A stretch of DNA of 64,000 nucleotides from Owenia fusiformis. Lineage: Eukaryota. Shown piece by piece: positions 1 through 64,000 of the stretch. The stretch lies in NCBI GenBank assembly GCA_903813345.2, contig CAIIXF020000001.1, positions 22,692,001 through 22,756,000 on the forward strand. The letters are read 5' to 3'. A program made the position numbers and the translations under genes. Within the stretch, counting starts at the first letter, position 1. The number at the start of each line of letters is the position of its first letter. The notes under the pieces are model-generated. The model had not been told where the DNA came from and searched no databases. It was given only the letters and a program-made list of their open reading frames with translations.

Positions 1-138
1 CAAGACATTTCTGTTCCAATCATGGTTTGAATGTATATTTCAAAAAAAATGTGAGCTTTCCACCCCTCATCCAACAAAAAAAATATTTTACCATATTTCT
101 CATTTATTTGGAGTTTGAACAAAATAGATTTACTCTAC

Positions 139-3100
139 CTTGGCAGATGCCATCTTTAGTTTGAGCTTTTCACGCAATGTAAGCTTGAGATCTTTTCCTC
201 CTTTTGGAACAGGGCTCTCAGTAGACCCTGGAATGCATACATCTACTTTAGGCTTGGATAATACATGTATGTATGTATGTACATACTCATGTTCAGGTTA
301 AATGTACATGAAGTGTGCAATTATACTATAGTTTTTCATTATTTGTATTTTGTTTATTGAATGAAGGCAATAGTCTGGTTGAATGATAAATTCACTACAC
401 AATGAAAACTGTCGAGTAGAACCTCTGAGTATTGGTCCAAATATTCCACTTAAACAGGTTTTGGTTGATGTAATAGTAAATTCTATCTAAGTATTTTGTG
501 TTAAGCAGAAGATGTTCATAATATATTGACTAACCTCTACTTTCTTGCTTCCTCTCTCTTGGTGTAGGAGGCTTATCGGACTTGCTTGGTTTAACAGCTT
601 TTCGTGGAGTTTCACCATCTTCAATGTCACCATTGACAGCTACAACAGCTGTTTCTAATGAAAGTTCAATTCCAAAATTATTAAACAGGCAATCACCAAA
701 CTCATTTAATTACTCAAAGAATAAGAATCATTTGATTACACACTAAACTATACAAACAGGGCACCAAGAATCAAAGTTGTAATGTGTCTCTCAAAATATA
801 TAAGGCGGCTTAGCCTCATTAGATACAAACAGGGCACCAAGAATCAAGTTGTAATGTGTCTCTCAAAATATATAAGGGAGCTTAGCCTCATTAAATACAA
901 ACAGGGCACCAAGAATCAAAGTTGTAATGTGTCTCTCAAAATATATAAGGGAGCTTAGCCTCATTAAATACAAACAGGGCACCAAGAATCAAAGTTGTAA
1001 TGCGTCTCTCAAAATATATAAGGGAGCTTAGCCTCATTAGATACAAACAGGGCACCAAGAATCAAAGTTGTAATGTGTCTCTCAAAATATATAAGGGAGC
1101 TTAGCCTCATTAGATACAAACAGGGCACCAAGAATCAAAGTTGTAATGTGTCTCTCAAAATATATAAGGGAGCTTAGCCTCATTAAATACAAACAGGGCA
1201 CCAAGAATCAAAGTTGTAATGTGTCTCTCAAAGTATATACTGGAGCTTAGCCTCAATAGATATAATTTTCACTGCTTCACTGCAGTTTCCTGAGGTGTTT
1301 TTAATTCATGCTAGATTCATCGAATACACTTAAACAGCATTTTGCCTTTTTCAATTTACCTTCATCCTCTATAACCTCAATGACTCCATCATCATCATTG
1401 TCTTCCTCATCTTCGTGATCGACATCATCCTCATCTTCGTCTTCACCACCTGACAACTTCTGAGCTTCTAGAATTTTCTGTCTACTTCTTTTCTTCGCAT
1501 CGCGCATTTGTCCCTTGAAGTTCCCACCATCTGAGGCCAGCTCCTTTGTCAACTGTGGCAGAATAGCAGTATCAAAATTAAAAATGGATTACTTAATGAT
1601 TAAGTATAGTCATGTTTCAAAACATATCTAAGTTTTTCACTTGCATTAAAGAAGTAATCATAGGACAAGGGCTTCAATAGAAGCAAACAGTTTTTAGTGA
1701 TTTGTTGTTTAATTCTTTATCATTGTATCCTTTTCACCTGTTTTTGTTTGTCCTTTCTCCGCATAGTTAAGTTCTGCATCAAGGTCTCCGCTTCTCGGAC
1801 CTCATCAAGCATCTAAAAAATCATAAGGAATGAAAATTGCTGTTTGTCATTCATACAAATTATACATCTATATGGTCTTATTAGTTCTAAGTGCTTTCTT
1901 TTCACATCTAGACATTAAGATTTCATGTAATAAACAATTAGATTATCCCCCAAACATTCCTACAGCAGGCATCAACATGCAAAATGTCACCAACTACCAT
2001 TTGTTACACACAAAAAACACCATCCACTGAACACCAACCACCAATATCATCCACAAAAAAGCTGGAGAACATAACAACCTATGGTTGTGACATAATAACA
2101 GCAAATAACATGTAAATTTTTGAAAATTCTATGAGAATATTAGATTTGTGTTAAGTCCAATGATGCAGATTACATACCTCAGCATTCTGCTCTTGGCCAG
2201 TCATTGTTGTCATTTCCATCGCATCTTCTTCCATTGCAGCTGCCTACAAGCATGGTAATATGTCACATAGAAAAAATGTTATATAGGCCTCTTATATTAG
2301 GGAGCATATCAAAAGATCGATATTGGAAAAATAACTGTATTTACACAGTTAGGGAGGAGGGGGTCATTGGCCTAAAAAGTTAGCTTTCCGACATTGTTCC
2401 CGGGAATTCAATTAGTGATGCTAATTTCGTCCAGTACACTTCCGGTACGAAAAATTAAAGAAAAATGTAATCAAAACGGGAACATTTTTCTTTTTCATCG
2501 AGAGAGATTCCATCACTTTCAAGATGGCGGTTGGATTTTAAAGGGGATTCCCCGTTTGACTGGCTTGGAAGTGGCCCGGAAGTACCAATAAATGGAGGAA
2601 TTTGATGGTTGAAATAAGTTAAATATTACACGGAAATATTGAGATCAAAAGCAAAAATATCTTCATTCTGTCGATAAACCCAGACAATTGTGGATTCAAC
2701 TACACGAAAAAGATGATAAAATACCAAGGAATCTATTGAAGTAGGTATCTAAGTGTAAGAAGCGTAGAAAATTCTCCCATGTTGTAATCGTACAGGCAAA
2801 AGATTGAGACGCTCTCAAGACTATAGTCATGGCACCGGATAAAAGATAAATACCTCTTACTATGGCATATCCAATTTCTCAAACCAACAATAACTAATTG
2901 TTTATATCTAATAATATCGACAAATTCAGAGTCCAAAGGGGCTAATATAATCAATGAGCCAAAGATATATTTGTTCATCAGGTAGTTACAACTAAGTTTT
3001 AGAATCATGTGAAAAGTGAATAACGTGAGTTCTTACCCATGTATCATTCTTTGAGCGGCTGCTTCTCGGTGTGCGTTCATTATCACTTTGATCATGGTTA

Positions 3101-3159
3101 ACTAAACTTTCTTTCAAGTCCCTACGCCGTTGTCGAATTTTCTCTGATAATGTTGCCAT
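139..3159 (-). CDS. 5' part of a multi-exon gene encoding an acidic/coiled-coil protein; continues beyond the left edge; weak resemblance to the CC2D2A N-terminus
   Basis: Six GT-AG exons with consistent phases: 3159-3037, 2243-2178, 1812-1738, 1552-1360, 654-535, 227-139. They give MATLSEKIRQRRRDLKESL...EDEDEDDVDHEDEED...LTLREKLKLKMASAK with no stops. The identity is only a guess from the LREKL..A.AK segment. Confidence 0.75.
751..1262. repeat. Intronic minisatellite, about 7 copies of a 72-73 bp unit
   Basis: Unit tacaaacagggcaccaagaatcaaagttgtaatgtgtctctc... starts at 751, 824, 896, 969, 1042, 1115 and 1188. Confidence 0.95.
2400..2842. mobile_element. Copy of the MULE-like MITE family also at 29565-30123 (left boundary approximate)
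   Basis: Shares long blocks with 29565-30123 (aagatggcggttggatttt, caattgtggattcaactacacgaaaa, ggaatctattgaagtaggtatct) and ends with a similar ...ggataa terminus. Confidence 0.7.
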
Positions 3160-3681
3160 TTCAGGGTAAGCAATCTATTACATAGCTGACATTAATGATT
3201 TTTAATTCAGGTGATTTGGGTTATCACTTATTTTTGTGTATAAAAAGTAAATTGAATGGGCGATAATATGTTTGTTTACATTGATCACCGCCATTTCACG
3301 CACATGTAAGAACAAATTTTGTAGATTTATATGTCCCAGATTGTGAAGGAGTACTTCCGATTGAAGGTAGACATAATAACTCCAGCTCTTTATTTACTAA
3401 AAGTGTTACTTTCACCATTTTTGCACCAAAATTTGGGTATTTTTAAAAAAATGGCGCTGGAATTTTAGTCTTCCCACAATGCATCATTTTCAGGAGCATT
3501 ACTTGTTTTCATTTTTTCAAACCATTACTAACCGTTTTATATATTTTTATTCTTATTCATGCAAGTTATACAGAACACCATAGCATTGTGGTATAATAAT
3601 CATAATGAATAGACTAGCAGTTATTTGAAATAAAGCCTAATTTGAAAGTCAAGAAAATAATGCTCCCAGCATCCAAAAAGG
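3160..3681. promoter_or_regulatory. Probable bidirectional promoter between the minus-strand gene and MRPL55
   Basis: Divergent ATGs at 3159 (-) and 3682 (+). Contains YY1-like ccgccattt (~3288) and aaaatggcg (~3448), and ETS-like acttccg (~3353). Confidence 0.6.
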
Positions 3682-6600
3682 ATGGCACTTTTCATCAGGT
3701 AAATTTTGACTTCTTTTTATCTGATATCTGTGTAGACATGATATTTTACTTTAATTATGGTATTGTTTTTGATAAATCGATTCATTGCTAAAATTATTGG
3801 CTGTGACGGAGCACTTGATTTTGCATGTTTGCACTCCTTCAAACAGGAAGTTCAAGTCCCTGATATTTTTTTCAATATTTTTTGATGCTAGGCCTAGATC
3901 TAGTGCATCTTATCGAGGACCACTTTAGATTGTGGTCGTACGCGCGAATCATTGGTCAGTCAATGTTTTTACAAAGTTGGAGAAAATACTACGCATTGCA
4001 CACCTAAATGACCTACCTCGATACATTCCTTAGTATTTTAGAATTCTTTTTATGTAGTTGAATCGTCAATTGTATGGGTTAATCGGCAGAACGAAGAGGT
4101 TTTCGTTTTTGATAGCAATATTTGCGTGTAATATTTAACTTATTTCAACTGTCAAATTCCTCCATTCAGTTCCCCAGTACTGTCAACCCCTAAAGATTTT
4201 CTCGCGGGACAGATTTTTTAGACCCAGTGCCCAAAATTCGCGGGATTTTGCGGGACATCTACTAAATTCGCGGGATTTTGCGGGACATTTAAGGGATTTG
4301 CGTGATTGCGCTAATAGGAGATTTTTTTTATCAAATTCGCGGGATTTCGCGGGACCATTCGAGGGACAAACACCCTAATTGCGGGACAGTTAACAGGTGT
4401 ACCACCAAAAACTTCATAGAGGGACAGATTTTTTAGACAAAGTGCCCTAAATTTGCGGGATTTTGCGGGACATCCACCTAAATTTGCAGGATGTCCCGGG
4501 ACATTCAAGGGATTTGCGTGATTGGGACTAATGTAAAAGCGTGTAGAAGTACTTAAATCAAATTTTCAGATACTGATTAATCAAATATAATGCACCGTTA
4601 CATTGTAACTTAAATAAACGTCAACACAATTTCACAAAATACGCATAGGAATATTATTAAACTTTATTGTAATTTATCAAAAACAAAAACCATGCTTCAG
4701 GTGTGATTACCGTAATCTAACACGAAATTCAAAAATTCGGAACAATACTTTGCACTTCTGGCGTCGTGACCAACTATGAAACGCTTACCCCCATAATGTT
4801 ATATATTAAAATGTACCTATTCATATACTGTAGGCATGGGCTTTCAATTGAAAGCCCATGATATAGGGGTTCGATTAATCTACATCAAATTATAGGGAAT
4901 GAGGTTAATTTTCTAGATAGGGTTTGTATAAAAAACCTGGTACCGGGTAGTAAATCCTCCATGCTGGGTTCAAACTTGGTACCCGGTCGAAAAAAAACCA
5001 AAAAACGAAATATACGAATACACAACATAATTAGATCATCAGAAAACGTGTAAGATGTTTTGAATTTACAAAAATGTATGTAACTTCCTTCAAAATTGAG
5101 CTAGAAGCTTCAAATAAAAAGCATTTTAAGGCTCTTTTCTTCCTCTATCATCTTGGTCATATTTCCATTGGTAATGAAGGGGGGGGGGGGGTGCGATCGC
5201 ACCCCCTCCTGGCTACGCCAATGACATTGTAAGACGATTTGAAAAACAAGACAAATCAATCTTACTCTATTTTCAATAGTTCGTATGTTGGTACGTGAAT
5301 TGTTTTGATTATGATTTAAATCTGTAAATAGCTATCGTTGCTTTAGCAGAGAGGTGACGTGTGTTAATTTGCATGATGCAACGTGTAAGATTTTGATTAT
5401 TAATCATAATTTAAGTTATCCCAATTTATGACAAAATGTCCACTGAATTGTAAATTGTTATGTCTTACAATGTCATAGGCGTAGCCAGGAGAGGGTGCGA
5501 TGGTGCGATCGCACACCCCCCCCCCCATAACCAATGAAAATATGGCCATAACGATAGAGGAAGAAAAGTGCCTTAAAATATGCTTTTTATTTGAAGCTTC
5601 TAGCTCAATTTTGAATCATGTTACATACATTTTTGCAAATTCAAAACAAATCTTACACGTTTTCTCATAATCTAATTATGTTATATATTCGTATTTTTCG
5701 TTTTTTGGGTACCCGTTTTTTTTGACCGGGTACCGGGTACCAAGTTTGAACCCGGCATGGAGGATTTACTACCCGGTACCCGGTTTTTTATACAAACCCT
5801 TTCTAGATATCAGCGTACATTTATTGTAACTCGCGTTTGCTAACATTTGCTCAGTTCTGAGATGAAGGCCACACGGGTAGTAAAAAGGCCAACGTTGGAA
5901 CTATTTGTGACCTACATCCCTATTTTCGTAATTAAAATGAAAGTTGAACCCTTCCCCTTTATTTTGATACCAAACAACAGCATGCTAGGTACTTAAAATT
6001 AGGTAAACTTTACTCCTCAAAAGTGCAAAAACTTAGCTTCTTATATAAGATAAGATAATCAAAATATAGGGGATTGCAACAATTTCGGAAATTCGCGGAG
6101 GTCAAAGCCACATTTTGCGGGACTTCGCGGGACAATGCGGGACACGCAAATTAGCCTAATTTTGATCAAATTCGCGGGATAATCCCGCCATTCGCGGGAC
6201 ACTTGACAGCTCTGGTTCCCGGCATGCACCAGTCATAAGGGAAATCCCTGGGGAATTCCCCTTCCGACATTTTGAAAATTGCTGACATATTTCCGATGTA
6301 AAAACTAAAATCTTTGATTGACCTGAAGATTAGTGTCGCTTCATTTGCAAGAAGATGGATCAGATGACAGTAGTGACGCGCTATCTGGCAGTGACAGTGA
6401 TGATTGAATTTCTTGATTTTCAGTCTTTAGGCATGAACTAAACTAACGTAGCATGGGAGCTGCTTGTGCACTGATTCAACAAGTTAAACTTAGTCTGAGC
6501 CTTATTTCATATCTGATATCTTTTCAGCCTTTGGCTTGGTCTTCCAAGCATATTCCAGTGTCTATTTCATCATATTTGAGACCCATGTTCTACCAAAGGC

Positions 6601-8741
6601 ACTTCAGTGATTTTCTTCAAAGTCACCTACAATGCACCTGTATAATGCAGAACAATATGTTTTTGATGAGTATAAAAACTCTTGAGGGTTTATTTCTGAG
6701 AAAATAATTGTTTTAAATAGCGATTTATTGTATATGTGTTCTTTTATCTCAATCAGATTTAGAATACTACAGAACTCCATGATTAGAACATTTAGGATAT
6801 GAAAAAAACAGAAATCCTTATAGGTCTTCTAGAATGGATTCTAAAACCTTGCTAAAAAAAAGTGACACATATTACCAAACAGGGCTGTCAACTTGGGACC
6901 ATCTAACATGAGTGACTTCCAAATGTTGAACACCTTCCTTCAAACTTTGGACAGCTTCAGTGAACACTGGCAGATTTTGGACACCTAAAATTTTTCCAGC
7001 TCGCTGACGCTCGCTATTCAAGTCCGTCAAGAGGGGGGGGGGGGGGTAGGTGTAAATATTTTGGAAACAAATGCGTGATATATACACATGCTTTGTACCA
7101 AATGCGTGACATAAACGGCAATCGCGTGCAAAGACCGAACGGAATGCGTTCGCTTTTTTTCGCCGTTCGGTATTTTACTGTGTCTGCATTTCACAAAAAA
7201 CGATTTTTAAAAATTTCAACAAAATGCGTGCTTTGCGTGATATTTGATCATACACGCTTAATTGATGCGTGATTTCTATTTTTCCAGCAAATGGGTGACA
7301 ATCACGCCTAATGCGTGAGGGTTGACAGGGCAGTACCAAAGCACATTCTTGTTAATCAAATTAAATGATTATCTTCTCAAAAATGATGCAAAGTTCCATC
7401 TCAAAGTCTTTACCACAGATCAAGAATATATTGAACAACAGTTTAGGTAAATTTGATATGAATCGCTGCAGTGCCTTTGGTAGAACATGTGTCTCAAACA
7501 TGATGAATTTGACACTCTGCAATTTTCAGACGAGTACTAATAGGTAGCGAATGGGTGTCAGAAAATGTGGTACAGGGAAGTCTAAACGTTAACGGATTTG
7601 GCTGAAATTTTTTGTGCTTGGATATGACTATCAGGACAGGAGACCAGTTGGGCAAAAAAGAGCTTGATTTATAGAAAAAAGTCCAAAAATTGAAATTCCC
7701 TAAATTGCACTTCAGTGGCAGATCTGAAAGCTAACAAGGGGAGGGACACATTTCAAGGTAGAAAAGAGTAACAAAATATTAAAGACATGAACTATGGATC
7801 ACTGTTAATGAATGTTATATCTTGTTGCAGATCTGTGAGCAGAAAGTGTCTGCTAACAACGAGGCCTGAGACGAATATTGTATCTTGTTGCTACAACTCA
7901 AATCGTGCCAGCGTAACACGCATCCATCGCTATCTTTATCCTCGTATGTACCCAACTGTCCTTGTCCAGTCAGATGGTTCAACAATAACTGTCCGGTACA
8001 AGGAGCCAAGAAAAATTATCCAGGTATTGTGAAACTACATAATGATCACACTCAATATTCTATGTTATATGCCTTTTTCTAAAAAGTCTATTACTTCTGA
8101 CTTTTTCATGTTAATCCTTTGATTTGAAACATTATCTGGTACAAATTGAAAAATAGGCTTTTTCAGCTCTAATATTCTTATGAATTTGGACATTTCAGTA
8201 ACTTAATGCGCAATAACTTTGATCAAATATGGAATTAAATTAGAAATGCAAGGAAAAATACTCATTATTAAATTCTAACCATGATAAACTGGGTGTTTTA
8301 TGTTGTCAGAGATTCATAATATGCAATTTTTGATGACCTTGACTTAAAAATGTTAACTCAACTAATATTGACCCACATAAACATAGAACTTCATCTGACT
8401 TCTATCTTGCTTTTTAATTTGTGCCAAGTCAAATGTTTTGGGAAAAATAGTGATCTTAGACTTTATGCTTTGGCCAAGAGAATGAAAGCCTAAATGAAAC
8501 ATATATTTTATATTTGGGCATAGGTTTCTCAGATATTTAATATTGTATAATATGGTTAATTATAATTCTGTAATTCACATTTATATTGTAGTTGCCATTG
8601 GACCTATCCAAGCTGACAGAGGCTGAGAGAGTTGCACGAGTAAATAGACGTAAACCTAAGAAAAAACTCATCATAGACCAAGAAATTGACACTAGCTTCG
8701 ATGCCAATAAATACCTTAATCTAGGAAAATCAAAGAAGTAA
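3682..8741 (+). CDS. MRPL55: Mitochondrial ribosomal protein L55 (bL31m)
   Basis: Exons 3682-3698 (MALFI+AG, phase 2), 7831-8023 and 8592-8741, all GT-AG. Protein ...NSNRASVTRIHRYLYPRMYPTVLVQSDGSTITVRYKEPRKIIQLPLDLSKLTEAERVARVNRRKPKKK... fits the L55 signature (YP.VLV..DGSTI.IRY.EPR.I..LP.DL..L.E.ER). The first exon is the least certain. Confidence 0.88.
4175..6214. mobile_element. Non-autonomous hAT-like element with subterminal gcggga repeats, inserted into a MULE-like MITE copy
   Basis: Imperfect TIR cagtactgtcaa / ttgacagctctg; gttccc duplicated at 4169-4174 and 6215-6220; many (c)gcggga motifs near both ends; host MITE sequence on both sides (~4010-4174 and 6215-6300). Confidence 0.7.
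4919..5800. mobile_element. Foldback/hAT-like MITE with ~310-bp inverted arms and an 8-bp TSD
   Basis: Ends agggtttgtataaaaaacc / ggttttttatacaaaccct; perfect TSD ttctagat at 4911-4918 and 5801-5808; arms about 4919-5235 and 5462-5800. Confidence 0.88.
6880..7333. mobile_element. hAT-like MITE
   Basis: Degenerate TIR cagggctgtcaac / gttgacagggcag; taccaaa on both flanks; internal tgcgtga repeats. Confidence 0.6.
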
Positions 8742-8818
8742 AGAAAACATTGATACTGAAGACCTTCTTTTATAACTTAACCTAAACTCTAATTTGTGAA
8801 CAATTACCTATAACTGAT

Positions 8819-10003
8819 ATGAAAACTATCAAAATGGCGACTAATGACTTAAAAGTTCCACCAAAAATAAAGTGCATCTTATTTAGCGAGTTCCACCCCA
8901 TAACGGGCCCTAAGATCACATATCAGGTGCCGCAGGATTATATTACAAAGGAAGAATTTGACATGTTACACGTGTATATAATAACTAAACCAGATCTACA
9001 AAGCAAGGTGATAACTATCAATGCACTTGGACATAAAATTCTCGGCTGCCCCGTTTGCATTGAGAATAGGAAATATAAGAGGAATGCATTGATTTTCAAC
9101 TTGTGTTTTGTGTTTGATGCTTTGGCTGATACAACTTGTTACGAAGGAGTTGTAAAAAAACTGGCTGAGTATATGACAAGGTTGGAGCTTGAGAGTGGAT
9201 TCTTATCACAAAAAGGGAGCAGGTCTTTGCTCCCAGAGCTCCTTACCAGTGGGCTGAGAGATGTCAACGAGAACGGCACTTGTAGTATCCCCATTAACCA
9301 ATCAACAACCATTCGGCTGAAGGTCATCCCATGCCGTACTGATCCCGAACCAGTGCAAGGTCACAATGTGCCAATTTTCATCATTGATAAATCATCACTG
9401 CCGATTTCTCAATGGGATTTGACCACCCAGCAGTTGCTACCATACATCGATGGATTCTTACATGTTAGCAGGATTGCTGCGGAGGCTGATATTGATATCA
9501 ACATCGTGAAACTGTGTGTCCAGAACATGCTACAGCAAAGAGTCGTAACCCTCATATCTATCTTCCAATACAGTAATGTCTACACTGATACGCCATCTAT
9601 AAATATCCTCACGGAGAATATGGATATTCAGAATGAGGCTCTTAAGTTTGTCGTCAAGCAAGGTTCTGCACTCCCAGAATTCAAAGATGTGTTTGTGTTG
9701 TATTGTGGTTTGAATCCTGGTATTACTGTGAGAGACTTATGTGCTAGACATAACCCACATACACTTAGAGTTGATGAGCGGAAATTGATCCAGTTTGGTC
9801 TCATAAAGGGATTCATTCGAAGAATGCATAAATATCCAATCAAACTTCCCCATGGTGCGGGGTCTCAAAGGTTGCGCCACCTATATAAGTGGTTTGATGG
9901 GCGGCATTGTTACGATGAGATATGTTGTGAAGAGGGTATGTCGTATCAGGAACTTGATGATAAAATAGAGAATGATCCTAGTCTTATTGTACTATGGAAG
10001 TAG
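8819..10003 (+). CDS. NPRL2: GATOR1 complex subunit NPRL2, intronless, 394 aa (389 aa from the better-context ATG at 8834)
   Basis: Uninterrupted ORF with typical NPR2-family motifs: IKCILFSEFHPITGPKITYQVP, YKRNALIFNLCFV, WDLTTQQLLPYIDG, IFQYSNVY, DERKLIQFGL, DGRHCYDEICC, terminal WK. AATAAA at 10361 and 10428. Confidence 0.97.
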   Translation: MKTIKMATNDLKVPPKIKCILFSEFHPITGPKITYQVPQDYITKEEFDMLHVYIITKPDLQSKVITINALGHKILGCPVCIENRKYKRNALIFNLCFVFDALADTTCYEGVVKKLAEYMTRLELESGFLSQKGSRSLLPELLTSGLRDVNENGTCSIPINQSTTIRLKVIPCRTDPEPVQGHNVPIFIIDKSSLPISQWDLTTQQLLPYIDGFLHVSRIAAEADIDINIVKLCVQNMLQQRVVTLISIFQYSNVYTDTPSINILTENMDIQNEALKFVVKQGSALPEFKDVFVLYCGLNPGITVRDLCARHNPHTLRVDERKLIQFGLIKGFIRRMHKYPIKLPHGAGSQRLRHLYKWFDGRHCYDEICCEEGMSYQELDDKIENDPSLIVLWK

Positions 10004-10483
10004 GCTTATTGTACTACGGAAGAAAGTTTTATTGTACAATGGAAATTGTAAATGGTCTCATTCTGAGTAAACTCTGTCAAAATTAAATGTAGACCTTAGT
10101 TTTAATCCACTGTTTTATTGTACCATTGATATCATACATTCTAAAAACTGCCAATCCAGTTTAAACTCAGATCTTAGATTTCCTATACCAAAATCTCATC
10201 TCTCTCATCAAAGTTTCAAAAGCATTTGCTCTCTTTTATATTAAATAACCTTTTCAGAATTTGAAATTAGTTATTCCATTTTTCATTTCATTCAATGATC
10301 AAGATTTTTGGGTAGGCTGTTTTCCACTTTGATTTATTAAATTTGAATAGTTGTATCATAAATAAACTGAAGTCAAATGTGATTGTGTAAGAATTTAAAA
10401 AATGTAGAATCATTTTTTGTGTGAAGAAATAAAATGTAATTTTCAAATATACACTAAACTATAAGTTATGTTGATATATTTAG

Positions 10484-10686
10484 CAGTGATCTCCCCAGGA
10501 TTTTTTCTCAGGTGGGTGCAAAATTCCCATTTTCACAATTCAGATAAAATTTGGTCAAAATTTGCCAATTTTTCATGATTCTCATTTTCAAATGGGAGCA
10601 AATGGATTTTCAGGAGGGTGAAAGCCTATTTCCAAAATCTCAGGTGGGTGCTGTGCCCACTTGCTTTAATGCTAGGGAGATCACTG
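10484..10686. mobile_element. Short MITE with the same terminus family as 61037-62090
   Basis: TIR cagtgatctccc / gggagatcactg; no clear TSD. Confidence 0.7.
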
Positions 10687-11564
10687 TGTACTGTATAAGT
10701 GAAGTCATCCATCTGTCTGTTTCTCTTCAAAATGATCAAATTAAGGTCTTTTTTCAACTTGCTTCAGATTAAATTCTTGCTTCAATTTTTTTTTCAAAAT
10801 CATCTACAGTTCTCAGAAGTTCAAATTTGATTTTTAGACTTAGGACTTGACCTTCAATGACCTTCTCAAGGTCAAAAAGTTATTTTATCAACATTTTTCA
10901 AAATCATCTACAAGTTCTCTGAAGTTCAAGTCTGACTTATAGATCGAGCTCATAATATTGTGAACAATTAGGTGGTGATATTTTGTTGTGTCAATTGCCC
11001 CGTCTAATTTAAAATGAGCCATTAAAAATGTAAAATTGCAGTACTCCCCTATTAGACCATTAATGTTAAGGGAAGGGAGGGTACAACAAAGGATAGTACA
11101 TGTACTTAATTTACACATGAAAGATGATATTTGAGATTTTAGTATAAAATCCACAGGAATTGGAATACATTGTTGGTAATGGACATCAAACTGCCCATAA
11201 AAAGCAACAAGAACAATTTTATATCTATAAATATTAATAATTTTATTAGCACAATAAGAATCAAACATCTACAAGTTTCCATTGAGAAATAAAAAGTTTC
11301 CATTGCATGAAGGCACAGGACCCCCTCATATCTGTTTCAATTCCAGAGTTGAGGTGCGTGTCAGAAGAGGGGTAAGAGACTTCTAATGATGTAAATACCT
11401 GATAATATGATAAATATTTACAAACATACATAAATTAGAATTTATAAGAATTGAATTTGAAACCTTCATATATTGAGAAAAAGTGAATAGTAAAAAAATA
11501 ATAGCATTATACATGTACAATAACAACTTCATTCTTCACAAAAGCAAAGACATAAATGAGTATT

Positions 11565-11750
11565 CATAGGCGTAGCGCCTGGTACGCTGGGTACGCAGAG
11601 GCGTACCAGATGGTTGCAAAGTTGCTCCAAATACAACCAAATTTCAAAATTTTCCTGGACCCCAGACCCCCCCAAATGCTCGTTTTTGGCTTCGCTCAAA
11701 TCTTGTTCCCGCGGTGGCGTACTACTTAGAAATATAGAGCTACGCCCATG
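11565..11750. mobile_element. MITE with a 5-bp TSD
   Basis: TIR cataggcgtagc / gctacgcccatg; gtatt at 11560-11564 and 11751-11755. Confidence 0.75.
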
Positions 11751-12295
11751 GTATTAAATGCATATTCGATTGCCAGGTGTAGACAAAGCACCACTAGTGT
11801 CACCTATACAAATATAGAATTCATGGATTCAATTCCTCATGGTGTTAGCACATCAAGTGCAGGTCTACAATATCTTGAATATCATTTTGTTCTTTCCACA
11901 ATGTGCTTATTAATTTCAAAATGTTTAATTGCAACTAGTGTGGAAGATGGTATCAAATGGAATTCATAAATCAAGAAATTTTAACAAATTGCAAGTGCAT
12001 CACATGTATGAGTGATATACCACAGTTTACTATGACTAAATGACTGTGTACTAAACCAATATATTATGTGACAAAATGACATTACAATATAAACAGATGC
12101 ATTGTTGTATCCATGGTAACTTATATCAGAAATGTTCTGTTTGTTAATTTGGAGGCATTCGAAAATGTATCAATCTAAATTAACTGGTTGATATAATTTA
12201 TTTTACATAATTAAAAGTGAAATCTTAAATATTTCATTTTCAGACCCGTGATTCCATACAGAGTGAACTGTACACTACTTTTCTCATTTCAGACG

Positions 12296-12745
12296 CAATA
12301 CAGTTCTTGTGATCTCTCAATACAGACTATGTACTTGTGACCTCACAATACAGACTATGTACTTGTGACCTCGCAATACAGATTATGTACTTGTGACCTC
12401 GCAATACAGACTATGTATTTGTGACCTCGCAATACAGACTATGTATTTGTGACCTCACAATACAGATTATGTACTTGTGATCTCACAATACAGACTATGT
12501 ACTTGTGACCTCGCAATACAGACTATGTACTTGTGACCTCACAATACAGATTATGTACTTGTGATCTCACAATACAGACTATGTACTTGTGACCTCGCAA
12601 TACAGACTATGTACTTGTGACCTCGCAATACAGATTATGTACTTGTGATCTCACAATACAGACTATGTACTTGTGACCTCACAATACAGACTATGTACTT
12701 GTGACTTTAAAATACAGATAATGTTCTTGCGATCACAATACAGGC
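12296..12745. repeat. 28-bp minisatellite, about 15-16 copies, just downstream of the SPATA6 stop
   Basis: Unit caatacagactatgtacttgtgacctc(a/g); period 28 (for example 12318 and 12346). Confidence 0.95.
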
Positions 12746-12999
12746 CATGTTGTGATTTCATAATACACTTACAAGACTTATGACCTCACAAAATAAACTG
12801 CAAATGTGTTCTCAGATACATACTGGATCTAAACCCTGATTTCACCTTATGATAAACATTGTTGGTGTGGCCGTGAATATGTTTTTCAAATGAAGAAGAG
12901 TGATTGTATACTGGAACAATGTACAGAGATCTTTGGCAGCTGATAGCACATCTAACTTGAGATAACCACATCAAAATGTGTGGTTATGGCTACAGTGAC

Positions 13000-15900
13000 T
13001 TAATTGAGAAATTGAGTTCTTGCCCGCCTTGGGGACTGGTCCATGGCACTTTTATACATATCTGAGTAAACTTTCACCATATTGTCATTGAAGAGTTGTC
13101 TATGGGACTTGCCCGTGTAGTCTGCAGCCCTTGCACTCCAGTAGGAGTTGTCATCTAGGTGCACAAGACTGGAAAATACAGAATTAAAATATGATATCCA
13201 AATATATTATGCTTGACATATCCAAATTATTGAAACTTACTCGCTACGTTTCAATGAACATCTTCTTCAGGCACTTAATAATAGATTTACATTGTTGAAA
13301 AATTTTATCTTATTAAAAACTGTGAGATATATAGAGAAACTGGAGTGAGGTTTAACAAAGTATTTTCATTCAAATAAAGAGAACTGATTGTAATTATAAT
13401 GCAGCACACATATTAATAAAAATTGATGTATTTTCATTCTGATATACATTTTAAAATACATTTATTAGTAAATAAAAATTAAAACTGAAGTTTGTGGTAT
13501 ATTAGTTTGCAGTATGCGGTGATAAAAAATATGAATAAAGACAATGTCAAATTTCAATCTCATTACTTATGTCATGTCGCTAGTTAAAGGGGCAATAAGG
13601 ACTGTAGAGAAAATAGGAAAGTTTTTTCATTTTTTCTGAGCTATCAAGGCAACATTTGGTTTAACATCTTCTTTGACATATCTATTTTCTTAAAATGTAT
13701 GGATAAATGATCAATTTCAGCATTAAGAAGTATAAATTCAGTTCAAAGCTTCAAAAAGGGGACTTCCACTTTTATATTTTTAAGATCCACCATGTTTCAA
13801 AAGGAATATGAGCTAAAATAATGTTTATCTAGGGGGTTTCTTTGTAGATAATAAAAATAGATGTTAGTCTTGATGAAATATCAAAACTTATTTTGACACT
13901 GGTCCATGATCGTTGAATGGCCCCTCTGCACTAATTATTGCACCTTTAACATTGACATGTATTATGAATGGAAACTAGAACTAGAGGAAGGTACAAGCAC
14001 ATGCACAATGCTTCTTTTTATTTGAAAATTTTGATTCCATATTTGATTTTTACACAAATGTATTAAAGGAAAACCCACCACAGGTTAATATAGAATTGAA
14101 GCATATGTCAGCCTATGATTTTTAAGTAAGATTGTACATGAGTTACAATGTATGCAGTTAAACATGAGACAAACTGGGCAAAATTGGAAAATTGGCGAAA
14201 TTTTAATATGGCGAATTTAGTTGCCTAAGGATAAATATCTGTGAAATAGGTGAATTTGACAGCATATGTAAAGCCTATGATATATAGGTAAGATCATTAC
14301 ATTGTTTGCAGTTCAACATGAGACAAATTGGGCAAAATTGGCGTTTTAATATGGTGAATTTGGTAGCCTAAGCATATGCCAGCCTATGATTAATACATGA
14401 GTTAAATTGTATGCAGTGAAACATGAGACAAAGTCGAGTGTTTAGGATTAATGCATTTTAACTCATCAAAAGTGCATGCCTACCTATGTGAGTATAACAT
14501 TATGAAATGAAACAATAATAATAAAAGTTAGTAACCTTGCAATGCATAGTGCTACCCTAGTACCTCCTATTCCTGTCCAAGTCAATGGCCAGTTCATCTA
14601 TGGAGTCAATATCATCAGAGGTATAGTAATCTAGATTCCGTCTGGGGCTACGAGGTGACTGAAAACATTGTTTAACATTACTAATTGTGTAAACACAATA
14701 CTTTGAACTGTTGTGCATTGCTTTATTTCCCTTACATGTTTAAGTTAAATCAATATGTCTGGTTTGTGACTTTAACATCCAAAAAGATTAACAAAACATA
14801 AAAAATGAGGAATTTGTGAGAATGACATCATAAATCAATTTATTGTGTATTACAGAATGTTAAGGAATAACTGTATTCAGGTACTTACTGTATATAATGA
14901 TGTTAAAGATCTATTAAGGCGTTCCTGAGACCGACTCCTAGCAAGAGCACGCTCCACCCTGGCATCCACTGAGAGTCTAGGGGAGATATATGGGTCATCC
15001 CCAAGTCTGTTCCTGAGTGAGGATTTGAACAAGAGAGGACTAATGGGGCGGGGTGGGGGACGGATAATCGGGGCAGAGTAGCCACGCGTGTGACGTGGAG
15101 ATCTTGGTGATAAAGTATAGTCTGGAGCCCTCAGTTCTAGGACATCATCTGTAATAAGCAAGTATATGTATGGTTCACACATCAAATACATTTGCATTAA
15201 ATACATCAAGTATGGATCAGTGGATAAATGGATGCTTTGAGCTGAACAAGATATCAGTATGGATCAGTGGTTAAATGGATGCTTTGAGCAGAACACAATA
15301 AATGGATGCTTTGAGCTGAACTATCAGTATGGATCAGTGGATAAATGGATGCTTTGAGTGAACATGATATCAGTGAACGCTTAGAGATGAGCACCATATC
15401 AGCAGATAATTAGAGTTGGACACTATAATGTCTGATAATAGTTTAAACACAATATACCTGTGGATGCTTAGAGTGAAACACCACATCAGTGGATGATACA
15501 ATATTCAAATACTATATGTGAATCAGTTAATGATTTGAGTTCAACACTGTATCAGTGAAAGCTTTCAGTAACTATGATAAATAGTACCTACCATCGCTAC
15601 TATAATCTCTATCTAGTTGGGTACTAGAGAGGATTGGTCTTGGTTGTCTTGTGCTCTCACGCATCGCCTGCAAATGGTCAATAGACAAATTAATACTATT
15701 TATCTTATTAAAGTGTTGCCTATTTTACAAAATAACCCAGGCCTAACTAGGTGTATTGAAAGAGCTATCTCAGGGATGGCTTTTACATACATATGACAAT
15801 CAATCTAAATTTATTTATGATTTTAAGAAATAAAGAGTATTCATTATTAAACCAGAACAACGGCAACGCCAAAGCGTAGCGAATCCCATCGAACAGAAAT

Positions 15901-18900
15901 GGCTGGCATTTTTACAAACGAATAGCAAATATCATAAAACAACACACCAGAAAGGCCACCATTTTCAAAATGGTTGCTCACTAGCCAAGTTGTCATCAGA
16001 AGAAATAATATGCTTTTAAGTAGCCACCTCTAAAATTTTTGAAAAATCGCACACGTACTTGTAAAACACACACATAAAAATGTTGGCCATTTTTCAAAAT
16101 GGCCGACTACTCCCCAAAGTTTTATTAGACAATGTGCCATGCTTAAAGTATTCACATATCAAATATGAACAAAATCGCTCCACTACTTTTCGAGTTATAG
16201 TAAAATATGTTAAAATGGCGGCCATTTTTCAAAATGGTCACCTTCTACCAAAAGTGTCATTAGAAATAGACAGTGTGTCATGCTTATAGTATTCACATAC
16301 CAAATATGAACAAAATCGCTCCACTACTTTTCTAGTTATAGTAAAATATGTTAAAATCGTGGCCATTTTTCAAATTTTTTTCAAAATGGCCGCCTTCTAC
16401 CAAAAGTGTCATAGGACAGTGTGCCATGCTTATAGTATTCACATACCAAATATGAACAAAATCGCTCCACTACTTTTCGAGTTATAGTAACATACGTTAA
16501 AATGGCAGCCATTTTTCAAATTTTTTTTCAAAATGGCCGCCTTCTACCAAAAGTGTCATAGGACAGTGTGCTATGCTTATAGTATTCACATACCAAATAT
16601 GAACAAAATCGCTCCACTACTTTTCGAGTTATAGTAAAATACGTTAAAATGGCGGCCATTTTTCAAAATGGCCGCCTTCTACCAAAAGTGTCTTTAGACA
16701 GTGTGCAATGCTTATAGTATTCACATACCATATATGAACAAAATCGCTCCACTATTTTTTGAGTTACAGCAAAAATCGTAAAACGACGCGTAAAGGCCGC
16801 CATTTTTCAAGATGGCTGTCATGTGCTTCTTTAATATCTACATTTGTAGCATTATTATTGTCCTTTATCATTTTTTTACATTTAAAACATATTGCTATAA
16901 CAGTTTTACATATTGCACCTAAATTACTGTAAAATCGGCACTAAAATGGCCGCCATTTTGAAATGAGTGGCCATTTTGAAAATCAGCTTTCGAGCAGAAC
17001 TTCTACCCCCATAGGGTATATGTGTACAAAATATGAACAAAATCGGGCCAACGGTATTTGAGTTATTGCCCGGACGGACGGACGGACGGACGGAGGCGTT
17101 CCCTATATCCCTCCGAACTTCGTTCGATGGGATAATGAAAGGAGTCCATATACTTTTGCATGCAACTGTACTTCTATATTCATGGAATTACAGTATTTCT
17201 ATCAAAGTAGTACTCTAATTGCTATAATCTGATCATGACATGCGATTGAGAATATTTCTTTTTATAATGAAGACAAAAACATATTACTTACAATAGATGA
17301 TGCAAAAAAGTTTGATAAGTGATACAACAGAACTACACATGCACATTTAACTTAATTAAAAGATATATTTTTGGATATTTTAAAAACATCTAGGAACCAA
17401 TCAGATTTCAGACAAACCAGGAGTGTGCTTATCTAACACCAAGTCTACCCCCTCCCCCCATTAGTCTCGATTCAAAACCCTGGACCCCCCTCCCCTTATC
17501 ATTATCTATTATCTACTTGTGTACAAGGTGTGAGAGTGGCAAAGTAGCCTAAAGCAAGACAAGAGAGACAATTCTATAAAGTGCTGCATATTATGGTCAT
17601 TACCTTTCGCACCAAGGCTCTATTGCGAAAGTAAGGATAGTCGTACAAGTAATCATCATTATAAACAGTTGTACTGTAAGTGCCATCTATAAATATACAT
17701 AGTACTAATGTACAATAAGGTACGGGTGCTATCTTGTAATGCTTTGCTATCTAGTACTTATGCACTATATTTGGGAGAAGGGGGAGGGCTATCCTGATTT
17801 GGTACATCCAAAAGCCCTGATATAGTAAGCCTATAATTCTGAACCCACAACAATGAGTATTTAAGAATCAGGCATGATGTAATGATGAGGTTGCCATGCC
17901 TACATGTAAATAAACAATGTGAAACACAGACATCCCTTTAACCTATAAACCATGCAGAAAACTAAACAGTTTTAGTACATAAAATAAAATTATGTGAAGA
18001 ATCAATCTAAAAAACTACAGCAAAACCTGTAGGATAATTATCAAACTCAATTCCATTCCATGATCGAACACAAAAACACGCGTTCACTGCTTAAATGTGA
18101 AAAACCCTTTTGATTCTTCATATAATTTGAAACAGTTGGATAGGATCATAACAATGATATCAAAGGGTAGTTTTCACAAATTTAATATTCTTCTGTCTCT
18201 ATCACAAAGATATACAACAAATAATGTGTACAAACTGTCAGAATGTCAGCGTGATATTTTTTCCATTTTATTATTGGAAAAATACAGCATCCAATACAGT
18301 GATTAGTTAGAATGCTATCCAAGCCACGATGCAACAAGAGGTTAAACTGCAAGCACTATAACCAAGCAAACATTCAACATCAACCATCAGTGCCACCTAT
18401 ATGTTTACCTTTACAACTGAGTGTGTATGATGCCCATCTGGATGGTGATGGTATGAGTGGCCCCAGTATCGTTTACCCGTATATCTCCTATAGAGGGCGC
18501 ACACTGTGCAATTCTTCTCTGTGTGAGGGTTTAGGCAGTGGGGGCAATATTCTGTATGTACATATAGGGTCATATTTTAACACAATTCAAAAAACAAATA
18601 TATAAAACTGGTATTTATCACATACTATGTAGAAATCTAGTGATTTGATTGGTTGCTTTCTATGACGTATTTCCCGTATCACATGAATTTCATATGATAC
18701 GAGCACATGTACCACACGTTGTCTATGGTAACGAAATGACGTCATACAACTTCATTCTATTCTTTCCTAATTCAGAATGACGTCACATCGCTATGTTACT
18801 ATTTCTTAGAAATGATGAATTCGTCATTTGAGGAACTAGAAGTTAAAACGACAAAGAAAGCTACCAATAAAATCACTAGATTTCTACATAGTATGTGATA

Positions 18901-21900
18901 AAATCGTCATCACACGTTTCAGCGTATGTGATACAGGAAATATTCCACTCATTAAAAGAGTATCACCACTCAAGCTGCGCTTTCGTGGTTATACAATTTT
19001 TACTTTCGTAGAATATTTCCCGTATCACATGCTGAAACGTGTAATAACTGATATTATTCATATTCAATAAACAGCTTGTATGTGTCATTACTAAACTATG
19101 TATCAGTATATTTATTTATGTACTTTATATGTAGACAATGTAGGCCCCAAATGGATACACCCCATCATGTAACATTGATTTCTAGTTTGTAACAATGAGT
19201 TTATTCGAAGCAGTGGTATGACGTATAAAAAATCAGAAAATGCACATTACTAAAAACTTATTGTACGTAAGAATCAAAATTACTTATAATTAATTGTCAT
19301 TGACTGATGATTATATAATCTATATATAAAATACACATTTTGGAATTATATTATAAATAGCACATGTTACCAATTATGAAAGAATTTATTTATGTCCTAT
19401 GATTTCTATCAATAAGAGCCTATTATAAAATGTGTATATTTTTAATTATACTGAATTTCAATACAATTAATGAGGTTACTAAATTGTTTAAGATTATTGA
19501 ACCAAAACTGACCTCTAGTGGTGACCTTGACCCCTCGTGTAGGTGAAATAGATCGACTCCTAGACATTGTTGAGTTTGAGGTTCCCGACGTAGCTTTTTT
19601 CTTCTTCTTTTTCTTGCCGCCTGGAGGTGGCGACCCTGGCGTTCTGCCTATCAGACTTTTGTCCAACTGAAACATTCAACAATATCAGTATTTGTAGTTA
19701 CGATGAATTGTGATTAGATTAAAGCAATTATTTCAAGTGTATGTGTGTACCCTGATAATGTTAAATTAGTTTAAGATTGTATTCCGTGAACAATAGTATT
19801 ATTTGAGGCTTAGTGATAAATAATAGAAAACAAGGCTTTAGACTACTTGTGTCTTAATAGACACTTAAAGGTGAAAGAATTAGTGCAGAGGGGCCATTCA
19901 ACGATCATGGACCAGTGTCAAAATATATTCAAGTTTGAATATTTCATCAAGACCAACATATATTTTTATTATCTCGAAAGAAACCCCCTGGATGAACATT
20001 ATTTCAGCTGATATTCCTCTTGAAACGTGATGGATCTTAAAAATCTATACGTGGGACTCCCTTTATAGAAGCTTTGGACTGAATTAAAACTTCTTAATGC
20101 TTAAATTGATAGTTTATCCATACATTTTAAGAAAATAGGTATGTCAAAGAAGATGTTAAGCCGAATGTTGCCCTGATAGCTCAGAAAAAGTAAAATTCTT
20201 TGAATTTTCTCTCTACAGGCCTTGTTGCCCCTTAATTGAAAATGTAAGTTTTTGCGATTTTATTCATTTTGGGAGAACAACAAGAGGCTGAGTCTCTTTA
20301 AAAGATCATCAAATGTTACAAGACAGCTCCGTACCTTCCTAACCACAAATGGCGCTTTATTGTCGTCATCTTCCTCCAATGAGATTTCAGCCATTTGTCG
20401 CCGCATTGAGGGTGATGGAGATCTGGAACGAGAAATTGACGACATTGTCGGTTGTTCGTAATGTTCTTTCTCAACTTGTATATACACGGGAGACCTACAG
20501 GAGGAAATAATGAGCAACATTCACCATAAAGCAAGCAAAAACAAAGAACAATAACAGTATAATGCCTCAGTCACATTTGCTCCAATTTTCACTACGGGCC
20601 CAGCCGATTGAGTATTTTGTTCAAAATTGAATACAATATTGAGCAAAACACTCAATCGGATGGGCGCTGGCCGATGGATTGGAGCAAATGTGACCCGGGC
20701 ATAAGCGAAAAAGAACTAAAGTAAAACCTGTCTAAGTGGAACACTTTTGGTACCTCTTTAAAGTGTTCCACTTGGGAGGTGTTCAACTTATTGAGGTTCA
20801 TTTACATTAAGTCACTTAATATAGGGACACTGAAAAGTGTTCCACTAACAGAGGTGTTCCACTTTACAGGTTTCACTCTATAAAATAATGACAGTTAATT
20901 ATACAACTTAAAAAGCAACTAAATATCACTTTAAACTATTGAACGCTAAAATAATCTATTGCGTAGGTTAAATGCTTAATCTATTTATAGTTTATTCAGG
21001 ATCATTGACCCTGGAATAATATGTTATCAAGATTATGTTTTTATTATCTTTTATCATGCTATATAAGAAATGTTATGCTGATACTCCACTGAAAATCATA
21101 TAAATGGAGAAATAATATCTAAATGTGCAATATTAAAAAATAACCAAAATGCAATACCGAAATGTGCAATATTAAAATGTGCAATATCTAAATATAATGT
21201 GTAAAAGTAAACAATTTTGAGATGGTTGAATATATAGATGTGCAATATTGAAATAGATTATACATGTAGAGGTAATTAATTGTCTTCAGGTGCAATAAGT
21301 TTTAATTAATTAATCTCATTAGGCACAGGTATTTAGTGTCAGATTGAATCAATGTATAATTACACCAGTCATCAATCATTGATATAAGCCCCAATTAATA
21401 GATATTAAACATTAATTCATAATCCAAGACATCAAATTTGGTGAAATATGATGCAGGGAAGAAAATGCAAAGAAGCTTACGAATGTAAGAAAAATGTAAA
21501 AATCTATTATCGTACTATAAAGTAAATAAATAATAAAAAGCACATGTAATATATAACTTTGATAGAAAAGTTGTTAAAATTGTGAAAAAGCCAATTAGAC
21601 AGTACAAGGAACTTCCTCAATTAAAAAGGAGGGGGGGGGCAGTAAACCACAAATCTAAATCAGATCACATACCTTTGGCGGGATCTTGATCGTCGTGGAG
21701 ATGTAGATCGCCTGCCTGTCTGGAAATCTTCATCCTGCAAAATACAACAAATAAAATGAACAAAAGCATTACTGCTATAATGCACCTAGTTGAAAAAATT
21801 TATTTACTCAATATGTACTAAATAAATTACATGCACTACTCAATAAATATTCTATACTCATTCTCACTTTATAACCTAAAATGAGGTTTCTTATTAACTT

Positions 21901-24900
21901 CGTAAATGGTTTTAATAATTCCTAAAGGTGATTAGACACTGGAGGATCCAGGGGGGGGGCGCCAGTGTTAGATATTCAAAAAAATATTGTAACACCTATT
22001 AGTGGTTAGTCTAGGCCAGATTACACATCCTCTCCCCCTAACATGGCTCCTTGGGGTCAGGCAACTGAACGAAACTGAAACAATGGGGGAGGGGTGGGAC
22101 CAGGGGGCCAATTAATGCGCTTTTTGGGCATTACTGCGGGCCTTATCTTTTAATTTTTGGCCAAATAATTTAAAAAAATAGGCTTTCAATTTTCAAATTC
22201 TTTTTCTATACAAGCCAAAATATATTTTCTCAGATTTGAAATGGTGGACCCCTTGTAAGTTAATTCAGATCCACCCCTGCTACCGATTTACTAACCTCTG
22301 TCTAGACTTTCTAGAACATTTGAGTGAATATACCACTAATATACAACAAAACAAAGAGCCACAAAGTATATACTGTACTAGCACGCCTTACCATCGCGTA
22401 AGCAGGCGTCACCGTACAGCGTCAAAAAATAGCGGAGTACAGTTTTCTGTACGGTAACGCAAATTAACTGCTTTGAAGCAAAAACTATGACAAGGGTTTA
22501 AAAAAATTAATTTGATGAAAACTAATACGATTTCATGTGAAATAAAAACAGCATTCTCTTAGAAATGGTTTTAACTAACTGATTATGATAAATGTTTTAC
22601 GAGCACTGTTCGGATTTTTTCTGAGTGAATCGGCCCACATAATCGACCCAAGTGAAAAAAGGTTGTTTTTTCACATTTCGTTTGGTTATTATTTTCCCTG
22701 CCGTCTGAGAGTATGGATTATTTTTTTGAGAAAATGTATTTGTTGACTACACATTTTAGAACGGGCGAAGATTCAGCAAACAACCATGCATTATGTATAT
22801 TTAAAAAAGATCAAATTTGAACGGTGACGCACCAGCTGTACGGTGACGCCATGCTTTGATGAACTAAATGAGACTAAGATTGTATGAAATGGAAACTCTG
22901 GAGTATGATCATTTGTTCATATATAGCGCCGTTACATGCATAATGGAAGGTTACTGGAAATGTATGATACGGTAAAGATCATGAAACCAAAAACTCTCTT
23001 GTTGCTATGTTATTGATGTTTTAAAACAAGGGATGTCACAAGTAAATCTCATCTTGCATGTGTGACTTTTTAGGATGAAAGATGCAATATATTGCATGGG
23101 GTAAAGATGGCTGTGTAGGCTATCTTTGTCAGTCATATGAGAAAAGTCTGGTTTAGTTCAAATGATACCAAAGCATTACGTCAACTTTCAAATAGTTAAT
23201 TCCATGAAAACTAAAAATATCGAAATTGATACTTCCTGTCCGCCATCTTAAATGCGAAGGCGACGGCTGTAACCTTCGCTTGATACTTACCAGTGATAAT
23301 GTACATGTAGATCTGACGCTTCTTTACCTCTTGTTCGAACAGTAAGCTTAGAGCTCTTCATAAAATCTAAGGAAGCGTCACCGTACAGCTGATGCGTCAC
23401 CGTACAGTTCTGATCTTTTTTGAATAAATACACTGAATGATTTTTTGCCGAATATTCATCTGTTCTAAAATGTGTAGATAACAAATACATATTCTCATAA
23501 AAATAATCCATACTCTCAGACGACAGAAAAAATAATAACCAAACGAAAAGTGAAAAAAACAACATTTTTCTCTCGAGTTGATTATGTGGGCCGATCCAGT
23601 CAGAAAAAATCCGAGCAGTGCTCGAAAAACTTTTGTCATAATTAGAAAGCTAAAACCATTCTTAAGAGAATGCTGTTTTTATTACACCCGAAATCGTATT
23701 TATTTACGTCTAATTAATCTTTTTAAAACCCTCATTATAGTTTTTGCTTCAACTAAGTTAAATTTCGTCACCGTACAGAAAACTGTACTACTGTATTTTT
23801 TGACGCTGTACGGTGACGCCTGCTTACGCGATGGTTAGGCGTGACTAGGGCACTTTAAACATGAAGGGCATCAAAAGTACACAATAAGCTAGATACAAGT
23901 GGTAACCTCATTCGATGCATTCTGAGCAAAACTATATATAGACATTTTACAGCTGTACTGTATCTATTTACACATAAATAAACAGATACAAAACATGCCT
24001 GCATGATTTCAGCTTTTGAGAGTGAGAGTAAGCTGACCTTGGTGGTTGTGCTACATATTTACATGTGATTACATATCTGATTCTACTACTGAGCTCTACT
24101 GAAGGTAGGTGCAGGACCTCATTTAAGATATCAACATTTAGATTTCCCTTGTGAATGATGGGGGTAAATAAGCCTATGGTTTCTCCCATAATTTGATTGA
24201 CCTTGCCTTAAAATTGCATTTCTGTCATTTCAGATTTCCCAGTAATGAATATGACATCATCAAATGAGACAAATATGTCACAGCCGAAAGAGGAAAAAGA
24301 TGAGATGGTATCATCATCAGATCAGATTGTCAATGTAATACAACAGCAGCAACAGACAGATGGCGGTATATTCCTTGATAAAACAAATAGTGGCAGTAAG
24401 TACATTCTGTATGCTTTATTTATCTAGTTCCATCCCATTCTGGTCTTGAAAGCATTCAACTAACTCTTAGCAGTCTGCCTACGAGTTATCTTGCAAAATC
24501 AGACATTCCCTGGGGTCTGCCGATGAGATTACTCGCACTTTAGGTACTTGGGGTTATGCTAAAGTTCATTTAGAAACAAAAAATATGCGTTAATGTGTTG
24601 ATAATACACACCCAACACTTGATGACCAGATCAAAAATATATATTGTTTTATAGCCTAAAATTAAAAATTTAATGGTTACTATGGTCAAATTGTCCATTT
24701 TGCTCAAACCAGGACAGCAATACTGGGATTTAGTTTAGACTGCTATGGAGTCGAGAAAAATGTGGCTCTCCACGCCCCATATATTTCTTGCCTCAATCGA
24801 TTCTGAACACCAGCCTGAATCACACCGGAATAGCCTGACAATGGTAAAGTCAGAAACCATTGTCACAAATGGGGGACATAACCATCACTTCGATTAGATT

Positions 24901-27900
24901 TTCATGAACTGTATGTTTAATAGAGTGACCATTAAATTTCTTTGATACAGCAATCGCTCAAAGTGTTTTTTTACTGATCATATAGTAAAATATGTTCTAC
25001 CATCGAAATAGAGGCTTAATTAATTTCATCGATCGGAATATGACACAGGACAACGGATACTGTATAAATGACAACGGTGTGGGTCAAATGTCATGTAAAA
25101 TCGAGGTAATATTTGACAACGGAATATATAAAGACAAGGGTAAAGTGTCTATTTACCAATGTCATTTTCCTATGTTCCAATGCAGTATATCCACCATAGT
25201 CCGTTGTCACATCTTACCATATGCAGTTGTCTTTGTAAATTATTTCAAATTCAGATTCTGTTGTCATTGACAATATCGAAGACGCGCGCGCATTGTGGCG
25301 ATTCACGACCCCATTTGATAGAAATTGGGATTTCACATAATACATCATCACACGAGCTTAATACCTGCATAGAATTAGCGACAATAAACTCCCATGAAAC
25401 AATGACCAAGTGATTAAAGAGTTGAAATGATCGTTATGTCCGCCATTTTTGACAATGGTATCTGACTTTACCGTTGTCAGGCTATTCCGGTGTGTAAATG
25501 TTCTCTCAAAGCCAAAAAAGAAGTGTCTATCTCAAATTGCAGACTTATACACTTCAATCTTTAAATCGGCCAGTATTTCAGAATGTCTGCCATCAGCTTT
25601 GGAAATTATCATCTAGAGCATTACAAACATTACCCGACTGAGGTTACATCCTGTTTCTTTATGCATATACATATATGTATATTGTATATATAAATGGCAT
25701 AATTATAATATCAATGTATTTATTAATGTATCGTTTTGAATATCTAATTCTCATGTGCAAATGGAATTCGAATATATAAAACATTAAGAAAATAAAAAAA
25801 ATATGAAAATCATCATAATTATTCTTTCAGGTCCATCTTTAGCTACAGTTGGCCTAAGTAACAACAATACAACCCTAAATGGTGCAAACAATGGAGCAAA
25901 TGATGTTGGCCCAAGTAACAACAATACAAACCTTGGTGCAAACAATGGAGCAAATGATGTACCAACATGCTCTAAGTATATTCCATACTCTAATGTTATA
26001 ACAGATGAAACAAGCACTGATGTAACTTACAGCAACTACACTGACATGACTGAGCATGTAACACACCAACCGAATGTGGATTCTATACAGTATGGTACAG
26101 AAGGGAATGAAACTAATATAAAGGTAGAACCAGATTTTGTATCTGATCAAGTTGAAGGTTTTGAAACTGAACATGATAATATGACTGACATAAACAATGA
26201 TACCCACCAACCAATGAAACAAGAGATTAACATGAAAGATGCAGCCCAGAATGATGAATCATTTACTCAATGGAAAGACACAGCTAGTCAGGAGACTGGA
26301 ACAGAACTGAAGAACCCAACAACACAGCTGATCACAACTGATCAGGAGACTGGAATAGAACTGAAGAACCCAACAGTATCATTGTGCAGACTATCACAAG
26401 CAGATGTAAAATGTGCGAGGTTGGGGGAATTCATCTGTACAGGGACAGTTATTAGACAACAGGAAAAATGTCAATATCAAATGAAACTGAAAAGACAATT
26501 GAAGGTGAAGACTTCAAAACGATCGATTTTCCACAGTTCAACACCAACCTTAGATCAATCTGTAGAAAAGCTATTCAGATGTAACATTTGTTATGAATCA
26601 TTTTTCAAAATCTCAGATCTTTCTAAACACAACAAGGGACATGCTTATAAAAATAAATCTGAAGTTAAAGCTTTTAAATGTAACCTATGCTCAAATGTAT
26701 ATGCCAGTGCCTATTATCTTGAGTTTCATATCAAAATCCATTTACATGGCAGAAAATTCATATGCAAGGTGTGTTCCAAAGGGTTTCTTACTAGATCTCA
26801 TCTTTCAACACATTATCTCTCCCATACTGGAGAAAAACAATTTGAATGTAATGTTTGCCATAAAACCTGTGCTACAACTTCAGCATACAACAAACATAAG
26901 GAAATTCATACAAGGAGAGATGGAGACAGAAAATTTAAATGCCAGCTATGCTCTAAAGCATATTTTACTAAATCAAATCTTTCTTGTCATATTAAAATTC
27001 ATACTGGAGAAAAAGGGTTTAAGTGTGATATCTGTTCCAAAGCATTTCATGGCAACAGTGCTCTTATTTCACATAAAAGAACACATACTGGGGAGAAACT
27101 ATTTAGTTGCAAAATCTGCAAGAAAGGATTTGCAAGTAAAAATAGTCTTTCAATGCATAACCATATTCATACAGAAGAAAAGCCATACAAATGCAAAGTC
27201 TGCGAAAAGGCATTTAGACATCCAGTGAATCTAAGAACTCATAACAGAATTCATACTGGAGAAAAGCCATATAAATGTAAGATTTGTTCTAAAGCCTTTT
27301 CACACAGTACTCATTTAAGGAGACATCAAACAGTTCATACAGGAGAAAGAAAATATGAATGCAAAATTTGTCCTAAAAGGTTCACAAGTAAATCCTTTCT
27401 TACCGTTCATTATAGAAATCATACTGGTGAAAAACCATTTAAATGTGAAATTTGTTCAAAAGCTTTTACTTCATCTGCCTTTCTAAAGAATCACTCACGT
27501 ATTCATACTGGTGAAAAGCCATTCAAATGCAACATTTGTGAAAGAGCTTTTTCTCGCGCTGGTGGTCTGTTTAAACATAAAATTATCCACAATGAGGAAA
27601 AGGAGTTCAATTGTCAAGTTTGCTTCAAGAAATTTTCTTCAAAAGAACACCTTATAATGCACAACAGAATCCACACAGGAGAGAGGCCATTTAAATGTAA
27701 ACTCTGTCCTAAAGCATTTCATACAAGTTCATCCCTTACTTGCCATAAACGAAATCACACTGGGGAAAAACCATTCAAATGTAAGTTCTGCTCAAAAATA
27801 TTCAAAGATTGCTCTGTATTGTTGGTTCACAAGAGAATTCACACTGGAGAGAAACCATATAAATGCAAAGTATGTCTTAAGGCTTTTTATTGTTCAACAC

Positions 27901-30900
27901 ATTTATATCAACATAACTTTATTCATACTGGGGCAGATAAAAGATTTAAATGCGCATTCTGCACAAAATCATTTTGGCAAAGAAAACCTCTTGCAAAGCA
28001 CGTTGAAACACATATAAAGAAAAAGAGAAACTAAAAACTGGTTTACTGCTTCTGTTTACTGTTTATCTGTTTGTTTTTATGTATGTGATAAAAGACCAAT
28101 TTGTTATTGCTTGGATAGCACATTCAATAAAATGTAAATTGCTTTATATTTGAAGATTCAGTAAATTCATCCGATTTTTCAAAATAAATATACTGCTTTT
28201 ATCATTACATTTATATATACACTAGTATCTTGTTGACCTATATTCAGCACTGCATTGATGAATGGGGCACTTATTAGGGCCAATATGCCATATTAATTCT
28301 TCATCAAAATGGGTAATGGGTAACATTCCTTATTGTCGGTTTTTAATAAGCTGGCTTAGGGAGGAGACTACCTACATCCAGAAGCAAACAAAGGTAGTGT
28401 TTCGATCCAATGGGTTAGGATGATGATATTTATCCATGAATTTGTGGAGCAGTGGTATATTCAAACCTGGACCCAGTATAGAAAATGTTTCCTCAAAGTC
28501 TGCTGAATGTTCCAAATAAAACCAATTTACATTATATAAGTATGTTATTCCTATTTTAAACAATTGAACTTAGCCAGTAACAGTCGACAGCAGTTTGGTA
28601 CATTGCAAAACAATATTGGCGCTATTGTGGTTAAATGCAACTTCCAAATTTAAAATAATTTGCTGTTTCCAAGAAGAAAATTAAAATGAAATTATGACTG
28701 TTTTGTTAATAATGTAAGATTTGATATTTCTCTATTGTAAAATAAAACACTTGTAATAAAGGACAAAACACTGAGTACTTTTTCTGAATTTGATTTAATT
28801 GAGCTTAATCATCTTTCATCAGAGGAGTTTTCAGAATATGGCCACTGAATGAAAATAATAATGGAATTCTTCATGGTTCTACGGGATATGTTTATCAAAA
28901 ATAGAGTATCATGAAAAACATGCCACCATTTCAAATCCATCATTAATGTCAAGAGGAATAATCAAAAAAACATTTACAAGAATTCATCTCTTTAATTTCA
29001 GTACATTTTTGACAAAATAGTGTTATTGAAAGGGCTTTTAAGGATACATGTATTGGATTTTATAAATGTGCCCATAATTAAACCATTATTTCAGGAAGAG
29101 TCAATTGCCCTATATAAACTTATCGAATGAGCTAAATTCCCTTTAATACTCTATACTATATGAACTTTGAACTTTGTATACTGTTAAACTCAAGTGTATT
29201 GATATAGCCTAAGCAGTGGCATAGTTCTAGGTTATGTTGACAGCAGCTATTCTATGTATAGCCTTTATTGAGACATCTACTGCAACATATTCATTGTGAA
29301 AAGATATTTGTATAGCTACTAGCTAGTGACTGTAATACACTGTGCCCGCCACTCAGTAAAGTATGACATATGAACTGCAATCATTTGAGATATTGGAGCT
29401 TGCTAAAAGCCTGTACTAGTACATTTACATTGAATATTCTAGCATTGGTAAGTATTCAGTTTTAGTTCATATTTTAGGTAAAGATAAATTGCGCCACTTA
29501 CATCTACAAACTGCATGTGAGGCCATATCGAAATAAATTAATATTGGATGGAAGGGGGGATTGGTTATCTCGTTCCAAGACTATCTCTACGTTCTAGTCT
29601 TGCGAACGTCTTATTCTTTTGCCTGTATGATTACAACATGGAAGAATTTTCTACGCTTCTTACACTTAAGATACCTATTTCAATAGATTCCTTGGTATTT
29701 TAGCATTATTTTCGTGTAGTTGAATCCACAATTGTGTGGGTTTATCGGCAGAACAAAGAAATTTTCGTTTTTGATCCCAAAATTTGCGTGTAATATTTAA
29801 CTTGTTTCAACCGTCAAATTCTTCCATTTATTGCTTATCCGGCCCACTTCCGGGTCAGTCAAACGGGGAATCCCCTTTTAAATCCAACCGCCATCTTGGA
29901 AAGTGATGGAATATCTCTCGATGAAAAAAGAAAAAAGTTCCAATTCTGCCGATATACCCAAACAATTGTGGATTCAACTACACGAAAAGAATGCTAAAAT
30001 ACCCAGGAATCTATTGAAGTAGGTATCTTAAGTGTAAGGGGCGTAGATAATTTTCCCAAGTTGTAATATCGTACAGGCAAAAGAATAAGACGTTCGCAGG
30101 ACTATAGTCACGGGACGGGATAAGGGGATTGGATGGAGGGGGGATACAGTATATATAAGACATGATAAGACATGCTACTTGAATTTATTCTTATTTATTT
30201 CCCCCTCCATCCAGTATTAATTTATTTCGATTATTTTTTGTATAACGCATGGAAACTAACTTTAAAAAGTGAGCAATGTCATTAGTATTGTGATAATAAC
30301 GTCCCTTATACCTATTTATTACACGTCATGTAGACCATTGTTGCTCGATTTATAGCAAAAACATCGACTTTTGCATGTTGGTGATGAAACGCCTCTTTTA
30401 ATAGATCTCATATCTTAGAAGTGAGCGTTCATAAGCTCCTACTTTTAGCTATTTTTCAGTCACATTTTCAGAGGGCTAAAAAGGTTATTTCATCATGTTT
30501 AGGGTCATTCTGACCATTGCCATTGTGATCCTGGTCATGTAAATGATGGGGGCCCAATGATATGTGGAACTAGTTAAACTTACTGGAGGTCAAAACAGAC
30601 CGCTGTTATCTTGGTTTAAAAAATATCCAAAATCCAGCATGGTTTTGTCACTTTCTGTTTTGTCATTTCCTGTTAAGTACCATGGGACCTTAATGCATTT
30701 TAGATAAACCAGAAATTAAGATGACATCCTCAGATGAGACAAATAAGATCACATGCCTGGAGGAAGAAAAGCTACAAATAACTTCTTCAGATGAGATTAA
30801 TTCAATGGAACACCAACAGATAGATAGTCATAGCAAATTTGAACATTTAAGAGACAGACATTGGAGTGATTGTAAGTTTTTTATTGTGTTCAAGGCCAAA

Positions 30901-33900
30901 ACATATTCTATTTTCTCCCAAAGGGGACACTTCTCGTTTCAATGGCAAATTCTTTTCAAATTCTTTCAAAGGTTTCCTGTCAAGTCTTCTCTAAGATAGA
31001 ATTGTAGATTGAATATATGTGGGGGTACCATTAATTAGTGAGAAAAGAACAATAACTTTTTGAAATTTGCTTTAATTAATTGCATTGATATTTTCACCAA
31101 ATAAACTCCAAGTGATATGCTACATCCCATATAGTTTGATTAGTTAACTCTAACATATGGTGGTTTGAGAGATTTCTCTATGACATCATGACCAGTACCC
31201 TGGAGCAGTTATTAATGTAAAAAAACTGAGGATTTCATGTTTTATTTTCCAGGTCCTCTTTACCAAGATTGCTTTAAGGAATATGATCCGTTTAATCCTA
31301 AAGCTCTTGGGTCAGGATCTTCTGTACTGAAGTATACCTAAGTCCTGACATTATATAAAAATTAGTTATAGTGAATCTACCATAATTAGAAATCATATAG
31401 ATTGCTATGTATTTTATTAAGTTACATTGAGATCTTTGAGAATTCATGCTTATTTCAGCCAATTCTGCTCCACCCCAAAGTACTGCAAAATGGCAGTGTC
31501 TCTTATGTCACAGTCATGTGTGGCATGATATGCAAGATATGACATCAGAATTGGTTGTGTTGTCATAACAACTACCTCAGGACAATGTGTACACACAAAA
31601 TTTGAAAAGTAACAGTCAATTCTTAAAAAAACATGGTAAAAAGTGCCCTGGTTTCTCGTACTTTTTAGCTGTTCCACGGACCCCTAGCAACCGTTGCCAT
31701 GGTAACCGCTGTTGCAATGTATTTATTTGAAAAAATTAACGAGTATGCTCATTCAATACTCTATTCCTCAAGGGATGTATATACCAAATTTTATTGCAAT
31801 TGAATGAATACTAGGATGCTGCCTCAAAATTTTCTCACTAATTAATGATACTCCCTTGTACTATGAATTCTAATACAAAATGTCAATATAAGAACAGTAA
31901 TAATTGTGGGAGTATTCAAAGTAGTACATCCTTTTGCAGGTCTATCTTTCAGAAATGATCTAGGCAACAACAATGATCCAACCAAGATGATTAAAGATAC
32001 AAATGCTACAAAATTCCCACCTGATGTTATTGTGGAAAATACTAGCAAAGATGTAACCAATGATGACCTGACTGAGCAAGATACACACCCAGTTAGTGCA
32101 GATTTCATCAAGTCACAGGGCAATAGAGAAGAGAATGTCAATATAAAGGTAGAACCTGATCAAGTCAATGGTCTTGAAGATGAACATGATAATGTGGATG
32201 ATACAAACAGAGTTGACAATCAAGTGAAACAAGACATTAAACATGAACTTCAAAACTGTCAATCATTTGCTCATTTTGATAACACGGCTGATGAAAATAC
32301 TGAAACAATTGATGAAAATTCTGAAACGATGAATCAAAAGAACCCAACAGTATCACTTTGTAGATTATCAGAAGCAGATATAAAGCTTCTTAAGTCCAGG
32401 AAATACACCTCAAAGAGGAGAATATGTTCATTGATGTCGAAAACGCAACCAACTCTTAACCAAGATCACAAAGGAGAAAGACTGTTCAGATGTAACATAT
32501 GTTATGAAGCATTTTATGAAATCTCTAATCTTTCTAAGCACATCGCTGGACATCTAAAGCAAGCCAAGAGTAGTGTTAAAGCTTTTAAATGTAACCTATG
32601 CTCAAATGTATATACCCATGCCTATTATCTCGATTTTCATATCAAAATCCATTTAAATGGCAGAAAATTCAAATGCAAAGTGTGTTCTAAAGAATATCTT
32701 ACCAGATCTCACCTTTCTGCACATAATCTTGTTCATACTGGAGAAAAGAAATTTTCATGTAATGTTTGCTCTAAAACCTTTGCAACTACTTCAAGATTTA
32801 ATGCACATAAGAAAACTCATTCGAGAGAAAATGAAGACAGAAAATTTAAGTGCCAATTATGCGCTAAAGCATACTTCACAAAAGCAAGTCTTAAATTCCA
32901 CCAGAAAGTTCATGAGGAAGAAAAACAATTTCATTGTGATGTCTGTTCCAAAGCATTTAACCATAAAAGTCATTTCACAAGACATTTAAGAACACATACA
33001 GGAGAGAAACCCTTTAGTTGTAAAATCTGCAAGAAAGCATTTTCATGTAAGAAATCCCTTTCAATGCATAACAACATTCATACAGGTGAAAAGCCATACA
33101 AATGTAAAGTCTGCGAAAAGGCATTTAGACATCAAGTAAATTTGAGAACTCATAACAGGATTCATACTGGAGAAAAGCCATATAAATGTAAGATATGTTC
33201 TAGAGCCTTTTCACACAGTAGTCATGAACGGAGACATCAAAAGGTTCATACAGGAGAAAGAAAATATGAATGTGAGACATGTTTCAAAAGATTTGGAGAC
33301 AAATCATCTCTTAAAGGTCATTACAGAACTCACACAGGTGAGAAACCATTTCAGTGTAAGATTTGTTTGAAAGCCTTTTCTTCATCTGGCATTTTAAGAA
33401 CTCACACACATATTCACACTGGTGAAAAGCCATTTAAATGCAACATTTGTGAAAAAGCCTTTTCTAACCAAAGCAGTCTGTGTACACATAGAATTATCCA
33501 CAATGAGGAAAAAGAATTCAACTGTCAGGTCTGCTTCAAGAAATTTTCTTCAAAAGTACACCTTGTAATGCATAACAGAATCCATACAGGAGAGAGACCA
33601 TTTAAATGTAAACTATGTCCTAAAGCATTTCATACAAGTTCAGCCCTTACTTGCCATAAACGAAATCATACTGGAGAAAAACCATTCAAATGTAAGTTCT
33701 GCTCAAAAACATTCAAAGTATGTTCTAATTTGTTGATGCATAAAAGGCTTCATACTGGGGAGAGGCCATACAAATGTAAATCATGCCCAAAAGCATTTTA
33801 CTGTACATCTCATTTAATTAAACATGAAGTTGTTCATACTGGGGCTGATAAAACATTTAAATGTTCATTTTGCACAAAATCATTTTGGCAGAGAAAACCT

Positions 33901-36900
33901 CTTGCAAAGCACCTTGAAACACACATAAAGAAAGAGGAAAACTAAATACATTCTAATAAATGTATCATGACAAGATCTACTTCCTTTTTAGCTTCAACTT
34001 TCTGTTTGTTTTATGAGATATAAGTTGACAAAAAGAATAGAAACCTTGTTTCGATCATGAGAAAAAAACAATTGAAAAAAAAATTATGACAATTTTTCAT
34101 TTCTTTGCTACGCATTTAAATACCATTTTTAATCTACTTATTAAGTGTAATATTAAAAACATATTTACTTTTCTTTAGACATTTTAATATAATCATTTGG
34201 ATGAATTTTCCCATTGGATTAACTATCCTCTTGTAAATTATTTCAATGTGATTTGAAATAATGTGTATTTAAAGAGGCAACAAGGTCTGTAGAGAGAAAA
34301 TTCAAAATTTTTTACTTTTTCCGAGCTATCAGGGCAACATTTGACTTAACATCTTCTTTGACATATCTATTTCCTTAAAATGTATGGATGAACTATCAAT
34401 TTCAGCATTAAGAAGTGTAAATTCAGTTCAAAGCTTCTATAAAGGGAGTCCCACTTATTGATTTTTAGCATCAATCATGTTTCAAGAGGACTATCAGCTG
34501 AAATAATGTTCATCGACGGGGTTTCTTTGGAGAAAATAAAAATATATGTTTGTCTTGATGCAATATCAAAACTTGAATATATTTTGACACTGGTCCATAT
34601 CGGTTAATGGCCCCTCTGCACTAATTGTTGCACCTTTAAATGAATGAATTCATGAGATTTTCTTAATGAACTGATCATCTACAAAAATATTTCCATATAT
34701 TCAATCTTGGATTATACATATTTCTAAATAATCTAAAGAGACAATTGGTCATTTAGGCAAAAAGAGCTTACAGACTGTTTAAGGCTTATTCTAAATCTAC
34801 TGGTACCATCCAGATCCCATCATAAAGTAAAGCCAATGATATTACAATGCAAACAAATGGTAAAGGGTCTGGATATTACCTGTGTGACATTGCATCGTTA
34901 TAGCTGTTTGCTATCTATTGTTAATACATGCATACAGCAAGACCTGTGTGATCTTAATACCAAAAAGGCCAGTCAAAATTGATCGAATTGGCAGATTCTC
35001 ACATTTTAAGATTCTTTTCACGGACATTTGTGGCAGATTAGGAAATGGGACTAGACTAAAAAACCATTCACATCAAGAGATGTTTAGATTAGGCAGGTGT
35101 TCAGGCACACAGGTTTTTCTGTGTTAAAGGTTAAACAGTAACATAAACAGTAGATTGGTGTACTACAAAACAATACACGTGTGCAGTGGCCTCATGCATT
35201 ATTGATTAAAACAAACACAAAAAAAGTAATGTTGAGAAACCTATAATACACATTTTCTCATATTGTTTCCATGAAATCAATAGAATAAGAATGATAGCAT
35301 TAGAATATAAATGTTCTTTGAAAGCCTTGTGGCAAATAATTCAATATGAGGTAAAAGATATGTTGAACATTTGATTGGCTCAAGAATGAATATTGTATAC
35401 TGTGTTTGTATCATATTTTATTGTGTAATATTGGGTGATTGTTTCTAAACATGAAATGAGAACTCACTTTGCCTTTTAATTGATGTAAGAATATTTCTCA
35501 TGCTGTGACAAAAATTCCTTTTTTAGTAATTGCTTTTCAAAAAGGATATATTGTTTTGTATTTGTTTTCAAATGTTTTAACCAGAACAACGGCAACGCCA
35601 AAGCGTAGCGAATCCCATCGAACAGAAATAGCTGGCATTTTTACAAACGAAATATATAGCAAATATCATAAAATGACACACATAAGAAAGTTGTCATCAG
35701 AAGAAGTAATATGCTTTTTTATAGTATTCACATGCCAAATATGAACAAAATCGCTCCACTACTTTTCGGGTTATAGTAAAATACTTTAAAATGGTGGCCA
35801 TTTTTCAAAATGGCCGCCTTCTACCAAAAGTGTCATAAGACAGTGTGCCATGCTAATAGTATTCGAATACCAAATATGAACAAAATCGCTCCACTACTTT
35901 TCAAGTTACAGCAACAATCGTAAAATAACGAGTAAAGGCCGAGTAAAATACGTTTAAATTTTTCAAATTCCATTTTTTGTCATCAGAAGAAGTAATATGC
36001 TTTTTTATAGAATTCCAATGGCAAATATGAACAAAATCGCTCCATTACTTTTCAAGTTACAGTAAAATACTTTAAAATGGTGGCCATTTTTCAAAATGGC
36101 CGCCTTCTACCAAAAGTGTCATTAGACAGTGTGCCATGCTTATATTATTCACATACCAAATATGAACAAAATCGCTCCACTACTTTTCGAGTTATAGTAA
36201 AATACGTTAGAATGGCGGCCATTTTTCAAAATGGTCACATTCTACCAAAAATGTCATTAGACAGTGTGCCATGCTTATAGTATTCACAAACCAAATATGA
36301 ACAAAATCGCTCCACTACTTTTTGAGTTGAAGTTAAAATGGCGACCATTTTTCAAAATGGCGGCAAATTTTCAAAATGGCGGCAAATTTTCAAAATGGCC
36401 TCCTCCTACCAAAAGTGTCATTAGACAGTGAGCCATGCTTATAGTATTCACATACCAAATATGAACAAAATCGCTCTAATACTTCTTGAGTTACAGCAAA
36501 AATCGTAAAATAACGAGTAAAGGCCGCCATTTTTCAAGATGGCTGCCATGTGCTATTTTAATTTCTACATTTCTAGCTTTATCAATGTCCTATATAATTT
36601 TTTTACATTTAAAACATAATGCTATCACAGTTTTACATATTGCACCTAAATTACTGTAAAATCGGCACTAAAATGGCCGCCATTTTTAAATGAGTGGCCA
36701 TTTTGAAAATCGGCTTTTAAGCAGAACTTCTACCCCCATAGGGTATATGTTTACAAAATATGAACAAAATCGGGCCAACGGTATTTGAGTTATTGCCCGG
36801 ACGGACGGACGGATGGATGGACGGAGGCGTTCCCTATATCCCTCCGAACTTCGTTCGATGGGATAATAATGAGACCAAAGGGCAACATTTGGAAATAACA

Positions 36901-39900
36901 GAACAAAACAAATCCCCTTATAAATCACATGAATTTTAAAACAGTAGAATTTCAGTAGTTTGGTTTTGGATTATTCTAAAAGTGAATAATGTTTACTGTT
37001 TTATCAATCCTAATTTACTGAACTTATCTTTTAAAATTTAACTTAAAATTGATACTGGAAAAGTTCTAAATTTTAAACTTACATAGTGATATGTCAGCCA
37101 TCCAACAACTTTATTAACTGCGGCCCTGAACTCCTCAGCATTCCAGTTACTTAGTTGAGGGGTAACTTTCATTTTTCTAATCTCCCAATTGTTTTTCTTT
37201 ATATGTTTGATTGTCAATTAAAAATCCCTAACTAACAGCTGTTAATGAATAATTCACGTATTGAACTATGACTTGGTATAGATTTTTTGTTCCAGTTGGT
37301 ATTTTCAATTTTAATTTCAAAATTCAATAGCTTAGGTTGACAGTTATCACTCTCGTTTCCAATACTTCAGCTTTTGTATCAATACTATTGTTCCTGTGAA
37401 AAGTTAAACAAACAAAATATTGTTTATCTTTGATTGAATGTCATAATTTTCTCTAATGTAACAACCGATTTCTTCGTCCATGTGCCGAGTTAGATCCCTG
37501 AACTGCGTGATCCTAATTGTTCAGCTAATGTTTGCTTATGGTATGTAATTCCACATTCTTCACAAATCTTTATAATTGATACTACTGGGTATCTAACTAA
37601 CTGATTGAAGCATATTATATCCTCAATATAGCTCTATTAAAGCAAGCCAGCTCAAAGATACAAAAATCAATGTGTAATTACTCATTGATATTTGAGCAAT
37701 TAGAATCCTCCTCCAGCAGGCTTCATGACAATTACCCAAATGCGAGTAGGTAGTTACCAGTTTCACCACCAGGTGGCTGATTCGGGTCAATTAACATGGC
37801 AGGTATATAAGAAAGTTCCCTTAAACTTGAATATTATCAATTTAAGTGGCTCGATTTTCATATAACCCTTATGTGTCTGATACTTATACTAATGAAAATA
37901 TGTCCAGTAAAGCAAAATATTATCTGTCCACTAAAAGCAAAGATATTTCATTTTTTGTGATTTTATAGCATGGGGTCTATGGGGAATCTCCCCGAGCTAG
38001 AAGTCACATTTTCAAAGAAAATTGTTTTTTCAAAGTTGATAAACACTTTTTAAAACCACATTTCTAGATGTAATTTTACATGTAGATTTCAAATATGATA
38101 TTACTTTGACTGAATTTTGAATTTTTAATGACGTAAATCAAGATTATTTCTACTCGCATCTGGGTTATTAGAAAGGCAATAATGCAAGAATGGGAATATT
38201 GCTCAGCAGAGTTTCTCAATTAATACTAAGTGTTGGAAGAATAAAGACTTTTACTTTATTTTTTTTTTGATGTTATGCTAGACCATTCCATGTTATATCT
38301 TAAATGATCAAAATTACAAAATGACTGAGGTCTTGATATATAAAGTCAAAAATTATATATTTCTCTAATTATAGAATTTGATAAATAGACTCTGAATAAA
38401 CATTGTAATCAAAATAACAATACCCTCAACATACAAAAGTTTGATTCTGATTTTGATTCTTTCAAAATAGCTTTATCTACACTTTTGAGTTAAACATAAC
38501 TCTTTGTTCTAACAATAACCAATCAGAATACTTGAAATACATCGGACACCAATCATTGTCAAATAGCATTCACCGATTTTCATGTTTATATAGATACAAG
38601 ATGGGATTCATTTCATATACTAATGACACTTTAATTAAAAGCCATGACAGTTATTTTTGGACATTTAGATCTTATCACATTTATCAAAACTGTACATTTA
38701 TTTCTCATGATATTCAGACCCTAATCTATACTAGGATAAAGAAAAAATATTAAAAGACTGAAATTGTTTCTGGTCAATTCCTACTTCATACAATGAAACA
38801 GGTGCATTGTACACACCTTCAATTATTCATTGTACACACTCCAAATAATTTATCACTCTGCAAATACAATAACTCCAGATTGAGATGGCGAGTGTGTGAG
38901 TAACATGTTTCTATGGTTTTGTTCCATTTTTTCTTCTGAACTACTTATCGTGCCTCTTTAACTTTCTGTAAAATTCTGTCGTTCTGTTTCGGAGATAATA
39001 CTGTCTCTTAATCCCCTACTGCCTAACATGGAAATCAAAATTTGGAAATAACCACCCCTCTTAATTCACCATGAAATGCATAATTAATACCTGATTACAA
39101 TTCATTAGGAAAGCTTTCTGTGAAGCTCCATGATTGCAACTTTTTAATTTTGTCCTTTTTTCAATTATTAATGTAAAATAAATAAAGCAGTCATTGATTT
39201 TTAATATTTTGTATCCTTGTTTTTTATTGCAATTAAAAAAGTTTATCCAAAAAGAGATTCTTTATTTCAATCTACAATTAATCATTATCTGGGCCATAAG
39301 TAGGTCACATAAACCTAATTATCCGATCATTAATGTGTATTTATTAAATAGGTCAGTCACTTCATCTATATTTAAGTGATTAAATTAAATTAATTGATTA
39401 AATTATATCCAAATAATCTCCTTGGTTCATTTCCACAAACTCAAATTCTCTGTCTTCTATTGAAAATAGTAAAATCAGCTTCTAAGTTAAAATATTTTGC
39501 AAAGTTTGATTGACAGTTCTATTTTTAGGACTCCATATTTGGAACATGATATTGAAAGCCTGTATAATTCCAAGGTCAAGCTGAACTGGTAACTTCATAA
39601 GACAATTTAAAATCTGAATTCTGACTAAAAATCATCAATTCCAAGCCTTCATTTCTCAATTAAAACTTATTTCTAGCAAAAATCACTTTTCAAACCATTG
39701 TTGGTCATCAAATATCAGTTGATTTGAGAACTTTTAAATGCAAACTGTGTTCAGCAAAAAGACGTTTTAGCAGCTGTTTCATTCAACAGTTTTGTCAAAG
39801 AATTCTGAATCAAAGTATGAATGACAAGAATCTGTATTGTACAGGGTGACCCAAAAAAATGCAACCCTCCATTTTTTCTTTATTTTTCTTAAATGGTAAA

Positions 39901-42900
39901 TTGCTCTGAGATTTGGCACACAAGGACTTCAATCAATATGGGATCCTCTGGCAAAGTTTTAATAATCATAGACTCATATTGATAGAGTTATGGTTGTTTC
40001 AAAATATGCTCCAGATGTCGTCAATTTCGCTGAAAACAAACTTGCAATGTTCAAGGAAAACTGTTCATAACACGGATGCATTCTTCCCTATGGGAATGGC
40101 TCAAATTTTGCAGCCATTGCTTCTTGGAGTTCTGCAATTGCGGTAGGGTTATTTTCATACACATTATCCTTTAAACAACCCCATATATAGAAGTCAGGGG
40201 CATTGAGATCAAGACTGTGGGATGACCATGGGTTCTCTGTCCTAGGAGAGATAATCTTCTCATAGAAATGACTAGTGAGCCAGGCTATGCTATCATTAGA
40301 AGTGTGAGGAGTAGCTCCATCATTCTAGAACTACTGTTCTTGTCTATTGAAGCCTCTATGTCACTCTAGAATTGCCTAGAACTTCCTGGGAACACCAATA
40401 TTGCGCTGTGTGTTAACAGTAACAGTGTTGCCATTATCAACCTCAAACCAAAAGGGGCTGATGATTTCAAGTTTGGAAATTGGCAGCCAAAGCTGTGCAT
40501 TTAACAGAATGAAGGGGCCTTTGAAGCACTTCATCTGGAATTTGTGATCCCAGAACACATTATTTCTTGAGTTTACATGTTCAGAAAGAAGGAAATGTGA
40601 TTCATCCGAAAACCTAACATTGGAAATGGACGACATTTGGAGCATATTTTGGAACGACCATAACTCTATCAATATAAGACTATGATTATCGAAACTTTGC
40701 CAGAGGATCCCATATTGAAAGAAGTCTTTGCGTTCCAAATTTCAGAGCAATTAACCTCCATTTAAGAAAAATATTGAAGAAATGGAGGGTTGTATTTTTT
40801 TGGGGTGACACAAAAATGCCTCCAACATAATGTTGCATAACTTGTTTACATGATATCTGAATTTTTCTTTAGCACACTAAAACTGGGCTCCATGGAGCAA
40901 CTCCACAAGAAGTTCCAGATGACTGGCTCAACTAGATGCATTTTTATGAATGTTACAAGATGTGCTCTAAATGTCATCCATTCCTTTGCAGGCACACCTG
41001 GAATGATTCTCAACAAAAACACATATTTTTGTAATATGACTTTGTAAATACTAATGATTTTTGCTTGTACCTTCAGGGAAAGATAGTCCATTCAATTAAA
41101 CACACAATGATAGTTTCTCCACACTAATATCATAAGTTATGTTGTTCTATTCAAATACCACCAGTGCCATCTATTTATATATCTGTGTAATATTCCCCCT
41201 GCCCCTAGCTGGTAGAAACTTTAAGATATCAATTCTTAGTTGACATATATCATATCCTTGTAAATATTTTCTGAAACTGTCTAAAGGTAAGTAAAAAGTC
41301 TAATCAAGGGTTAGTATATAATTTTGTGAGTGGATGTACAGCCAGTGCCGTAAAACCTATACATCCAAACACCTGGCTAATTGGAACACCTCCCAATCTA
41401 AATACTTTTTTCTCATCATTGAATGTTGAAGAAACATTGAAGTGTGAATACCTGAACCAATTTCAACCAGTCTTTTGTGCGCACTTTTCATAGATTACCA
41501 CATGTTTTACACAAAATCGTACAACACAAGACTCAAACCTAAACCAGTTGCACCAACAAGCAGGCTTCACAAGTAGTTAAGAACTAAACCAAGTTGAAAT
41601 GACCATTTCTTGCGCAACACGCATTATGCCATGTATGCCCCTCTATACGAAAGCCATAAAAATTCCAAAACCCAACCTTTGCAAAACCCAAGTGAATGAA
41701 AACAAGAATGAATGAAAACACAAGTCGCTAGCTAGAGGGGCCTCTGTAAGATTGCTCGCAATCTTCAAACTCTAGCTACATATTGTGACTCCCTTTAACA
41801 GAAACTGTTACTTTTGGGGTTAAGGTCTCATAAGAATCAAATTTATTCTTCCTATTCAAAGCCCAACATACGAGGGTTGATCACAAAGTTCTCATAATAT
41901 CTCTCTAATTTCTTTATTTTTCAATATATTCTAATGAAATTTTCACAGAATGTGCAGCATAGAATGTCTTATCAATTCAGCAAAAAATATTTAGTTTAAC
42001 AGAAATATTAAATAAGAAATGGTTGCCATGGTAACGGCAAATCAAGGCACCTGGGGCAAATAAAAGTAATTGAGAGAATGGCTCAAATTAACCATGTTAA
42101 CACACATAATAAACTCTCATAAATTACCAAACACGTTAAAATGTTAACTTGAATATGTTGTAAAGTGCTTTTACTATTAAAAAAATTGATCATGTGAATT
42201 GTGTGATGTCGTAGGGGATGCTTCCATGCTTCATTAGATGTGATACCAGAGTCTGAGTCTCAAAGCTAATGATCAGAAATGACTGAGGAAGAGAATGCAA
42301 TAGATACAGAGATCTTCAGAAAAATATAATTCATACTGATAAAAGTTATGTTAAGTTTGTAAGATCCTTTGGTCAGACTAAACATGATTTAAAACAAATA
42401 TATTGCTAAGATATCAACAAAATTACACCCTGTGTGTGGTCTGTACATGTCAAAAATGAACTAAAGGGGCAAAATCAATTTTCCTCAGGATATTTGACAA
42501 AACAGTCATGTGGTCTAACAGTCACTACTAATGAAGCATAACAATCATCCAATATGGGATCACACAATTCACATGACCACTATAATAGTTCACAACAGTC
42601 AAGAGCACATATTATTTGACAATTTAGTGTGTGATAGCTTATTTGACAACTTTTTATGTATTTAAACATGATTAATGAGGGCTATTTTAGCTGTGTTTTT
42701 TATTTGCCCCGGGTGCCTTGATTTCAAGTTACTATGGCAACCATTTCTTATTTAATGTTTCTGTTATTCTAAATATTTTTTGCTGGATTAATAAAACATT
42801 CGGTGCTGCACATTCTGTGAAAATTCCATCGGAAAATATTGAAAAATGAAGAAATTAGAGAGATATTATGAGAACTTTATGATCAACCCTCGTATACTGT

Positions 42901-45900
42901 ACTAGGCCTCGACACCAAGGGTAAGAAAATTGTTTTAACTTACAGTGCTTGTCATGGCCAGGTCACTATTATTAGCATCATAGTATGTCTTGGTTTGTTT
43001 GATGGTTGTCTTTGTGGAAAACTCTACTTTTGGTGAGATGCCCTGCAAGAATAGAGTAATTACAATTAAGACATTTTCAAACTCTACTTTTGGTGAGATG
43101 CCCTGCAAGAATAGAGTAATTACAATTAAGACATTTTCAAACTCTACTTTTGGTGAGATGCCCTGCAAGAATAGAGTAATTACAATTAAGACATTTTCAA
43201 ACTCTACTTTTGGTGAGATGCCCTGCAAGAATAGAGTAATAATTACAATTAAGACATTTTCAAACTCTACTTTAGGTGAGATGGCCTGTAAGAATAGAGT
43301 AATTACAATTAAGACATTTTCAAACTCTACTTTTGGTGAGATGCCCTGCAAGAATAGAGTAATAATTACAATTAAGACATTTTCAAACTCTACTTTAGGT
43401 GAGATGCCCTGTAAGAATAGAGTAATTACAATTAAGACATTTTCATTCTGTATATTATAAAGAAAAAAGATTGATGGTATAATAAATGTATATCCTTGCA
43501 ATGTTTTTGCTTACTTAGTTGATATTACTGTTTGAAAATTACAACGAGGCATCAATGAGGCAAAATGTCACCACCTCAAAAGTGTGACAACCGTTACTGA
43601 GAGGCCATAACAAAAACGGAAAGTATGGAATGCTATTTTTTCTTCAATAGGTAATATTTTGTAATCAGAATGTCTACTCAAAATTTATTCAGACACTGAT
43701 CGCTGATTGCCAAATATCAACTGCGGAACACCAACTGCCAAACACAGCCCACAAAAAGTTGAAGACTATAACAATACATGTACATGTATGTCACCACTAG
43801 TCTTGTGGTGATGACATAATAAGAACATGTGAAGCTTCACTTCTATTATGGACTATTTCACTTCATCTAAATCAGTGAACTGTAAGACTCACAGGAAAGT
43901 CTATAGTCCTCTCCATGAGAAGTTCTCTATCAGTTGTGCCATATACAGGACCATAGGTGGGGTATGGGTACAGGAACTCCCTGGCATTCTCCTCATATGT
44001 GGCTAGCACACGGCCCACTCCATACTCTGACACTTGTATCAGCTCCATCATAACATGTTCATCTACAAAACAAATCACAATAGGCAATATTAGATAAACA
44101 CAATATAAGTCAAACTCCTGTTATATAACAAAAATATACATTTGCAGAATGGCATTTATTTTTTTAATTTAGAGCCCAGAAAATGCATGTATTGATAGTG
44201 CAAAGAAACTGTGATATATGTTATCCCTGACTGTATGCATTGTAATTATAGACCTCAGCTTTACTCATCAAGTATTCTTACCTTCTAAAAGCTCAGATAC
44301 AAAGGCAGGATCTAATGCAGTGTAATACACCTGAAAAGTGAAAATAAACTTCATGAATAATAATTTTGTTGAGTAATTCAATAAATCCTCCTACAAAAAG
44401 GGATTTTTTGATAGAAAGTAAACTAATTTCATGGTCGGACTATGTGTTTGAGGATAGATGATTTTCATGGATTGTAAATTGCAAGTTTTTAAAGGTACTG
44501 TAATTATTATGTGATTGAATCTTTTATTATTGTAATGTGACTTCAACCTTTAAATATGAGTGTGTCCTTTCACTAAATTGATCCAACTAAACAAGAACTT
44601 TCACTGTTTTAGAATTGACAATGGGCATATGTGCACATATTTCAGGCCCGTAGCCAGGATTTGCCAAGGGGGGGTTCAGTTTTCAAAAATTTCCAGGGGG
44701 GGTCACATTTGACAATTTTGGCACAAATATGGCTAAAATCACTTGAGAAGTGCTCAAAATGATGAAAACTGCATGATTTGAAGGAATTTTTGGCCAGGGG
44801 GGGGGGAGTTCGCACGAACCCTGCAAACCCCCCCTGGCTACGGGCCTGTATTTTATACTCTACCTTTTCAAATCTCATTTTCTCATGTATGAGCAATGGA
44901 AATACAGGGGTAACTAATTGAGATCTCCTATGTTGTCCAAGAAGACACACACTGATATAGACGTCATCTCTCCGTTGTAGCCACACCCCTGGGGCTGTAA
45001 CCTGCAAAAATAAACAATTGATGAGTCAATCAATTTGTCTCTGGATATATCTATTGCTAGTTGTGGGAGAGGGAGTTGGTATAAATTAAGAGTCACTGTG
45101 TTTCTTATATGCACTCATGTTAAGGCAGGACAAATTATAACCAATAATGCTGGTTGTCCTTATCGTGCATTGTCCACTTTCCCTCTGGGTCATGAGCCTC
45201 AGTTGACATTTGACAAGCAAAAGGGGCAACAAGGACTGTAGAGAGAAAAAACATTTTTCTTTCCTAGCTTTCAAGTCAATATTTGGCTTAAAACCTTCTT
45301 TGACAAACCTATTTTCTTTAAATGTATGTATAAACTATCAATTTCAGCATCAAGAAGTGTTAATTCAGTTCAAAGCTTCTATAAAGGGAGTCACACTTAT
45401 AGATTTTTAAGATTCACCACATTTCAACAGGAATATCAGCTGAAATAATGTTCATTCAGGGGGTTTCTTTGTAGATAATGAAAATATATGTTAGTCTTGA
45501 TGAAATATCCAAACTTAAATATATTTTGACACTGGTCGATGCGTACCCAGCTTACCGGGTGCTACGCCTATATGCATAGGAAACAATCATCAACATCCTG
45601 TCAATCACTCACTTGTAGGCAATAAACCAAGCAACTAATGTCACCTTACGTTAAATGACAGATAAACTGCAATTAATGTATGTGTGTGCATATTCGTCCA
45701 CATTTGTTTAATTTCTAGCAGAAATCGCCTCCTCCCCATGCTTTTATTTTGTTTGATTGACGACCATGATATTGGGTTATATCGAAATAATAAATATGGA
45801 TGTTTTTTGGCCCACCCTGTTTATTAGGGTAAAATGTGCAACTATGAATGTTGTTAACTCTACTAGGAACGTAAGGTACCCAGTCACTCAGCTACCCGGT

Positions 45901-46779
45901 TACCTGGTCACCTATTTTTTTATACAAACCCGTACATGTATTTCGACTCAAGGAGCCTTATTTCACACCATGACCATTATTCAACTAAGGCAATAACACT
46001 GTCCATGTTTGAAAGAACCCAATGTGTTCAAAAGGTAAGACCCCTTAAGGGGTGTATACACTGGCAGGCGAAATGCTTGAAGGGGGGGGGGGCAAAAAGG
46101 CTGAATTGCTTGAAATGGTTGATATGAAAGATAATGTGAAAACAGCTTATACGAATTGATTGAAATGCTTGAAAAATCAGAAACAGGCGAAACAGGCTAA
46201 AGCAGCGACACAGTAATTTTATTTTTCAAGACATACTGATTGAAATGACTGAAACGGTTGAAAAGTCCCGGCGAAATGCTTGAAACAAAAAATATGCATA
46301 TTCGTTTTTCTTTCAATCATTTCGCCCGTTTCTTCATGAATTGGCTGTATGATTGAAATGGTTGAAACTGCAAAACAGGCGCAAACAGCGAAACTTTAAA
46401 TTCATTTCAGAGGCGAAATGATTGAAATGCTCGAAATGACGCAAGCATTGAAACGTAGGAAATGATGCAGGAATTGAAATGATTGAACTGATTGAAACAA
46501 TTGAAACGATTGAAAACTTATTTTTTATAGTGTATACAGGGCTTTAGGGACAGTGGTACCCCCTATCCCCCCCCCCATCTATAATATAGTGTTGCAAATG
46601 TTGCGTGCATGAAGAAAAAATCAAACTCTGCAAGCATTGCACTTGCAAATTTATTTTTTTCAGAAACATCTCATTTGTACACCGAGATTGACAAACATTT
46701 AACTGCTTTTTGACCTAAATAATGAACTTACAGCATGGACGTTAACTTCAACCGTACAACGAAGTCCTTTCTTCGGCAT
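13000..46779 (-). CDS. SPATA6: Spermatogenesis-associated protein 6 family (SPATA6/SPATA6L), complete; 520 or 540 aa depending on the alternative exon
   Basis: Exons 46779-46732, 45001-44864, 44330-44282, 44062-43893, 43042-42944, 21734-21673, 20494-20335, 19666-19513, [18551-18409 or 17686-17604], 15667-15592, 15148-14889, 14658-14564, 13168-13000; all GT-AG and phase-consistent. N-terminal MPKKGLRCTVEVNVHAVTAPGVWL...DVYISVCLLGQ...FPLLIHEKMRFEK...GISPKVEFST and C-terminal VHLDDNSYWSARAADYTGKSHRQLFNDNM match the SPATA6 family. Confidence 0.92.
13588..13945 (+). mobile_element. Kolobok-like non-autonomous element (TTAA TSD), copy 1 of 4
   Basis: ttaa|agggg...cacct|ttaa; homologous to 19869-20231 (inverted), 34273-34635 and ~45221-45535 (truncated). 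Confidence 0.8.
15211..15375. repeat. Short degenerate tandem repeat
   Basis: Recurrent tatggatcagtggataaatggatgctttgagc units, 3-4 copies. Confidence 0.75.
15849..17135 (-). mobile_element. Helentron-associated non-autonomous element (HINE/DINE-1-like) carrying a ~135-bp tandem array
   Basis: Subterminal inverted repeat atcccatcgaac (15883-15894) / gttcgatgggat (17122-17133); short hairpin cgaac-ttc-gttcg; (ggac)n microsatellite at ~17071-17093; about 5 tandem units at 16080-16800; near-identical ends to 35579-36866. Confidence 0.82.
18611..19052. repeat. Interspersed repeat made of two consecutive long palindromes; partial copy at ~63862-64000
   Basis: tttatcacatactatgtagaaatctagtgattt / aaatcactagatttctacatagtatgtgataaa, followed by acacgtttcagc...gtgatacaggaaatattc / gaatatttcccgtatcacatgctgaaacgtgt. 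The second palindrome recurs at the right edge of the window. Confidence 0.75.
19869..20231 (-). mobile_element. Kolobok-like element, copy 2 (inverted)
   Basis: Reverse-complement homology to 13588-13945; ttaa flanks. Confidence 0.8.
20563..20701. mobile_element. PIF/Harbinger-like MITE
   Basis: TIR tgcctcagtcacatttgctccaat / attggagcaaatgtgacccgggca; taa flanks. Confidence 0.7.
20719..20880. mobile_element. Degenerate pogo/Tigger-like MITE
   Basis: agtaaaacctgtctaagtggaacac / gtgttccactttacaggtttcact, with internal gtgttccac repeats. Confidence 0.55.
22378..23848. mobile_element. Foldback element with ~480-bp inverted arms
   Basis: 22381-22860 is the approximate reverse complement of 23370-23843 (cacgccttaccatcgcgtaagcaggcgtcaccgtacagcgtcaaaaaat / atttttgacgctgtacggtgacgcctgcttacgcgatggttaggcgtg). 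Confidence 0.88.
24245..28034 (+). CDS. C2H2 zinc-finger protein A (17 fingers), nested antisense in a SPATA6 intron
   Basis: Coding exons 24245-24395 and 25831-28034 joined in phase 1; acceptor at 24233 implies an upstream non-coding exon; 17 C2H2 fingers, many with HTGEKP linkers; AATAAA at ~28126. Confidence 0.9.
24821..25494. mobile_element. MITE with CAC...GTG ends (CMC/Transib-like termini) in the ZNF-A intron
   Basis: About 50-bp TIR cacaccggaatagcctgacaatggtaaagtcaga / tctgactttaccgttgtcaggctattccggtgtg; flanks tgaat / taaat. Confidence 0.78.
29565..30123. mobile_element. MULE-like MITE with long TIRs and a 9-bp TSD, inserted in a smaller palindromic element (~29527-30231)
   Basis: About 190-bp inverted arms starting ttatctcgttcc and ending gggacgggataa; ggggattgg at 29556-29564 and 30124-30132; host TIR atcgaaataaattaatattggatgg / ccatccagtattaatttatttcgat. 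Confidence 0.82.
30721..33945 (+). CDS. C2H2 zinc-finger protein B (17 fingers), tandem paralogue of A
   Basis: Coding exons 30721-30871 and 31940-33945 joined in phase 1; same exon layout as A (151-nt first coding segment); finger-by-finger collinear with A; AATAAA at 33955. Confidence 0.9.
34273..34635 (+). mobile_element. Kolobok-like element, copy 3
   Basis: ttaa|agagg...cacct|ttaa; homologous to 13588-13945. Confidence 0.8.
35579..36866 (-). mobile_element. HINE/Helentron-like element, copy 2
   Basis: Same ends, subterminal IR, (ggac)n tract and 135-bp units (for example 36146 and 36281) as 15849-17135. Confidence 0.82.
39842..40810 (-). mobile_element. Decayed Tc1/mariner-superfamily transposon with long TIRs and transposase remnants
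   Basis: ta|cagggtg start; ~190-bp inverted arms; minus-strand remnants FSDESHFLLSEHVNSRNNVFW, GATPHT and WSSHSLDL (cf. FSDEAHF..G.VN..N...W, DGA..H, WPP.SPDL) with frameshifts. Confidence 0.8.
41871..42892. mobile_element. Mariner-like non-autonomous element with ~190-bp TIRs
   Basis: ta|cgagggttgatca...tgatcaaccctcg|ta; TA flanks; a related left end at ~63043. Confidence 0.85.
43019..43446. repeat. Tandem array of 7 x 60/63-bp units spanning a SPATA6 intron/exon boundary
   Basis: Each unit (minus strand) is an intron tail ending (g/a)cag plus the first 24 exon nt (GISPKVEF); acceptors at 43408, 43345, 43285, 43222, 43162, 43102 and 43042. Confidence 0.95.
44643..44848. mobile_element. MITE with a 5-bp TSD, 15 nt inside SPATA6 intron 2
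   Basis: TIR caggcccgtagccagg / cctggctacgggcctg; tattt on both flanks. Confidence 0.8.
45221..45535 (+). mobile_element. Kolobok-like element, copy 4 (3' truncated)
   Basis: Homologous to 13588-13945 up to ...ttttgacactggtc. Confidence 0.7.
46048..46543. mobile_element. PIF/Harbinger-like MITE with internal ttgaaa repeats
   Basis: Imperfect TIR aggggtgtatacact / agtgtatacagggct; tta flanks. Confidence 0.7.
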
Positions 46780-47125
46780 TTTGATCACAAGTTTGTGGAG
46801 TAAAGATCAACTTTTCAGAACATTTTGTTTTGGTCGTGATGGTAAACGACGCTTCTGGTGAGAGGTCACATTTTAAGCCAATCAAAATACAGCAAGGTGC
46901 TCTCTCTCTATCTAAATCTACAAATTAATAATTACATCTATTAATCCTTAATTTCACTGTACAAGCTGATTTAATCTGATAAATGTTGATTAATAATTTG
47001 ATATGTGAAAAATTACAATGGTTTCCACATGAAAATGTTCTATTTATTTTGGATTTCTTGTCATGACCCAATTATTGTTTTGTAACCCGGAAGTGAACGT
47101 CGGCCTCTTCGTCACCACGTTCAAA
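46780..47125. promoter_or_regulatory. Probable bidirectional promoter between SPATA6 and TXNDC5 (346 bp between ATGs)
   Basis: Divergent ATGs at 46779 (-) and 47126 (+); agccaatca CCAAT box at ~46876; ETS-like ccggaagt at ~47087. Confidence 0.7.
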
Positions 47126-50100
47126 ATGAAACTTTTGATTTTGATTGTCGCTGTTTTTGCTGGCGTTATTGCCGATGACGACCATGGTAGTAATGCAGTT
47201 GTGTTCACAAGGGAAACCTTTAGTGATGCTGTAACAAGTACACCTCACTTTGTCATGTTCTACGCACCATGGTAAGCATAAAAAGGTTTCAAAAAGGGTA
47301 AACATTAAAAAATCGAAGATTTGTAAAGTCATTCGATATTGGGCCGATATTCCATCATCAGGTTACACTATACAATCATATACTGATCATAACATCCACG
47401 CGTTGTTTAAGTGGAGTTTTTTTCATGAGAGTAATATTTTGAAGCAAAAACACTTTTCCTACTCCTTGTTAACTGTTAAAAATAATAAGAACATAACTTC
47501 GACATATGAGTGTTACCTGATGAATGGGACCCTCACGTGCCTTCTAAATGGTAGTAAACGAACGCTAGTGTAACTACATCAGCTTATCTTTCCGTCCGAT
47601 CAACAATAAGTACAGTTATACAAGAAATGTAAACGAAGTGAAAATATTTCCAAAACTTTTCCGAAAGGCATGTCATTCCGGAAGTTATGATACGTTATGG
47701 TGTCACTACGGTAAATCATTGAAAAATATTGAAAAAAATCACAAAATTCAAGTTCTGGTGTGAGGTTCCATATCCATCCGCCAAAAGGTATGACCCGATA
47801 TAGTCCATTTAAAAATTTTAATTTTGTTCTAAATAACACCATAGTTGGCTTCTACAATAAATGGACGCTGATATCTCAAAAAGAATTAGCCCATACAATG
47901 ACTATATTTTTGCAATCCCCTATACATAACCTTCATCTTGACACTATATTTAACATAGGGTTTGTGTCTCGATTTTTAAATATCGCTACGCCAACATAGG
48001 GACTCATTTTTAGGTAAAATCCCTGCTTCCCCGATGAATAAAGTAGTTCCTGTTTGCGGGACCATATTCTTGAGATTTTTTGCTAAAAATGGCACATTTA
48101 GAAAGTACTTGGCCTCAGCTTTACATAAATACCTCAAATGGCCACAGTACATACACTTAAACCTACTATACACACCATTGAAGTTGGCATTGCTTCGTTT
48201 TTAAAGTATTAATAAAAAACACTTCCTACCCGGAAGTGATTTTTACCGTAATAACACCTTATATTACCGAACATGGGTTTAAATGGAATGTTTTTTCGAT
48301 GGCATTATTACACCAAAAGTAGTGCGAAAATGGCCTTTTCACGGGTTGGCATAAAGTTTTGATGAAATTTAAAGACACAGTTCCTCCTTCACGTATATTA
48401 TCTCATGGAAATGGGCATACCAGCGCAAAGATCTTTGTTCCGTGGTGAAGAAAAGCTATCAAACATTGTCTGAAGAGCAGATTTATCTCCGTAATTCAAC
48501 TTTTAGCATGGCGACCTTGACCTTGAAAAGAATATAGCCATTTGGGCGATAATAGGTGATTCAAAAGTAAAAAATAGTGCTTTTTTGAAGTTTTACTTTT
48601 ACCATGTCAACTTGATTTTTCAAGGACATCCGCCTGATAGTTGTTGGGCCAAGTTTGATGGAAAATGGGCCTTGTTTGATATGCTGGCAGTGAGGTTGAT
48701 TGTGGCAAGTAGTAAAACGGCAAACAATGGTGGAGTCATACCCGATGCTTGGATGTTCGCATTTTATTTAGCTCTCGTAAAATGAACGAACAAAAGTTCC
48801 ATTTTCACTCTTGTTCGATAATATAACGTATCATAACTTCCGGAATGACATGCCTTTCGGAAAAGTTTTGGAAATATTTTCACTTCGTTTACATTTCTTG
48901 TATAACTGTACTTATTGTTGATCGGACGGAAAGATAAGCTGATGTAGTTACACTAGCGTTCGTTTACTACCATTTAGAAGGCACGTGAGGGTCCCATTCA
49001 TCAGGTAACACTCATATGTCGAAGTTATGTTCTTATTATTTTTAACAGTTAACCAGGAGTACACAAAAACTTTACAGAATAAAATCAATTGTGCACTAGG
49101 AAATGGGGCGGTGTTAGTCTACCGTTACTTACTCACTTCGAGAGCCATGTTAGATTTTGAAACTTATGGCTCTCAAACGGAGAAGTGAACAGCTCATCAA
49201 TAGTGACCTTTGAAATCGAATTAAGTCGATCCGTGGCTTACTTTTGGTCTCTAACTGTGTCTTACATAAGTATCATCAATCCGTGTAAGTATTGGAGCGC
49301 TGGAGTACTTCTTTTTCGATCAAGACTTTACTAACCAATCCATCCTTATAACGTAACATATTTTCTATTGTTTAGTGAATTTTGGTCACGAACCGTTCAG
49401 AAACAACAGTTAAAACGAATATTGTCCACGTCAGTTTTGATTGTTCGGCAGGGAAACCAATGGGGTTAGTACACAACTAAGCCCCGGGTATTAAATAAAG
49501 CCCTTGATTAAAGCAGATATATAATTTAACAGTGATAGAATTTGAATAGAATAGAAAACATTAACATTTAAAAGTAGATCTATGGTTTACAACTCATTAA
49601 AAATTGTAAGGCAACTTCCTGGTTGGCAATGTACCCCCTGGGAATTCCCTTTATGTTGGGATACCCTGGGACGACTCTTAGGCTACCGCCTTGACATCGC
49701 CCCTCTTTACCAGTAGTGCAGGCTGTTGCTGTACACTGGGGACCATTTACATTAAAACATTACTGTTCCATATGAGGTCATTTTGACCTTGACTTATTAT
49801 ATTTTTAATGTTAATTTATAATGTTCTTTAATCACATTGTAATATACTCTATGTCGCACAGGGCTTTCACAACCTCCCCCTTATACAAATTTGCTGGCTG
49901 TGGCAGCCAGCTGTCAATGTGCTTTGACAGCACATTGAAATGTACCATGCAAATAATACTAGTGTAACGACCCTTGATACCAAGTTGCTACTACAGTCCA
50001 GCTGTAGTGGCTTAAGCCTTTATAGCTCAGTCGGTAGAGCATCAGTCTTTGGATTCAAGGGTCCTAGGTTCGATTCCTAGGTTCGATTCTTTCAATTTCT

Positions 50101-53100
50101 TTATCTGGCTTGTTACACTATGCTCGTTAGTTAGTCATTCCCCTGGGGCGCCCTCGGGTCTTTATATTGGTGTCAGAAGTGGGATCAGAGCATTGGTTGT
50201 ATCCTTTGCGCCCGTGTGTATATGGTAGTCACTGCTAGGGAAGCAGGGCTGACCACGAGGGCGTGGTCCTTTCAAAGGGGAGATAGTGTAACGACCCTTT
50301 ATACCAAGTTGCTACTACAGTCCAGCTGTAGTGGCTTAAGCCTTTATAGCTCAGTCGGTAGAGCATCAGTCTTTGGATTCAAGGGTCCTAGGTTCGATTC
50401 CCACACAGGGCATTAAATTTAGCACACTTTCTTTCAATTTCTTTATCTGGCTTGTAACACTATGCTCGTTAGTTAGTCATTCCCCTGGGGCGCCCTTGGG
50501 TCTTTATACTAGTATGCAAATGAGGCTGTAAAGCAGTGTCACAGCATCCTCTCCCAATCCTATGACAGCCTGTGGCTGTGAGAACATTGTTCCTGAAATT
50601 GACCCAGCCATCATTTCAAGCCTATATGCAGTCACAGCACTGTCATGGCAATTATTTTCCGTAAAGGCCATATGTCACTGAATATAAAAATGAGAGCAAA
50701 TAAGTAAAAAAGTCTTGATCAAAATCTATAATATTTTTTCTGTGCATAAAATAAATGAATTGAAATAAAACAATTGCACTTTGGAAAAGACATTGACAAA
50801 CATACTTTTAGATTATTAAAACTCTTTCCTTTTATAATATTGAGGGATGTTTGAGAAAAAATCGGAGGGGCAAATCAAGAGCTGAAAAATTAAGACCAAA
50901 TTTGGATTCATACAGAAATACAGGAAATATCAGGATTTGTAAGCATGCTTAGAAAATCTGAGAATACAAATTTATTTGTCCTAGAAAACTTAAATTTACA
51001 TTATTTTCTTCATACAGTACTCAATATTTTGAAGTTTTATGAAACAGTTAAGGGTAAATGAGGCAATATCGGAATTGGCAAGGAATAACATTTGAATGAG
51101 AACATTGTAAGAAATGGTACGGTTTTCTGATGAAATTTACAGTATTTCCCTCTAACTGGAGCTGAAAACAGCAGTTCTTATTTTACAATACAGTGTTCAC
51201 ACTTATCAAAACAAATATCCTTCAAATGGTCAGAGTCAAGATATGTGGAAATCCATTCATCCGAGTCCCTTGCTAGGAGCTCTCTAAATTTGAAATCACC
51301 CTCTTTAAATAAAATACCACACAGAATAAGAGATAAGAACCATCTTTATGAAAAGCCATCAAACCGAGTTGTGAAATTGAAAGATTCCAAGTCATGGAAT
51401 CATGAAAAATCATATCTTCAGTTCCTACCAAATGTAAACTTTAGAATGTTATATGTTTATGTCTACATAAGTGATTCAATTCAATTTCTAACTTGTAGGT
51501 GTGGTCACTGTAAGAGATTGGCACCAACATGGGATGAACTTGCTAAGAAGTTCAATGAGGAAGCCAGCATTATTATAGGCAAGGTACAGTACATACAATA
51601 ATATTTACAATTATAAAGCTTATATTTTACCTTACCAGAAGGATTTTACTCCACTTATACTTAAATTAGAATAGGTTGAGTATTTGACAGATATAAATAT
51701 TGGAACAATTTCTCAGTTTATGTAGAAATTTTGTGTATACAGAGATAGGATTGCCATGGTGAGGGAAAAGTCTATTTGTTATCATTGATAATGATAGTAT
51801 AGATTAAATGCCATCTTAAATCTTGATGTCAGCTCCCAACTGTGGTCTCTAAATAAAATAAGTAAAAATGCAATGTATTGATCATTAGCATTAATACATG
51901 TACTGTGCTATTATCTGCTTTACATATCAGGAACAGATTGAGTATGTAGTACAATCTAATATGCTTCATATATCATTATCCCAACGAACGAAGTTCTGTA
52001 GGGATATAGTGAAGCCCTCCGTCCGTCAGTCTGTCAGTCTGTCAGTCTGTCAGTCTGTCAGTCTGTCAGTCAGTCCATCCGTCTGTCCGGAAGATAACTC
52101 GAATACTAGTGGACAGATTTTCTTCATATTTGGTGGAACAATGTATACTGGTCAATAGTTTTACGCAAGATGGCCGCCAGTTTAAAAGTGGCGGGAATTT
52201 TTCGCAAAAATCTTATGTTTTTCATTTTAAACTAAAATAATAAATATTATTAATTGAAATTTAAAAAAAAGTAAGAGTGGTAAACCGAAAAGCAGGAAAA
52301 ATTTGCTCGTAAAAGATAGTAAAAATCAGTGAAATAAAGAACATTATAAGAAATATATTGAGATACAATGATTCCTAAGATAGTGGAGCATCTGATCAGT
52401 GAACTACAAGAAGAAGGGTGCATCCTCGGAGGATATAAGATAAACGCAACAAACAATGGAACATCTATCACATTGCAATATGTAGTACACCATCTTGGTG
52501 ACCCAAGTTCAGGAACTAGAAGCAAATCACCAAGTAGGCTAATGAGAGACACAAACAGGATTAGTGCTTTCAATGCCAGTAAAAAAATAGTGAGTAGTGT
52601 TCCAAACCATGAACAAATAGGATTACATGAACAGTCAACACCTGTGAAACCTGGTCAAAATACATATAGTGATGATGTGTTTATCAATACTGATAACAGT
52701 CAAATTGTAAACAATAACACTGATACAGAGAATTCACCAAATACAGAAGACAGTGGATTTACTTCATTATTACAGACTCCCCAGGACAGAATCAACAAAG
52801 TAAACACAAGTACACAAACGGATAATAAAGTGAAGAGACACCAGTCTTGCGCAACAGAACTTAAGATGAAACATGTCGCAACTAAAACAGACAATATGGA
52901 CAGAAAACATAGAGGCTGCAATGTAAATATTAAGAAACAGATGGACAACAAATCAACTGAGTGCAAAATTGATAAAGATACCAAAGAAACAAACACAGAT
53001 TCTGATACGACATGCGATGTTGCAGCGCTAACAAACTTCAGTATGGCAACATGTGAAGGGAAGTATATGCGCTTCATTGATAAGATCGGAGAGGATTATA

Positions 53101-56100
53101 TGTAATGTTGTGATGTCCATGACTACATAATGATGAATATGAACAGAATAATACGGAAATAGGAACGTGAACATATATAACAAATTGTGCCAAGTACTAT
53201 TGATTGATTTAAATGTTAATTGGACAAAATAGGTACATATTCGCAATAAATGATCCAGATGATGGGATGCAAATGATTCTTGTCAAAAATGGTTGAGTTA
53301 AGACTGTGAAAATTTTGAGAACTCTATCTATCTGGAATTCCAGTAGTTTTTGAGGAATAACATTATTTCACTTTCTAAGCTTAAAGTTTTAAGACTACTA
53401 TCAAGAAAATCTCTATACATTTGATAATTCCTATGTAGAATATGTTATGTTAATATGTTATCTAGAAAGGAGAAATAAATATCTATATATAAAAAAAAAA
53501 AAAAAATTAATTGAAATTTTGGTAGTATATTAACAACATCTATCTATTTCACACATATCCCGGGTTTTTCACCCTGACCCCCAGGGACCGTAAATGGGGG
53601 ATCGGGAAAACAGGAATTTGCATTAATTTTGAGATGTTTTTGAAGTATAGCTTTATTATACTCAAATGAAATGCAATTTAGAGGAGATTGTAAATATTGT
53701 AACGTTTTTTTGATTCGGGCCTCAAAAAATTCAAAATGGCCGCCCAATGCGGGATTTCACAATTATTTTCTTATCTCCTCAAAGTATGGCTATATTATAC
53801 TCAAATTGAAGGTATTTCAGAGTAGATCACAATTATGGCATTGTTTTTCTGATTTGCGCCTCTGAAAATTCAAAATGGCTGACTAGAGCAGAAATTTGCA
53901 ATTACTTAGAGTTATCTTGAAAGTATGGTTACATGATAGTACAATGATTTAAAATATTTATTGAAGGTAAGAGTAGATGGTAAATATTACATTGTGGCTG
54001 TACAGATTGATGATTTACTTAAGTATATAGTGTTCGTTGGGATTTGCTACTCCGTGGAGTTGCCATTTTCTAGTTTTATGTGCATTATATTTCAATTATT
54101 CAAGAGAATATTGATTTTTCCATATTTTTTATTTCGATTAATTAGAAAACCATTACAAATTTGCATTTACACAAAAGATTGTCAATCAATAATGAGGTGT
54201 TTAATTCAACATATGATTAATGCATAAAAGTTAGAACAATGTTTCTGTTTTTTTAAATAATTTATTTAAAGGCAGAATCAGATCTATAGGGGATGACAAA
54301 GTTACAAGCAACATGTACAATTGACCTACCAATCTATTCCTTACAATCTCAAATACAAAATCTCCAAAAATATCTTTGATACATTATAAATTGGTGAAGT
54401 TATGATGGATTAAAAGTGCAAAAATGGGTTAAAAATGTTTAAATTCTCCCAAATAATAAGAATGGTAACCATTCTTATAGAAAAATAATACATTGTTGTA
54501 AAAATCTTTAGTTTTCCTGAAATATGAAAGTGTGTACTTTGGGGATTTTTAGAAAATAGACATGAAAAGGAATGACAGAAACCAGAAATAATCTAAAATT
54601 GAAAGAATTTTTTTTTTGTTTGTTTGGCTGCTCGCTATATCCGATTCTCTCTTTAACCTAGGGTGCACAGTTTTACACTATTATACCCCCTTTTTTGAGA
54701 CGAGGAATTTGCTTTGTGATTTGATTTTTTCTGATGATATTTTGTGTATCAGACAACTACTGTTAAAGTGAATACTTTTTTTAAATTAATGAATCTAAAC
54801 ATTGTTACATTGAGCAAGATGTTACTTTTGTCTTTCTGTATTTATGAATAAAAATTTATGTTAATATATTTAAAGCCTTAAGAAAATTTTATGTAGCAAA
54901 CTGAGGACCAATTTAGATAATCTACCTTGTGTATGACAATATGAGAAATCAGTGTAAGATTAGAAATGGTGTAAGATGAAAAATGGTGTGAGATGAGAAA
55001 TGGTGTAAGATGAAAACTGGTGTGAGATACAGTATGAGCTGAGAAATAGTGTGGAGATAAGAAATGGTATGAGACAAGAGGTGATATGTAATAAAAAAAA
55101 TGGTGCAGGGACAGTGTGGATAGTTAGTATGAGATGAAAAATGGTGTGGAAATGGTGTGGGTGAGAAAGGTATAAAAATATGGTGTAGAAATGATCAATG
55201 GTGTGTGATTAGAAATGGTGTAGAATAAGAAATGGTGTGAGTTAAGAAATGGTATAAGAAATAGTTTGAGATGAGAAATGGTGTAAAATAAGAAATGGTG
55301 TGAGTTAAGAAATGGTGTGGAATTATAAATGGTGTTAGTTGAGAAATGGTGTGGAATAAGCATGAATAGAGAGACATTCTGCTACATTCTAGTTGTTGTA
55401 TTGTTACATTTGACTGTATTGTTATATTTAACTGTATCTTCAGGTTGATTGTACTATTGAAACAGCGTTGTGCTCAGACCAGGGAGTTCAGGGATATCCC
55501 ACGTAAGATAAAAACTTCTCATTTGAATTTGCGTTGTACCCCTACCCCTTCTGTCTCCTCCCTTCCTGATTACACTAGGGAAACTTTAACATATTATTTT
55601 GAAGAAATTATTGTCCTTTTGAATAATAATAGAAGCATTGTAAAATGCAATTATTATTTTTGTATGTTTCAACTGGTGAAAATCGCCTGTTGCCTGCTGT
55701 TAATGAGATCCCTGAGATTGATATTTTCACATTTGATGCAGAGGACTGTCAGTTAAAATATTGATTCAGGATTCAATATTGTTTTTACCTCATTAGTTTT
55801 TGTGGTGGATTGAAATATATCTATATTTGATTTGATCTCCTTGATTTTAATACATGTGTAAATCAATCTAATTCAAAAATAAACAATGTAAACATGATGA
55901 AACTGCAAAAAGGTCAAAGTAATGTACAGGGTGGTCAAAAAAATGAGAACTCTTCATTTTCCTCATATCTTTGTCATTTTAGGGAATTACTCTCGGATAT
56001 TTCACACATTTGCACATCATTCACGTTCCTACCACACTATTATATTTCATGACCATCAGACTGATAGTCACAATTTTACAGTGCTTTGAACAACATGCTT

Positions 56101-59100
56101 CAAGTTTGGGCATTATCCCGCTGTAGTCAAACCTGCAAAGTTGTCAATGACCCGAATGCATTCCTCGGCAGGTATGGCCTAAATGACACAAATGATCTCA
56201 TTTTTTAGGTCTGCAATTGTCCTTAGGTCATTCTCGATCTCATACACTACTCTTTGCCTATCCCCACTGGTAGGGACCTTTTGGACTACATGTGCAGGTT
56301 TGCCGAAAGCACAATAGTGGCCACTGGGGCATGTTATTTAAAATGTTGTTACATTGTGACTCTCAATCTGATGGTCATGAAATAAAGTAGGCTGGTAGAA
56401 AATTGAATGATTTACAAATGTGTAAAATATCAAGGAGTTATATCTTTAAAAATGACAAATAACATGAGAAAAATGGCGTAAGGGTTTCCATTTTTTACCA
56501 CCCTGTATTATTGTGATTTACATCTTTGATGTACCAATTACATTGTGGGTACCACATATGCAAAAGCTGTAGGACCAGGCTCCTTTAGAATTCACACATA
56601 TCTCCTATACAAATTAAAATGTTTTCAAAATGTGGATGATATAAATGTCGATTATGTACTATAAAGAATAAGGTCTCATATAAAAAGTTTGTTTTTCAGA
56701 CTGAAGTTCTTCAACAAAGCAACTGAAGGAGTGAAGTACAAGGGACAAAGACAGATTCCTGAGTTTGAAAAGTTTATGAAAGAGTCATTAAAAGCCTCTG
56801 CTGAGAAAAAGGTATAACCACTTGAATGATTTATCTCGTTATACCACTTGTAGTATTTAGGATTATCCAAATTTCTATTCTTGGAACAAAAATATTTTGA
56901 GGTAGAGCAATGCCATTTTATATCTAAAATTTCAAAGCTCAAACTCGGTGTCCATTTTTGTATAAAACACTTAATTTCAAAGCACTACACAATTTTTCTG
57001 GTGTTATTTTGAATATAACTTTATATGGTTGCACATGTAGTACTATTTTGATCCTTTCTCCTTCAGGAGGCTGAGGTCCCCGTTGCTACAGATGAGGCAC
57101 CTCCAGCAGTACCTGAAGCTAAACATGGTCTCTATGAGCTCACAACTGACACATTCAAGTCCCATATAGAAACTGGCTATCACTTTGTCAAGTTCTATGC
57201 CCCCTGGTGTGGACACTGCAAGACCCTTGCTCCTGTGTGGGACCAGCTTGCTGAGACATTCGAACATGTAGAAGATGTCACAATAGCAAAGGTTTGTGGA
57301 TAGAGATATTTATACAATATCAATGTTTTGAGAGTTGAAATCATTGAATACTATTGATAAACTGTATCTCAAACAAAATTAACTATCACATAATACTGTA
57401 AAACACGTATTATTCCCGTGCATTTAATTTTCGCGATATTCGCGAGGGGCATTCCACTCGCGAAAATAATATGTAAGTGAAAATTAAATGAATTACAGTT
57501 GAAAGAAGTTAACCTAAGATTGCCGGTTTACCGGAAGTGATCGTATAGATGAAGTTGGAGGTCAATTGTATCAAGGTGTAATGAAATTATACTCATAGTA
57601 GTTCTTAAGTGAAGCAAAGCAGAGTATAGCGAGTCATTTCATGTAGTAGATGTAATTAGATAGGCTGGAATCGGCATTACAACTGTATACATACATGTAT
57701 GTCTACTCACGAAACTTCAGTCAGTCTGACTCTTTGGTTTATTATATCAGAGTCCAGACGATGGGCATTCGTTCAATCTCCCGATAAGTAATTATAATTT
57801 GGTGGTCTCCAAACCATACTTAAGTTACGTTTATCAAAAATAGTCCATAATGAATGAAATAATGTTCTAGTTAAGAATTGTTTTGGCATTTACCAAAGAG
57901 GGTTTCTGCGCAGGTTTTCTGCGCATGTCAAGGGAGGTCAAGGTCGTGAACTTTCTTGTTTATTTTTTAAAGTTTTCCTTATTCTCACGACTCTTACACT
58001 ATGTTTACGCGAAAATGATGATCTATCATTAGATTAAAAACATAATTTTAAATCGATATCCAATAGTCTTTAGTGGAAATAATGAATATCAAATCGGGGG
58101 CTCTCTCTGGGAAAAAAATCCTTCAATTCGGCGGGGGATCTTCTGGGAATTTTTGCATATCGCGAATATAATATGTAGCAATTTGACCCGGGGGTGGCAC
58201 TCTCGCGAATAATGCATGTAGTAGATATTAAGTGTTTTACAGTATTCTATTTTATTGATGTTTTCCATCATAACCTCAATGCATTATATTGTAGAAATCA
58301 ACCTTACCCAGAAATATCTTTCATGTATTTAAAACAATTAATCTGATGCAGGGGTACAAACAAGATCTCGGGGTACTGGGTTTGTTTAGCAGTATTATGA
58401 CTAAGACGAAGGCAATGTATATAACTGAGCTCAGCGGTATGATTACCACAACACAGAGCCTAAAATGCTCACTGTGACATCTGTACTGTGACATCTGTAC
58501 CCTTGTAATACAAATGTTCAGTCAATTTGTTTATCAATGTTTGTACATACACACACCATACACTTGTTTTCAGGTTGACTGTACCCAGCATGGCAGTGTA
58601 TGTCAAGGTCAAGGGGTAAGAGGCTACCCAACTCTCATCTTCTTCCAAAATGGGCAAATGGTAAGTCATTTCCTCTTAAACTACTTTTTATGTCACCACA
58701 AAAAGTGGTGACATATTGTTATGGTCTCCTTTTTTGTGGCGGCGATTGGTGTTCTGGGTTCACATTCAGTGTTTGTAACAAATGGCAGGTAGTGACATTT
58801 TGCATGCTAATACTGTTTCTATTATCTAGGCTAATGCAAATGTTCAGTCACCTGATTTCATATGTCATAACTTATTTTGCATTATATATCTGTCATATTA
58901 ATGAGATGTATATTATTCAAATGAGAGGCATAAGTAATAGCCATATTAACAATGCAAACAAGAATGGTATACTCCACTTGTCATTAAATAAATATCATGC
59001 ATGTAAAGGGCAAATCAATTAAACCTCCTTTAAGAATTAAAACTGACGATAAAACTATACTAGTATGTGTAAAACATTGCCATGCTTCATTGAAAGATGG

Positions 59101-59683
59101 CATAGTTGTCACTCCTTGTAATGCATTTATCAAAATATTTCTACATGTATGTAGGTTTTCAGCTTCTTACCTCATCTGTTCCTCACCTCAACTGTTTGTC
59201 ATATCTCATCTGTTTTTCACCTCAATTGTTTCTCACATTATCTGTTTCTCAGCATCTGATTCTCACCTCATCTGATTCTCACATTATCTTTACTTCATCT
59301 CATTTCATCTAATTCTCACCTCATCTGATCCTCACCTCATCTTAACTGATTTACACCTCATCACTTCACCTGAATTTTACCTCTTGTGGTTGTGTTTCTC
59401 AGCATCTGATTCTCACCTCATCTGATCCTGACCTCATCTAATTCTCACATTGTCTTTACTTCATCTCATTTCATCTGATTCTCACCTCATCTTAACTGAT
59501 TTACACCTCATCACTTCACCTGAATTCTACCTCTTGTGGTTACAGAAGGAGAAGTTTGGAGGTCCAAGAAACCATGAAGAGTTGAAGAGGTTTGTCTCCA
59601 AGATGAAGGAAGCTGGAGAACAACAGGAACAGGCCACAGAGGGAAAAATACCTGAACCAGTAGAAAGGAATGATGAACCTCAG
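47126..59683 (+). CDS. TXNDC5: Thioredoxin domain-containing protein 5 (ERp46, PDI family), first 7 exons; the third Trx domain is expected beyond the window
   Basis: Exons 47126-47271, 51499-51583, 55444-55502, 56700-56811, 57067-57291, 58574-58660, 59546-59683; phase-consistent. Signal peptide [16 protein letters not shown]; two adjacent Trx domains with [15 protein letters not shown] and GYPTL and no intervening b domains; no stop after exon 7. Confidence 0.9.
47462..49059. mobile_element. Young non-autonomous DNA transposon with ~237-bp near-perfect TIRs and a TA TSD
   Basis: 47462-47698 is almost the exact reverse complement of 48823-49059; ta flanks; no long internal ORF. Confidence 0.9.
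49963..50508 (+). mobile_element. TRIM (miniature LTR retrotransposon) with tRNA-derived sequence in both LTRs (Helenus-like)
   Basis: LTRs 49963-50166 and 50287-50508; PBS tggtgtcagaagtgggat at 50168-50185; PPT aaaggggagatag at 50274-50286; TSD ctag at 49959-49962 and 50509-50512. Confidence 0.9.
50340..50412 (+). pseudogene. tRNA-like sequence (tRNA-Lys-like body, TTG at the anticodon position) inside the 3' LTR; truncated twin at ~50016-50077
   Basis: Intact A box tagctcagtcgg, D arm gctc/gagc and B box ggttcgattcc; anticodon stem (tcagt/ttcaa) unpaired; T and acceptor stems mismatched. Confidence 0.8.
52263..53505 (+). mobile_element. Retroposed polyadenylated unit (retrocopy or non-autonomous coding retroposon)
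   Basis: 14-bp TSD attaattgaaattt at 52249-52262 and 53506-53519; AATAAA at 53474-53479; poly(A) at 53491-53506; one intronless ORF. Confidence 0.88.
52368..53105 (+). CDS. Hypothetical 245-aa protein carried by the retroposed unit
   Basis: ATG-initiated 738-nt ORF in AT-rich DNA, oriented with the poly(A) tail; no RT, endonuclease or transposase motifs recognised. Confidence 0.6.
   Translation: MIPKIVEHLISELQEEGCILGGYKINATNNGTSITLQYVVHHLGDPSSGTRSKSPSRLMRDTNRISAFNASKKIVSSVPNHEQIGLHEQSTPVKPGQNTYSDDVFINTDNSQIVNNNTDTENSPNTEDSGFTSLLQTPQDRINKVNTSTQTDNKVKRHQSCATELKMKHVATKTDNMDRKHRGCNVNIKKQMDNKSTECKIDKDTKETNTDSDTTCDVAALTNFSMATCEGKYMRFIDKIGEDYM
54940..55372. repeat. Degenerate simple-repeat tract (gagaaatggtgt-like)
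   Basis: Many imperfect aaatggtgt units. Confidence 0.8.
55927..56505. mobile_element. Tc1/mariner-like MITE
   Basis: ta|cagggtggt...accaccctg|ta with degenerate long inverted arms. Confidence 0.75.
57396..58242. mobile_element. TA-flanked non-autonomous DNA transposon
   Basis: ta|ctgtaaaacac...gtgttttacag|ta; subterminal tcgcga motifs at both ends. Confidence 0.75.
59160..59541. repeat. Degenerate pyrimidine-rich repeat with a ~150-bp local duplication, directly upstream of TXNDC5 exon 7
   Basis: ctcacctcatctgatt units; the block ending cacttcacctgaatt(t/c)tacctcttgtggtt occurs twice (~59391 and ~59541). Confidence 0.75.
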
Positions 59684-60689
59684 GTATGGAAGATATAAGG
59701 TTTTTAGAAGACCTCTTTACTAGTATTGAAAACAAACATCATAATTCTAAAAAATTTGAAATATAAATACAATGATAGTCCTGCGGAATCGATGGAACTG
59801 GTTGCCTTCTAGGATGTATGCTATGTCTTTGTATTTTCTTCATCTATATGTTATTGACTTTCAAAATCAGAACTGTGTCGGTTTGGCACTGGTGGGCAAA
59901 ATTTTTTACAGCCTTGTATAGGTGGCGCCCCCTATGAAATACCCTTCTAATTAAGGATTTTTTTTTCAATGATCTTGAGCAGAGTCTTTAACTCAAGCTA
60001 CCTAGTATAACATGTTATATATCCTTAATAGCATGTCTATTTTTTTTCCTTACCTAAAATCTCATATTTACAGAGTACTGGTCATTTATCCCCCCTGATA
60101 TCACATATATTCCAAGGGGTCACTATGTTTTGAAGGCATAAAATTTGAACAAAGCGTAATCCCGATCTCACATTATTCATAGATATGACTTGATACATGT
60201 TTGGGATGGTGTTAAAATAAAAAGCTTCTGTCTTAAATATTTTAAGAGTAAAAAATTATTTGTTATTACAGTAAATCCTAATATTAAACGATGCAATTCG
60301 TACAAAGGTTACATTCAAAAGTCTATTTTGACTAAATTATCCTTAACACCATCATGAATTTAAAAACATTTTATTATATGAAGTAACTATTTTAATTTTA
60401 ACACATGAAAACAGAAATCAAGGATTGAGCACTAATTGTTTAGTATATAACCCATGGTCATGCCACCATGTTTGAAGGGGGGGGGGTTATGTTACCGGAC
60501 ATTCTGCTATTGAGTTGATGTTAACATGGAATACTTATTAACTTCATACAGGCAAGGCTAGATAGTTACTGGATGATGAAAGGGTTTGAAATACTGTTCA
60601 TAAAAATTTGTATCTATCATTAATAAATTAATTTACCATCCTTTGTCAAAGATATTGTAGCTCATTGAGTGTCAGCTTTTATTCCGTTA

Positions 60690-62500
60690 ACAAGGGTATC
60701 ATTTTTGGTCTCTTTATCCATACTTCTTGGACAGCTTGCAGAACAATTCCTTCATCAAGATCATCATCATTTGTTTCATTGGTGACTGTGACTATTAGTC
60801 TATGTTTATGCAACACTCTTCACCTTTGCAAAGGCAAAATGTACTGCAGGACGAAGTAGTCTTACAGCACAGACAACAATCTATACAACAAATGATATCA
60901 TTGCTTGTAGATGAGCATGTTTCCTCAAAGGCCTTGGCCTTGTTTGAAGGTGGCAATGATTGTAGTTCTGGCAGCATTTCTCTTGGTCCACACAGCAAAT
61001 CTAACATCAGATGACTGGATTAATACCATAACATGCCAGTGATCTCCCCAGGATTTTTTCATAGCAGGGGGGATTTTTTAACAAGTTTCGCCGCTCGCTT
61101 CGCTCGCATGATTTTTGTGCCAATTTTTGCCGCTCGCTTCGCTCGCTATATAAACACCAATTCTCATTTAGAAAACCTTTTATTTAACAATACATGATAA
61201 TATGCTTGTAGTGTCATGAGTAGGCCTAGATCTATTCATTGTTCATTGTGTTTCCTTAAAGTCTTCTGTCCCTACATCTTCTGGGGTGCATGTCAAACCA
61301 CCTTCCCCATGCTGCCTCAAAATCGAACACCTCTTCCCTTGGTCCATTTATGATAATGTTGAGGACCCTGTCCACTGTTTCTACTTTCATTATATTCTTT
61401 AGATAAGTCTTTTTAATTTTACCTTTTTTTTGAGTTTCCCGCATAAAGAACCGGAAGTCGAACTTCTTTATCATGACAACCATCAAAAGCAAGATTTGAA
61501 CATTAATTCGTTCGCAATTATAATATAACTATTAATAAAAAATAATACTTCATTGTCAAATTGTAGTTTCAGTCGTTTTTATGTTTGTTTTATTCCAAAT
61601 TGGCGATTTTGATGATCGGTGATCATATCACTCCGCGTTGCAGTATAGGGGTAATCTGCGCCAGGTTCAACTGTTAACTTTTTCTAATTTTCTGAACGCA
61701 CGCATCAAATGAACGATTTTGATAGGTTAGAATGTTTTGGGCGCATGCGCATACGTAGTCAAATCAAGTGATCGAACCGAACCTGGGGCAGATTATGTCG
61801 ATGACACACGATTAGTAATAGATAATTTGATTGGATATTTCGTAACTAATCATGAGTTTTGAGCCAATCAGAAGACATTTAAGATTCGGCCTTCGGAATG
61901 GCAAATCGGGAAAAACTTTTTGAATTTTATGTGATTTCGTCGAATATCCAGGAGAATAAAATAATGTACGTAAGTTTTGAAGTAGCGGGGCGCTCAGCAG
62001 GGCGGGCGAAGCAAGCAGGGGGGGAACAGGGCGGGGAAAACGAGTGAGCAGGGGGGAGCGCCATGCAATTAGATTCTGGGGAGAACCCAGCATGCTGCTG
62101 TGAATTTAGTAGCCTGTGTCTTTACAGATATTGGTATATGGTCTTCTCCAATCCAACTTAAAGGAGCATTTCAAGTCTGGTGTTAACTGCTTTAGTCTTG
62201 CCTATGGGATAAAGACTAGATGTTTTGTCACAGTCTTTCAGGCTGCGGGCAGCAAGAAGTTGTGAGGTGACATTTTTGTTGGAAGTTGACACAGACTCCA
62301 TCATAACATAAGCAATTCTATGGTGTTTTTCATAGTAGTGAAGCAATAGGATTAAGACACTAGTGTCGTCATATACTTCATTGATATTTTTTCTTCCAGT
62401 TTTTGTGTTCATAACATATTTGTTTGTTGGTGTTTTCAGGTTACCAGATTCATCAAACATAGAGGTGTGGATGGGTGCCATTGGCCTAGCTCAAATGACT
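60690..62500 (-). pseudogene. Decayed transposon-type gene with FEN1/XPG-like (PIN/H3TH) and Cys-rich CXC-like motifs, split by a hAT insertion
   Basis: Minus-strand fragments DDTSVLILLLHY, LLAARSLKDCDKTSSLYPIGKTKA (cf. D.DV and H3TH GCD....GIG) at 62158-62481, and LPP...CCLCCKTTSSCSTFCLCKGEECCIN at 60795-61007. Boundaries approximate. Confidence 0.55.
61037..62090 (-). mobile_element. Internally deleted hAT transposon with a 5-bp TSD (hAT5-like)
   Basis: Imperfect TIR cagtgatctccccag / ctggggagaacccag; catgc at 61032-61036 and 62091-62095; remnant IKKTYLKNIMKVETVDRVLNIIINGPREEVFDFEAAWGRW resembles the C-terminal dimerisation region of hAT/ZNF862-type transposases. Confidence 0.75.
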
Positions 62501-64000
62501 TGATAGTTTTCATATCAACATTGGCTTTGGAAGGGGGAGGGCGCTGGGAATGACCGCCTCCTCCCTTTCCCAGATTTATTTTAGGCTAGAATTTGAAAGC
62601 TCTTGAGAGCTAATTAAAGTCAAATGATACTATGCCATTATTTAGTGTATATCAAGCATAGAAGATCTCATTTATCATTACTATATTTACATATGTTATT
62701 CTGTACCATTGTTTCTTAAGAACCTATACAGTATGTAAATACTTTGGAGAATAAGAGCAAAATGTATATTTTAGTAAAATTCAAAGAATTTTAGTCAAAG
62801 TCAAGCTAGTTTTCTTTAAACACAATTTTCTCTTGTGTTTATTATTGGGAATATTGTGCTGAGATGTTCATAATGCATCAGAGAGGATCTAAATCTGAAC
62901 ATTTTCTGAGGGCATGCCCCCCCCAATCCACGCTTCACGCACGATCCATCCATGTCCAAAAGTCAACCCCCTCCCTTGCGAAATCCTTCTGACACCCCTG
63001 TATCAAGTTGCCAGTTTATTACCAGGCTCAAACTCTAGAGTACGAGGCCCGATCAGAAAGCAAGTAACCAACTGCTCTTTTTTCTTCATACTTTATTCAA
63101 TTTCATTGAAATTTTCACAGATAATGTAGAAAATATTAACCTATTAAACAAGACCAAGGACAATGGGTTAGCATCAGTTCCGTTGTTATTGCTGTTGCTA
63201 TGGTGACAATTGTTTTGGGTAGGTGGGGCACCCTGTTTTAAGTCGCGTTTGAAGGCAATTTATTGAGTTTTTCTACATGATGTCATACCTCCAAATATAT
63301 CAAATTTACATGTAAGACTACATTTTAACTCATAGTCCTTCAAATTAATCCGACCAAAGTCAATGCAGTTGAGGCAATGTTTCACTGTTTCACTCTGTCC
63401 TTAAACATGTCATCATTCAAAGACTGCAAACTTATTGACTTGTTGAGATTATTGAGTTCTTCTGAGAAATTGAGGATTTCAGCAAGGGTGCATCGACTTA
63501 ACATGGGGACATACCTGATGCTATCCCCACTATAAGTCAATGGTCAATGGCGTTTTCCCCATGTTCAGTCAATGCACCCTTGCTAAAATCCTTATTTTCT
63601 CAGAAGAACAGTTGATTGAGTCTAAACAAGTAGATTCATGTGGGATAGTATTGCTATAATCCATTTTCAAAGGTAAGAATAGGGGTTCTTAAACAGGACA
63701 TTTGACTTGCTTTGCAGAACATTTTGTTGGTACTAATAAGTGGTCTCTATCATCATATCTAACCAGATTCCATTCCAAATAGGATGACGGGTGATATGCT
63801 GTCCTTGGAGAAACAACATTCATCAACAACATTCTGTGGAAGTCTCTCCATGTCTCGGAGACTATCAGTTATCACACGTTTCAGCATGTGATACAGGAAA
63901 TATTCCACGAAAGGTAATACTGTATCATCCACGAAAGCGAAGCTTGAGTGGTGATACATTGTTACCCGAGTGGAATATTTCCTGTATCACATAAGCTGAA

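Follow-up and report, generated by a model that had tools for sequence, protein, structure and literature searches.

Here, we report that in a 64,000-nucleotide window (the whole stretch of DNA that was analysed) from Owenia fusiformis, the gene for the mitoribosomal protein MRPL55 is directly followed on the plus strand by the gene for NPRL2, a GATOR1 subunit that acts as a brake on TORC1. RNA depths are given below for two stranded raw runs with 151-nt reads (X18/X19); two further runs were used as k-mer contigs (X14, X2). The features at the locus are as follows.

3682..3698, plus strand: MRPL55 exon 1, coding part; ATG GCA CTT TTC ATC AG, then donor gtaaat; read on into exon 2 it encodes MALFIR..., with which the deposited protein P0122 begins; outside the RNA-mapped stretch
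7831..8023, plus strand: MRPL55 exon 2; Pfam Mitoc_L55 E 3.2e-19; 100% identity to P0122; RNA depth 38/25
8024..8591, plus strand: MRPL55 intron 2; GT..AG; 31 (X18) and 29 (X19) spliced reads; depth 0 in five 100-nt bins (8042-8541) in both runs
8592..8741, plus strand: MRPL55 exon 3, coding part by translation; TAA at 8739-8741; Pfam Mitoc_L55 E 4e-07; RNA depth 39-50
8706..8742, plus strand: candidate proximal poly(A) signals from a motif scan; AATAAA 8706-8711 and AGTAAA 8737-8742, the latter overlapping the MRPL55 stop
8742..8818, plus strand: intercistronic spacer, 77 nt; AU-rich; no ATG, no CG, no acceptor
8819..10003, plus strand: NPRL2 CDS, single exon, 394 codons; alternative start 8834; TAG at 10001-10003; RNA depth 45-81 (X18) and 33-62 (X19)
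9979..10045, plus strand: tandem 22-nt repeat in three copies (family D1, repeat search; 100/91/82% identity), covering the end of the NPRL2 CDS with its stop and running into the 3' UTR
10004..10457, plus strand: NPRL2 3' UTR; ATTAAA at 10082, 10240 and 10336; AATAAA at 10361 and 10428; the last X14 contig ends at 10457

Two intact genes on one strand

MRPL55 has three coding exons, and the joined model 3682-3698 + 7831-8023 + 8592-8738 equals a deposited 119-aa protein labelled Owenia fusiformis (P0122) in a by-eye comparison of both sequences. P0122 matches Pfam Mitoc_L55 (PF09776) with an E-value of 1e-32 and 112.8 bits over profile positions 10-112 of 116, i.e., along the whole profile, and judged by this match MRPL55 is a member of the mitochondrial ribosomal protein L55 family. 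An earlier reading of the locus from its sequence only had placed the exon 1 donor at 3698, which stands, whereas its start codon has to be replaced by ATG 3682, not 3660, by the match to P0122. The RNA depth of ~3 in bin 7742-7841 agrees with exon 2 beginning at 7831. Skipping of exon 2 (3698 joined to 8592) had been proposed as a possible route to NPRL2 translation; with exon 1 outside the RNA-mapped stretch, the exon 2-exon 3 junction reads (31/29) amount to ~86-92% of the crossings expected at the exon 3 boundary (depth 39) and therefore leave little room for it.

The description of NPRL2 as intact and intronless was borne out, its 394-codon ORF running without interruption through a full-length Pfam NPR2 domain (PF06218; score 294.9 bits, curated cut-off 27.5, E 1.3e-87). 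The protein has 543 homologues, the best among the matches listed with 64-65% identity over 96-97% of the query, and 19 relatives, 55-64% identical to it, align along its entire length, with 62 invariant columns in the 20-sequence alignment. Taken on its sequence, it is an NPR2-family GATOR1 subunit in which the conserved residues are kept. Among the 19 CDS variants listed, 17 are synonymous vs 2 nonsynonymous. MRPL55 and NPRL2 are both intact and under purifying selection.

Among the best 120 of the 543 deposited matches, none exceeds 65% identity to the NPRL2 of this locus, although the same collection does include this species' MRPL55 (P0122). The deposited annotation therefore seems to lack NPRL2 at 8819-10003, which ought to be included; MRPL55 deposited with no NPRL2 listed beside it fits an annotation that treated the locus as one transcript. 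An intronless NPRL2 directly behind another gene's stop may also be taken as a non-functional processed pseudogene that a long MRPL55 3' UTR passively carries along. We find this scarcely credible: the ORF is intact, the 62 invariant columns are common with the relatives, a closer NPRL2 is missing from those same best matches, and it was the 17:2 ratio of synonymous to nonsynonymous variants on which we rejected it.

Origin of the single-exon NPRL2

NPRL2 at this locus lacks introns that its relatives carry. Nine of the 18 related contigs with a best-segment identity of at least 45% have split matches; several of the nine break near residues 239-241, 278-321 and 373-374, and five do so at 373-374. 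In the claim that NPRL2 is retroposed, the missing introns are confirmed and the accompanying marks are not: no A-run that would represent a poly(A) remnant follows 10433, and the best flanking direct repeat (8768-8798 / 10440-10470, 71% over 31 nt) is, as a candidate target-site duplication, no better than many other regional pairs, its chance level being a rough estimate. The arrangement is like that of processed retrogenes using a host promoter, in that a single-exon CDS, where relatives have introns, sits within or after the last exon of a different gene; unlike a typical processed retrogene, it has neither a poly(A) remnant nor a convincing target-site duplication. Retroposition of NPRL2 is likely, and NPRL2 would have arrived in this way or lost its introns. 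Intronless NPRL2 also occurs elsewhere, in two contigs (L009 and L005) without MRPL55. Literature searches for NPRL2 together with intronless gave only unrelated papers among the matches listed, and those for bicistronic, retrogene and host gene gave nothing on this arrangement.

RNA across the spacer

All reads in 7742-10441 have their first mate on the minus strand in both X18 and X19, the usual sign of plus-sense RNA in stranded libraries, and same-strand coverage is unbroken from the MRPL55 ORF through the spacer into the NPRL2 ORF in both runs. Point depths (X18/X19) are 34-43/22-28 in exon 2, 39-44/39-47 in exon 3, 32/24 at 8818 and 57/49 at 8905. The spacer bin 8742-8841 has a depth of 29.8/30.6, i.e., ~60% of the flanking depth, and the flanking bins are at plateau with no ramp (44/50 in 8642-8741, 57/44 in 8842-8941); in round terms, the NPRL2 plateau is ~45-60x vs ~45x in exon 3 and ~30x in the spacer, and MRPL55 and NPRL2 differ in depth within a factor of ~1.2-1.6 in both runs. 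Please note that depth dips in read mapping and holes in the contig runs are no evidence by themselves. The RNA that enters exon 3 is spliced MRPL55 RNA, because the 31/29 junction reads nearly equal the exon 3 depth. A separate NPRL2 start in intron 8024-8591, named beforehand as an outcome that would speak against a bicistronic mRNA, is ruled out, since the depth at 8042-8541 is zero in both runs. Of the bicistronic MRPL55-NPRL2 mRNA itself, expression of both genes from the plus strand and continuous transcription of the spacer are confirmed; the presence of both ORFs on one molecule goes beyond what the short reads show. The allele frequencies suggest more than two haplotypes and are therefore unusable for linking both genes.

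The MRPL55 stop at 8739-8741 and the NPRL2 ATGs at 8819/8834 lie on one strand as described, and the sequence and the motif scan agree with the account of the 77-nt spacer: AATAAA and ATTAAA are lacking in 8742-8818, there is no CG and no convincing acceptor (AG dinucleotides occur only at 8742-43 and 8760-61, neither preceded by a pyrimidine tract), and the two frames differ, (8819-8592) mod 3 being 2. The AATAAA noted inside the MRPL55 CDS at 8706-8711 is present, and the scan found another inside the NPRL2 CDS, at 8866. Downstream of the candidate proximal signals lie a U-rich stretch (8764-8771) and TTTGTG (8793-8798). At the 3' end of NPRL2, both AATAAA motifs taken for the first clear downstream signals (10361 and 10428) are there, and they are not the first, as ATTAAA precedes them at 10082, 10240 and 10336. 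X18 depth falls across 10042-10441 as 41 > 19 > 8 > 3.6; since it already halves after ~10142, most transcripts end before 10361. A repeat lies at 10484-10686, downstream of NPRL2, and the loose read ends, among those listed, all fall at 10480-10690 in this repeat.

How the 5' end of NPRL2 arises can be read in several ways. One of them is splicing, in which an acceptor before the ATG would receive either a trans spliced leader, as in operons of the nematode/tunicate type, or an upstream non-coding exon (e.g., MRPL55 exon 1). A T>G variant at 8818 (11/32 reads in X18, 3/24 in X19) would place an AG immediately ahead of the ATG, and CTCTAAT lies 26-32 nt upstream; the second X14 contig starts exactly at 8819 with an unplaced predecessor branch; and the intronless relative L009 has a pyrimidine tract and an AG 75 nt before its ATG. 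But in the reference spacer the last AG is the one at 8760-61 and neither AG is preceded by a pyrimidine tract, reads of either allele continue through 8818 (32 and 24 reads), and no splice joint into the spacer is among those listed for X18 and X19, so we regard splicing as highly improbable. Trans-splicing onto NPRL2, which had been raised as a possible objection to a bicistronic mRNA, thus finds neither an acceptor upstream of NPRL2 in the spacer nor a listed joint into it. Spliced-leader trans-splicing is not known in annelids, and a literature search for Owenia fusiformis with operon, bicistronic or trans-splicing returned no paper on the species among the matches listed.

A far stronger contender is that of two separate units that overlap or abut, i.e., MRPL55 polyadenylated at ~8745-8790 by AATAAA 8706 or AGTAAA 8737 and NPRL2 started from its own promoter at ~8690-8735, with no dicistronic mRNA of any weight; the unbroken coverage would then be a falling end and a rising end summed. 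We consider this a substantial possibility, somewhat short of an even chance. The two proximal signals, followed 20-60 nt further on by tracts rich in U and in GU, resemble a working poly(A) site. One X14 contig (8735-8848) bridges the stop-codon region, the spacer and the NPRL2 start, and its beginning at 8735 is a lead only, as is the lack of any contig on MRPL55 exon 2 or 3 in X14 and X2, where NPRL2 is well covered (depth 45.7 and >1500); a leader from 8735 has no ATG before 8819. The depth at 8818 is ~0.5-0.6 of the NPRL2 plateau, about as a start near 8735 gives with 151-nt reads, though such a dip alone is no finding. In transcript-like contigs of relatives (L001-L003), the leader is short, 106-128 nt, and lacks MRPL55. 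The short reads do not link the exon 2-exon 3 junction to NPRL2, and overlapping mRNA ends also give flat coverage. On the other hand, the flanking bins stand at plateau with neither a 3' nor a 5' ramp, a start-site ramp would put the spacer bin mean (~30) below the depth measured at 8818 (32/24), which it is not, both ends must overlap by at least 25 nt to conceal a gap, and the depths of MRPL55 and NPRL2 are similar in both runs.

We favor a single, tightly packed same-strand unit in an annelid-type genome, in which readthrough from the MRPL55 promoter yields a mature dicistronic mRNA, probably with monocistronic forms alongside; we put this at about an even call. Polymerase would start at the MRPL55 promoter, upstream of 3682, and would often run past the MRPL55 stop without terminating at the composite poly(A) site there, a weak one; after crossing the single-exon NPRL2 it would reach the poly(A) sites at ~10100-10457 and so give a dicistronic MRPL55-NPRL2 mRNA. 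Such an RNA would not be an exon-junction NMD target, because, with NPRL2 intronless, the MRPL55 reading frame terminates in the final exon. Monocistronic forms probably coexist, as at most Drosophila dicistronic loci: a short MRPL55 mRNA would end at ~8745-8770, and an NPRL2-only RNA would begin within the final tens of bases of MRPL55 exon 3. That both genes share a transcript is plausible, and the locus probably belongs among the dicistronic or overlapping gene pairs already known as a class in animals; the single molecules with both ORFs, the mix of isoforms and the RNA that is translated are what we infer.

Translation of NPRL2 and comparable loci

Upstream of the NPRL2 start, the spliced RNA contains four AUGs (3682, 7946, 7974 and 8701), of which the first has a strong context, with A at -3 and G at +4. 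The spacer is no more structured than its shuffles (MFE -12.6 kcal/mol vs a shuffle mean of -14.3, z +0.59), and Rfam has no match in 3000-11000. Translation of NPRL2 as a second cistron would, in terms of sequence, be mechanistically unfavourable because of the four upstream AUGs, the strong MRPL55 start and the unstructured spacer. The NPRL2-only RNA, with its AUG-free leader, would be the likelier template for most NPRL2 protein. It is unlikely in our estimate that NPRL2 is a sole copy with no promoter of its own, made mainly from the dicistronic mRNA by reinitiation or internal entry, after a retrocopy inserted into the MRPL55 3' UTR took over from the parent gene. If it were so, the output of the TORC1 brake would be hard-wired to the transcription, perhaps also the translation, of a mitoribosomal protein; a functional link between mitoribosome and TORC1 is pure conjecture, drawn from the adjacency of MRPL55 and NPRL2.

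A precedent exists for translation of this kind. In LINE-1, termination-reinitiation between ORF1 and ORF2, as described in PMC3520747, is an example of second-ORF translation after a full-length first ORF without specific inter-ORF sequence; LINE-1 RNA differs in being retrotransposon RNA, and here reinitiation is only an analogy. The human NMD-immune polycistronic transcripts described in PMC3951408 resemble this locus in having the downstream ORF in the terminal exon with no junction behind the first stop, whereas NMD insensitivity and translation initiation were assayed there and are conjectural here.

MRPL55 beside NPRL2 was also sought in relatives, as the sequence-only reading had suggested, and was seen in 0 of 47 related metagenome contigs encoding NPRL2 relatives, which is weak evidence of absence as most of them have only ~100-500 nt upstream and their taxa are unknown. 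MRPL55 exon peptides gave seven chance-level tblastn matches in these contigs (E 0.16-8.3), none upstream of NPRL2 on its strand. Fused MRPL55-NPRL2 models did not occur either, with PF09776 in 0 of the 120 near-length NPRL2 matches (the best 120 listed) and in 0 of 7 longer ones. A literature search for MRPL55 with NPRL2 gave only an unrelated match, and a search of the supplement files of PMC4528330 other than file 1 turned up neither mRpL55 nor Nprl2.

If confirmed, the locus would provide a clear case, from an animal other than an insect, of one dicistronic mRNA that brings together two housekeeping regulators with no relation to each other, the first a subunit of the mitoribosome and the second of GATOR1. 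In that case it would also exemplify an essential gene that persists as a single-exon copy within the transcript of another gene. FlyBase, as counted in PMC4528330, holds 159 dicistronic pairs, 114 of them with a monocistronic alternative for at least one member. The closest case in that paper (supplement file 2) is Drosophila mRpL53-CG33155, where the 5' cistron is likewise a mitoribosomal protein gene and the 3' gene is unrelated and on the same strand; the gap is 8 nt there vs 77 nt here, and the partner gene differs. The Drosophila cases in PMC4528330 rest on cDNA clones and start-site maps, the present one on short-read continuity. According to the same source, CG33155 also has an alternative promoter, and we suspect likewise for NPRL2 here.

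The MRPL55 and NPRL2 genes

Both genes lie on the plus strand of AT-rich (~35% GC), repeat-rich eukaryotic DNA, with the following features:

3682-3698, plus: coding part of MRPL55 exon 1, matching the N-terminus of P0122 (a deposited protein of the species), with a donor at 3698
7831-8023, plus: MRPL55 exon 2 (Pfam Mitoc_L55, E 3.2e-19)
8592-8741, plus: coding part of MRPL55 exon 3 (Pfam Mitoc_L55, E 4e-07)
8739-8741, plus: MRPL55 stop TAA, by translation
8742-8818, plus: spacer of 77 nt, without ATG, CG, AATAAA or ATTAAA
8819-10003, plus: NPRL2 ORF, 394 codons in a single exon, second ATG at 8834 (Pfam NPR2)

In a search of a 5.8-billion-protein collection, the exon 2 peptide had one hit at 100% identity, the 119-aa P0122, whose record reads 'unnamed protein product [Owenia fusiformis]'. 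Read by eye, 3682-3698 joined to 7831-8023 and 8592-8738, from ATG 3682, gives the P0122 sequence; the sequence-only reading thus had both the exons and the 3698 donor right, and translation confirms its stop at 8739-8741. The start codon needs correction, i.e., it is ATG 3682 (A at -3, G at +4), ATG 3660 being out of frame.

NPRL2 is, as claimed, intact and uninterrupted, 77 nt after the MRPL55 stop in a different frame, with ATGs at 8819 and 8834. Its product is a full-length NPRL2 (Pfam NPR2, 294.9 bits) with 543 matches in the protein collection, the best being nemertean, hemichordate, mollusc and annelid NPRL2 proteins, which cover 96-99% of the query at 55-65% identity; a 20-sequence alignment has 62 invariant columns. 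Among the variants listed from RNA reads, 17 of the 19 inside the NPRL2 CDS are synonymous and 2 nonsynonymous, and MRPL55 has 6 synonymous and 1 nonsynonymous, a further 74 variants lying outside this listing. Purifying selection therefore acts on both genes, and it is very improbable that the NPRL2 ORF is a pseudogene. No NPRL2 more than 65% identical was found among the best 120 of the 543 matches, nor among longer proteins, and the same collection does contain the MRPL55 of this species; therefore, the NPRL2 gene seems unannotated in the deposited data, and there seems to be no annotated second copy among the matches listed. The practical result is the location of an apparently unannotated NPRL2 gene at 8819-10003.

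The NPRL2 CDS ends in a 22-nt sequence that occurs in three tandem copies (9979-10045; 100/91/82% identity) spanning the stop into the 3' UTR, with a fourth, partial copy at 10112-10139; RNA reads carry small indels near these copies, at 10039-10126. MRPL55 intron 1 holds a large nested inverted repeat (approximately 4912-5235 versus 5462-5807; arms of 40-76 nt, 86-96% complementary), which is a foldback-type element, a second inverted pair (6557-6634/7439-7516), and a short GCGGGA-containing repeat, by eye, clustered at 4200-4510 and 6090-6200 (e.g., TTCGCGGGA, TTTTGCGGGACA). About 520 nt upstream of exon 1 and facing away, a 55-codon minus-strand ORF with an ATG (2992-3159) is a possible first exon of a gene transcribed divergently; a Pfam search of it gave no match.

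RNA across the spacer

RNA reads were placed on 7742-10741, from MRPL55 exon 2 onward, using two stranded raw-read runs (X18 and X19, 151-nt reads) and two contig runs (X14 and X2). Every X18 and X19 read within 7742-10441 lies in a single orientation, with first mates on the minus strand, the pattern that plus-sense RNA gives in most stranded libraries. Intron 2 (8024-8591, GT..AG) is spliced out in 31 (X18) and 29 (X19) reads and has zero depth in five 100-nt bins of both runs, and therefore an NPRL2 start site within it, considered earlier as grounds against the bicistronic reading, is excluded. Given depth 39 at the exon 3 boundary, these junction reads make up ~86-92% of those expected to span it: nearly all RNA that reaches exon 3 is exon 2-spliced MRPL55 RNA, and the exon 2 skipping proposed previously (3698 joined to 8592) is therefore minor at most.

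Point depths (X18/X19) are 34-43/22-28 in exon 2, 39-44/39-47 in exon 3, 32/24 at 8818 and 57/49 at 8905; bin means run 44/50 (8642-8741), 30/31 (8742-8841) and 57/44 (8842-8941). The NPRL2 body has 45-81/33-62, and past it depth declines in the steps 41/28, 19/15, 8/7 and, by 10342-10441, 3.6/5.4. Transcription thus crosses the spacer gap-free at ~60% of the flanking depth, the flanks staying at plateau up to it; please note that a depth dip, like a hole in the contig runs, is no proof of absence. Our best reading, to which we give an even chance, is a shared MRPL55-NPRL2 transcription unit with read-through dicistronic RNA. The bicistronic claim is partly upheld: the reality of both genes and unbroken spacer coverage in two runs stand, but this coverage would also fit two overlapping mRNAs, 151-nt reads being too short to join the MRPL55 splice junction and NPRL2 codons on one molecule.

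Two separate but overlapping mRNAs are a close second and quite possible, since an MRPL55 mRNA ending tens of bases past its stop and an NPRL2 RNA starting late in exon 3 would together give the same flat profile. X14 (labelled '?') and X2 (labelled 'RNA?') point the same way as a lead only; from zero intron depth and an RNA-like fall across the 3' UTR, we infer that they are RNA. NPRL2 depth is 45.7 in X14 and above 1500 in X2; in both runs, MRPL55 exon 2 and the part of exon 3 before 8735 are free of contigs, holes that prove nothing. The first X14 contig (8735-8848) overlaps the next (8819-10048) by exactly 30 nt, which implies that the contig graph branches at polymorphic base 8818, with a further alternative arm. 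At face value, these runs would suggest, as a lead only, an NPRL2-only RNA starting at ~8705-8735.

Candidate processing signals, all from the plus strand, are:

8706, plus: AATAAA (motif scan)
8737-8742, plus: AGTAAA, overlapping the MRPL55 stop (motif scan)
8764-8771 and 8793-8798, plus: U-rich tract and TTTGTG, downstream of AGTAAA
8866, plus: AATAAA within the NPRL2 CDS
10082, 10240 and 10336, plus: ATTAAA, before AATAAA at 10361 and 10428

The first four, i.e., AATAAA 8706, AGTAAA 8737, the U-rich tract and TTTGTG, together resemble a poly(A) site that could be used. The AATAAA signals at 10361 and 10428 are present as described, but they are not the first downstream, being preceded by AATAAA 8866 and the three ATTAAA. 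The description of the spacer as free of AATAAA, CpG and a convincing acceptor holds on inspection and motif scan: AG occurs only at 8742-43 and 8760-61, with no pyrimidine tract before either, and a spliced or trans-spliced NPRL2 5' end is unlikely. A T>G variant at 8818, the base before the NPRL2 ATG (11/32 and 3/24 reads in X18 and X19), would make an AG that abuts this ATG. Folding of 8700-8860 is no better than that of shuffles (z +0.59; 142 of 200 fold at least as well), and an Rfam search of 3000-11000 matched no family.

Translation of NPRL2 and known dicistronic mRNAs

In a dicistronic RNA, four AUGs (3682, 7946, 7974 and 8701) precede the NPRL2 start, the first in strong context and opening a 119-codon ORF, so that leaky scanning to NPRL2 would be unlikely; reinitiation after such a long ORF is normally inefficient. 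An RNA from ~8735 would have an AUG-free leader of ~84 nt before the NPRL2 ATG, and if both RNA forms exist, we think that most NPRL2 protein would come from it. NPRL2 being intronless, the terminal exon of the dicistronic RNA would contain the MRPL55 stop, the same NMD-immune layout that PMC3951408 describes for polycistronic transcripts.

Dicistronic mRNAs are already established in animals, and MRPL55-NPRL2 may be a further case. PMC4528330 gives 159 dicistronic pairs in FlyBase: 45 with both proteins from dicistronic RNA only, 45 with both genes also monocistronic, and 69 with one. The closest precedent is Drosophila mRpL53-CG33155 (supplement), likewise a mitoribosomal gene first and its partner close behind (8 nt stop-to-start there, 77 here), in which mRpL53 is dicistronic only and CG33155 has an alternative promoter. 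In the supplement files other than file 1, mRpL55 and Nprl2 are not present, and we found no literature linking MRPL55 with NPRL2.

Origin of the intronless NPRL2 and neighboring repeats

Among 18 related metagenome contigs compared for introns (best-segment identity at least 45%), NPRL2 is split into several segments in nine, five of them with a break at residues 373-374, and is a single segment in the other nine. Introns are thus widespread in this family, and the intronless state here is derived. It is not unique to this genome: one 4.8-kb single-segment contig (L009) has a continuous NPRL2 CDS at 59% identity, with MRPL55 absent from the 520 nt upstream. The pairing occurs in 0 of 47 related contigs, most having little upstream sequence. 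Retroposition of NPRL2, as proposed, is plausible in that introns of relatives are missing, but the NPRL2 flanks lack both a poly(A) remnant and any target-site duplication better than chance.

Elsewhere in the window, a MITE-like element of ~200 nt (10484-10686; 19-nt terminal inverted repeats, 89% complementary) has reads on both strands in all four runs, with many different flanks and depth far above the adjoining gene. Two paralogous plus-strand frames, open from stop to stop (25788-28034, 748 aa; 31867-33945, 692 aa), encode multi-C2H2 zinc-finger proteins (Pfam zf-H2C2_2, E 3.3e-88 for the first), and a tandem repeat at 42935-43510 yields open frames on both strands, in which a unit of ~20 residues recurs.

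Follow-up and report, generated by a model that had tools for sequence, protein, structure and literature searches.

Positions 49963–50508 of the analysed window (64,000 nucleotides of Owenia fusiformis DNA) are occupied, on the + strand, by a 546-nt non-coding miniature LTR retrotransposon (TRIM), which carries a tRNA-derived cassette in each LTR and is part of a large family, with hundreds or more relatives genome-wide. The element is apparently the first member of the Helenus group from an annelid. The explanation that best accounts for the data, and one that we regard as reasonably probable as a whole, is a Helenus-type TRIM with a life cycle driven by Pol III and a Gypsy-type helper. Its parts differ in strength: a Helenus-type TRIM mobilised in trans is very probable, while the chance that its template RNA is made by Pol III, and not by Pol II or by read-through, is only a little better than even.

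Anatomy of the element and its tRNA-like cassettes

The features of the element are as follows.

49959..49962, +, left target site duplication (TSD), CTAG; read directly, identical to 50509–50512
49963..50166, +, 5' LTR, 204 nt; repeat search and blastn; private rearrangement at about 50075–50089
49987..50018, +, U3 hairpin, 11-bp stem with loop CCA; overlaps the palindrome GGCTTAAGCC
50016..50080, +, 5' LTR tRNA-like cassette, 3'-truncated; A box 50023–50034, B box 50067–50077
50168..50185, +, primer binding site (PBS), TGGTGTCAGAAGTGGGAT, 18 nt, 1 base 3' of the 5' LTR; tRNA-Leu(CAG)
50251..50268, +, interior stem-loop GACCACG-AGGG-CGTGGTC; perfect 7-bp stem, 4-nt loop
50274..50283, +, polypurine tract (PPT), AAAGGGGAGA, separated from the 3' LTR by TAG; read directly
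50287..50508, +, 3' LTR, 222 nt; the copy representative of the family
50340..50412, +, tRNA-like cassette of the 3' LTR, full-length; A box 50347–50358, B box 50391–50401
50509..50512, +, right TSD, CTAG; read directly

Two direct repeats of 204 and 222 bp around a 120-bp non-coding interior had been proposed from the letters of the window, and this layout was borne out by repeat search, by blastn and by Pfam, which gave no match in 50135–50413, the sole stop-free stretch spanning the interior (50167–50286). Both LTRs start with TGTAAC and end with TTTATA. In this copy, TA closes both LTRs; most copies have other letters at 50161/50503 and 50165. The direct-repeat search aligns the LTRs in a 118-nt block (99% alike) and an 85-nt block (95%), and blastn gives 89% over 222 columns with the gap included, while leaving out one rearranged block yields 3 differences in 194 sites (K2P 0.0156). 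In the 5' LTR, a 13-nt duplication stands in place of about 30 nt, and the 3' acceptor side of the cassette is gone. The word depth at 50077–50082 equals that of the single-copy flanks, and therefore this rearranged junction is private to the locus.

The 18-nt PBS one base after the 5' LTR, attributed to tRNA-Leu in the sequence-only reading, holds as well. Its pattern, with up to 3 mismatches allowed, has a single match in the window (2 of 100 shuffles contain a match), and nt 1–17 of it are perfectly complementary to the 3' end of the tRNA-Leu-CAG shown in Fig. S2 of PMC10886601. A PPT abutting the 3' LTR was right as to the purine tract and wrong as to its place, which is 3 nt from the LTR. 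For the TSD, the letters alone permit 4 to 7 nt (ATACTAG is common to both flanks), and the 4-bp CTAG duplication claimed before is favoured because of the LTR end seen across the family. The 3' junction is spanned by one contig of run X1 (record 8), which covers 41 nt of the element and 308 nt beyond it.

Direct repeats alone would also be compatible with no retroelement at all, that is, with two SINE copies or a local segmental duplication in direct orientation, 324 nt apart. This explanation is extremely improbable in view of the exact 18-nt tRNA-Leu PBS 1 base after the first repeat, the purine tract 3 nt before the second, the CTAG/CTAG flanking duplication, and an interior which recurs hundreds-fold and which other contigs show in collinear order with pieces of the LTR.

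The LTR cassettes had been described as tRNA-like with intact A and B boxes and a broken anticodon stem, which stands, with the correction that the private rearrangement has removed the 3' acceptor side of the cassette in the 5' LTR. Against the Rfam tRNA model (RF00005; gathering score 29), this truncated cassette scores 31.2 bits at 50023–50080, covering model positions 8–63 only, and the full-length cassette of the 3' LTR scores 26.3 bits over model positions 1–71, below the gathering score. ARAGORN called no tRNA with default settings, and with -ps90 it reported, at 50340–50412, a pseudo-tRNA (Lys|Gln) whose anticodon has 2 bases; besides this relaxed call, we take the decayed tRNA to be Lys-like. 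The A-box/B-box pattern has 2 matches in the window, which are the two cassettes, and none in 100 shuffles. Folding of the cassettes is no better than that of shuffles (z −0.19 and −0.44). A functional tRNA gene is ruled out by the default ARAGORN result, the 26.3 bits against the required 29, the 2-base anticodon and the shuffle-level folds. Both cassettes are decayed tRNAs, degraded in the anticodon stem and in the fold as a whole, in which the A and B boxes have been kept.

The element also has two hairpins. The U3 hairpin is placed immediately 5' of the tRNA-like start and has a second copy in the 3' LTR (50311–50342), for which a fold of −16.3 kcal/mol is predicted (z −2.49). The interior stem-loop, 5 nt 5' of the purine tract, is present in the minimum-energy folds of both the interior and 50244–50275.

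Copies in the genome

Evidence on copies comes from the DNA contigs of runs X1 and X3, which are public reads of the same organism. Word depth in the flanks is about 76–84 (X1) and about 62 (X3), compared with 16.7–17.8 thousand and 22.8–37.9 thousand in the interior, 28.8–34.9 thousand and 73.4–85.3 thousand in the cassette (50304–50391), and 262 thousand and 365 thousand in the LTR tail (50392–50435). Depth in the element thus exceeds that of the flanks by a factor of hundreds to thousands. Loose contig ends fall exactly at 49963 (48 contigs in X1 and 47 in X3; agreement 0.46) and after 50164 (29 contigs in X3; agreement 0.44; end zone 50164–50166), and therefore other copies stop at the same termini and continue into unlike DNA. 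A paralogous contig (X1 record 2) is collinear over 50087–50312 with 31 other letters and 6 gaps, and takes in the LTR end, the PBS, the entire interior and the LTR start. The depth and the heterogeneous loose ends confirm the multi-copy family with the same ends that had been anticipated.

In X1 and X3, depth at the two LTR ends is 3 to 9 times that of the cassette. A junction joining 50004 to 50391 (50004>50391), which removes the A-box half of the cassette, occurs in 4 contigs of X1 and 1 of X3, and is seen besides in loose contig ends (22 contigs in X1, 28 in X3); the cassette itself is covered by 70–75 distinct contigs at 50379. The sequence-only reading had held that absence of the cassette from most LTR copies would indicate a chance SINE insertion. 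Half of this situation is found, as the LTR ends are several-fold deeper and a form without the A box exists, yet the cassette is far above single-copy depth.

In such a scenario, a tRNA-derived SINE would have landed by chance in one LTR of an ordinary TRIM, and one lineage would then have acquired it in its second LTR as well, which would leave the cassette without the status of a family trait. SINE insertion is indeed the origin that Kojima proposes for such elements (PMC10886601), and part of the cassette is missing from many LTR-like copies. However, the cassette/flank depth ratio is about 360–440 in X1 and 1200–1400 in X3, with the 70–75 distinct contigs mentioned above, and the upstream hairpin-palindrome-tRNA layout as well as the downstream ATTAAATTTA appear to be shared with published Helenus LTRs of other phyla, so the cassette would be older than the Owenia family. 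Given the cassette depth and the layout apparently shared with the Helenus of other phyla, a chance insertion in one copy is very improbable, and we retain the reading of a TRIM family with LTR-borne cassettes. For annotation, this means that tRNA counts can be inflated by hundreds of LTR-borne pseudo-tRNAs whose A and B boxes are intact, and these may bind TFIIIC genome-wide.

Relationship to Helenus and other small elements

Among non-coding TRIMs, Cassandra (a plant TRIM whose LTRs contain 5S rRNA) and Ajax (a nemertean TRIM with a 5S promoter) likewise have a Pol III promoter from a small-RNA gene within each LTR (PMC10886601), but theirs is 5S-derived whereas the putative promoter of the Owenia element is tRNA-derived. 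No 5S match was found at E up to 10 in 49500–51000, which rules out identity with either. The Cassandra LTR, as described in PMC10886601, retains a Pol III terminator, whereas the Owenia element has no TTTT. Ordinary TRIMs ("TRIMp2", such as the bivalve TRIMs of PMC6934838) share the two short LTRs, the short non-coding interior and mobilisation in trans, and differ by an LTR without a small-RNA gene piece. The tRNA-derived SINEs (SINE2) resemble the element in the tRNA-derived head, the A and B boxes, the decayed tRNA structure and the high copy number. They lack LTRs, a PBS and a PPT, however, and depend for copying on LINE machinery that acts at a 3' tail. Identity with SINE2 is ruled out by the LTR pair, the PBS, the PPT and the 4-bp TSD.

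Helenus (TRIMp3; Kojima 2024, PMC10886601) comprises elements of 311–1263 bp, with six animal phyla listed, and in the tRNA-derived sequence of their LTRs the surroundings of box A (TRGCY...YGG) and of box B (GGTTC) are conserved; Pol III transcription is expected for TRIMp3 and not yet demonstrated for Helenus. The earlier suggestion of a Helenus-type TRIM, made from the tRNA in the LTRs and the 4-bp TSD, agrees with every structural feature given there, namely size, cassettes, PBS, PPT and TSD. The length of 546 nt falls within the published range, the LTR starts with TGTAAC, a tRNA-like stretch that includes the A and B boxes is found in each LTR, a PBS for a tRNA 3' end follows 1 nt after the LTR, the TSD is of 4 bp as in animal Helenus, and the interior closes on the purine end ...GGGGAG(A)TAG. 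Moreover, the family is multi-copy with shared termini.

Further likenesses were seen by eye in the published Helenus sequences available. A hairpin and palindrome before TTTAGCTCAG in U3 recur in published Helenus LTRs, and the layout of U3 hairpin, palindrome and TTTAGCTCAGTCGGTAGAGC appears in nemertean, oyster, scallop and coelacanth LTRs. The CG-RGGR-CG apex of the stem-loop before the PPT recurs, on differing stems, in the printed interiors of at least 20 animal Helenus. PMC10886601 makes no mention of this stem-loop. Several bivalve Helenus have interiors ending in ...GGGAGTAG, which resemble the AAAGGGGAGA tract. The nearest relatives by eye are the scallop group Helenus-2_ArIr / 1_PeMa / 3_MiYe, and this group likewise lacks TTTT after the cassette. 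The 10-mer ATTAAATTTA 3' of the cassette was found once in the published consensus set, only in Helenus-2_ArIr, and the PBS is the same as in Helenus-1_AcRu(-I) / 1_PolSpa. When 12 words of 10–17 nt from the LTR and interior were searched in this published set, all 3 from the tRNA core were found and none of the 9 others.

The Owenia element also differs from published Helenus. A tRNA-Leu(CAG) PBS is given in PMC10886601 for vertebrate and wasp Helenus and not for the bivalve families, the Owenia LTR extends 49 nt beyond a G(T)TAACA at the place where other Helenus LTRs end, the family has an abundant relative without the A box, and the host phylum Annelida lies outside the six animal phyla listed. 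No report of Helenus in annelids was found in the literature searched, which makes it plausible that the family is undescribed for O. fusiformis, and the element extends Helenus/TRIMp3 to Annelida.

A broader idea, which we put forward tentatively from comparison of sequences, concerns the U3 hairpin-palindrome and the PPT-side stem-loop, whose stems show paired changes and which appear common to annelid, bivalve, nemertean, wasp, sturgeon and coelacanth Helenus. If these structures are homologous, most animal Helenus might represent one very old TRIM-Gypsy partnership, or might have moved between phyla, and would not be the product of many births. The stem-loop could then be the pick-up signal of the helper, and the A-box-less derivative may have out-amplified the promoter form, so that a Pol III promoter would be dispensable for spread. 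PMC10886601 raises the question of what keeps a TRIM recognisable to the autonomous element that helps it, and the U3 hairpin and PPT-side stem-loop, apparently conserved outside the promoter, may offer a handle on it.

Transcription and a possible life cycle

The 546-nt element contains 17 TTT and no TTTT. Only 1 of 2000 shuffles of the whole element lacks TTTT, a figure inflated by the LTR duplication, and for the non-redundant 342 nt the count is 124 of 5000 (about 2.5%), a less marked avoidance that counts against the Pol III reading. The absence of TTTT is consistent with Pol III read-through. We infer Pol III transcription and a Gypsy-type helper, and the cycle might run as follows. With no TTTT to stop at, transcription would run on through the PBS, the interior, the PPT and the 3' LTR and would end where a run of T first occurs beyond the element (50655 at this locus), giving an RNA with the R region repeated at both ends. 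An autonomous Gypsy-type element with the same tRNA-Leu primer would supply the Gag and Pol that package this RNA, and the best candidate for a recognition signal is the conserved stem-loop at 50251–50268 beside the PPT. The minus strand would be primed by tRNA-Leu and the plus strand by the PPT, and the integrase would insert the copy with a 4-bp duplication. Neither reverse transcriptase nor integrase was found in the window, and no autonomous Gypsy-type partner was found in the window or in the public collections scanned.

RNA evidence consists of two standard cDNA RNA-seq runs, with 396 and 418 reads on the element, of which 3 and 7 are at least 99% alike to it; the flanks of the element have zero RNA reads in the two runs. 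Standard cDNA RNA-seq libraries capture Pol III products poorly. No pile of read starts was seen at 50016 or 50340 in these two runs, which are of this kind. The junction 50004>50391 is spanned by 53 and 81 RNA reads, above the read depth of the cassette, and from these reads and the contigs it follows that A-box-less relatives exist and are better represented in RNA. RNA loose ends before 49963 show an agreement of 0.88, which points to one or a few copies inside longer Pol II transcripts.

These data bear on an alternative within the same TRIM family, in which the cassette would be a relic and not a promoter, the template RNA would stem either from Pol II transcription of the LTR or from host genes whose transcripts read through, and spread would proceed regardless of the A box. 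It gains from the A-box-less relatives, which give most of the junction-spanning RNA reads, from LTR ends several-fold deeper than the cassette, from the loose ends that suggest copies in longer Pol II transcripts, and from the zero read starts at 50340. However, both LTRs have exact A and B boxes at the correct spacing in an otherwise decayed tRNA, the element is free of TTTT, the cassette position and boxes are kept in the Helenus of six phyla according to the published descriptions, and the RNA libraries used are unsuited to judging Pol III products. We consider the relic explanation possible but doubtful, and keep to the Helenus-type TRIM with a putative Pol III promoter. The forms with and without the A box, side by side, constitute a natural test of whether a Pol III promoter is needed for spread.

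Structure of the element and its tRNA-like cassettes

The element is a non-coding miniature LTR retrotransposon (TRIM) of 546 nt, and its parts are located in the window as follows.

49959-49962 and 50509-50512: CTAG on either side of the element, the target site duplication (TSD)
49963-50166: 5' LTR, direct repeat of 204 nt
50016-50080: tRNA-like cassette of the 5' LTR, truncated
50168-50185: primer binding site (PBS) for tRNA-Leu(CAG)
50274-50283: purine tract (PPT)
50287-50508: 3' LTR, direct repeat of 222 nt
50340-50412: tRNA-like cassette of the 3' LTR

Both LTRs start with TGTAAC and finish with TTTATA, and a repeat search returns one 118-nt block at 99% and one 85-nt block at 95%. In a global alignment the LTRs show 3 substitutions at 194 comparable sites (K2P 0.0156) and one complex difference, namely a 13-nt tandem duplication in the 5' LTR where the 3' LTR has about 30 nt. 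The rearranged junction at 50077-50082 has a word depth of 83.6 in X1 and 50.6-74.9 in X3 (two DNA runs of the same organism), which is the depth of the single-copy flank, so the 5' LTR was rearranged after insertion, and at this locus only. The 120-nt interior opens with T followed by TGGTGTCAGAAGTGGGAT and closes with AAAGGGGAGA followed by TAG. Even allowing 3 mismatches, the 18-mer of the PBS occurs nowhere else in the window; 2 of 100 shuffles held a match. [quoted passage not shown] S2 of Kojima 2024, PMC10886601). Pfam gave no match for the sole open stretch crossing the element, and neither a ribozyme nor 5S was matched at E up to 10, by which retrozyme, Cassandra and Ajax identities are excluded.

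The A-box/B-box pattern at tRNA spacing is found at the two cassettes only (0 of 100 shuffles). The Rfam tRNA model, with a gathering score of 29, reaches 31.2 bits in the 5' LTR (50023-50080; model positions 8-63) and 26.3 bits, under the gathering score, in the 3' LTR (50340-50412; whole model). No tRNA is called in the element by ARAGORN with default settings, and with relaxed settings a pseudo-tRNA (Lys/Gln) with a two-base anticodon is reported at 50340-50412. The cassettes, which we take to resemble tRNA-Lys(UUU), show no folding advantage over shuffles (z -0.19 and -0.44). The box pattern at both cassettes, together with the poor tRNA scores and folds, indicates that the promoter boxes were kept and the tRNA decayed; the sequence-only reading had claimed intact A and B boxes in a decayed tRNA, and Rfam, ARAGORN, the box pattern and the folds support it. 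At the start of the LTR, an additional and older tRNA-like fold was also considered and set aside as too weak, since ARAGORN reports it ('Trp(cca)') at -ps80 only.

Other copies and a form without the A box

Evidence on the family comes from data of the same organism placed on 49600-50900, namely contigs from the two DNA runs and raw reads from RNA runs X21 and X23. With blastn, neither the LTRs nor the interior found a further copy in the window, and scanning metagenome and genome contig collections for a cassette word of 25 nt and an LTR-tail pattern of 37 nt gave 0 matches. In the two DNA runs, the element is a repeat, hundreds- to thousands-fold over single copy, where the word-depth sums are not to be read as copy numbers.

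Word depth in the two DNA runs
Region; X1; X3
Flank; about 76-84; about 62
Interior; 16.7-17.8 thousand; 22.8-37.9 thousand
Cassette, 50304-50391; 28.8-34.9 thousand; 73.4-85.3 thousand
LTR tail, 50392-50435; 262 thousand; 365 thousand

Contigs of other copies stop resembling this locus precisely at 49963 (agreement 0.46 in 48 and 47 contigs) and past 50164 (agreement 0.44 in 29 contigs of X3). Moreover, one diverged contig (record 2 of X1) is collinear over 50087-50312, which covers the LTR end, the PBS, the entire interior and the LTR start. These breaks and this contig show that both ends, and the short interior, recur in other copies. Most copies differ from this one in the letters at 50161/50503 and 50165; with the majority letters, TGTAA at the start has an inverted repeat at the usual LTR end, and the position of the LTR boundary yields a duplication of 4 bp. 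The TA end, unusual within the family, is found on both LTRs here. The LTR end as seen across the family speaks against a TSD as long as 5-7 nt, and this reading was rejected. The only contig formally bridging a junction of this locus is record 8 of X1 (3' junction), and because X1 is possibly the source sample, the data at the locus are uninformative on polymorphism. The observation of the element in the sequence-only reading is confirmed, and its structural interpretation proved right as regards anatomy, family, primer match and kept promoter boxes; its functional claims are inferred.

Word depth at the two LTR ends exceeds that of the cassette 3- to 9-fold. A junction from 50004 to 50391 drops 62 nt of a single LTR, by which the A box is lost and the B box is kept. 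It was detected as a joint in 4 contigs of X1 and 1 contig of X3; 22 and 28 contigs show it by their loose ends before 50391, and 53 (X21) and 81 (X23) RNA reads contain it. Loose ends before 49963 agree at 0.88 in RNA, and those in DNA have their last 15 or so letters in common, indicating that many such copies have a longer stretch of conserved sequence around them. Part of the family is therefore contained in a longer conserved unit. LTR relatives, chiefly those seen in RNA, carry the same letters (at least 15) before 49963, not random flanks.

Relation to published Helenus families

Helenus (TRIMp3) comprises TRIMs with tRNA-derived sequence in their LTRs, and animal Helenus have 4-bp TSDs, Gypsy-like PBSs and lengths of 311-1263 bp, according to the parts of Kojima 2024 (PMC10886601) consulted. 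The element has every structural feature by which Helenus is defined. In the same parts, molluscan Helenus are aligned to tRNA-Lys-TTT, in agreement with the Lys-like cassette, and in the supplement, sturgeon and paddlefish families have a PBS identical to that of this element.

Likeness to published consensus sequences was judged by eye. On this basis, Helenus LTRs of nemertean, oyster, scallop and coelacanth in the supplement portion covered also have the layout of hairpin, short palindrome and TTTAGCTCAGTCGGTAGAGC. Here, an interior stem-loop (GACCACG-AGGG-CGTGGTC; 50251-50268) adjoins the PPT; a CG-RGGR-CG apex on different, mutually complementary stems is seen by eye in at least 20 Helenus interiors (bivalves, wasps, coelacanth) in the part of PMC10886601 compared, and CG-RGGR-CG also precedes the PPT, again by eye, in one nemertean and one sturgeon interior of its supplement. 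The terms 'hairpin' and 'palindrom' are absent from the main text of that paper. Since the hairpin-palindrome-tRNA layout is common to other phyla, the cassette-bearing form is read as ancestral and the 50004-to-50391 form as a deletion derivative, a direction that is probable rather than proven.

When 10-17-nt words from this copy were compared with the supplement, three tRNA-core words alone matched. Helenus-2_ArIr (scallop) is the only published LTR there with the 10-mer ATTAAATTTA, which follows the cassette here. The words TGTAACGACCC, GGTCTTTATA, TCAAAGGGGAGA, GGCTTAAGCC, CCAGCTGTAG, AAGTTGCTAC, TTCGATTCCCAC, TTTCAATTTC and TTCCCCTGGGG are absent from the supplement, where FASTA line breaks could mask some; the absence of these nine words argues that the element is not close kin of any published Helenus family. 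Other Helenus LTRs end at G(T)TAACA, whereas here this motif lies at 50112-50117 and 50454-50459 and the LTR extends 49 nt more, to the PBS. An LTR end at G(T)TAACA was ruled out, because the repeat does not stop before 50166 and 50508, and the divergence of other copies begins past 50164. As a speculation, the extra 49 nt possibly reflect a shift to a PBS further downstream, lengthening U5.

Our literature search found no report of Helenus from annelids, and Kojima 2024 was the sole relevant paper found on TRIMp3. In the passages seen of the Owenia genome paper, repeats are annotated by pipeline only, and its repeat library could contain this family, unnamed. As far as the literature search goes, a Helenus-type element appears to be new for Annelida. 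What it contributes besides is a pair of conserved structural motifs and a form that lacks the A box.

Proposed transcription and genomic neighbourhood

In the proposed life cycle, Pol III would start near 50016 in the 5' LTR and read through to the first T-run of the flank at 50655, so that the RNA would have R at each end. A Gypsy-type helper using tRNA-Leu(CAG) would package this RNA, copy it and integrate the copy with a 4-bp duplication. TTT occurs 17 times in the element and TTTT never, so Pol III could read through to that T-run. Sequences free of TTTT make up 1 of 2000 shuffles of the whole element, a figure inflated by the LTR duplication, and 124 of 5000 shuffles of the non-redundant 342 nt.

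No RNA read starts at 50016 or 50340 in the two raw RNA-seq runs, which are ordinary cDNA libraries and thus say nothing firm on Pol III; one 'end' of 5 molecules lies at 50342 (X23). Reads at least 99% alike to the element are few (3 of 396 and 7 of 418 placed reads in the two runs). The lack of such starts, the few alike reads and the presence of forms without the A box count against the Pol III step. The main rival is a cassette that is now a relic, with template RNA coming from Pol II or read-through, which we regard as possible but less likely than Pol III transcription from the kept boxes.

A different repeat family lies at 49644-49775, 190 nt upstream of the element, with single-copy sequence between them. 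Its word depth is up to 45 thousand (X1) and 73 thousand (X3), and its RNA is mostly on the opposite mate strand, where strand is uncalibrated as there is no known exon within 49600-50900. Exons of a multi-thioredoxin-domain (PDI-like) gene are on the plus strand at 51480-51598, 57052-57300 and 58478-58708. From the TRIM it is about 1 kb downstream to the first of these exons and about 5 kb to the SPATA6 exons on the minus strand, which places it either in an early intron or in the gap separating two divergent genes.

Several minisatellites are present, at 750-1262 (7 x 73 nt), 12306-12750 (16 x 28 nt) and, amid the SPATA6 exons, 43019-43445 (7 x 60 nt), the last being open on both strands by chance of the repeat. 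Dispersed copies of a single repeat, at 16077-16774, 36022-36399 and 53643-53904, each form short tandem arrays of 135-147-nt units with AAAATGGCGGCCATTTTTCAAAATGGCCGCC. An exon-like ORF at 7772-8029 matches mitochondrial ribosomal protein L55 of Owenia fusiformis (98% identity over 77% of length). By this match and the grouping of the NPRL2 frame described below, the DNA most probably comes from this annelid or near kin. Two adjacent, paralogous single-exon C2H2 zinc-finger genes of like layout lie at 25788-28031 (748 codons) and 31867-33942 (692 codons), and the first one's N-terminal part matched nothing in the protein database at E 1e-5. The frame at 8786-10003 for NPRL2 (GATOR1 subunit) is complete and intronless with 405 codons, has at most 65% identity to named proteins, and in a quick tree forms a long branch that groups weakly with annelids and nemerteans (SH-aLRT 92 and 82); possibly it is a retrogene, or else a copy that evolves fast.
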